36,881 nucleotides of DNA from Acutalibacteraceae bacterium (GCA_045603355.1 JAZULY010000095.1:1-36881); one strand, 5' to 3'. Shown: positions 1 to 36,881, counted from the first letter of the stretch. Numbers and translations: made by a program. The notes: a model not told the origin generated them from the sequence alone.

Positions 1-392
1 TAATATATAATCTCTGTAACAAAGAGTCCTGCTAAAAACCAAATCGTCCAGAAATGCTCTTGTGTGAGGAAATTAAAGAGCATATCGGTATAGGCACTGA
101 GTGGCTGCCCCTCTATCGCATAAACTATACTGAAAAACAGAAAAATAACCGCACCGAGACAAAAATACGGGATAACAAGGCTCTTGAATTTTTTAACAAA
201 AAATTCCTTGAAGCCGTATTTAGTGCCCGAAAAAACTGCGCCCGACAAAAAGAAAAAGAGGGGTATATGAAAGGTATATATGAGCGACGAGACATAGGGC
301 AGGCGCGTGTGACCAAGGATAACGAGCAAAAGCCCGATACCCTTAGCAGTATCAATCCAGCCTATTCTGTTTTGCTTTACTAAACTTTGCAT
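1..392 (-). CDS. Acyltransferase family 3 (membrane O-acyltransferase), 5' part only; the gene runs off the left edge of the window
   Basis: Not in the ORF track (no stop in window). Manual translation from ATG at 392 gives MQSLVKQNRIGWIDTAKGIGLLLVILGHTRLPYVSSLIYTFHIPLFFFLSGAVFS...HFWTIWFLAGLFVTEIIY, open to position 1. The R-x-x-W-x-D-x-x-KG...LV..GH and FH.PLFFFLSG motifs are typical of acyltransferase_3. SD AAAGGATGG lies upstream. Overlaps the upstream gene by 41 nt. Confidence 0.7.
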   Translation of the reverse strand, partial: MQSLVKQNRIGWIDTAKGIGLLLVILGHTRLPYVSSLIYTFHIPLFFFLSGAVFSGTKYGFKEFFVKKFKSLVIPYFCLGAVIFLFFSIVYAIEGQPLSAYTDMLFNFLTQEHFWTIWFLAGLFVTEIIY

Positions 393-1374
393 TTTTTAGC
401 CATCCTTTAATTGCGTAAAATACCGCGGCAAAAATAATTGTTGCAACGAGAATAATAAGTGGTCTCAGCCAAGCCAATACTCCGCAAACCTCACCGAACA
501 CGCCATCAAAGATATGAATAACTATCGGGTGACCTATGTAAATAAAGAAGGCGTATTCGTTTCCGATTTTCTGTAAAAGTTTGTTTTTAAAGTTCGGATA
601 CCGTGCGCAAATAACAAACAGAGCTATACTTAGCAGTATGCTGCCCACATATATTATACCGCTGTAAAACAGACTTCCGGCAACAATCAGCGTAAGACCT
701 ATGATTGCCGCTGATATAATATACAGGTCGTGTTTTCTCTGTATTAACTTTTCTCCCTTATCGTGGATAAGCTTACCGCATAAAAAATACGGAATTCCGC
801 AGAACCAGAAATTACGTGCGGTGATGCCCGATATGCCGATGCTCGGCAGTAAAATTTCACAAGCAATACCGCCGATAAAACCAAGCGCGATTATGCCGTA
901 TACATATTTGCTATTATAAAACTTATGGAATACATAGCAAAACAAATAGCAATACAACAGCGCAAAAAGAAACCACGCGACACCCGCAACATAAGTGGCA
1001 TTAAATACCAACCAAATGGCTATGTGCTTAAGCGTAAATATCTCGTCTTTAAAATAACCTAACGTTTCAACAAAGGAAAACCCGTTATCAATAAAAATTC
1101 TTACAATATTCAAAGCGTAAGCAATACCTATTAGCTGTAGTATGTGGATAATTGATTTCTTCAGCTTTTCTTTTGAGGAGTTCAGTGCAAAATAACCTGA
1201 CACCATAAAGAACACCTGCACCGCAAACGCACCAATATCCCTTATCAATTCTCCAACAAGGCCCGGAAAGTGGGCGTGAATAAAAACGACAAATATCGCT
1301 GCAACGCCCTTTAACATATCCAAGCTCGAATTTCTTAATTTAATGTCGGTCTTTTTTGCCGCAAAACTACCCAT
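352..1374 (-). CDS. Acyltransferase family 3 (polysaccharide O-acyltransferase), polytopic membrane protein
   Basis: 340 aa. N-terminus LDMLKGVAAIFVVFIHAHFPG, then about 10 hydrophobic segments (FFMVSGYF, WFLFALLYCY). Sits in the glycan operon. Confidence 0.8.
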   Translation of the reverse strand: MGSFAAKKTDIKLRNSSLDMLKGVAAIFVVFIHAHFPGLVGELIRDIGAFAVQVFFMVSGYFALNSSKEKLKKSIIHILQLIGIAYALNIVRIFIDNGFSFVETLGYFKDEIFTLKHIAIWLVFNATYVAGVAWFLFALLYCYLFCYVFHKFYNSKYVYGIIALGFIGGIACEILLPSIGISGITARNFWFCGIPYFLCGKLIHDKGEKLIQRKHDLYIISAAIIGLTLIVAGSLFYSGIIYVGSILLSIALFVICARYPNFKNKLLQKIGNEYAFFIYIGHPIVIHIFDGVFGEVCGVLAWLRPLIILVATIIFAAVFYAIKGWLKNAKFSKAKQNRLD

Positions 1375-1386
1375 ACCTTACTCCTT

Positions 1387-2970
1387 TTATATATTAACGT
1401 ATTTTGAGGTGGTAACAAATTCTATATCAATTTGCCCATTGTATTCCCGTAATACAGTGCTCATACCCTCATTCATAGCCTGAAATGAAGCCTTTTTAGT
1501 GAAGAAATTCATCTTTTCGTCGGCAAAATTCTGCGTGGGGTCGGAAGAATAACCGTCCATACCTGCGATAAATATCCTCTTCACGCCAAGGCTTATCAAA
1601 TATTTTATCAGCATCAGTGCCGCGTTATCTCTGACGGCTTCTATATCGTTCAGTAAATCCTTATACTTTGTCTGCAAATAGACGTCAACCGATGAAATGT
1701 TCGAAGTAATAATACATTTTTCGTGCTTATCATTACTAAGCTCCCTGAAACGGCGAAGGTTACTTACGAATATAAAATCTGTGTCAAAATGACTATAATC
1801 GAAATTAACGCTTATAGTAATGACGTTGTCTATCGCTGCTCGCGCTAATATTTTTTCCTTTTCGGTGTTTGAGCTGCTTCCCGGGGCGATAATCAACACA
1901 TCCTTACCCGAAATGCGTTCTTTTATTTCGGATAAATGCTGCTCGTTCGCATCCCCTGCAGCCATATATTTAAGGTATAATTCTTCGATATATTCTTTAT
2001 CGTAGTTAGCCTTTTTAGCGTTATCCATCATAGAGAATATTTCATCCATATTCTCGACAGTCAGCGTCTTCTTAGAATCAAGATACCCAGCATAGTTCGG
2101 GTGGGAATTATGCTTTGCGGAAAGATAATTCGGTAAGGAATAACCCCAATAATTCTGCTGATAAAACGGTCTTAGTATCTCGTCTATGAGAGCGAGCAGC
2201 GGTCTTAAATTATAGGCGGTACCGATATTATCGTTTAAATGCTCAACGAAAAGCTCGGTGTTAAGGTTACCTGCTCCCCTACCCATACCGTAAATGCTCG
2301 AATCGATAATAATATCCCGCGCAGTTCTTATCTCGGTTAAGGACTGAGCGTTGGAGAAGGACAGCTGCATATTATTATGAGAATGGAAACCTATAGCAAC
2401 TCCCTTTTTGAGATTGTTTTCAACAACGTAAAAAAGTCTCGTCAAATCCTTTTGCTTCATTACACCGAAGCTATCAACTATATAAAAAGCATACGGCTGT
2501 ACGTCGCCTGCACGGCGAATTAAATCCAGAAACTCCTCGTCGGAATAATTGAGCGATACCATCGCCTGAATAAATACCTTATAACCCTTCTTTCGGACCT
2601 CTCTGCAGTACTCGAGCGCGGGTATCATATCATCCTTATGAAAGGCAATTCTGAGTCCGTCAAGTCCGGTCTCACTACACTCGGGTATATCGGCTAAATC
2701 GTATTCACCGTAGTTTATCATACACACGAAAAGCTTGCCGTCCCGTTTTTCGGGCAGCATAGCAGAGACCTCGGCAAAATTGGTATACTTTGTAATATCC
2801 TCGTTATATGTAACCCGATTTGTTATAAAACCGCACTCGATGATATCAATACCTGCATCTACCAAGCCGCTAATTATTCTTTTTGTATTTTGCTTGCCAA
2901 ATTTCCACTCATTACAGTATCCGCCGTCTCTGAGTGTGCAGTCCAGAATTTTATAATTCCCCACAAGCAA
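1387..2970 (-). CDS. Fusion protein: N-terminal DRE-TIM metallolyase (HMGL-like pyruvate aldolase/carboxyltransferase fold) plus C-terminal DUF115/MptE-like (Maf-like putative glycosyltransferase) domain
   Basis: N-terminal ILDCTLRDGG and FHSHNN (HxH metal site) match the HMGL-like signature. The C-terminal half has DVLIIAPGSS and IFIAGMDGY, matching CFIIGTGPSL and VYLLGIDHNY of the stand-alone DUF115 ORF at 6935-7699. Confidence 0.65.
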   Translation of the reverse strand: MLVGNYKILDCTLRDGGYCNEWKFGKQNTKRIISGLVDAGIDIIECGFITNRVTYNEDITKYTNFAEVSAMLPEKRDGKLFVCMINYGEYDLADIPECSETGLDGLRIAFHKDDMIPALEYCREVRKKGYKVFIQAMVSLNYSDEEFLDLIRRAGDVQPYAFYIVDSFGVMKQKDLTRLFYVVENNLKKGVAIGFHSHNNMQLSFSNAQSLTEIRTARDIIIDSSIYGMGRGAGNLNTELFVEHLNDNIGTAYNLRPLLALIDEILRPFYQQNYWGYSLPNYLSAKHNSHPNYAGYLDSKKTLTVENMDEIFSMMDNAKKANYDKEYIEELYLKYMAAGDANEQHLSEIKERISGKDVLIIAPGSSSNTEKEKILARAAIDNVITISVNFDYSHFDTDFIFVSNLRRFRELSNDKHEKCIITSNISSVDVYLQTKYKDLLNDIEAVRDNAALMLIKYLISLGVKRIFIAGMDGYSSDPTQNFADEKMNFFTKKASFQAMNEGMSTVLREYNGQIDIEFVTTSKYVNI

Positions 2971-2982
2971 TACCTCCGTTTA

Positions 2983-3747
2983 CTACTTGTTGCTGATTTC
3001 GCCCTTTGCAATTTTATCACGCACGATAGCGCATACCTTTTCAAGGTCGTTTGGCGTATCAACCGCTACTGTATCGGAATCGACCTCAATATACTGCACC
3101 TTATAACCGTTCTCGATAAAGCGCAAAATCTCTATATCCTCAACGGCCTCGACCTTTGCCTTGCCGTACTTAATACCGTAATCGCAATAAAACTCTAATG
3201 CTTCGGGTTTAAATCCGTAAACGCATACCTGCTTATAGTAGGCGTAATCAAGACTGCCTTTTGGATACGGTGCAGTGGCACGTGTCAGATATACACCGAT
3301 ACCTTCTTTATTGGTAATTACCTTAGGAACGGTAAAATTAACAACCTCAATAGGATCGTTTATTTTGGTCATAAGGTTGGATATGAGTAAATCGGGATTG
3401 GTATAGAACGGTGTGATAGCAGCCTTAATGGTTGCAGGCTCGAGCAGCGGCTCGTCCCCCTGAATATTAACTATTAAGTCGGCAGGTATCTTTCTTGCTA
3501 CCTCACCGATACGGTCGGTGCCCGTCCTATGCGAATCGCTGGTCATTATTACCTTAACGCCCAGTTCCTCGCAGGTGGAAAAAATCTTATCGTCATCGGT
3601 AGCCACATAGACCTCATCGAAATCCTCTACCTTCATACATTGCTGATAAACCCACCATATCATCGGTTTGCCGCATATGTCTGCGAGCGGCTTGCCGGGG
3701 AAACGGGAGGACTTGTAACGCGCGGGAATTACACCGATAATTTTCAT
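2983..3747 (-). CDS. CMP-ulosonic acid synthetase, KdsB/NeuA-type cytidylyltransferase (3-deoxy-manno-octulosonate cytidylyltransferase-like)
   Basis: MKIIGVIPARYKSSRFPGKPL N-terminus and VNIQGDEPLL motif, both characteristic of the CTP_transf_3 / KdsB family. 254 aa. Confidence 0.8.
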   Translation of the reverse strand: MKIIGVIPARYKSSRFPGKPLADICGKPMIWWVYQQCMKVEDFDEVYVATDDDKIFSTCEELGVKVIMTSDSHRTGTDRIGEVARKIPADLIVNIQGDEPLLEPATIKAAITPFYTNPDLLISNLMTKINDPIEVVNFTVPKVITNKEGIGVYLTRATAPYPKGSLDYAYYKQVCVYGFKPEALEFYCDYGIKYGKAKVEAVEDIEILRFIENGYKVQYIEVDSDTVAVDTPNDLEKVCAIVRDKIAKGEISNK

Positions 3748-3775
3748 ATATATTACTCCTTTTTATACGGCACTA

Positions 3776-5335
3776 TCAGTCCGTAGTTCTTTTTAATCTG
3801 CTTTTAATAACCGAAAATAGATACTCTCTGTCTGCCCGATTCAGAATCAGCAACGAAGCAAGGCAGGCACCTGCAACTGCTAAAACGGCACAGGCAGCAA
3901 TAAGGCTTATCCAGGTGGTGCCCGGAATAACTGTTTTAATCAGCGCACCGCATATGCAAACTATCACACTTGCCGCCACACTCGGCAGCAATACACAATA
4001 AAATGTAGTTATCTTTAGACCCAGATACTTTGCCGAAAACGGTATTATAAACACTAAATTTCTGACGAAGCAACAGGCAACACTAACACCTGCGATAGCA
4101 AATATACCGAAATTTGTGAATTTCAGCATAAGCAGGGTAATTACGGTGCTGACAACCCCCGTAACGATAGTTGCCAGCGAACTCTGCCGCACCTTGTTTA
4201 CTACGGTAAACACACTGTGAAGCGGACGCATACCGCTGAAAACTACAACATCCACCAGCGCGATTACGGTTAATAGATAGAGTGACTCAGCTTTCTGTGT
4301 CGGCTGCCATAAGGCATAAAATTCTTTGCCGTATACAAACAGAAAACCTGCGGGCAGCGCGCACATAATGGATAGTATTTTTGATGCCTGTCGAATGGTC
4401 TTAACAATATTATCGTTTTGTTTTTTGGCATAGTCAATTATAAGCGACGGCGTGAAGGCGTTGCCCACACTTTCGTTAAGCACCAATACAAAAGCCGGCA
4501 TTGTTTTAGATACCGATAAAACGCCCATTTCGGTAGGTCCTACAAACAGGTTGGCAATAACCAAATCGAGACCGTTTGTCAGAATAGAGCCGAGCGAAGA
4601 AATGGAATTCCAGATGCCCGAAGACACCAGCTCCCATATAGTCCGCCAGGAAAAATCCTTTGCCCTTACGTGTAAATCCGGAAAAAGGCTGCGCTTATAA
4701 AAATAATAAGCCGCGCTTGTCATAATTCCCGCCGCGAGTGTGCCCACGCCTACAAAGCTTACCCTCGCATCAAGACTTACAAAAAGCGCTAATATAATGA
4801 GCGCCCTTATTATCACCGATAAAGCAGCGGTTGAAGAGGTAAGGTAGAGCTTGTTTTTTATGTAAGGCGCGGTGCTCCAGGCATTAATAACGGTCGATAT
4901 TATAAAATTAGCAAACACGAGCGCAAAAAGCAGCTTAACGTCACCCACGAGATGCTCGGGCACATTCAGTAGTTTTTCAAGGTTCCATATAACGGCAGCG
5001 CTGAGCACCGCCATAGTTACACCGAGAATAACATCGCCGAACAGCAGTGAGGAATAATACCGCTTCACCTTTTCGTGCTCGCCCTTATAATACGCCATCA
5101 TTATAAAACGGCTGCCCATAGAATCAAGGGCGGTTTTTACAAGGGTGGCATAGCTTATAAAATTATTGGCAAGATTAACAAAGCCGTTTGCCGCCGCGCC
5201 CAAGGTATCAACTATATAGGGCGTGAGGAAAAAGCTTATAACTGCCGTAACCGAAATATTAATAACCGCAGTTACGATATTTATGAAGTTTTGCTTGTTT
5301 TGTGACAGCTCAAGCTGCACGATCTTTTTGAACAT
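3776..5335 (-). CDS. Oligosaccharide/polysaccharide flippase (Wzx, MOP superfamily), paralog 1
   Basis: 519 aa, about 12-14 hydrophobic helices, polysaccharide-biosynthesis-protein architecture. Colinear with and highly similar to the adjacent ORF 5373-6926. Confidence 0.75.
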   Translation of the reverse strand: MFKKIVQLELSQNKQNFINIVTAVINISVTAVISFFLTPYIVDTLGAAANGFVNLANNFISYATLVKTALDSMGSRFIMMAYYKGEHEKVKRYYSSLLFGDVILGVTMAVLSAAVIWNLEKLLNVPEHLVGDVKLLFALVFANFIISTVINAWSTAPYIKNKLYLTSSTAALSVIIRALIILALFVSLDARVSFVGVGTLAAGIMTSAAYYFYKRSLFPDLHVRAKDFSWRTIWELVSSGIWNSISSLGSILTNGLDLVIANLFVGPTEMGVLSVSKTMPAFVLVLNESVGNAFTPSLIIDYAKKQNDNIVKTIRQASKILSIMCALPAGFLFVYGKEFYALWQPTQKAESLYLLTVIALVDVVVFSGMRPLHSVFTVVNKVRQSSLATIVTGVVSTVITLLMLKFTNFGIFAIAGVSVACCFVRNLVFIIPFSAKYLGLKITTFYCVLLPSVAASVIVCICGALIKTVIPGTTWISLIAACAVLAVAGACLASLLILNRADREYLFSVIKSRLKRTTD

Positions 5336-5372
5336 TAAATGGTCTTCTCTTCTTTCGCGGGGGTATTTTTGA

Positions 5373-6926
5373 TTAGTTTATTTTCAGTTTGGTTTTTATC
5401 ATTGAGATAAGATATGCACGCTCATCCTTGTTTAAAACGATAAGCGAAGTTAAAAGTACGCCTACCACGCAGAAAACAAAGCCCGCGGCTATAAGGGTAA
5501 TCCAACTGTTACCCGCAATTACCATCTTTAATATAAAGCCCCATACACAAAGCACCAGGCTCGAGAGCACCGACGGTACTAAGGTATAATAAAATGTCGT
5601 CATTTTAAGCCCTAAATACTTAGCCGAGAACGGGATAACGAATACCATATTTTTAATAAAGCAACAAACCACACTAACGCCCGCTATCGCGTAGATTCCA
5701 AGGTTTGTAGTTTTAAGCATAAGCAAGGTTAAAGCCACACTGACAAGCCCTGTAACAATAGTTACAATAGAGTTTTGTTTAACCTTATTAACTACCGTAA
5801 ACACATTGAAAAGCGGCTGCATACCTGTGAAAAACACACGTCCGAAAATAGTTATCGTCGATAAAATATAGAGCGTTCTTGCCTCTTGTGTCGGCTGCCA
5901 TAAGGCATAAAACTCTTCGCCGTATACAAGTAAAAAGCCAAGCGGCAGAGAGCAAATTACCGAAATCATTTTCGAGGATTGCTTAACCGTTTTAACGATA
6001 TTCTGTGCCTGATCTTTAGCATAATCTATTATTAAAGACGGAGTGAAAACATTAGCAATAGTTTCGTTAAGGGTGCTGACAAACACGGGCATGGTTTTAG
6101 CAACCGATAAAACACCCATCGCAGTATCCCCGACCGTAATATTGGCTACGAGCAAATCCAGACCGTTGGTTAAAATTGAGCCGAGTGAAGAAACGGTATT
6201 CCATACACCTGAAGACACCAGCGTCTTTATGGCTTTCCAAGAAAAGTTTCTGACATTTACGCGAAGCGAGGGGAATAAATGCCGTTTATAGAGCATGTTA
6301 AGGAGACATCCGATAAGACCTGAGACCAGCGTACCTACACCGACAAAGCTTACCGTAGGGCTGAAACTCATAAACAGACCGAATATTATTACAGCACGAA
6401 GAACCGCTGAAATAGCATTAGTTGCAGAATCGAGATACAGCCTGTTCTTCACATAGGGCGCAACACTCCACACCGTAACAACGGTGGAAACAACAAAGCT
6501 TGTAAAGAGAAGTGCGAAAAGTACTTTTACATCGCTTACGAGATGCTCAGGAATAACAAGAAAACTTTCGAGTTTCCATACACATACCGCGCCGATAATT
6601 CCCATAACAACGCCTAATACAAGGTCGCCGATGAACAATGAGGAATAATACTTTTCTACCTTATCGTGCTCATCTTTATAATAAGCCAACATTATAAAGC
6701 GACTACCCATAGAATTAAGCGCAGTTTTGGCTAACATACCGTAAGAAATAAAGTTGTTAGCAAGTGTTACAAAACCGTTAGCCTCAACGCCGAGCGTGCC
6801 TACAATATACGGGGAGAGAAAAAAACTTATAAGGGTAGTTACGAGCATATTAGCAATACCCGCTACGATATTTATTACGTTTTGCTTATTTCTTGACAAT
6901 TCCAGATTTATTATACTTCTGAGCAT
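5373..6926 (-). CDS. Oligosaccharide/polysaccharide flippase (Wzx, MOP superfamily), paralog 2
   Basis: 517 aa. Shares long identical blocks with the 3776-5335 product (LANNFISY, SMGSRFIM, SSLGSILTNGLDL, FTPSLIIDYAK, EFYALWQPTQ, IPFSAKYLGLK). Confidence 0.75.
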   Translation of the reverse strand: MLRSIINLELSRNKQNVINIVAGIANMLVTTLISFFLSPYIVGTLGVEANGFVTLANNFISYGMLAKTALNSMGSRFIMLAYYKDEHDKVEKYYSSLFIGDLVLGVVMGIIGAVCVWKLESFLVIPEHLVSDVKVLFALLFTSFVVSTVVTVWSVAPYVKNRLYLDSATNAISAVLRAVIIFGLFMSFSPTVSFVGVGTLVSGLIGCLLNMLYKRHLFPSLRVNVRNFSWKAIKTLVSSGVWNTVSSLGSILTNGLDLLVANITVGDTAMGVLSVAKTMPVFVSTLNETIANVFTPSLIIDYAKDQAQNIVKTVKQSSKMISVICSLPLGFLLVYGEEFYALWQPTQEARTLYILSTITIFGRVFFTGMQPLFNVFTVVNKVKQNSIVTIVTGLVSVALTLLMLKTTNLGIYAIAGVSVVCCFIKNMVFVIPFSAKYLGLKMTTFYYTLVPSVLSSLVLCVWGFILKMVIAGNSWITLIAAGFVFCVVGVLLTSLIVLNKDERAYLISMIKTKLKIN

Positions 6927-6934
6927 AAATAAAA

Positions 6935-7699
6935 CTAATCTTCTTTCTTTAATACTTCATCTAAGCAGACCCGCTCGAATGCTTCTAACTTACCGCCGCG
7001 CGTAGCGTTATAAACCGCAAAATTCGGTTGCTTGTCGGCAAATTTTCGGGCGGTCATATATGCGACTGTGCTCTCAACCACCCGCGGCAAATTAAGTCCC
7101 TGATTACTCGCTTTAGAGCCTTTGAAATAGTCCTGAACACCGTCATCCATTACGGGGATACCCTTTTCATTAAGGCTTATTGAATAATTGTGGTCAATAC
7201 CGAGTAAATAAACCTCGCTAAAGCCCATATAAAAAGCCAACTGAATTGCGCCGTAGGTAACGGTGAAGCCTTGCCCCATATACTTATCTATCTTTCGGCT
7301 GAAATCAGCATCCTTAGGGTAATATTCCTTGTGCCTGAGCACAAAATAAGAAATATCGGTCTCGCCTTCAAATATATTCTTACAGTCTATCGGCATAAAC
7401 TTTCGCCTCACCGATAGCTCTTTTATTTCCTTTTCGAATTTGCAAATCAGCTTGTAATCCTGATTCATATAATATGTAGGACGCCAATCTGTCTGGGAGA
7501 AAATTTCAAAAATACGGTTTGAACCGAAGGTTATTTCGCCCTTCAGTCGGTCTAAATCCCGGGCGGTAAGGCTGGGCCCTGTGCCGATAATGAAACAACG
7601 CTGACCTTTATGTATATTTTTGTATTTTTTTAATTCATTACAGATTGACCTGTTTTCAAAATACTGCTTTTGGGAAATTAAATAATCCTTAAAACCCAT
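6935..7699 (-). CDS. DUF115 / 6-hydroxymethylpterin diphosphokinase MptE-like protein (Maf-like, putative ulosonic-acid transferase)
   Basis: 254 aa. CFIIGTGPSL and VYLLGIDHNY motifs are typical of PF01973-type proteins found in nonulosonic-acid glycosylation loci. Confidence 0.7.
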   Translation of the reverse strand: MGFKDYLISQKQYFENRSICNELKKYKNIHKGQRCFIIGTGPSLTARDLDRLKGEITFGSNRIFEIFSQTDWRPTYYMNQDYKLICKFEKEIKELSVRRKFMPIDCKNIFEGETDISYFVLRHKEYYPKDADFSRKIDKYMGQGFTVTYGAIQLAFYMGFSEVYLLGIDHNYSISLNEKGIPVMDDGVQDYFKGSKASNQGLNLPRVVESTVAYMTARKFADKQPNFAVYNATRGGKLEAFERVCLDEVLKKED

Positions 7700-7701
7700 A
7701 A

Positions 7702-8724
7702 TTAACCTCTTTTAAATTTTGATAATATTCTTATCGTCCCGATAAGCAGACGGTATCTTTTTCTTCTAAGGCACCACTTGACAAAACCCAACATTTCTTT
7801 ACCAGGGTTCGAATTTTCAACAACCGAGTCTAATACCTGCGTATCGGATAAGTCGGCAAACTGAGCGGCTAACACTTTTGTGGATTTTTTCCTGTGTTTC
7901 GCCATTTTAACGAATATTAAATATATAAAGAACAATGACTGGTGGCTGCAGGCTTGCAGCTCTATATCATTTTCGGCTCTCTTTTTCTTCTCACGGTAAA
8001 AAAGAGCTATTCTTCTGCATTCAGTCGCTAAATCAAAGTTAGATAAAAGCTTTACGGTTATCGACTGCGGATTTACTATGTAATTATATATAACACTGTC
8101 ATCTATATATATCTTGTTACATTTCTTTATAATATCGATATTAAAAATCTGGTCCTCATAGGGTTGCAGCTCTACCATAAATGTAAAACCGTTGTCACGA
8201 GCTACACTGCGTCTTAATATCTGCTTCCAGGCAAAGCCGTGAAGCGACAGTTTACCGTCAACATTACCGAACGCCTGCGGCAGAATATCATTTTTTATCT
8301 GCTCGCCCGTATAAAGGCCTGTATCATACGGAATAAGGCATTTTTCCGTACCGTTTGGAGTAACGGTGTTATAGGCGGTTATATACAGGTCTGCGTCGTG
8401 CTTTTTGATTATCTCTATCGCGCGGTCATACCCGCCCGGCTCTAAATAATCGTCCGAATCGCAGAAACCGATATAGTCGCCCGAGCACTTCTCAATACCG
8501 AGATTTCTCGCCCTGATATAGCCGATATTCTCCTTTAGGGTATATACCGTAAAACGCGGGTCGCGCCTAGCGTACTCGGCGCAAATCTCGCCGCATCTGT
8601 CATCCGACGCGTTATCAATGAGGAAAAACTCAAGCTCCTCGCTCTTCTGCGCCATCATAGAATCAAGCAGCCTCGGCAGATCCTGCTCGGCTCGGTAAAC
8701 GGTTGTTATAATACTGACTTTCAT
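7702..8724 (-). CDS. Glycosyltransferase family 2
   Basis: MKVSIITTVYRAEQDLPRLLDSM..., DNASDD and CDSDDY (DxD) motifs. 340 aa. Confidence 0.8.
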   Translation of the reverse strand: MKVSIITTVYRAEQDLPRLLDSMMAQKSEELEFFLIDNASDDRCGEICAEYARRDPRFTVYTLKENIGYIRARNLGIEKCSGDYIGFCDSDDYLEPGGYDRAIEIIKKHDADLYITAYNTVTPNGTEKCLIPYDTGLYTGEQIKNDILPQAFGNVDGKLSLHGFAWKQILRRSVARDNGFTFMVELQPYEDQIFNIDIIKKCNKIYIDDSVIYNYIVNPQSITVKLLSNFDLATECRRIALFYREKKKRAENDIELQACSHQSLFFIYLIFVKMAKHRKKSTKVLAAQFADLSDTQVLDSVVENSNPGKEMLGFVKWCLRRKRYRLLIGTIRILSKFKRG

Positions 8725-8745
8725 AAAACAGTCCTCTGTGTTCTT

Positions 8746-9903
8746 TTATTTTATAATGCTCTTGAATATCTTTGAAATTTTAATTAAAGGATTAATGATA
8801 GCAAAATACAAATTCGTCTTTTTTACCTGCTTATATACAACTGTGCCTTTTAAAGCCTTAACAAAACCTTTATTTGCGTATTTTTTTAAAAATACATTCC
8901 TGTCTTTTGGTTTTACACAGGGGGTCTGCAGTTGCTTATTACCTTGTAAGGTTTCCGTGATTTCTCTTTTTTCGCAATAAAGTTCTTTCTCCGCCTCTTT
9001 TAAAAGGTCATGCCCTTTTTTAGTATTAACAAACGCAAGAGAAACATAAGGGATATTTGCGGCATCTTCCTTCAGGTCTTTTTTGTTTAAACCCCAAAAA
9101 TCGCCCGCTGTAATATCGCCCACGCGACTAAGAGAGGTAAATGGACAGGTATAACAATTTTCTCTGTTTATATAACTCTTTGCATAGGCACTGTAAAACA
9201 AATCTCTTGCTTTATCTTTTCGGTAAACTGTCTTTCCCTTATTATATGCAACGGTTTTTTCCCCTTCGGGTCCTCTGAAAAGGATTTTATCATAGGGCTT
9301 TTTCCCCATAATTCCTTGCATATATTCGGTTAAATATTTTTGCGGAGGTACGCCGTGACAGATTAAATCGATAGTAATAAGCTTCTCGTAATCTTTACGT
9401 AAAAAGCTCTTTAGTCCCGCCGTCTGGCACGGGGTACCGACAAAAAGAACTTTTCTGTTCTGCCGCAGGAATTCTTTTATTTTACGGTAAGAATCCCTCA
9501 CGTGAGCGTGAATATATTTACTGCCCTGGAATTCCCCTAATTTGTCGATATCCTCTGCATAGTCGAAAATCAGACAATTATTATCATATCGGGTGCCGAA
9601 TACAACGCCGCCGTCATTAATTATTATTTTAGATAGAGTCGTTACAAGGCCTGCCGATGCGGAATTCCGAACCACATTTTCGTCCTTACTCCAAACCGCG
9701 TAACAGTCCATTACCGAATTAGTGCCGACAGGATGCAAAACAGGACACGCCTTGCTGCAAGCACCGCATTCTATGCATTTTTTAGTATTTATTACGGGCT
9801 GCAGCGCGCCTATAGCATCCTCTTCCATTTCGATTGCACCGTGGGGACAAATATTCGCACAGGCAAAGCAGCCTAAGCACTGTTCACTTTTACATAGTTT
9901 CAT
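8746..9903 (-). CDS. Coenzyme F420 hydrogenase/dehydrogenase beta-subunit-like (FrhB/FdhB) protein with N-terminal 2x[4Fe-4S] ferredoxin domain
   Basis: CLGCFACANICP and CIECGACSKACP cluster motifs at the N-terminus. The start overlaps the stop of the pyruvyl transferase (ATGA). This pairing is common in polysaccharide loci. Confidence 0.75.
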   Translation of the reverse strand: MKLCKSEQCLGCFACANICPHGAIEMEEDAIGALQPVINTKKCIECGACSKACPVLHPVGTNSVMDCYAVWSKDENVVRNSASAGLVTTLSKIIINDGGVVFGTRYDNNCLIFDYAEDIDKLGEFQGSKYIHAHVRDSYRKIKEFLRQNRKVLFVGTPCQTAGLKSFLRKDYEKLITIDLICHGVPPQKYLTEYMQGIMGKKPYDKILFRGPEGEKTVAYNKGKTVYRKDKARDLFYSAYAKSYINRENCYTCPFTSLSRVGDITAGDFWGLNKKDLKEDAANIPYVSLAFVNTKKGHDLLKEAEKELYCEKREITETLQGNKQLQTPCVKPKDRNVFLKKYANKGFVKALKGTVVYKQVKKTNLYFAIINPLIKISKIFKSIIK

Positions 9904-11030
9904 ACTATTTTTTCCTTGTAATCTAACGCTGTTTTCAAAAAGTCCTTTGATTTTTCTATCATAGGCATAAGCTTTTCATAGACCATATCATAGTCAATAT
10001 CGCGCTTCATATCCTCTACCGTGCTATTTTCGTTTGATAGCCTCTCGGGTATACCGCAGGCATTCAAAATGCTGTGCATACGCGAAGTTCCCGCACCTCT
10101 TTCTTTGGAAGTGTCGGCAAATACCAAAAATTTCTTTTTAAATATAATCGAAAAGGCTGTAGCGTGAAAAGAATTTGTGAACACATATTCCGCGTTTTCT
10201 ATCAAAGAAACAAATTCCTTCGGTCCTGCATCATAACACTTTATGTTGCTGTATAGCATTTCACGCAAATTCATACTGACCACAACAATAGGTAGGCCTG
10301 TTTCCTGGCTTAATTTTTGTGCATATGCTCTCATTCCGGGTAAATCCCCGTGCACGGCATAAAAGAAAATATAAGGCTTTTTTATCTTGTTCTTGGGAGA
10401 AATTTTCTTCCATTCGTCCTGATCCAATAAAAACACCGGATCTACTACGTGCTCTACCTGCTGACCTGATATATCGGAAATAACCTCTACCACATTACTT
10501 TCGCGAACAGAAATTGCTTTGTAATCACGTAAATGCTTACAAAAATCTGCCTTTACATCCTCGTTAATATCCAACGCCCCTACGCTTGCTGCATAAGAAA
10601 TGCGACTTCCCTTATTTTCAGCAAAATCAAGGATAAATGCGGGGTCGTAATTTCGGCAATAAGTGTTCCATATCTGATCGCTTCCGCAAACGTAATAATC
10701 GAAATCTAAATCAGCCTTTTTAAGTTCATCGTTGGAAAAATACGCTTTTTCGGTCATCGGTACCATTTCACTCAAAAAATTATCAAAGCGCTTTTTCCTG
10801 CGATGCAGACGACCGCTATACAGTAACGCTTGCAGATTTCTCGGGATATCCATAACCGAGTGGAAAGGATAAAATATCTTATAGCTCTCTTTTACGCGAT
10901 ATGTTCTGAAATCGATAGTCTTGGCATCGTAACCTATATTTCGCAGATAACGATTAAGGGCATACGCCTGCTCTAACGCACCATAATTATTTATCTTATG
11001 GATTGTAACGATTCCTACTTTTTTCATCAA
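9900..11030 (-). CDS. Polysaccharide pyruvyl transferase (EpsO/CsaB/WcaK-like)
   Basis: MMKKVGIVTIHKINNYGALEQAYAL N-terminus, typical of the PS_pyruv_trans family. 376 aa. Confidence 0.8.
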   Translation of the reverse strand: MMKKVGIVTIHKINNYGALEQAYALNRYLRNIGYDAKTIDFRTYRVKESYKIFYPFHSVMDIPRNLQALLYSGRLHRRKKRFDNFLSEMVPMTEKAYFSNDELKKADLDFDYYVCGSDQIWNTYCRNYDPAFILDFAENKGSRISYAASVGALDINEDVKADFCKHLRDYKAISVRESNVVEVISDISGQQVEHVVDPVFLLDQDEWKKISPKNKIKKPYIFFYAVHGDLPGMRAYAQKLSQETGLPIVVVSMNLREMLYSNIKCYDAGPKEFVSLIENAEYVFTNSFHATAFSIIFKKKFLVFADTSKERGAGTSRMHSILNACGIPERLSNENSTVEDMKRDIDYDMVYEKLMPMIEKSKDFLKTALDYKEKIV

Positions 11031-11048
11031 TTTCTCCTCCGAGATTTT

Positions 11049-11621
11049 TTATTTCGCCAATAAATCGGTATACTCTTTAAAACTCATAAGATTAAGGTCT
11101 TTTTCGCTGATGATAAGGTTCTCTTTTCCACCTATCTCCTGGAAAGGCCAGACGATGCCTATATCGGGGTCGTTATACATAATGCCCGAGTCACCCTCAC
11201 CATAGAAAACCTCGGCACATTTATAGCTGACTACCGAGTCCTCAATAACTAAGTAGCCGTGGCCGAAATAGGGCGGAACTAAAAGGCAATTAGTGTTCTC
11301 TCCTGTTAAATGGAAGCCTCGCCACTGCCCGTAGGTCGGGGACTCAGGACGCAAATCGACTATAACGTCATACACGTGGCCACTGACGCAGCGAACTAAT
11401 TTTGCCTGCTGTTTTACAAGCTGAAAATGTGTAGCGCGGATAACACCCTTTTTAGATATTGTATAAAAAACTTCCTTTAAATCGTGGTCGATACCATTAG
11501 CACGGAAGGTATCTACATTATAATCCTTAATAAGACCGCCGCGCTCATCCGTCGCGTAAAACGGTTTTATTAAATATGCGCCCTTTAAATCGAGCTCGGT
11601 AAAATCGAATTTTTGTATCAT
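11049..11621 (-). CDS. NDP-4-keto-6-deoxyhexose 3,5- (or 3-/5-) epimerase, RmlC-like cupin
   Basis: 190 aa. RGGLIKDY, GVIRATHFQ, KLVRCVSGHVYDVIVDLR and FGHGYL motifs resemble the dTDP-4-dehydrorhamnose 3,5-epimerase family. Located directly downstream of CDP-sugar genes. Confidence 0.8.
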   Translation of the reverse strand: MIQKFDFTELDLKGAYLIKPFYATDERGGLIKDYNVDTFRANGIDHDLKEVFYTISKKGVIRATHFQLVKQQAKLVRCVSGHVYDVIVDLRPESPTYGQWRGFHLTGENTNCLLVPPYFGHGYLVIEDSVVSYKCAEVFYGEGDSGIMYNDPDIGIVWPFQEIGGKENLIISEKDLNLMSFKEYTDLLAK

Positions 11622-11631
11622 AAACTTCTCC

Positions 11632-12543
11632 TTAAATGGTTTTCAACCATTCCATAGTAAGGCGGGTGCCCTCGGCAAAGCCGACCTCTGCCTCATAACC
11701 GCAGTCCTCTTTTAGCGCGGTTATATCGAAAACTTTAAGCGGCATATTAACGCCCGTAAAGGGAACGTCACCGAAAACGGGAACGGCATCAGGAGACAAA
11801 GCGGCCTGCATTTCAAGGATAAATTCCTTTAAGGGGCGCGCGTTTCCGCTGCCTATCATATACTCACAAAAAGGCTTGCCGCGTTCGGCCACCAGATAGA
11901 AAGCTTTAGCCACATCGGTTATATAAACAAAATCATAATTTTGTGTTGCGGCGGTAAACTGCAGCGGCTCGCCGTTTATAATCTTGCGGATGGTGGTATT
12001 AACAAAGCGGGGAGATAATTCACCCACACCGTAGGCATTGGTAATCATCGGCCAGAGAAGGTCTATGCCGATATCCGCCGCTACCGCCTTGCACATACTG
12101 TGTGCAATATGCTTGCCCATACCGTAAATATAACCCATACCCGGGCGGTTTCCCTGCGCATGCACGGCAGCCTCAACCTCGTATTCCATAATACTGCCTG
12201 CGCAAACAAAACGGCTACAGCCCTTTTCCTTTGCAACCTTCAGACATTCTACGGTGCTAAGTGCATTTTTCATCTGCAAATTATAGTCTACCCTTTGGGG
12301 ACCCGCCGAGCCCACCCAGGCGAAATGAATAAATGTATCATATACACCGACGGGTATTTTAGCGCTCAGTTCATCGCGGTTTAAAACATCGCACTGAAGG
12401 TATTTAAGACCCTGTGCAGGCTTTAGTCTATTTGGAGTCTCGCTGATATCGAGAGCCAAAACCTCTATGCCCTGTTTTAAAAAATAATCTACGGTATAGC
12501 TGCCGACAAAACCGTCAGCACCTGTGATAATTACCTTTTCCAC
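11632..12543 (-). CDS. NAD(P)-dependent epimerase/dehydratase family protein (probable CDP-4-keto-6-deoxyhexose reductase)
   Basis: GTG start directly after the rfbG stop. VIITGADGFVGS Rossmann motif. SDR YxxxK candidate (YGMGK). 303 aa. Confidence 0.75.
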   Translation of the reverse strand: MEKVIITGADGFVGSYTVDYFLKQGIEVLALDISETPNRLKPAQGLKYLQCDVLNRDELSAKIPVGVYDTFIHFAWVGSAGPQRVDYNLQMKNALSTVECLKVAKEKGCSRFVCAGSIMEYEVEAAVHAQGNRPGMGYIYGMGKHIAHSMCKAVAADIGIDLLWPMITNAYGVGELSPRFVNTTIRKIINGEPLQFTAATQNYDFVYITDVAKAFYLVAERGKPFCEYMIGSGNARPLKEFILEMQAALSPDAVPVFGDVPFTGVNMPLKVFDITALKEDCGYEAEVGFAEGTRLTMEWLKTI

Positions 12544-13608
12544 TTAGAAAACCTCTTTGCTAAAGTATTCTTTTATCTGCTTGTCCATACATTCGCGAAC
12601 ATTTCCGCCCGATATCCAGCATTTGCTCCACTCGGTAACCTTGGCTATAGCCTCGTCTAAATCCCAACGGGGACGCCAGCCGAAGGTGCATTTAAGTTTT
12701 GAGCAATCAAGCTTTAAGAAATTAGCCTCGTGCGGTCCGCCGTCGTATTTGTTTTCCCAGACCATTCCCTCGCCCCAGTGCTTTACGAATAAATCGACCA
12801 AAGCGCCTGTCTGGAAGCAGTCGCGGTCATCGGGACCTACATTATAATAGCCTGCGAATTTATTATCCTCGTACTGGCGCGCCGCTATCATTAAATAGGC
12901 ATAAAGCGGCTCTAAAACGTGCTGATACGGGCGTGTCGAGAAGGGATTTCTCACGATTATATTTTTCTTTTCTATCGCCGCGCGGATACAGTCGGGTATA
13001 ATGCGGTCGTTTGCGAAGTCGCCGCCGCCGATAACGTTGCCTGCGCGCGCGGTGGAAACGGCAATTTTACCGTCACTAAAGAAGCTGTTTTTATAGCTGT
13101 GGGTAACCAGCTCAGAGCAGGATTTTGAGTTAGAATACGGGTCATAACCGTCGAGTTCTTCATTCTCGCGGTATCCCCACTCCCACTCCTTATTAAGATA
13201 AACCTTATCGGTTGTTACATTTAAAAATGAGCGAACACAGTCACTGTTTCTTACACACTCAAGGATATTGACAGTGCCCATAACATTAGTTTCATATGTA
13301 TATGCGGGGTCCTTGTAGCTGTCTCTTACTATCGGCTGAGCCGCTAAATGCAGTACAATTTCGGGTTTCGCCTCGTCAAACGCCGCTTTAAGGGAATTAT
13401 AGTCCCTGATGTCACCTATAATTGACTGAATATCCTTTTCAATTTCGGCTATTTCAAAAAGTGACGGAGAGGTCGGCGGGTTTAAGGAATAACCCGTAAC
13501 AACGGCGCCCGCGTGTGACAATATTTTACATAGCCACGAGCCCTTAAAGCCTGTGTGACCCGTTACGAATACCCTTTTCCCCTTATAAAAGCTTAAATCA
13601 AATTCCAT
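12544..13608 (-). CDS. rfbG: CDP-glucose 4,6-dehydratase
   Basis: FYKGKRVFVTGHTGFKGSWL N-terminus and YSNSK active-site motif. 354 aa, immediately downstream of rfbF. Confidence 0.9.
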   Translation of the reverse strand: MEFDLSFYKGKRVFVTGHTGFKGSWLCKILSHAGAVVTGYSLNPPTSPSLFEIAEIEKDIQSIIGDIRDYNSLKAAFDEAKPEIVLHLAAQPIVRDSYKDPAYTYETNVMGTVNILECVRNSDCVRSFLNVTTDKVYLNKEWEWGYRENEELDGYDPYSNSKSCSELVTHSYKNSFFSDGKIAVSTARAGNVIGGGDFANDRIIPDCIRAAIEKKNIIVRNPFSTRPYQHVLEPLYAYLMIAARQYEDNKFAGYYNVGPDDRDCFQTGALVDLFVKHWGEGMVWENKYDGGPHEANFLKLDCSKLKCTFGWRPRWDLDEAIAKVTEWSKCWISGGNVRECMDKQIKEYFSKEVF

Positions 13609-13614
13609 AAATTT

Positions 13615-14391
13615 TTACTCCCATAATTTCCAAGGTGCAGTGCCGTTATTCCAAAGCTTTTCTAATTTCTGCTTTTCTCTTAATGTATCCATACACTGCC
13701 AGAAACCCTTGTGAATATAACTGCCGAGCTGCCCCATTTTAACAAGTGCGTCCATCGGCTCTTTTTCGAAAACGGTACTGTCGCTCGGAATATAATCGAA
13801 AAGCTGCGGCTCAAATACCATATAACCGATGTTGATAAGGTCGCCGTCAAGGTCACTCTTTTCGCGAAATGCCTCAACGCTGCCGTCACTCGATAACTCC
13901 AAAACGCCCTTGTTCTGACCGAAATTGTAAACCGATATAGTACCCATCTTACCGCTTGCCTTATGGGTTTTCAGTAGTTCCTCTATATTAACATCGCCTA
14001 CCGCGTCGCCATAGGTCAGCATAAAGGTTTCGTTACCTACATATTCCTGAATACGCTTTACTCTGCCGCCCGTTTGGGTGTTAAGGCCTGTGTCAACAAC
14101 CGTTACCTTCCACGGCTCTGAATGCTTATTATGTACTATCATTTCATTACCGTTTGTGAAATCAAAGGTAATATCCGACGTATGAAGAAAATAATCGGCA
14201 AACCATTCCTTAATAACGTGCTGTCTGTAGCCTGCGCAGATAATGAACTCGTTAAATCCGTAATGGGAATATTCCTTCATAATATGCCAGAGAATGGGCA
14301 TTCCGCCGATCTCTATCATCGGCTTAGGCTTGAACTGCGATTCCTCGGATATTCTCGTACCGAAACCGCCCGCTAAAATTACAACCTTCAT
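13615..14391 (-). CDS. rfbF: Glucose-1-phosphate cytidylyltransferase
   Basis: MKVVILAGGFGTRISEESQFKPKPMIEIGGMPILWHIM. I prefer the ATG at 14391 (SD GAGGTGGA 7 nt upstream) over the track's 14406 start. Confidence 0.9.
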   Translation of the reverse strand: MKVVILAGGFGTRISEESQFKPKPMIEIGGMPILWHIMKEYSHYGFNEFIICAGYRQHVIKEWFADYFLHTSDITFDFTNGNEMIVHNKHSEPWKVTVVDTGLNTQTGGRVKRIQEYVGNETFMLTYGDAVGDVNIEELLKTHKASGKMGTISVYNFGQNKGVLELSSDGSVEAFREKSDLDGDLINIGYMVFEPQLFDYIPSDSTVFEKEPMDALVKMGQLGSYIHKGFWQCMDTLREKQKLEKLWNNGTAPWKLWE

Positions 14392-14392
14392 A

Positions 14393-15514
14393 TTATTCCA
14401 CCTCATTTAATAAAGAGTCAAATAAATTTTCTACTACCTTTACGGTGTTTTCCTTTGAAAAGAATTTTCCGCGCTCGACAGCCTTCCCTTTATAGTATTC
14501 TAAGTTGCCGCCTGACAGGATTTCTCGCATACCCGCAAAAATACCCTCTTCGCTGTTCTCGGTTACTATGCCGTACTCGTCGCTGTCGCCGAGCAGCTCG
14601 TAGGCACCGCTGCAGCAGGTGCTTACAACGGGAGTACCGATTATAAGGCTTTCGGTAACGGCGGTACTAAAGCCCTCGCGGCGCGATGAGCAAACAAATA
14701 AATCCGCCTGTTTTACATACTTATACGGGTTTTCCTTAAAGCCTAATAAATGAAACGTATCCTTAACACCATAGTCCTCAATTAATCGGGTGAGTCTCTC
14801 CTCCTCGGTGCCTGTGCCGAGAACATAAATGTTATGCCTAAATCCCTCATCCAAAAGCCTTTTATGCACCTTTATCAGTCGGTCATAGCCCTTCTCATAG
14901 CGCAGTCTGCCTATAGATATAACGTTGATATTATCCGAAAAGCGTATATCCTCTACCGCCTCATCGGATAAAGCCAATATCTTTTCATCCTCATTGGTAT
15001 TGTATAAAACGGTACAGGGGTGTTCTATTTTGGACAGCTGCAAAAAATCCTGCTTTACGGTTTCGGCTACGCATACCGTAGCATCAAAACTGCCGTAGCA
15101 CTTTCTTGCTTCACCGAGTGACCTGAAGCTATGGGACAGTGCCCTTTCGCTTAACTGCTCTACGTGTATCCAACTAACCTTTTTTGTATCTTTGTAAGGA
15201 CATCCCGCTATTATTCGGGCTGAAGGTCCCTCCAAATAGGATACCGCAATATCATACCTCTTTTTTACTATTTTGCGGTAAAGCGTTTCGGGGGAAAAGA
15301 GTTTAAACATCTTTGTATTACCCGGAAACTGCCGTTTAAAGCCTGCGATATACTCGATATCCTCATTTAAGAAGTTTCGGTTAACGCCCACATCGAAAAG
15401 GGTTTGAACAGTTACCTTATATTTAGTTTTATCAAGGTTATTTGCCAAATTAACGAGCACCCGTTCGGCACCGCCGCCGCCGAGACTCGGTATTAAAAAC
15501 AAAACTGTTTTCAT
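14393..15514 (-). CDS. Glycosyltransferase family 4 (GT-B, group 1)
   Basis: LIPSLGGGGAERVL N-terminus and C-terminal EGFSTAVTESL (E-x7-E-type) motif. 373 aa. Confidence 0.8.
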   Translation of the reverse strand: MKTVLFLIPSLGGGGAERVLVNLANNLDKTKYKVTVQTLFDVGVNRNFLNEDIEYIAGFKRQFPGNTKMFKLFSPETLYRKIVKKRYDIAVSYLEGPSARIIAGCPYKDTKKVSWIHVEQLSERALSHSFRSLGEARKCYGSFDATVCVAETVKQDFLQLSKIEHPCTVLYNTNEDEKILALSDEAVEDIRFSDNINVISIGRLRYEKGYDRLIKVHKRLLDEGFRHNIYVLGTGTEEERLTRLIEDYGVKDTFHLLGFKENPYKYVKQADLFVCSSRREGFSTAVTESLIIGTPVVSTCCSGAYELLGDSDEYGIVTENSEEGIFAGMREILSGGNLEYYKGKAVERGKFFSKENTVKVVENLFDSLLNEVE

Positions 15515-15540
15515 ACTGTTTTTCCTTTACTTAGCCAAAG

Positions 15541-16701
15541 CTAATATTTTAAGTATCCTACAAAGAACTGATTACCCATCGAGTGTAAACCGTATATGAA
15601 GAAAATGAAATAACAAATAATGGTTATCCATTTAACTATTTTACGCTCCTCATAGGAACGTATACAGCTTATTTCGTATACGATAAATATTATGGTATAC
15701 GGTGTAAAATACATGGCGAGTCGGTAGAAATATAACACCTTAGTAGCAAAGAACCAACACAGCAAGCTGATAAGCGACATATTAAATGAGAGGTTATACA
15801 TCGGATTAGCTTTTATCTCTGCTATCTGCTCGTTTGTGAGGTCATTCGGGTTTATCGGGGTGTAGGATTTTATGCCCCTTTCCTTACGCGTTTGCGCATT
15901 ATGATAAAGAAGCGACAGCATAATGGGAACGCCCGCAACAAAAACACGGAAAACATTAACGCTGCTGTTACCCTCACTTAGCATCTGACCGTAGTCTTCA
16001 CCGTAAGAGGTGCCGTCAAGAATTTCTACAAGGGTATCACCTATACCTGTATTAAAGAAAACGTAAATAATAAGACAGGCGATGATAATGGCTGCTGTAG
16101 AGCCCGACCAAGGCTTTTTATCAACTATAAAGTATATCGGGATAAACAGCAGTGCCGAGCCGTGAACGGTAGAGGCGAGAAAAATAATTATCAAATAAGG
16201 GATGAATTTTTTCTCTATTAGCAGCTTAGGCAATAAAAAGAACAGTACCGCCGCTACTATAGCCTGTCTGAGACCGTTCATGGTATCTACATAACATCCC
16301 ATAGCGATAAACAGGAATATACCGAAATCCATTTCGGGCGAATACTTGATTATAGCCCAGAAAAGACAACCTACCGTGATGAGCGACATTAAAAATAGAA
16401 ACACCTGCGCGTCATCAGTAAAAAATTTTACTACCGACTGTAAAACTGCAAATCCCTTATCCTTTATGTCGGGGTCTGCCCAGAACTCGGATGTGAATAT
16501 CACATTCGGGTCGTGAGCCATAAATCCGTGCCGATACGCGCGTGTATCAATATATCCGTGCCTGAGACCCGCGACGCATATCATTGTCACGCTCGTCAGA
16601 AACAGAACTACCTTTGATTTAGTTTTCTTTGCTACCCACATAAGGGCCATTATAACCGCCACAAATACTAATACGTGGCCCCAATTAAGACTTGCTTGCA
16701 T
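15541..16701 (-). CDS. EpsG-family membrane protein (Wzy-type repeat-unit polymerase candidate)
   Basis: 386 aa, about 10-11 TM helices. GLRHGYIDTRAYRHGF segment after the second helix resembles the EpsG family. It is the only polymerase-like ORF in the locus. Confidence 0.65.
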   Translation of the reverse strand: MQASLNWGHVLVFVAVIMALMWVAKKTKSKVVLFLTSVTMICVAGLRHGYIDTRAYRHGFMAHDPNVIFTSEFWADPDIKDKGFAVLQSVVKFFTDDAQVFLFLMSLITVGCLFWAIIKYSPEMDFGIFLFIAMGCYVDTMNGLRQAIVAAVLFFLLPKLLIEKKFIPYLIIIFLASTVHGSALLFIPIYFIVDKKPWSGSTAAIIIACLIIYVFFNTGIGDTLVEILDGTSYGEDYGQMLSEGNSSVNVFRVFVAGVPIMLSLLYHNAQTRKERGIKSYTPINPNDLTNEQIAEIKANPMYNLSFNMSLISLLCWFFATKVLYFYRLAMYFTPYTIIFIVYEISCIRSYEERKIVKWITIICYFIFFIYGLHSMGNQFFVGYLKY

Positions 16702-16729
16702 TAAAATTCTCCTAAAATAAACCTTGCTG

Positions 16730-17542
16730 TTATCCTCTGCTTGATTTATGTATCATCATATACAGTTTCACAGGCATAATTCCCTTGATAACACCCATAA
16801 CAAACTCTTTGACTACATATATATAATATCTTTTTGGTAATTTAAGCCTTTTTATACCGTCATAGGTTACATAGACGCCGTTCATACGGGATTTAAGAGT
16901 TCTGCGACCAAAGGCATTTCGGTCATCCCGCATTTTATAAAGCGGCTGCTGAATATTATAGCCTCTGTAGCCTGCGGCATAGAGGCGGTACCACAAATTA
17001 CAGTCCTCATACCGCAGTGTCCTTTTATCGAGTGAGTAACCCTCTACCGCGAGATAAGCCTCGCGACGTATCATACACGGCGCGTGACAGTGAAAGGGCG
17101 CGTGATGGAAAAAGTCATTAATCTGCGGCACCTCAATAGCGGTGCCTTTGCCCCAGTCACCCGACTCATCAAAATAAATCATCGGCGAGCTGACTATAGC
17201 GTATTCGGGGTGATTATCGAGCAGTTCTACCTCTTTTTCGAATCGCTCGGGCAGAGATATATCGTCACCGTCCATACGGGCGATATATTCGCCTTTTGCA
17301 ATCTCGAGGCAGTTATTCAGGGTCTTATTAAGACCTTCATTTTGTTCGTTTTTTATAAGAATAAACTTATCGGGATACATCTGCACGTACTTTTGTGCTA
17401 CGGCATAGGTGTCATCAAACGAGCCGTCATCGCACATTATCATTTCCCAGTCGGTATATGTTTGGGCGAGTATCGACTCTATCGCCTCATCGAGAGTATC
17501 GGCGCAATTGTAAATCCCCATTATTATTGATATTCTTTTCAT
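16730..17542 (-). CDS. Glycosyltransferase family 2
   Basis: MKRISIIMGIYNCADTLDEAIESILAQTYTDWEMIMCDDGS and RMDGDD (DxD) motifs. 270 aa. Confidence 0.8.
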   Translation of the reverse strand: MKRISIIMGIYNCADTLDEAIESILAQTYTDWEMIMCDDGSFDDTYAVAQKYVQMYPDKFILIKNEQNEGLNKTLNNCLEIAKGEYIARMDGDDISLPERFEKEVELLDNHPEYAIVSSPMIYFDESGDWGKGTAIEVPQINDFFHHAPFHCHAPCMIRREAYLAVEGYSLDKRTLRYEDCNLWYRLYAAGYRGYNIQQPLYKMRDDRNAFGRRTLKSRMNGVYVTYDGIKRLKLPKRYYIYVVKEFVMGVIKGIMPVKLYMMIHKSSRG

Positions 17543-17563
17543 TTTATCTCCCGTTTTTCGGTA

Positions 17564-18649
17564 TTATGATATTCCCGAATATATATTTTGCAGGCTGCGT
17601 GCTGTAGAACGTATATCAAATAAAGATAATTTTTCGCGGTCTATTTCTAAGTCCTTACCCGAACTTATAAATTCACAGATTTCATCCGCCCACTGTTCTG
17701 CGGTATTTTGCAAAGGGATGAACTTGCACTTTCCGCAATCGGACAACCGAGATACCGTGTCAGATACAAAGCAGTTAAGTCCCGCCGCTTGCGCTTCGGC
17801 AAGCGCCAAAGAGAGCCCCTCATATTTAGAGGGCAGTAAAAAGTAATCTGCCCGACTTAAATGCTCGTTTACATCGCTTCTGACGCCGAGGAAATTAATT
17901 TTATCCTCTAAAGAAAACTCCTTTACCTTCTCTTTAACCGCCTCTTCAAGTTCACCCGTTCCAATCCAATCTAACTCACAGTTCGGCAACCTCTCTGCTA
18001 CAGCCTTCATAATATCGACTATGAAAAAAGGATTCTTAGGATCGGTAATTCTGCCCACTGTTATAAATTTGACCTTTTCTCCATTTTTCTCACGGGCAGA
18101 CGAATATTTACTAAGGTTTATTCCGTTATACACTATTTTATAGGGTTGATTTTTGAAAAAATATTCACCGCATACGTCTGAACACGCCACACGCTGCGTA
18201 GCGAGTAGTTTAATCATAAATTTCATAAAACCGAGATATGCTTCTTTGGACAGGGCTTTAAGGGAATTACCGCCCTTCTTATTCGATGAGGTGTGGGCGT
18301 GGCATACCCTTATCTTTATTCCCGCTAATGCAGCTACAAGTAAATTTATACCGTTAAGCATATCCATATTAACATGTATTGCATCGAAAGGACCGTACTG
18401 CTTTAAATTTTTATAAAGAAGACTCGGCCACTTAAAGAGTTTTTTACCGTCCAAATCCGAAATATGCACGACACGGATACCGTTATTTATAACCTGCTCC
18501 TCCCAAATCTGAGGCACACCTTCGTCAAGCGCTAAAAAATATGTGATATCATATTTTTCTAAATCCCAACAACCCGAGAGATTTGCAAACAGTGTGTCTA
18601 TTCCGTTTGCAGCCAAGCCGTGCAAAACTACTGCGACACGCGTTTTCAC
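17564..18649 (-). CDS. Glycosyltransferase family 4 (GT-B, group 1)
   Basis: 361 aa. C-terminal PSKYEGLSLALAEAQAAGL motif of retaining GT4 enzymes. Confidence 0.75.
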   Translation of the reverse strand: MKTRVAVVLHGLAANGIDTLFANLSGCWDLEKYDITYFLALDEGVPQIWEEQVINNGIRVVHISDLDGKKLFKWPSLLYKNLKQYGPFDAIHVNMDMLNGINLLVAALAGIKIRVCHAHTSSNKKGGNSLKALSKEAYLGFMKFMIKLLATQRVACSDVCGEYFFKNQPYKIVYNGINLSKYSSAREKNGEKVKFITVGRITDPKNPFFIVDIMKAVAERLPNCELDWIGTGELEEAVKEKVKEFSLEDKINFLGVRSDVNEHLSRADYFLLPSKYEGLSLALAEAQAAGLNCFVSDTVSRLSDCGKCKFIPLQNTAEQWADEICEFISSGKDLEIDREKLSLFDIRSTARSLQNIYSGIS

Positions 18650-18661
18650 CTATATCCCACC

Positions 18662-19720
18662 TTACCTGTAAATGAGTTTTTTAATACATAACAATAGTAC
18701 ATAAATCAGTGCTGATGATTTATATTTTGCAGACAAGAAAAATATCTTCCAATGCACGGGCAGATATTTGTAATCTAATTTTTTATACGCATTTATATAT
18801 CTTTTTGATGATATAATCTCTTTTATAAGGCTGATTTTTTTGGCTCCGCCAAAGTCCCCCGACACAATATTAAGACCGAGACCAATAAGACTTAAAGCTA
18901 CTCGGTTATCGAGGGCATCGCGATAACTTTGCGGCAAATTGTTTTCTTCTATGTATGCGCTCATCTTATCAAACAGGGTTTGCCACTGTGAAAACAGCTT
19001 ATCCTTGTAGGTTACAGTAACCGAGCCGTCGTTGGTTTTTGTATAATGGTAAAGGCATTTTTTGATGTATACCGCTTTTTTCACATAATAGAGAGCATAC
19101 AAATTAAAAAGCGCGTCCTCTGTTCCGATTTCCTTTGTATCAACAAACCGAACATCGTTATTCAAAATATAGTCAGCTCGGTAGAGCTTATTCCAAACGG
19201 TCTCAAAGGCGTTTGCATAATCAGGATGTGCGAGTTCTTCATCTAAAAGCCCGCACAGTCTTCTGTGCAACTGATTTTTAACATCGTCTTCCCCGAAAAC
19301 GGTACCGTCTTCCCAGAAGAAATGCTTTTCCCGAGAGTAGTCACCGAAATCCCGCACATATGACCAGAATACCAAATCGGCGCCGTTTTCCTCGGCGGCT
19401 TTTACAGCGAGACTGCAGGTGTCGGGTTCAATATGGTCATCACTATCAACAAAGGTCAGGTATTTACCGTGTACCGCCCGAAGTCCCGTATTTCTCGCGC
19501 CCGAAAGTCCTTGATTCTCCTGATCAATAACAACTATTCGCGAGTCCGCGTGGGCGTACTGCTCTAAAATATCTCGGCTGCCGTCCGGACTACCGTCATT
19601 CACGCATATAATTTCGATATTCTCATATGTCTGGTTAATTATACTGTCAAGACATTTTTTCAGATACTTTTCAACCTTGTAAACCGGCACTATAATGCTG
19701 ATAAGCGGATTTTCCATCAT
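18662..19720 (-). CDS. Glycosyltransferase family 2
   Basis: LISIIVPVYKVEKYLKKCLDSIINQTYENIEIICVNDGSPDGS and VDSDD motifs. 352 aa. Confidence 0.8.
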   Translation of the reverse strand: MMENPLISIIVPVYKVEKYLKKCLDSIINQTYENIEIICVNDGSPDGSRDILEQYAHADSRIVVIDQENQGLSGARNTGLRAVHGKYLTFVDSDDHIEPDTCSLAVKAAEENGADLVFWSYVRDFGDYSREKHFFWEDGTVFGEDDVKNQLHRRLCGLLDEELAHPDYANAFETVWNKLYRADYILNNDVRFVDTKEIGTEDALFNLYALYYVKKAVYIKKCLYHYTKTNDGSVTVTYKDKLFSQWQTLFDKMSAYIEENNLPQSYRDALDNRVALSLIGLGLNIVSGDFGGAKKISLIKEIISSKRYINAYKKLDYKYLPVHWKIFFLSAKYKSSALIYVLLLCIKKLIYR

Positions 19721-19736
19721 CCGAACGCCCTCCTTT

Positions 19737-20825
19737 TCAAAGATTTTCTATAGTTTTTTGCACGACCTTTTGTTTATCGAAAACATTTTCCATATGCTCT
19801 CTGCCCTTAATTCCCATATCTCTTTTTTCACTAAATGATAACTCTGCAAAGCGTTTCATAGCGGCATACAGGCTATCACTATTCTGCTTTTCACAGAGAT
19901 AACCGCTCACCCCGTCTATTACCGCTTCTTTGCAACCGTGAATATTACTCGTAATAACGGGACGGCCGACGGCGGCATTCTCAAGATTCGTATTTGCCAT
20001 GCCCTCGTGCCAGGACGGCAGTACAAAACAGTGACACATCTCTATAAACGGACGAACATCATTTTGAAAGCCGTGATATTTAAGCCACCCTGCAGTCTCA
20101 TAGTCTGCTATTATTTTACTGTACTTTTCTTCATCATAAAAACCGAGAACGTGCAATTCGCACTCTATACCGTCATCTACCAGACGCTGTGTGGCGCAGA
20201 ACAGCTCATCAATGCCCTTTTCCTGCATTATTCTGCCTATAAAAAGGAATTTGACAGGTTTGTCGGCTGCGGGATAGGGCTTTACCTCGTACTGCTCGAG
20301 ATTAACACCTGCACCGTTTAGCACACAGCATTTTTCCTCTTTTATGATTTTTTCACCGACAAGGATATTTTTGTTTTCGGTATTCTCAAAAAACACCACC
20401 CTTGCGCCGCGAAGGGATAGCTTGTACATAAGCGTAACAAGTGTTCTGATGGGGCCTTTTTTCTGGAAGGCAGTACCGAGTCCCGTAATATTCGCGGCAT
20501 ACGGGATGCGCAACAGTCTTGCCGCAAACGCTCCGTATACATTCGGCTTTATGGTGTATGTAATAACGCGGTCGGGCTTCTCGTTTTTGAGTATTTTGAA
20601 ATATTTCAGAAAAAGAGAAAAATCGGTAACGGGATTTATACCTCGTCGGTCCATCGGTGTTTCTGTCAGGCGCACACCGAGCTTTTTAATTTCCTCTAAT
20701 TTTTCATCAAAGGGTATCAGCGCTACGACCTCGTCACCGTTCTCTACTATTTTTGACATAAGTTCTTTACGGAAGAGATAAAGACCTGCTGAATTATTAC
20801 CGATAAACAGTGTTTTATTAGCCAT
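19737..20825 (-). CDS. Glycosyltransferase family 4 (PglA/EpsD-like; likely adds the second sugar onto the lipid-linked bacillosamine-type primer)
   Basis: 362 aa. LPSWHEGMANTNLENAAVGRPVI motif. Positioned directly after the acetyltransferase/PGT/aminotransferase block. Confidence 0.75.
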   Translation of the reverse strand: MANKTLFIGNNSAGLYLFRKELMSKIVENGDEVVALIPFDEKLEEIKKLGVRLTETPMDRRGINPVTDFSLFLKYFKILKNEKPDRVITYTIKPNVYGAFAARLLRIPYAANITGLGTAFQKKGPIRTLVTLMYKLSLRGARVVFFENTENKNILVGEKIIKEEKCCVLNGAGVNLEQYEVKPYPAADKPVKFLFIGRIMQEKGIDELFCATQRLVDDGIECELHVLGFYDEEKYSKIIADYETAGWLKYHGFQNDVRPFIEMCHCFVLPSWHEGMANTNLENAAVGRPVITSNIHGCKEAVIDGVSGYLCEKQNSDSLYAAMKRFAELSFSEKRDMGIKGREHMENVFDKQKVVQKTIENL

Positions 20826-20836
20826 TTTATCCTCCG

Positions 20837-21451
20837 TTACTTGATTTTTACCGCAGGCACACCGACATATGTGCCGGCCTCGGTAATATCCTTTATTGCG
20901 ACAGCACCGGCACCTAAATAGGCACCGGAGCAGATATTTACATCGTTAATAACAGCGGCACCCGCGCCAATCCAGGTGTGTTCGCCGACACTGACAGTGC
21001 CACAAAGATGCGCGCCCACCGCTATATGAACGTAATTTTCAATTTTGTTATCGTGGTCGACAGACGCGCAGGTATTAATAATAACACCGCGTGCTATAAC
21101 CGTGTCTACACCTACAACTGCGCCTGCCATAACCACGCTTCCCTCTCCTATAACCGAGTTTTTGCCTATTACGGCGCTCGGATGAATAAGGGTTGCTATC
21201 TCTGCGCCGCCGTTTTTAAGCTCACACATTAATTTTTCGCGCACGGCAGCATTACCGACGGCAACAAAAAATTCTGCACTATCGGTAAATTTAATAAAAT
21301 CAGACGTTTTGCCAAGAACCTCGAAGTCTGAGACCTTTTCGGATTTATCATCAAGAAAAGCTATCTTTTCGTACCTATTCAATTTTTCGGCGATATCGGC
21401 TACGGCTCTTCCGTGACCGCCGCCACCCAAAATCAATAAGACTTTTTTCAC
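20837..21451 (-). CDS. NeuD/PglD/EpsM-type sugar N-acetyltransferase (left-handed beta-helix)
   Basis: N-terminal Rossmann-like LLILGGGGHGRAVADIAE followed by hexapeptide repeats (IGEGSVVMAGAVVGVDTVIARGVIINT...). 204 aa. Confidence 0.8.
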   Translation of the reverse strand: MKKVLLILGGGGHGRAVADIAEKLNRYEKIAFLDDKSEKVSDFEVLGKTSDFIKFTDSAEFFVAVGNAAVREKLMCELKNGGAEIATLIHPSAVIGKNSVIGEGSVVMAGAVVGVDTVIARGVIINTCASVDHDNKIENYVHIAVGAHLCGTVSVGEHTWIGAGAAVINDVNICSGAYLGAGAVAIKDITEAGTYVGVPAVKIK

Positions 21452-21464
21452 TGACTACCCTTCT

Positions 21465-22103
21465 TTATCTATGTATTGCAGGCTGCTCGACGGCAGGCTC
21501 CTTCGTGCCCTCAAACGGTTCCATTGTTTCACTCGTTGCCGAGGATATGCCTTTTTGACCAAAAACGGCACCGACGGTTTGAAGAATAATTTTGATATCC
21601 CCGAGGAAGGTGATATTGTTTACATACTCAACGTCCATATCAAAACGTTCTTCCCAGGAAAGGGCGTTTCTGCCGTTTGCCTGCGCAAGACCAGTAAGGC
21701 CGGGACGTACCTCGTGGCGGCGGCGCTGATGCTCGTTATAAAGCGGCAGATACCGCACAAGCAGCGGGCGCGGACCGACAATGGACATATCGCCCTTGAG
21801 AATGTTTATAAGCTCGGGCAACTCGTCAAGCGAGGTTGCTCGCAGGAATTTACCGTAACGCGTCAGTCGCACCTCGTCGGGTAGCAGGTTACCCTGCTCG
21901 TCGGTCTCGGTTGTCATGGTTCTGAACTTAATTAATCTGAATATTTTTTCATTTTTACCGGGTCGCAGCTGTGTAAAGAAGGGGTTGCCCTTCATTTGTA
22001 CGGCGGTAAGCAGGATAAGGATAATCATTATCGGGGACAGTACCGATAATGCCAGCAGTGACAGCGTGAAATCAATAACACGCTTGAAAAATTTATTATA
22101 CAC
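21465..22103 (-). CDS. Small monotopic phosphoglycosyl transferase (bacterial sugar transferase, PglC/EpsL-like); initiating enzyme
   Basis: FKRVIDFTLSLLAL re-entrant helix, FRLIKFRTM, and LDELPELINILKGDMSIVGPRP with the DE catalytic dyad. 212 aa. Confidence 0.85.
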   Translation of the reverse strand: MYNKFFKRVIDFTLSLLALSVLSPIMIILILLTAVQMKGNPFFTQLRPGKNEKIFRLIKFRTMTTETDEQGNLLPDEVRLTRYGKFLRATSLDELPELINILKGDMSIVGPRPLLVRYLPLYNEHQRRRHEVRPGLTGLAQANGRNALSWEERFDMDVEYVNNITFLGDIKIILQTVGAVFGQKGISSATSETMEPFEGTKEPAVEQPAIHR

Positions 22104-22128
22104 TCTTATGTACCCCTAAAATCGAAAT

Positions 22129-23262
22129 TTAAAAGCATTCCTTGACAGCTTTAATTACGCGCTGAATTTCATCATCTGTCATCTTGATATCAGACGGCAG
22201 GCAGAGTCCGCGTGCGAAGATGTCTTCATCGACAGAGCTCTCTGCGACAGAGATAAAGTCGTACCCTGCGAATACGGGTTGCATATGCATAGGCTTCCAG
22301 ATAGGGCGGGATTCTATATTAAGCGAGTTAAGGTGATTTAAAATATCCATAGGGCTCACACCGCACCCTTTGTCAACCGTAAAACAGGACAGCCAGAAGT
22401 TCGGCACGCTGTCCTCTAAATAAGGATTCATAGTAATGGGAAGGTCACGGAACGCCTCTTTGTAGCAGTTGTAAATTTCTGCCTTGCGCTCGCGGTGCTC
22501 GTCTAAATGCAGAAGCTGACCGCGGCCAATACCTGCACAGACATTCGAAAGGCGGTAATTATAGCCTATCTCGTTATGCTCGTACCACGGCTTCGGCTCT
22601 CGCGACTGTGTTGCCCAGAAGAATGCCTTTTTACGGGTTTCGGCTGATTTCGTTATAAGCATACCGCCGCCCGATGTTGTAATAATTTTATTTCCGTTAA
22701 AGCTGATGGCTGAATATGTACCGAAGCTGCCGCACTGTTTACCCTTGTAGGTGGCTGAGAGTGCCTCGGCTGCGTCCTCAATAAGCACCGCACCGTGACG
22801 GTTGCAGATTTCTATGATTTCATCCATCTTAGCGGGTACGCCATAAAGATGCACAAGCATTACTGCATTAGCATTCGGATATTTTTCGAAAGCCTTCTCG
22901 AGCGCCGCAGGATCCATATTCCAGGTATCTGCCTCGCTGTCAATAAACACCTGACGCGCACCCTCATAAGAAATCGGATTGACCGTTGCGGAGAAGGTCA
23001 TATCAGAGCAGAGCACTATATCGCCCTGTTTAATACCCGCGAGCTTTACCGCAAGATGCAGAGCCGATGTGCCGCTGCATAGCGACAATGTATGAAGCTG
23101 CTCACCCGTGTCACCCGTCAGATATTCTGCAATACTCTCCTCGAGCGCATCACAGTTGAAGCCGAGTGGTGCCAGCCAGTTTTTATCGAAAGCCTCGCGT
23201 ACGTATTCAAGTTCTTCACCGTGCATGGTTGGTGTTGACAACCATATTCTTTTGTTTTCCAT
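22129..23262 (-). CDS. DegT/DnrJ/EryC1/StrS-family PLP aminotransferase (PglE/EpsN-like, UDP-4-keto-6-deoxy-HexNAc 4-aminotransferase)
   Basis: IWLSTPTMHGEELEYVREAFDKNWLAPLG N-terminus. Conserved FNGNKIITTSGGG with the Schiff-base Lys. I prefer ATG 23262 (MENKR, AAGGA upstream) to the track start 23295, which lies in the probable 5' UTR. Confidence 0.85.
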   Translation of the reverse strand: MENKRIWLSTPTMHGEELEYVREAFDKNWLAPLGFNCDALEESIAEYLTGDTGEQLHTLSLCSGTSALHLAVKLAGIKQGDIVLCSDMTFSATVNPISYEGARQVFIDSEADTWNMDPAALEKAFEKYPNANAVMLVHLYGVPAKMDEIIEICNRHGAVLIEDAAEALSATYKGKQCGSFGTYSAISFNGNKIITTSGGGMLITKSAETRKKAFFWATQSREPKPWYEHNEIGYNYRLSNVCAGIGRGQLLHLDEHRERKAEIYNCYKEAFRDLPITMNPYLEDSVPNFWLSCFTVDKGCGVSPMDILNHLNSLNIESRPIWKPMHMQPVFAGYDFISVAESSVDEDIFARGLCLPSDIKMTDDEIQRVIKAVKECF

Positions 23263-23309
23263 AATACCTGTCCTTTTACTCATAAAAATAAACACAAAAA
23301 ACCATTAAA

Positions 23310-23338
23310 ATTTTATCACATATATGTCGGTTTGTCAA
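23310..23338 (-). promoter_or_regulatory. Sigma-A-type promoter of the polysaccharide operon
   Basis: On the minus strand TTGACA (23338-23333), 17 nt spacer, TAAAAT (23315-23310). A very AT-rich (TA)n tract at 23341-23363 lies upstream of the -35. Confidence 0.5.
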
Positions 23339-23389
23339 ATATTTATATATATATTAATATATACCGTGAAAATTATGTAAATTTTTGTA

Positions 23390-23423
23390 AAAAAATCAGG
23401 GTGTCCGGTCTCGCCGAACACCC
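23390..23423 (-). terminator. Rho-independent terminator after the IMPase-family gene
   Basis: Minus-strand GGGTGTTCGG-CGAGA-CCGGACACCC hairpin followed by TGATTTTTTT. Confidence 0.65.
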
Positions 23424-23427
23424 CCGT

Positions 23428-24207
23428 TTAATACAGTTTTTCCGGTATTTCTTTGTAAACAATTTCTTTTAGCTTTTCGAAGTTTTCCTTAGTGTTTGCC
23501 GCTATTACACCGAAGGGGTGGCTTAGCGGCAGTGAAGTATAAAACATAAATTCTACATACCCGCCCGCCTCTTTTATTATAAGCGCTGCCGCGGCTACAT
23601 CCCACGGGAAAAGGCGGATTTCAAAGTAGAGTTCGACCCTACCTGCGGCGAGCTGTGCCATCTCGAGCGCCGCCGAGCCGAGACGACGCATATCGTCACA
23701 TTCTGCATAGACGCGCTCGATTATATTAAAGCAGGGCTTTGCCCATCTTTTGTCATAAAGGCTCATCGCAGAGCAGAGATGCGAATGGGCAAAATCGTTG
23801 TTTGATACCGTGATTTTCTCACCGTTTTTGTATGTCCCTTTGCCTTTTTCGGCATAGAACATTTCGTCCCGCTCGGGGTGGTAAACAACGCCGAGATACG
23901 GCTCTTTATTTTTAAGCAAAGCCACCGAAATTACGCTGAGTCCCAAATCTCTTATGAAGTTTGAGGTGCCGTCAATGGGGTCAATTACCCATATGTATTC
24001 GCTGTCGGTCTCGCTCTGCTCACCCTCTTCGCCAAGCACCTGACTGTCGGGTAAAAGTTCGGTAAGCCTCGCGGTCAAAAACTCTTGTACCGCAATATCG
24101 GCAGAGGTAACGTAATTTGACACATTCCCCTTCTGCTCAATATTTATATTTCTGTCCTTAATAATTTTCGCCGCTTCGCGCACGAATTGTATAACCTTTT
24201 CTGTCAT
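23428..24207 (-). CDS. Inositol monophosphatase family protein (SuhB-like sugar phosphatase)
   Basis: WVIDPIDGTSNF and PWDVAAAALI motifs of the IMPase/FBPase-like family. 259 aa. Confidence 0.85.
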   Translation of the reverse strand: MTEKVIQFVREAAKIIKDRNINIEQKGNVSNYVTSADIAVQEFLTARLTELLPDSQVLGEEGEQSETDSEYIWVIDPIDGTSNFIRDLGLSVISVALLKNKEPYLGVVYHPERDEMFYAEKGKGTYKNGEKITVSNNDFAHSHLCSAMSLYDKRWAKPCFNIIERVYAECDDMRRLGSAALEMAQLAAGRVELYFEIRLFPWDVAAAALIIKEAGGYVEFMFYTSLPLSHPFGVIAANTKENFEKLKEIVYKEIPEKLY

Positions 24208-24208
24208 T

Positions 24209-25102
24209 TTATTCCCGTCCTAAAAATTTTTGTATATCCTCTTGTGTTGCGAGGTCTTCTTTCTCTGCCGTTGCGGCGCCTGCGGCCGTGCCGAGGGTTA
24301 AAGCGAAACCGTAATCCCTCTCCACACCTACAATAAAGCCTGCAACCATAGAGTCACCCGCGCCGACGGGGTTTACCGCCTTAATTTTAAAGGCTTCTTT
24401 GCGGAGAATAGCGCCGTTTTCATCGAGCAGCAGCGCACCCTTGTCCCCTAATGAGACCAAAACATTCCGAGCGCCCTTATTTTTTAACTGCCACGCGGCG
24501 GATATAATATCTTCATCCGTTTTAAGGGGTTTATCTGCCAATTCTTCGAGCTCGGGCAAATTCGGTTTTATTAAAAACGGCTTATAATGCAGTGCTGATA
24601 GCAACGCGTCCCCCGTAGTATCGAGAACTACCCGTATATCCCTGTCTGTCAATTTTGAGAGTATGATTTCATATATATTACTAGGCGCGCCGCGCGGTAT
24701 ACTGCCCGATAAAACTAAAGTGTCCCCATCGGTAATTTGTTCGAGTTTTATGAGCAAATCCCCTATATTTTTATCGGTCACTGTGGGGCCTGCGGCGTTA
24801 ATTTCGGTGGCTGAGTCACCCTTTAGTTTTACATTGATTCTCGTGTTATCGTCTATTACAGTAAAGTCTGTTTTAATGCCCTTCTGTTTCAGAAAACTCT
24901 CGAGCGCAGAGCCCGTAAATCCGCCGATAAAGCCGAGTGCGACGCTCTGTCTCCCGAGAGCCTTTAGCACACGCGATACGTTTACACCCTTGCCGCCGAA
25001 AAATATTTTTTCACGGGTACTACGGTGAGTTTCACCCACACTTATATTGTCAGCCTGCATAACCAGGTCGAGCGCAGGATTAAGAGTTAGAGTATATATC
25101 AA
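24209..25102 (-). CDS. PfkB-family hexose-phosphate kinase (1-phosphofructokinase / tagatose-6-phosphate kinase type)
   Basis: TTG start. MIYTLTLNPALD N-terminus, GGKGVNVS, and C-terminal VNPVGAGDSMVAGF (PfkB signature 2). 297 aa. Confidence 0.85.
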   Translation of the reverse strand: MIYTLTLNPALDLVMQADNISVGETHRSTREKIFFGGKGVNVSRVLKALGRQSVALGFIGGFTGSALESFLKQKGIKTDFTVIDDNTRINVKLKGDSATEINAAGPTVTDKNIGDLLIKLEQITDGDTLVLSGSIPRGAPSNIYEIILSKLTDRDIRVVLDTTGDALLSALHYKPFLIKPNLPELEELADKPLKTDEDIISAAWQLKNKGARNVLVSLGDKGALLLDENGAILRKEAFKIKAVNPVGAGDSMVAGFIVGVERDYGFALTLGTAAGAATAEKEDLATQEDIQKFLGRE

Positions 25103-25166
25103 TTATATCACCGCCTTTTTGATTAATATATTATATTTTTGCAGATATATCAAGCGTTTATTTTAA

Positions 25167-25195
25167 TTGACATAATTGTTTTAAGGGGTTATAAT
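25167..25195 (+). promoter_or_regulatory. Sigma-A-type promoter for galT
   Basis: TTGACA (25167-25172), 17 nt spacer, TATAAT (25190-25195), about 30 nt upstream of the GTG start with an AGGGGA SD. Confidence 0.5.
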
Positions 25196-25225
25196 TAATT
25201 ATATTTTTATTTAGGGGATATCAGA

Positions 25226-26719
25226 GTGATTTATAGCAGCATTAAAAAATTAGTATCATACGGTCTCGAAAAAGGCTTTTTCGAACGCCAGGACACGGTT
25301 TATATCACCAACCGTATTATCGATGCGCTGGGTCTTGATGAATTTGAGGATAACGGCAAAGAGTACAGTGATGTTGATATTGAGTCGACCCTCGGCGAAA
25401 TTCTCGACTATGCGGTAGAGAAAGGCATTATAGAGGACAGTATCGTTTACCGCGACCTTTTTGATACGCGCATTATGGGTCTTATGATACCGCGCCCGAG
25501 CGAGGTTACTAAGAAATTTTACGAATTGTATGAAGCCAACCCTGTCGATGCGACCGATTATTTTTACCGCCTCAGCTGCGACTCTGATTATATCCGCCGC
25601 TACCGCATAAAAAAGGATTTAAAATGGCTGACCGAGACCGAATACGGTGAACTTGAAATTACAGTTAATCTCTCGAAACCCGAAAAGGACCCAAAAGCCA
25701 TCGCAGCCGCTAAGGCAGCGCCGCAGGCAGGTTATCCGAAATGCCTGCTTTGTAAGGAAAACGAGGGGTATGCAGGCAGAGTCAACTCCCCTGCCAGACA
25801 AAACCACAGAATCATCCCCGTTACCATTAACTCGCAACCGTGGATGTTCCAGTATTCCCCCTATGTTTATTACAACGAGCACTGCATCGTGTTTAACTCT
25901 TTACACACACCCATGCAGATAAATAACGATACCTTCGTAAAACTTTTCGATTTCGTTAAGCTTTTCCCGCATTACTTTGTGGGCTCGAATGCCGATCTGC
26001 CGATCGTCGGCGGGTCAATTTTAAGTCACGACCATTTTCAGGGCGGTCACCACACCTTTGCTATGGCTAAAGCCCCTATAGAGCACAGCGTTAATTTTGA
26101 GGGCTACGAGGATATCGAGGCAGGTATCGTTAAATGGCCGATGTCGGTAATTCGTCTGCGCGCCGATAATACCGAGCGTATTATAGAGCTCGCGCGCAAG
26201 ATTTTAGCCGCTTGGCGTGGCTACACCGATGAGGATGCTTTTATATTCGCAGAAACAGACGGTGAGCCACACAACACCATCACCCCCATCGCCCGCAAAA
26301 ACGGGGATAAATTCGAGCTTGATTTGGTGCTGAGAAATAATATCACGACCGACGAGCATCCTTTAGGTGTATATCATCCCCACGCAGAGCTTCATAACAT
26401 AAAGAAGGAAAATATCGGTCTTATCGAGGTTATGGGTCTGGCGGTTCTGCCCGCAAGGCTGAAAACCGAAATTGCAGGGCTGTGCGACGCTATCGTAAAC
26501 GGTAAGGATATCTGCGCCGACGAGACTCTCTGCAAACACACCGAATGGGTAAAAGAATTTACGGCAAAATATGATGATATTAATAAAGACAATGTCGAAG
26601 ATATCGTGAAACGCGAAATCGGTATTGTTTTCTCCAAGGTACTTGAGCACGCGGGTGTTTACAAACGCGACGCGAAAGGCATCGCCGCATTCAAGAAATT
26701 CATCGCTTCGGTAAAATAG
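25226..26719 (+). CDS. galT: UDP-glucose--hexose-1-phosphate uridylyltransferase (galactose-1-phosphate uridylyltransferase, long Firmicutes type)
   Basis: 497 aa, GTG start. SILSHDHFQGGHH active-site motif and length fit the class-2 GalT of Gram-positives. Confidence 0.9.
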   Translation: MIYSSIKKLVSYGLEKGFFERQDTVYITNRIIDALGLDEFEDNGKEYSDVDIESTLGEILDYAVEKGIIEDSIVYRDLFDTRIMGLMIPRPSEVTKKFYELYEANPVDATDYFYRLSCDSDYIRRYRIKKDLKWLTETEYGELEITVNLSKPEKDPKAIAAAKAAPQAGYPKCLLCKENEGYAGRVNSPARQNHRIIPVTINSQPWMFQYSPYVYYNEHCIVFNSLHTPMQINNDTFVKLFDFVKLFPHYFVGSNADLPIVGGSILSHDHFQGGHHTFAMAKAPIEHSVNFEGYEDIEAGIVKWPMSVIRLRADNTERIIELARKILAAWRGYTDEDAFIFAETDGEPHNTITPIARKNGDKFELDLVLRNNITTDEHPLGVYHPHAELHNIKKENIGLIEVMGLAVLPARLKTEIAGLCDAIVNGKDICADETLCKHTEWVKEFTAKYDDINKDNVEDIVKREIGIVFSKVLEHAGVYKRDAKGIAAFKKFIASVK

Positions 26720-26727
26720 ATAAAAAT

Positions 26728-26759
26728 AAAAACGGCACTCGAAAGAGTGCCGTTTTTGA
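26728..26759. terminator. Bidirectional Rho-independent terminator between convergent galT and the DUF4234 gene
   Basis: AAAAACGGCACTC-GAAA-GAGTGCCGTTTTT: a perfect 10-bp stem flanked by A and T tracts. Confidence 0.75.
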
Positions 26760-26768
26760 TTATGTAGC

Positions 26769-27164
26769 TTACTGCTGAACCTTTGAATTGTAGTCTGCAG
26801 CTAAGAGGTTCATAGCCTTGCACAGCTTGTGAACATATACAAGCGGGCCAACGCCGATTAATGAACCGAGAATGCACCAACCCCAGTAAGAGCCTGCGCC
26901 GAAGCTGTAGGAAATACCGCGAGCGGAGAGCTCGTTACCGATTCTTGCAGAAATTCTGTGGTACCAAACGATGGGTGCGATACCAAGGGTAAGCCAAGAG
27001 AAGATAAAGAAAAGCAAGCAGTAATGCATTGTCTTCTTACCGTCCTTGCCGCCTACGATAACGTTGATATCCTCAGAAATACCCGAGAACATAACGATAC
27101 TGTAGATACCGAAAGTAACGATGGTCAAAAGAATGAACTTGAGTAAACCGCGATTTGTTTTCAT
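26769..27164 (-). CDS. DUF4234-like small membrane protein
   Basis: 131 aa. LLKFILLTIVTFGIYSIVMF N-terminal segment and WYHRISARIGNEL resemble DUF4234. Strong SD GAGGAGG. Confidence 0.55.
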   Translation of the reverse strand: MKTNRGLLKFILLTIVTFGIYSIVMFSGISEDINVIVGGKDGKKTMHYCLLFFIFSWLTLGIAPIVWYHRISARIGNELSARGISYSFGAGSYWGWCILGSLIGVGPLVYVHKLCKAMNLLAADYNSKVQQ

Positions 27165-27249
27165 TTATGAATACCTCCTCAAAAATGGTATTTTAATTAT
27201 ACCTTATTTCGACAAATTTTGCAACTGTACAATTTAATAAAAAAAACAC

Positions 27250-27278
27250 TTGATTTTTGTGACTCTCGTATGTATAAT
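27250..27278 (+). promoter_or_regulatory. Sigma-A-type promoter for tRNA-Ser
   Basis: TTGATT (27250-27255), 17 nt spacer, TATAAT (27273-27278). The tRNA begins 22 nt downstream. Confidence 0.6.
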
Positions 27279-27299
27279 ATATGGGTGTCAATAAAACAC

Positions 27300-27392
27300 G
27301 GAGATGTCGCCTAGTCCGGTCGAGGGCGCACGATTGGAAATCGTGTAACGGTTAACAGCTGTTCGAGAGTTCGAATCTCTCCATCCCCGCCA
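27300..27392 (+). tRNA. tRNA-Ser (anticodon GGA), type II with long variable arm, CCA encoded
   Basis: GGAGATG acceptor. Anticodon stem CACGA/TCGTG with loop TTGGAAA (GGA). Long extra arm AACGGTTAACAGCTGTT. T-arm GAGAG-TTCGAAT-CTCTC. 3' CATCCCC-G-CCA, with one A-C mismatch in the acceptor stem. Confidence 0.9.
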
Positions 27393-27517
27393 AAATCGGC
27401 AGGTTTCGATAGAAGCCTTTCGATTTTACTTTTTACCTCTTCACTCTTCACTTTTCACTATTCTCTTACTGTCGATTTTGGCGGAAGTAATAAGTAATAG
27501 TGAATAGTGAAGAAGTA
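27387..27517 (+). repeat. Composite inverted-repeat element overlapping the tRNA-Ser 3' end: a 16-nt inverted copy of the tRNA end/trailer plus two inverted arms built of 7-nt tandem repeats
   Basis: 27387-27402 CCGCCAAAATCGGCAG pairs with 27469-27484 CTGTCGATTTTGGCGG (16 bp, one G-U on the + strand). Left arm has TTCACT at 27440, 27447 and 27454 and TTCTCT at 27461. Right arm has AGTAAT at 27486 and 27493 and AGTGAA at 27499 and 27506, all at period 7. Confidence 0.6.
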
Positions 27518-27681
27518 CAAGGAGTCCGCTACGCGGACGAATTATAAATTATACGTAGAAATTCAAAAAATCAAGCAGCGCAGAGTATCTCTCCTAAATA
27601 AAAACATTTCACACAACTGCTCCTACCGCATTTGCTATTCTATCACTTTTATGGTAAAATAATCCTTGGGAGGCGATAGTT

Positions 27682-28431
27682 ATGAATAAACGCCGATTAA
27701 TAAAAGCTACACTAATTTGCGCTGCGGCTGTAGCTCTATGCGCTATAGCGCTGTTTTTGCTCGTTTGGAACGGCATAATTTTACTTAATAACCCGTCACG
27801 CGAGAAGTACCCCGTAAGAGGTGTTGACGTTTCCTCCTACCAAGGCGAAATCGACTGGGGCACTCTGGCTGCAGAGAACATTTCCTTCGCATTTATTAAA
27901 GCTACCGAGGGCAGTTCATTTGTTGACCAAAATTTCGCGTACAATTACTCCTGTGCCCGAAAAACCGAGCTTGCTGTCGGGGCATACCATTTTTTCAGTT
28001 TCGATAGCTCGGGCACTACGCAGGCAGAAAACTTTATAAATACGGTAGAACCGTTTGACGGAATGCTACCGCCCGTTATCGACCTTGAATTTTACGGCGA
28101 TAAAGAAAAAAATCCGCCTGCCAGAGCAGATGTAGAGACCGAACTTGGGGTTATGCTCACAAAACTCGAGGAACACTACGGTATGAAGCCTATTATCTAC
28201 GCTACCGAAATTTCATATGATATGTATTTATCGGGCGGATACGATGAATACGACATCTGGATACGCGACGTAATCACCAAGCCGACAATGAGCGACGGCA
28301 GAAAATGGACCTTCTGGCAATATACCAACCGCGAAAGGCTGGGCGGATACAACGGCGAAGAAAGATTCATTGATATGAATGTCTTCTACGGCAGCCAAGA
28401 CGAATTTAAAAACTACATTTCAAACAATTAA
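27682..28431 (+). CDS. Glycoside hydrolase family 25 muramidase (lysozyme) with N-terminal membrane anchor/signal
   Basis: VRGVDVSSYQGEIDWGTLAAENISFAFIKATEGSSFVDQNF and FIDMNVF are GH25 hallmarks. Hydrophobic N-terminus. SD GGGAGG. Confidence 0.85.
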   Translation: MNKRRLIKATLICAAAVALCAIALFLLVWNGIILLNNPSREKYPVRGVDVSSYQGEIDWGTLAAENISFAFIKATEGSSFVDQNFAYNYSCARKTELAVGAYHFFSFDSSGTTQAENFINTVEPFDGMLPPVIDLEFYGDKEKNPPARADVETELGVMLTKLEEHYGMKPIIYATEISYDMYLSGGYDEYDIWIRDVITKPTMSDGRKWTFWQYTNRERLGGYNGEERFIDMNVFYGSQDEFKNYISNN

Positions 28432-28486
28432 CCCCCCTTTTTAACACTTCCCACTCCCCATCATAAAATATAAGGGAGGCGAGTGT

Positions 28487-28969
28487 ATGCGAGAGATACC
28501 TTATAACAGGCAGGCTGCCGTTACATATGCTTTTCGGTGGGCGCTCGGCAGAAATCCCGCTTACTACGATTTCGAAAACTTAGGCGGTGACTGCACCAAT
28601 TTTACGTCACAATGCATTTATGCCGGCGCTAAGGTAATGAACTTCACCCCCGTTTTAGGGTGGTACTACCGTTCATCGTCTGACCGCACACCGTCCTGGA
28701 CGGGAGTCGAGTATCTTTATAATTTTTTAATAGGCAACCGCTCTGTCGGCCCATATGCGCGCGAGGTATCGCAAAATGAGGTACTGCCGGGAGATATTGT
28801 GCAGCTCGGCACAATGGGTGGCGACTTTTACCACTCGCCCGTTATTACCGCCGTAACACCGACGATTCTGGTAGCGGCGCACACCTTTGATGCGCTTAAC
28901 AGACCGCTGTCGACCTATATCTATGAAACCGCACGCTTTCTACATATAGAGGGCATACGAACATGGTAA
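28487..28969 (+). CDS. Putative amidase-domain protein (Amidase_6 / NlpC-P60-like cysteine peptidase fold)
   Basis: 160 aa. YNRQAAVTYAFRWA...GGDCTNFTSQCIYAG and HSPVITAV resemble the 'putative amidase domain' family. SD AAGGGAGG. Confidence 0.65.
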   Translation: MREIPYNRQAAVTYAFRWALGRNPAYYDFENLGGDCTNFTSQCIYAGAKVMNFTPVLGWYYRSSSDRTPSWTGVEYLYNFLIGNRSVGPYAREVSQNEVLPGDIVQLGTMGGDFYHSPVITAVTPTILVAAHTFDALNRPLSTYIYETARFLHIEGIRTW

Positions 28970-28973
28970 CATT

Positions 28974-29002
28974 AAAAAAGCACCCTAAGTGGGTGCTTTT
29001 TT
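28974..29002. terminator. Bidirectional terminator between the convergent amidase-domain gene and the deacetylase gene
   Basis: AAAAAAGCACCC-TAAGT-GGGTGCTTTTTT. Overlaps the stop codon of the minus-strand gene. Confidence 0.75.
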
Positions 29003-30491
29003 AATGTTTAATTTGTTCTGTCGTGCTGTCTATTGCCCAGAAGGAATAGTTATTTTCATATGCATAATCGATTATTTTCTGGAGTGAATCGGCGGTTGTT
29101 CCCTTTGCAGAGGAATCGTGCATAAGCACCACATTAGAGCGGTTTTTGCGCAGTGACGATATTACATTATTAGCAATTTTGTCAGCCGATAAAGTACCCG
29201 ACGCGTCACCGCTGTCTACATTCCAGTCAAAATAAGTCCAACCCCATTCAGGCATTTTTTGCTTGAGTCGCCCCATAATGCCTCGGCAGTACCTATTAGA
29301 AACAGTATTCGAACTGCCGCCCGGGAAACGCATAATATTTGCGCTATATCCCGTATCATTTAAAAGTTTTGCATAAAGCTGATTGACGTTATACATAAAC
29401 GCCTCCTCGCTTGCATAAATCACTGAATAATCGTGCGAGTAGCCGTGAATTCCGATGGTATGCCCTTCGTTAATAATACGATTTATTACAGGTAACTTAT
29501 CGGCAGAATAATCAATAATAAAGAATGTCGCTTTGATATCGTTTTTCTTTAATATATCCAAAATTTCTACCGTAACATCGGTGCTCGGTCCGTCATCGAA
29601 GGTAAGGTATATGCGGTTATTTTTAGCCTCCTCAGGGTCCTGAACAATTACTGCACGGGTAACGACAGCCACATTTCCCGCAGCGTCCGTTACTTGGTAG
29701 CGCACACTATATGAACCCGGTTTTGCGGTATCCACATCGCCCGTTATTACGATATCTGCCGTGATATTGCCGTCAAGGTCGTCTATCGCGGTAGCCCCTG
29801 CCTCCTCGTATTTTCCGTTCAGCGTTACCGTTACGGTATTCTTACCTTTCAGCGTCAGAACGGGAGAAACAAGGTCTTTAAGCGTAATCGAGCGTACCGC
29901 AGTTTGATTATTGCCCGAAGAATCGGTTACAGTATAGATAACCTCGTATTTTTCATCGTTTATTCGTTTTTTGGTTATTTCTATATTATTTGTTATATCG
30001 CCATCGTAATTATCGGTAGCCACAGCGCCTGCTTCTTTATAATATTTCATTGAAGAAACGGTAACGCTGCCCTCCCCCGACAGCGCTATTGTGGGGGAAA
30101 GCTCGTCCACAACCTGAATTCGTCGGGTCGCACGGTATGTCCTACCCTTTCTCTCTACTGAATATGTAACCTCGTATTCGCCGAGGGTATTACCGTCAAC
30201 GGCGCCTTTTACCTTTACCTTATCCGTAATATCCTGCTTGCCCAAATATGCGGTGTAACCCTCCTCGGTATACTCACTGTATACCGGAACTGTAAGAATG
30301 TGTCTGCCGTTCAGCACTATTCTCGGCTCGATTATAGCCGAAGTAAGCGCCGTAGCAACAATGACCGCAGAAAATGAAAAAAATATGGTCAGCATAAGTG
30401 CTCTGTGCGAAATTTTCTTACAAAGAAATACCACCAATGCTATTACGGAGATAACAACTGCCGCTAATAGCAGCATTAATTTAATTCCCAT
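29001..30491 (-). CDS. Polysaccharide/peptidoglycan deacetylase (CE4 NodB domain) with N-terminal TM anchor and three Ig-like (DUF5011-type) repeats
   Basis: IYLTFDDGPS and HGYSHD NodB motifs in the C-terminal domain. Three repeats of the ...Y.E.G..A.D..DG.IT....I.......G.Y.V.Y.V.D..GN type. 496 aa. Confidence 0.85.
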   Translation of the reverse strand: MGIKLMLLLAAVVISVIALVVFLCKKISHRALMLTIFFSFSAVIVATALTSAIIEPRIVLNGRHILTVPVYSEYTEEGYTAYLGKQDITDKVKVKGAVDGNTLGEYEVTYSVERKGRTYRATRRIQVVDELSPTIALSGEGSVTVSSMKYYKEAGAVATDNYDGDITNNIEITKKRINDEKYEVIYTVTDSSGNNQTAVRSITLKDLVSPVLTLKGKNTVTVTLNGKYEEAGATAIDDLDGNITADIVITGDVDTAKPGSYSVRYQVTDAAGNVAVVTRAVIVQDPEEAKNNRIYLTFDDGPSTDVTVEILDILKKNDIKATFFIIDYSADKLPVINRIINEGHTIGIHGYSHDYSVIYASEEAFMYNVNQLYAKLLNDTGYSANIMRFPGGSSNTVSNRYCRGIMGRLKQKMPEWGWTYFDWNVDSGDASGTLSADKIANNVISSLRKNRSNVVLMHDSSAKGTTADSLQKIIDYAYENNYSFWAIDSTTEQIKH

Positions 30492-30513
30492 TTCCCCACT
30501 CCGTATTTAGTAA

Positions 30514-30720
30514 TTACTCGATATTTGTAACTTCAAAGCCTATTTCTGTAACAGCATCGGACAGCACTTCGTCTGATAACTCCGCACCCTCGACTACTGC
30601 CTTTTTATCCTCGAGGCTAACCTGCACACTTTTTACTCCTGCTGTGTCCGCCAAAGCCTTTTCGACCGATGCTACACAGTGCATACAAGCCATACCCTCA
30701 ATATAAATTGTTTTAATCAT
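30514..30720 (-). CDS. copZ: Copper chaperone, heavy-metal-associated domain
   Basis: 68 aa. GMACMHC (MxCxxC) metal-binding motif. Overlaps the copA stop by 8 nt. Confidence 0.85.
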   Translation of the reverse strand: MIKTIYIEGMACMHCVASVEKALADTAGVKSVQVSLEDKKAVVEGAELSDEVLSDAVTEIGFEVTNIE

Positions 30721-32914
30721 TTTTAAGTGCTCCTTTCAGTCTTAAGGCATTGGTTACAACACAAACGGAGCTCAGCGACATAGCCGCCGCGCCGAGCATA
30801 GGGCTCAGCACAATGCCGAAAGTGCTCAGCACACCCGCAGCAACGGGTATACCTATAATGTTGTAGAAAAATGCCCAGAAGAGATTTATTTTAATGTTTT
30901 TAATTACTTTTTTGCTAAGCTGTATCGCGCGGGATACATCCTTTAGGTCACTCTTAACGAGAATTATATCGGCAGAGGATAGCGCCACATCGGTACCCGC
31001 ACCGATGGCTATACCGACGTCTGCCGCCGTGAGCGCGGGGGCATCGTTAATACCGTCACCCACCAAAGCAACCGTTTTACCTGCGGCCTGAAGGCCTCGC
31101 ACGTGTTTTTCCTTATCCTGAGGCAGAACCTCGGCGAAAACATTTTCGATGCCGACACTCATTCCCACGCTCTCGGCGGTGAATTTATTATCGCCCGTTA
31201 TCATATAAACGTCGATACCCATATTTTTCAGCGTGTTTACCGCGTCGGCGCTTGTATCCTTTATTGTATCGGCAACCGTAATAATGCCGAGTATATCCTT
31301 TTCATCAAAGAAGATTATCGGCGTAGCGCCACCCTTAGCGGCAGTATCAAGATATTCCTTCTCCCCGCTTACGTCAATTCCCATATGACGCGCAAGCGCC
31401 TCGTTACCCGAGAAATACTTTTTGCCGTCTATTTCACACGAAATGCCCATACCGGGCAGCGTAGTAACGTTGCTGACCGCGAGTTTCTTCGCGTTTTTAC
31501 TACCCGCATACTCGCAAACAGCCGCCGCTATAGGATGCTCTGACACCGCCTCAATACTGTAGGCGAGGCTCAAAAATTCATCGGTTTCTATATCGGTTTT
31601 AATATCCCGTACCGACAATTTACCGCTGGTTATAGTACCTGTTTTATCGAGCACTACGGCGTCAATTTTATGCGCCGTTTCGAGTGCCTCGGCGTGTCGC
31701 ACGAGTATACCGTGTTTAGCTCCCGTACCCGTACCGACCATTACGGCAACGGGGGTTGCAAGTCCCAACGCACAAGGGCAGGAAATTACAAGCACAGAAA
31801 TAGCATAGGTAAGAGCTGAAACCCAGTCACTTATCAGTGACCAGATAATAAATGTTAATAGCGCTATACCCATAACCGTCGGTACGAAAATACCGCTTAT
31901 CTTATCGGCAAGACGGGCTATGGGGGCTTTGCTTGCCGCCGCCTCTTCTACTAAACGGATAATCTCAGAAAGAGTAGTATCCTCGCCCGTTTTGTCAGCC
32001 TTAAATTCGATATATCCGCTTTTAATTACCGTACCCGAAACAACAGTATCGCCGATACCCTTTTCTACGGGGATACTCTCGCCCGTAATGGCACTCTCGT
32101 CCATCACCGCGTTACCGCTTACTATAACACCATCTGCCGCTATATGCTCGCCTGCTTTTACAGCGATTATATCTCCCTTTAGCAGATACGCCACCTCAAC
32201 CGTTTCACTCACGCCATTTTTTATAACCGTTACGGTATCGGGGCGCAGTTTCATCAGTTGCTCAATAGCATCCCCCGCTCTTGCCTTGGCCTTGGCCTCA
32301 AAAAACTTACCCAAGGTAATAAGGGCGAGTATCATAGCTGCCGACTCGAAATACAAATCTATATGGGCATTACTGTTAACGTAAATAAAAACGGCATAAA
32401 CTCCGTAAATAAACGCCGCCGATGAGCCTACTGCTATCAGGGTATCCATATTAGGCGCGCCGATAAATAAATTTTTATATCCGCGTTTGAAGTAAACGAA
32501 ATTTACGGCAATAATCGGTAATGTCAGTATCAGCTGAGTTATGGCATTTACAAGATGGTTATTAAATACCTGCGGCAGCGCATAACCGAACATATGCTGC
32601 ATTGACAAATACATAAGCGGCACTAAAAACAGGAAAGACACTATAAGCCGTATTTTAAAGTTACGGTATATGCCCGCATTATCATCCTCTCTTTTTGCCG
32701 ACGGGATATAATCTGCCGCGCCGAAGCCCGCCTTTTCTACGGCGGCGATAATTTTATCACCCGATACTGCCGATTCATCAAAATCGACCACCATCGAGTT
32801 TGCGAGCAGATTAACGTCTGCTTTTTCAACACCCGCGAGATTATTAACAACCCGTTCCACGCGCGCCGAGCAGGCACTGCAGGACATACCCGTCACAGAA
32901 AATCTTTTTCTCAT
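30713..32914 (-). CDS. copA: Copper-translocating P1B-type ATPase
   Basis: One N-terminal HMA domain (GMSCSAC), CPCALGLATP in TM6, DKTGTIT phosphorylation site, SEHPIA, GDGINDAP. 733 aa. Confidence 0.9.
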   Translation of the reverse strand: MRKRFSVTGMSCSACSARVERVVNNLAGVEKADVNLLANSMVVDFDESAVSGDKIIAAVEKAGFGAADYIPSAKREDDNAGIYRNFKIRLIVSFLFLVPLMYLSMQHMFGYALPQVFNNHLVNAITQLILTLPIIAVNFVYFKRGYKNLFIGAPNMDTLIAVGSSAAFIYGVYAVFIYVNSNAHIDLYFESAAMILALITLGKFFEAKAKARAGDAIEQLMKLRPDTVTVIKNGVSETVEVAYLLKGDIIAVKAGEHIAADGVIVSGNAVMDESAITGESIPVEKGIGDTVVSGTVIKSGYIEFKADKTGEDTTLSEIIRLVEEAAASKAPIARLADKISGIFVPTVMGIALLTFIIWSLISDWVSALTYAISVLVISCPCALGLATPVAVMVGTGTGAKHGILVRHAEALETAHKIDAVVLDKTGTITSGKLSVRDIKTDIETDEFLSLAYSIEAVSEHPIAAAVCEYAGSKNAKKLAVSNVTTLPGMGISCEIDGKKYFSGNEALARHMGIDVSGEKEYLDTAAKGGATPIIFFDEKDILGIITVADTIKDTSADAVNTLKNMGIDVYMITGDNKFTAESVGMSVGIENVFAEVLPQDKEKHVRGLQAAGKTVALVGDGINDAPALTAADVGIAIGAGTDVALSSADIILVKSDLKDVSRAIQLSKKVIKNIKINLFWAFFYNIIGIPVAAGVLSTFGIVLSPMLGAAAMSLSSVCVVTNALRLKGALKND

Positions 32915-34200
32915 TAAACTACCTTTCCTTCACAGTAATCATCGTGTGCGGCGGTGATTATAACATCAACTATCTTACCGCCGAGGTCCCAGTCCGAGCA
33001 AACCTTTACATAGGTATAATTGCCCGTATAACCCGAATATATATTATTATCTTTGGTTTCAAAGAGCACCTTCGTCTTTTTACCCACCTGAGCGGACAAG
33101 AACTGCCGCTCACTCTCGCGAGACAAAGCTATCATCTCACGGCTTCGTCTTTCCTTTTCTGCCCTTGTTACTTGATTCGGCAGTCCGTATGCCACGGTAC
33201 CTGCACGGCGCGAATAGGCAAACACGTGGGTCTTGGCAAAACCGACGCGGCGCGCGAAGGCGAGATTCTCCTGAAACTCTGTTTCATCCTCTCCTGCAAA
33301 GCCAACCATAATATCGGTGGTAATGGCGGCATCAGGGAAAATGCCCCTTATGCGCGTTACGAGATCCATATAATATTCACTGTCATAATGTCTGTTCATT
33401 CGGTGCAGCGTTTTATCGCAGCCCGACTGGAGAGATAGATGAAACTGCTCGCAGAATTTATCCACTCGCGATAATCTACCAAGCATTTCGTCACTCATAT
33501 GGTCGGGCTCGAGTGAGCCGAGCCTTACACGCTCAATTCCATCCACCGCCGCTACCGCCTCTACCGCGTCGCAGAGGTTAAGACCCGTATCCTTACCGAA
33601 GGAGGTAAGATTTATACCAACGAGTACGACCTCGCGAAAACCCGACGCAGACAGACGCTCTGCCTCCTGCTTTATATCCTCTATCGGCTTTGAACGGATA
33701 ACACCGCGAGCCGTCGGGATTATGCAATAGGTACAGTAACGCTCACACCCGTCCTGAATTTTCATAAAGGCGCGGGTATGTGCAGAAAAATTCTTAATAC
33801 TCGGCGTTGTGAATTTTTCATCACGCTTATGCTCGCCTATATGAACTATGCGCTCGCCGTTTTCCAAAAATTTCAGTACGAGTTGAGGTAACTCCTCGGG
33901 GGCGGTGTTACCCGCTACGATGTCGGCATCGAGTAATTCTGCCGCCTCGTCAGGAAAAGCCTGCGGCATACAACCCGCAAGAACTACTACCGCTCTCGGG
34001 TACTTCTTCCTTGCGCGGCGGAGCATCTGACGGGTTTTGCGGTCACTCTCTGCCGTCACTGTGCAGGAATTGATAACAAAAACATCAACCTCGGCACTCG
34101 CTTCTACATATGTAAAACCGTGCAGGGCAAACTGCTCTGCCATACATTCGGTTTCGTATTGATTAACCTTGCAGCCAAGGGTGTAAAAAGATATATTCAT
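32914..34200 (-). CDS. mtaB: tRNA (t6A37) methylthiotransferase MtaB (radical SAM, UPF0004 N-domain plus TRAM)
   Basis: MNISFYTLGCKVNQYE N-terminus (YqeV/MtaB-like rather than MiaB). Radical-SAM CERYCTYC. I prefer ATG 34200 (GGAG SD 8 nt upstream) over the track start 34254. Confidence 0.85.
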   Translation of the reverse strand: MNISFYTLGCKVNQYETECMAEQFALHGFTYVEASAEVDVFVINSCTVTAESDRKTRQMLRRARKKYPRAVVVLAGCMPQAFPDEAAELLDADIVAGNTAPEELPQLVLKFLENGERIVHIGEHKRDEKFTTPSIKNFSAHTRAFMKIQDGCERYCTYCIIPTARGVIRSKPIEDIKQEAERLSASGFREVVLVGINLTSFGKDTGLNLCDAVEAVAAVDGIERVRLGSLEPDHMSDEMLGRLSRVDKFCEQFHLSLQSGCDKTLHRMNRHYDSEYYMDLVTRIRGIFPDAAITTDIMVGFAGEDETEFQENLAFARRVGFAKTHVFAYSRRAGTVAYGLPNQVTRAEKERRSREMIALSRESERQFLSAQVGKKTKVLFETKDNNIYSGYTGNYTYVKVCSDWDLGGKIVDVIITAAHDDYCEGKVV

Positions 34201-34346
34201 AAAGCATCTCCTGTTCCTTGTAATTATAAAACAAACCTCACAATAATTCAACAAAAGTTGCTATTAATTAATTATTTTGTAACCTTTTTGAATTGTCCCG
34301 ATTTTAGGACACTGAAAATTTTATAATAAAAAATGTAAAAAAGATG

Positions 34347-34375
34347 TTGACAAATTAAAAAACATCAATTATAAT
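34347..34375 (+). promoter_or_regulatory. Consensus sigma-A promoter for the unannotated small gene
   Basis: TTGACA (34347-34352), 17 nt spacer, TATAAT (34370-34375). Palindrome CGAACA-AA-TGTTCG at 34390-34403 in the 5' UTR. Confidence 0.6.
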
Positions 34376-34419
34376 GAAAATACAGAAATCGAACAAATGT
34401 TCGGCAAGGAGAAATTACT

Positions 34420-34599
34420 ATGAATTTAGGCGCGGTTTTACAAACTTTACTCGAATGTGCAGCGGTTGGATTTATTATCTGGGGCATATTCAATGAACAG
34501 AAATTAATTAATTTTGAGGATAAAATTAAGGCGGCTATTCGCCGCCGTTCCCTAAAGGTGGTAGACACTAAGTCCTCATATAATAAACACTGCGCATAA
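34420..34599 (+). CDS. Small hypothetical membrane protein, 59 aa (below the ORF-track length cut-off)
   Basis: ATG 34420 preceded by AAGGAGA 8 nt upstream. Translation MNLGAVLQTLLECAAVGFIIWGIFNEQKLINFEDKIKAAIRRRSLKVVDTKSSYNKHCA has one N-terminal TM helix and a basic tail. Consensus promoter upstream, strong hairpin downstream. Confidence 0.55.
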   Translation: MNLGAVLQTLLECAAVGFIIWGIFNEQKLINFEDKIKAAIRRRSLKVVDTKSSYNKHCA

Positions 34600-34642
34600 G
34601 ATATGCGCATAATTCCGCCATTCTTTAATTTCACATAAAAGT

Positions 34643-34680
34643 GAAGCATCCGACAGTGTATTTTACCTGTCGGATGCTTC
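34643..34680. terminator. Strong hairpin between the convergent small gene and the abrB-like gene (probable bidirectional terminator)
   Basis: GAAGCATCCGACAG (34643-34656), 10-nt loop, CTGTCGGATGCTTC (34667-34680): a perfect 14-bp stem. The flanking U-tracts are modest. Confidence 0.6.
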
Positions 34681-34687
34681 GCGTTTA

Positions 34688-34945
34688 TTATAATGAATTT
34701 TTCATAGCCGATAGTTTATCGATACAGCTTACACATACCATATGACCCTTCATCTTGATAAGGTCCTCTGCCTCGCCGCAGAATATGCAGGAGGGCTGAT
34801 ACTTTTTCAAAATGATTTTATCGTCATCGGTAAAAATTTCAAAACAGTCAACATCGTTTTCAACCGCAAACTGTTTTCTGAGCTCCATCGGTATTACAAC
34901 CCGTCCGTTTTTGTCTACCGGTCTTATCATTCCTGTCGATTTCAT
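34688..34945 (-). CDS. AbrB/MazE/SpoVT-family transition-state-regulator-like DNA-binding protein with a Cys-rich C-terminus
   Basis: MKSTGMIRPVDKNGRVVIPMELRKQF swapped-hairpin motif. C-terminal CIFCG...CVSC. SD AAGGAGG. Confidence 0.8.
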   Translation of the reverse strand: MKSTGMIRPVDKNGRVVIPMELRKQFAVENDVDCFEIFTDDDKIILKKYQPSCIFCGEAEDLIKMKGHMVCVSCIDKLSAMKNSL

Positions 34946-34974
34946 ACGCTATGCCTCCTTGTTTTGTTTAGGAA

Positions 34975-35003
34975 AGTATACCATATTTTACATAAAATGT
35001 CAA
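34975..35003 (-). promoter_or_regulatory. Sigma-A-type promoter for the abrB-like gene
   Basis: Minus strand TTGACA (35003-34998), 17 nt spacer, TATACT (34980-34975). Confidence 0.5.
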
Positions 35004-35004
35004 A

Positions 35005-35375
35005 CTATCGGTCGATTATCATTTTACCCTTTAGCGGTTTTCCTTGTTGTTTAGCATAATTTATCATCGATTTTGTTCCTTTGCTCTTTCCGTCCCAAAA
35101 ACAAATAACATAATCCCCCGACCTTGCCATTTTCTCATTTCTTATCGGTCCGGCACTCCTGCCATACTTATCCCACTCAGCATCATATCGCTCGATTTTA
35201 AATCCGTTATCACGCGCATATCTTTCGCCGAGCAGGTCAGCACCTTGGCATCCGCCAGAAATAAAAATCAGAGTATATTCATTTCTGATTTTGCTGATAC
35301 AAAAATCTATGTATTCTTTTGCCTCGTTATAATTATGGTAACCCTACACCCTGCTACCACTACTCTTTTTATCAT
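35005..35375 (-). pseudogene. Frameshifted SLOG-family / DUF2493 (YpsA/DprA-like Rossmann) gene
   Basis: Frame A from ATG 35375 gives MIKRVVVAGCR, then stops after 22 codons. Frame B from 35343 gives GYHNYNEAKEYIDFCISKIRNEYTLIFISGGCQGADLLGERYARDNGFKIERYDAEWDKYGRSAGPIRNEKMARSGDYVICFWDGKSKGTKSMINYAKQQGKPL... The span is 371 nt, one short of a multiple of 3. The break maps to the C3 run at 35342-35344. Confidence 0.6.
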
Positions 35376-35411
35376 AAAACAACACCCGTATTGCATATTT
35401 TTATATATGAT

Positions 35412-35458
35412 ATGACAAACTGTCATAGTTGTTAAGCGAAAAAATGACATACTGTCAT
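35412..35458. promoter_or_regulatory. Twin palindromic operator candidates in the divergent SLOG/XRE intergenic region
   Basis: ATGACAAACTGTCAT (35412-35426) and ATGACATACTGTCAT (35444-35458). Both fit ATGACA-N3-TGTCAT. Centres are 32 bp apart. Confidence 0.5.
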
Positions 35459-35470
35459 ATGGGTGATATT

Positions 35471-35683
35471 ATGACAACAAATTTGAGGAAATTACGCAAA
35501 AACAAAGGAATGACTCAAATCGCCGTGCAAATGGCAACGCGTATTGAGCAGGCGTTGCTCTCAAAATTTGAAAACGGTGAGAGAGTTCCACCGACCGAAA
35601 CACTTATGACTCTTGCTGACTTTTATAACGTCAGTATGGATTATATTATGTGTCGCACCGATAATCCGCAGGTCAACAAATAA
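35471..35683 (+). CDS. XRE-family helix-turn-helix transcriptional regulator (70 aa)
   Basis: MTTNLRKLRKNKGMTQIAVQMATRIEQALLSKFENGERVPPTETLMTLADFYNVSMDYIM is a classic HTH_3 pattern. I prefer ATG 35471 to the track start 35429, which would begin inside the operator region. Confidence 0.8.
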   Translation: MTTNLRKLRKNKGMTQIAVQMATRIEQALLSKFENGERVPPTETLMTLADFYNVSMDYIMCRTDNPQVNK

Positions 35684-35772
35684 TAAATTATCAGATTGTA
35701 TTTTATTAGCGTTAAACTGCCGCAGGCAATATCACTTGTCGTAAGACAAATACCACTGCGAAGCAATAAAAC

Positions 35773-35800
35773 TGCCCAAGTGTCCTTTAACACTTGGGCA
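35773..35800. terminator. Perfect 11-bp hairpin, probably a terminator; the T-tract is better on the minus strand
   Basis: TGCCCAAGTGT-CCTTTA-ACACTTGGGCA. It is followed by GTTTTATTGCTT on the minus strand and ATAAATTTGTCTTT on the plus strand. Confidence 0.5.
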
Positions 35801-36051
35801 ATAAATTTGTCTTTATGGCTCCCGCTCTGCCGTAATGCGCTAATGATAACCTGCTTTATGGCAGGTGGGTGTCTCGTGCACGGCTTCGCGCTCCCTTCTT
35901 CCGTTATAACAACGGGTATACCGGCTATAACGGGAGGTCTGCAAGCCCACCGTACTATCCTGACCCCGATAAATAGCTTGTAGGGTTATAATAGAACAGT
36001 CCGCGAACAGAGCAGGATGTTTATATTATGTTTTAATTTTTGGTTTATATA

Positions 36052-36363
36052 CTACTGCTCTTCGATTTCAAAAGCATTCTGCAGTCGGTCGATAAACGCG
36101 TCGGCTATCATCTCATATTCTTCATCATCTTCGATTTCGCTGAAGAACTCTTCGCCGTCCTCTTCGTCAACCTTTACGATAACCAGCTCGCCGCTGTCAT
36201 CAAGCAGTGCCTGCGGGTCCTCGTGAATGGGCAGCAGCGCCATGTAACGCGCATCATCATTCTCAATTACATCGAGAACCTCGAAGGTATATTCGTTGCC
36301 CTCGTCGTCACTGAGATTTATAATATCGGGATTGTAATCGTCATTTATAATGTTTTCGCTCAT
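36052..36363 (-). CDS. DUF1292 family protein (YrzB-like, acidic)
   Basis: MSENIINDDYNPDIINLSDDEGNEYTFEVLDVIENDDARYMALLP... matches the DUF1292 pattern. I prefer ATG 36363 (AAAGGAGA SD) to the track start 36426. Confidence 0.8.
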   Translation of the reverse strand: MSENIINDDYNPDIINLSDDEGNEYTFEVLDVIENDDARYMALLPIHEDPQALLDDSGELVIVKVDEEDGEEFFSEIEDDEEYEMIADAFIDRLQNAFEIEEQ

Positions 36364-36397
36364 TTTTTCGTCTCCTTTATAAAGTTCCATCCTTTTT

Positions 36398-36426
36398 ATT
36401 TTAAAATATTTTTTGCCGTTAGTCAA
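36398..36426 (-). promoter_or_regulatory. Sigma-A-type promoter for the DUF1292 gene
   Basis: Minus strand TTGACT (36426-36421), 17 nt spacer, TAAAAT (36403-36398). Confidence 0.5.
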
Positions 36427-36516
36427 TAGAAATGCGTGCTGTTTTCACCTATTTTATGAAATTTTGTTGAAATTGCCGATTTTATAACTTTTACACAAAT
36501 TTTATTAACTTTTGTA

Positions 36517-36545
36517 TTGACAAATAGGTGATATTGTGCTATATT
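36517..36545 (+). promoter_or_regulatory. Sigma-A-type promoter with extended -10, driving the rightward leader/sRNA candidate
   Basis: TTGACA (36517-36522), 17 nt spacer, TGcTATATT (36537-36545). Confidence 0.55.
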
Positions 36546-36552
36546 ATAATCA

Positions 36553-36851
36553 AAGAAAAACAAGAAAGGACTGATACCGATGAACAAGGAAGCCAAACCG
36601 CATCGTATTGGTGTGAAAATTAAATAAGAAAGTGGTGAGTCCGAAGTACAGTTCAGCCCTTTAACAGACAAACAAAATTTTAATGAATGGTGAGTCCGAT
36701 GGTTTAAAAATTCTTTTTGAACAAAATACGACAAAAAACCATAAAACGAATTTGGTGCAGACCAATGATATAGATAAATGTAAACTCATAATTCTGAGTT
36801 AATAAAAATGAAACAAGGCAGGGAGACGGTAGTCTTCCTGTTTTGTTTTTT
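36553..36851 (+). ncRNA. Unclassified ~300-nt transcript candidate (cis-regulatory leader or sRNA), bounded by a promoter and an intrinsic terminator
   Basis: No ORF of 60 codons or more. Exact 12-nt duplicate TGGTGAGTCCGA at 36633-36644 and 36688-36699. A 15-codon mini-ORF at 36580-36627 has an SD. The terminator lies at 36811-36851. I cannot assign a family by eye. Confidence 0.3.
36811..36851 (+). terminator. Rho-independent terminator
   Basis: CAGGGAGAC (36819-36827), GGTA loop, GTCTTCCTG (36832-36840, one G-U), followed by TTTTGTTTTTT. The upstream AAACAAGG can extend the stem. Confidence 0.7.
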
Positions 36852-36881
36852 AAATTATTTGTACTTTTTGTAAAAATGTGT

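Follow-up and report, generated by a model that had tools for sequence, protein, structure and literature searches.

Acidic keto-deoxy sugars, among them sialic acids, Kdo, pseudaminic acid, and legionaminic acid, shape the recognition of bacteria by hosts and phages. To our knowledge, every described route to CMP-activated keto-deoxy sugars starts with a PEP-dependent synthase. In the CMP-Kdo pathway, KdsD, KdsA (the PEP-dependent Kdo8P synthase), and KdsC supply Kdo to a KdsB/KpsU-type cytidylyltransferase, and Kdo transferases complete the set; in the nonulosonic-acid pathways, NeuB/PseI/LegI synthases are followed by NeuA/PseF/LegF cytidylyltransferases and by sialyltransferases or Maf proteins. 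We know of a single activity for cytidylyltransferases of the CTP_transf_3 family, the activation of 2-keto-3-deoxy sugar acids. Pyruvate aldolases favor cleavage on thermodynamic grounds, and the DmpG/BphI 4-hydroxy-2-oxovalerate aldolases, which have a DmpF/BphJ dehydrogenase partner, belong to aromatic-catabolism loci.

Here, we describe a capsule locus from a gut or rumen Clostridia bacterium in which a CMP-activating enzyme is paired with a fusion protein that carries a predicted pyruvate aldolase. A literature search returned no paper on this gene-pair module, which is widespread and, judging from sequence comparisons, probably makes a sialic-acid-like acidic sugar without the usual synthase. 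If so, there would be a second, unrelated way to the carbon skeleton of such sugars, and many gut and rumen commensals (including Ruminococcus, Lachnospiraceae, Oscillospiraceae, Treponema, and methanogen-related archaea) would bear sialic-acid-like surface sugars that are missed by genome surveys based on NeuB or KdsA. A family of thousands of proteins annotated only as "aldolase catalytic domain-containing protein" would gain a function, and ulosonic acid synthesis would gain a new biocatalyst. Several carriers are cultured isolates, so the hypothesis is directly testable.

Gene order in the capsule locus

The window analyzed is an entire contig of 36,881 bp, and thus nothing of it lies beyond the left edge. 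The gene cluster is a capsule, Wzx/Wzy-type polysaccharide operon in which positions 1387-7699 encode five proteins on the minus strand: the fusion, a cytidylyltransferase, two Wzx-like flippase paralogs, and a 254-aa DUF115 protein. A sequence-only reading had proposed that these genes form a noncanonical CMP-ulosonic-acid module, and all of the genes and motifs that it listed are in place on the minus strand. Its proposal was borne out in part: the replacement of the synthase gained support, whereas the channeling role given to the fused DUF115 domain did not.

The fusion protein (P0001; PF00682) occupies 1387-2970 by the ORF tool and 1387-2964 by the database gene call, which gives 525 aa. 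It comprises an N-terminal DRE-TIM (HMGL-like) domain of predicted class II pyruvate-aldolase type (residues 1-256, 2197..2964; PF00682), a helical linker or "communication-like" region with alignment invariants (residues 257-340, 1945..2196), and a C-terminal Rossmann-type domain, remotely MptE/DUF115-like by hhalign and Foldseek (residues 341-525, 1390..1944), all on the minus strand.

A CMP-activating enzyme without a linked PEP-dependent synthase

The cytidylyltransferase gene (2983..3747, minus strand) lies 12 bp upstream of the fusion start set by the ORF tool (2970). Its product matches PF02348 (E 1.2e-45, 156 bits), exceeds the NCBIfam cutoffs for NF009905 (287 bits versus 255) and TIGR00466 kdsB (160 versus 155.2), contains PARYKSSRFPGKPL, NIQGDEP, and VDTPND, and has KpsU as its best PDB match (1gq9, E 8.7e-48). 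It is a bona fide KdsB/KpsU family member, as had been read from its motifs, and the module appears to share the logic of the CMP-Kdo pathway, in which a 3-deoxy-2-ulosonic acid is made, CMP activated, and transferred.

The supply of that acid is where the module differs. Pfam scans of the substantial ORFs in the window found no NeuB or DAHP_synth_1 family member, and validated NeuB and KdsA queries gave no tblastn match there, which agrees with the earlier claim that it holds no PEP-dependent synthase. Across 90 related loci (1.54 Mb of loci, rather than whole genomes) and the window, KdsA was found in none; the KdsA step of Kdo supply through KdsD, KdsA, and KdsC is thus missing from them. 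For NeuB, only 2 of 79 loci had a homologue, which lay more than 7 kb from the module, so that the linkage of a PEP-dependent synthase to a cytidylyltransferase that defines canonical nonulosonic or octulosonic clusters is missing in 77 of 79. These searches covered loci, and a distant kdsA or neuB may exist in the same organism. Nor does a canonical pathway seem to be hidden past the left edge, which had been named as a way for the proposal to fail: syntenic relatives show acyltransferases there and then unrelated genes.

Further differences from the CMP-Kdo pathway are that most module loci lack a KdsC-type phosphatase, that half have a NeuA/PseF-type cytidylyltransferase instead, and that the proposed synthase would be an unrelated metal-dependent pyruvate aldolase. 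Unlike those of the CMP-Kdo pathway, most hosts of the module lack LPS, being Gram-positive bacteria or archaea; the Gram-negative carriers make Kdo. With the nonulosonic-acid pathways, the module shares a CTP_transf_3 step followed by GT42-like, DUF115, GT52, or GT38-like transferases. In contrast to those pathways, no conserved hexosamine-precursor genes accompany the module in the loci compared, and its carbon-carbon bond would derive from pyruvate, not PEP.

The predicted aldolase domain

Residues 7-254 of the fusion match PF00682 (E 3.3e-19, 69.8 bits, cutoff 29) and include DCTLRDGG and FHSHNN, which places the domain among the DRE-TIM metallolyases, as the sequence-only reading had it. 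The closest NCBIfam families are 4-hydroxy-2-oxovalerate aldolases, all at scores under their equivalog cutoffs (92 bits for TIGR03217, cutoff 286; 105 bits for NF006049, cutoff 229). PDB matches are to 3dxi and to DmpG-type aldolases. With DmpG/BphI, the fusion has in common the DRE-TIM fold, the metal ligands, the enolate-stabilizing Arg, and a helical domain after the barrel: R12, D13, H194, and H196 align with DmpG R17, D18, H200, and H202 and are invariant in 14 homologues. It departs from the DmpG/BphI type at the catalytic His21 of DmpG, which is Tyr16 in the fusion, and at the hydrophobic LLLPG stretch, which aligns with conserved polar residues (Asn84, Tyr85, Glu87, and Tyr88) and which we take, from BphI Leu87/Leu89 work, to be the aldehyde pocket. 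The fusion also differs in having an MptE-like domain, in sitting in polysaccharide loci, and in its partners, since Pfam scans of the window ORFs found no acylating aldehyde dehydrogenase of the DmpF/BphJ type.

The closest solved structure is 3dxi (Bacteroides vulgatus BVU_2661, "N-terminal domain of a putative aldolase"), with an E value of 2.2e-28 for the single sequence and 9.8e-36 for the profile. It has DCTLRDGGY, HxHxN, GMGRGAGN, and WG..LP in common with the fusion, and the full-length protein has a further, C-terminal part, to judge from the title of the entry. The two differ in that identity is only 26% in the Foldseek alignment; 3dxi is a structural-genomics entry for which our literature search found no paper or functional data.

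A Claisen-type acyl-CoA-dependent synthase (citramalate, isopropylmalate, or homocitrate) or a carboxyltransferase, serving a non-sugar acid substituent with an indirect link to the cytidylyltransferase, would also fit the DRE-TIM superfamily, whose members of this kind appear as weaker matches. We regard this as highly improbable. Of four DmpG-type chains, three have profile E values of 1.6e-20 to 1.2e-18 and 4jn6 has 1.6e-12, whereas isopropylmalate synthases score far worse (6e-6), and the best NCBIfam match is an aldolase (105 bits versus ~42). The restriction of known CTP_transf_3 activity to 2-keto-3-deoxy sugar acids and the co-occurrence of sialyltransferase-like transferases also argue against it. 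The acyl-CoA synthase or carboxyltransferase that had been set against the original proposal is thus not what the comparisons point to, and on them the domain is best predicted to be a class II pyruvate aldolase, closest to DmpG/BphI.

Distribution and conserved neighborhood

More than 7,900 fusion homologues with the same ~525-aa architecture are in databases, and the fusion is found in at least 564 GTDB species. Hosts include Clostridia, Erysipelotrichaceae, Sporolactobacillus, Treponema, Tannerellaceae, Succinivibrio, Hallerella, Fretibacterium, and Thermoplasmata archaea. In 72 of 79 loci, the fusion gene has a CTP_transf_3 cytidylyltransferase gene within 150 bp; in another 3, the distance is up to 2.2 kb, and truncated contigs account for the last 4, which leaves 75 informative loci. 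The two genes are therefore neighbors in 75 of 75 informative loci from several phyla, which answers the co-occurrence question that the sequence-only reading had raised.

Among the 72 loci, the partner is KdsB-type in 37 and NeuA/PseF-type in 35, and these types are not orthologous. Fusions are nevertheless about as alike within partner types (identity, 0.594) as between them (0.582), and the constant element would thus be CMP activation of the same product. Of 44 complete loci, 33 have sialyltransferase-like transferases (DUF115, GT52/polyST-like, or GT38-like) near the module. In Ruminococcus flavefaciens Y1 (L073), the genes form a compact Wzx-DUF115-cytidylyltransferase-fusion-kinase cassette. 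Comparative genomics thus strongly backs the core of the earlier proposal, a predicted aldolase domain in place of a NeuB/KdsA-type synthase.

Two DUF115-like domains with different relationships

The proposal had counted two DUF115 domains, of which one stands at full strength. The stand-alone 254-aa DUF115/MptE-like protein (6935..7699, minus strand), a candidate CMP-ulosonate glycosyltransferase, matches PF01973 (E 3.6e-14, 53.4 bits, gathering score 34.6), and its family aligns with CstII by hhalign over 194 columns (97.3%, E 2.5e-11), which relates it to GT42. Maf/DUF115 proteins use CMP-activated sugars (CMP-Neu5Ac, CMP-Kdo, and related donors) to transfer Neu5Ac and Kdo (bioRxiv 10.1101/2020.06.03.131540).

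The ~190-aa C-terminal domain of the fusion has only a remote likeness, with an E value of 0.081 and 13.1 bits for PF01973, below the gathering score of 34.6 and so outside the Pfam family. By hhalign, it aligns with the DUF115 family at 87% probability (E 3.7e-6), with APGSS opposite GTGPSL and AGMDGY opposite LGIDHNY, and with CstII at only 20%; GT42 sialyltransferase 9c08 is a weak profile match. The best Foldseek match of its model (pLDDT 80) is the Methanocaldococcus jannaschii MptE pyrophosphokinase (8sd5; E 4e-4, probability 1.0), at a TM score of only ~0.44. Its motifs are APGSS, NFDY, SNLRRFR, RDNA, and AGMDGY, and SNLRRFR is a family-specific arginine cluster; two aspartates are also invariant. 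With MptE (the archaeal 6-hydroxymethyl-dihydropterin pyrophosphokinase) and CstII/GT42, it has glycine-rich and G-x-D-x-Y motifs in common and may have the same fold, and it differs from them in falling below the Pfam threshold, in its own invariant SNLRRFR block, and in being almost always aldolase fused (990 clusters among 1.84 billion representatives). Inspection of the sequences revealed no equivalent in it of the catalytic His188 of CstII. The preceding linker is the best-kept segment of the protein (mean pairwise identity of 66% across 79 species), carries the near-invariant block WGYSLPNYLSAKHNxHPNYA, and is modeled at low confidence by AF2; the 3dxi alignment runs through its WG..LP.

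Fused C-terminal domains average 49% identity, versus 30% for stand-alone DUF115 transferases. Because the domain is better conserved than those transferases and is found beside separate ones, action on a small, conserved ligand is more likely for it than channeling of a CMP-sugar to the glycan, the role assigned to it earlier; that role is further weakened by its remote likeness to DUF115. The MptE/GT42-like domain probably binds a nucleotide or CMP-sugar, and its predicted ligand would be one conserved among hosts. Candidate roles for it are those of a second transferase whose acceptor is fixed, of a feedback sensor, and of a (pyro)phosphokinase.

In the last case, the pathway would be the same, with the domain acting as an MptE-like kinase or pyrophosphokinase on the aldose or the product; a phosphorylated ulosonic acid would be an intermediate, as in the Kdo8P and Neu5Ac-9-P routes, and its phosphate would be removed by a HAD or general phosphatase ahead of CMP activation. 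The MptE match is the best structural one, the arginine cluster and invariant aspartates would suit a phosphoryl substrate, and the degree of conservation resembles that of a small-molecule enzyme. HAD phosphatases, moreover, follow the fusion in 3 loci and the cytidylyltransferase in a distant version of the module (27% identity) on a Leisingera plasmid. Against these points stand the low TM score, sequence likeness to DUF115 and GT42 transferases, the lack of a phosphatase in most loci, and the separate PfkB kinase of many loci, with which such an activity would be redundant, and we consider it quite unlikely.

A proposed pathway and the source of the ulosonic acid

We somewhat favor, on sequence grounds, a module that makes a CMP-ulosonic acid for the polysaccharide, with the aldolase domain as the source of the acid, the cytidylyltransferase as the activating enzyme, and the stand-alone DUF115 protein as the transferase. 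Domain identities, gene order, and cross-species co-occurrence were observed directly, and from these we infer every reaction and which sugar is made. The metal-dependent DRE-TIM domain would form a pyruvate enolate by means of Arg12 and a metal on Asp13, His194, and His196 and add it to a common aldose or aldose phosphate, yielding a 3-deoxy-2-ulosonic acid. The adjoining KdsB-type enzyme would convert this acid and CTP to a CMP-sugar, with pyrophosphate release driving the reversible aldol reaction forward. The CstII-like DUF115 protein would then move the acid from CMP to a lipid-linked repeat unit, which would be flipped by the Wzx-like proteins and possibly O-acylated.

The commonest extra neighbor of the module is a KDG-kinase (KdgK)-like gene, which follows the fusion immediately in 19 of the 44 complete loci (552 bits for NF041633, along the kinase part; 236 bits for NF041332). 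This association hints that the product is a short, KDG-like acid; why one operon would hold both a KDG kinase and a biosynthetic aldolase is not obvious. Kinase and HAD phosphatase never occur together across the loci compared. KDG is an abundant catabolic intermediate of pectin-degrading gut bacteria, and the substrate of the cytidylyltransferase may thus come from elsewhere than the fusion. The cytidylyltransferase would then activate either KDG released by hexuronate or pectin catabolism or Kdo made by an unlinked KdsA pathway, and the fusion might reset C4 stereochemistry (by retro-aldol and aldol reactions), regulate the pool, or serve as a committed transferase through its C-terminal domain, whose motifs resemble a sialyltransferase donor site. 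The normally catabolic role of KdgK-like kinases fits such an external source, as does the coverage of loci, not whole genomes, in the synthase searches. A rare triple fusion (P0151), in which the same fusion protein is preceded by an HpcH/HpaI 2-keto-3-deoxy-acid aldolase, suggests aldehyde or pyruvate exchange between two aldolases; an HpcH-like gene, however, is in none of 90 loci. More than half of the loci, including the window, lack the kinase, and its presence correlates with no change in the fusion. The linkage of fusion and cytidylyltransferase in all informative loci and the occurrence of the module without other sugar-acid genes in Gram-positive bacteria and archaea also count against an external source, which we think unlikely. 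We know of no Kdo pathway in these Gram-positive bacteria and archaea.

Returning to synthesis by the aldolase domain, we would tentatively go further, with somewhat less than even confidence. The fusions may constitute a PEP-independent, metal-dependent ulosonic-acid synthase family that has replaced NeuB/KdsA-type enzymes in hundreds of species from the gut, the rumen, and the environment. The product may be a short KDG-like 3-deoxy-hexulosonic acid, not Kdo or a nonulosonic acid, that is CMP activated and put on capsules by sialyltransferase-like enzymes, with the fused MptE/GT42-like domain as a CMP-sugar sensor or a second catalytic step without a described counterpart.

Flippase and acyltransferase genes

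The Wzx-like paralogs (3776..5335, weak NF041503 WZX_like match; 5373..6926, PF13440 and PF01943; both minus strand) share 62% identity, and homologues of the first are found with the module in other loci. Immediately downstream of the fusion is an Acyl_transf_3 membrane acyltransferase gene (352..1374, minus strand; PF01757, E 2.2e-30), in the same order in loci L004-L007 and L012. Its product may O-acylate the polymer, and its place in the module is uncertain. The N-terminal part of a second acyltransferase-like gene (1..386, minus strand), putative by sequence character alone, is cut by the contig end; by blastx, the fragment has 63-67% identity to L012:3665-4684 and L008:12682-13728, both of which follow the module there.

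Results and Discussion

The fusion of the window (525 aa, 1387-2964, minus strand), in which an N-terminal DRE-TIM aldolase domain is joined through a linker (residues 257 to 340) to a C-terminal domain (C-domain, residues 341 to 525), is linked across genomes to a CTP_transf_3 cytidylyltransferase gene, and we refer to the pair as the module. The database gene call of the fusion begins two codons after the start of the 527-aa open reading frame. Open reading frames were called and neighbors clustered in 79 species-level loci; loci with at least 6 kb on both sides of the fusion (n = 44) are referred to as complete. The sequence-only reading had proposed a test of co-occurrence, and the two genes do co-occur: the distance between fusion and cytidylyltransferase is at most 150 bp in 72 of the 79 loci and at most 2.2 kb in a further 3, and each of the 4 loci that lack it has <650 bp of upstream sequence. 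The partner is of the KdsB type in 37 of the 72 loci and of the ∼218-aa NeuA/PseF type in the other 35. Fusion sequences show no split by partner type, and a search for fusion residues that track cytidylyltransferase type or kinase presence found none. The partner in the window (2983-3747, minus strand), read earlier as KdsB-like, scores above both the subfamily and the equivalog cutoffs of NCBIfam KdsB and is closest to the capsule enzyme KpsU.

The fusion has >7,900 database homologues of the same length and occurs in at least 564 GTDB species, with hosts among the Clostridia, other Bacillota, Spirochaetes, Bacteroidota, Pseudomonadota, Fibrobacterota, Synergistota, and Thermoplasmata archaea; plasmid and phage collections yielded only distant relatives. 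Cultured isolates among the carriers include Ruminococcus flavefaciens Y1, Ruminococcus sp. FC2018, Sporolactobacillus spathodeae DSM 100968, and Lactimicrobium massiliense Marseille-P4301. A limited literature search found no publication on the fusion, nor any on the structure 3dxi (BVU_2661 of Bacteroides vulgatus). What makes the module interesting is its wide distribution, its lack of annotation, and the fact that its function can be tested directly.

The absence of a PEP-dependent synthase from the window was confirmed, with no Pfam match to NeuB or DAHP_synth_1 and no tblastn match to NeuB or KdsA queries. Using these queries, which were first validated on PDB sequences, we found KdsA in none of the loci and NeuB in only 2 of 79, both times >7 kb from the fusion. 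Clustering of the neighbors in the 79 loci turned up no other sugar-precursor genes associated with the module. The module resembles the CMP-Kdo and nonulosonic-acid pathways in their last two steps, and its cytidylyltransferase belongs by score to the KdsB family of the former. However, because no PEP-dependent synthase is linked to it, the module lacks the first step that defines both pathways, and its candidate synthase comes from a different superfamily.

All motifs quoted in the sequence-only reading are present in the window sequence, and Pfam confidently assigns the N-terminal half of the fusion to the HMGL-like/DRE-TIM domains. Such a domain might have been an acyl-coenzyme A-dependent synthase or a carboxyltransferase; in both sequence and structure searches, however, 4-hydroxy-2-oxovalerate aldolases of the DmpG/BphI type outranked isopropylmalate, homocitrate, and citramalate synthases, HMG-CoA lyase, and carboxyltransferases by a wide margin. 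Among solved structures 3dxi, which covers the N-terminal domain of an uncharacterized B. vulgatus homologue, is the closest. Arg12 of the fusion aligns with the enolate-stabilizing arginine of DmpG, and Asp13, His194, and His196 align with its three metal ligands. The position of DmpG His21 is occupied by an invariant tyrosine, and the hydrophobic LLLPG stretch of DmpG aligns with conserved Asn84, Tyr85, Glu87, and Tyr88. If LLLPG is the aldehyde-specificity site, as we take it to be in BphI, these polar residues would fit a hydroxylated aldehyde rather than acetaldehyde. The fusion is not a DmpG orthologue: its scores fall short of the equivalog cutoffs, and no dehydrogenase partner accompanies it. 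Conservation within the protein peaks in the linker, a region that is nonetheless poorly modeled; by analogy with DmpG Tyr291, the linker may contribute catalytic residues.

The C-domain had been read as a DUF115 domain fused to the aldolase. This assignment is the one weak point: its ∼190 residues match DUF115 (PF01973) at an E value of only 0.081, under the Pfam threshold. Profile-profile comparison with DUF115 proteins of related loci gave 87% probability with the two signature motifs aligned. The best PDB match of the AlphaFold model (pLDDT, 80; pTM, 0.81) is the archaeal pyrophosphokinase MptE, the founding member of PF01973, with a sialyltransferase further down the list. The only PDB sequence match of the profile is a GT42 sialyltransferase, weakly, over a helix-strand-GxDxY element. 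These three independent comparisons, of profiles and of a predicted model, suggest that the C-domain belongs, as a divergent member, to the MptE/DUF115/GT42 fold group. Among 1.84 billion representatives, its profile matched no more than 990 clusters, almost all of them ∼525-aa fusions or fragments thereof, so the two domains are practically always found together. One truncated database protein has the C-domain joined to a GT2 domain.

The proposal that the fused domain hands a CMP-sugar to the glycan fared less well, as three observations speak against a typical acceptor-specific transferase. Across 79 species, its pairwise identity averages 49%, versus 30% for stand-alone DUF115 proteins of the same loci; it is universal, whereas separate transferases come and go; and it has an invariant arginine cluster of its own, SNLRRFR. 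It retains residues that align with CMP-binding elements of CstII-like enzymes. The C-domain could transfer to a fixed acceptor, sense the CMP-sugar as a regulatory domain, or act as an MptE-like (pyro)phosphokinase that feeds in a phosphorylated intermediate.

Transfer could be served by other proteins near the module: stand-alone DUF115, GT52/polysialyltransferase-like, and GT38-like proteins, present in 33 of the 44 complete loci. In the window, the stand-alone DUF115 (254 aa; 6935-7699, minus strand) is, as first read, a confident PF01973 member, and its family matches the sialyltransferase CstII with 97% probability over the whole length. DUF115/Maf proteins reportedly use CMP donors when transferring Neu5Ac and Kdo (bioRxiv 10.1101/2020.06.03.131540).

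The simplest account of the module, whose steps we infer entirely from genomics and toward which we lean by a small degree, is that the fusion would supply a 2-keto-3-deoxy sugar acid, the neighboring cytidylyltransferase would turn it into a CMP-sugar, and sialyltransferase-type enzymes of varying acceptor specificity would place the acid on the repeat unit. Because no precursor genes are linked to the module, a common metabolite would be expected as the aldehyde partner.

In 28 loci, among them 19 of the 44 complete ones, the fusion is followed after ∼13 bp by the gene of a PfkB kinase that closely resembles 2-keto-3-deoxygluconate (KDG)/KDGal kinases; the window lacks this kinase. An HAD phosphatase takes the same downstream position in three loci and never co-occurs with the kinase, and in a distant plasmid version from Leisingera (27% identity) the genes run fusion, KdsB, HAD. 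The kinase is hard to place in a biosynthetic scheme and leaves no mark on the fusion sequence; its recurrence points independently to a 2-keto-3-deoxy acid, which may have six carbons. In Ruminococcus flavefaciens Y1 (locus L073, 6951-12612), Wzx, DUF115, cytidylyltransferase, fusion, and KdgK-like genes form a compact five-gene cassette flanked by oppositely oriented genes. Neither an initiating transferase nor a polymerase lies close by, and the five genes may serve as a self-contained decoration unit.

A single minus-strand polysaccharide operon (352 to about 25100) fills almost all of the left two-thirds of the window, itself an entire contig; its gene order comes from Pfam and NCBIfam scans. 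The PfkB gene at 24209-25102 is a 1-phosphofructokinase (fruK; TIGR03828, 324 bits versus a cutoff of 292), and neither it nor the inositol-monophosphatase-family gene at 23428-24207 matches the kinase beside the fusion elsewhere. We rejected the two as the pathway kinase and phosphatase; they lie directly upstream of the polysaccharide genes in the same orientation and probably have unrelated housekeeping functions. The operon continues, in order from its 5′ end, with a LegC-family aminotransferase, a PglC-like initiating transferase, and a NeuD/PglD-type acetyltransferase. The aminotransferase and acetyltransferase (20837-23295) were considered as remnants of a legionaminic-acid pathway and set aside, as they adjoin the PglC-like gene and only 13 of 79 loci have DegT genes alongside the module. 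Next come GT4 and GT2 glycosyltransferases with an EpsG-type polymerase, and then a complete-looking CDP-hexose set (11049-14406) of glucose-1-phosphate cytidylyltransferase (365 bits versus 300), CDP-glucose 4,6-dehydratase (454 versus 278), an SDR reductase/epimerase, and an RmlC-like epimerase, which implies a CDP-activated 6-deoxyhexose in the repeat unit. A polysaccharide pyruvyl transferase and its FrhB-like 4Fe-4S partner (8746-11030) come next; L008, L011, and three other loci with the module also have this pair, so a pyruvate ketal may sit on the polymer besides the proposed ulosonic acid. A GT2 gene is the last before DUF115.

Between the DUF115 and cytidylyltransferase genes lie two Wzx-like flippase paralogs (5373-6926 and 3776-5335), 62% identical over 515 residues without gaps; duplication of a flippase within one operon is unusual, and the relatives L008, L011, and L018 have a single copy. 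Beyond the fusion are an Acyl_transf_3 gene (352-1374) and, overlapping its 3′ end, the start of a second acyltransferase-like gene (1-386), cut by the contig end and syntenic with L012, L008, and L011.

Two fusion copies occur in L004 to L006 (1-1416 and 10001-11578), where a PfkB kinase follows the first copy and a cytidylyltransferase and a GT52-like gene precede the second, and in L019 (771-2351 and 10001-11584). In a Tannerellaceae MAG (L050, 169-12227), four CTP_transf_3-like genes surround the fusion, and the locus also holds a KdgK-like kinase and, ∼7.7 kb upstream, a NeuB homologue; it may be a mixed locus making two kinds of ulosonic acid. On a Desulfobaculum bizertense plasmid (L088, 5846-10014), a 337-aa relative of the aldolase domain (35% identity) without the C-domain adjoins split transketolase genes and rfbH, a context more suggestive of branched or dideoxy-sugar synthesis than of a CMP-ulosonate module. 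Separate HpcH/HpaI-like aldolase genes were found in none of the 90 loci examined; in one metagenomic representative protein (P0151, 772 aa), an HpcH/HpaI class II 2-keto-3-deoxy-acid aldolase domain precedes the HMGL-like domain and the C-domain.
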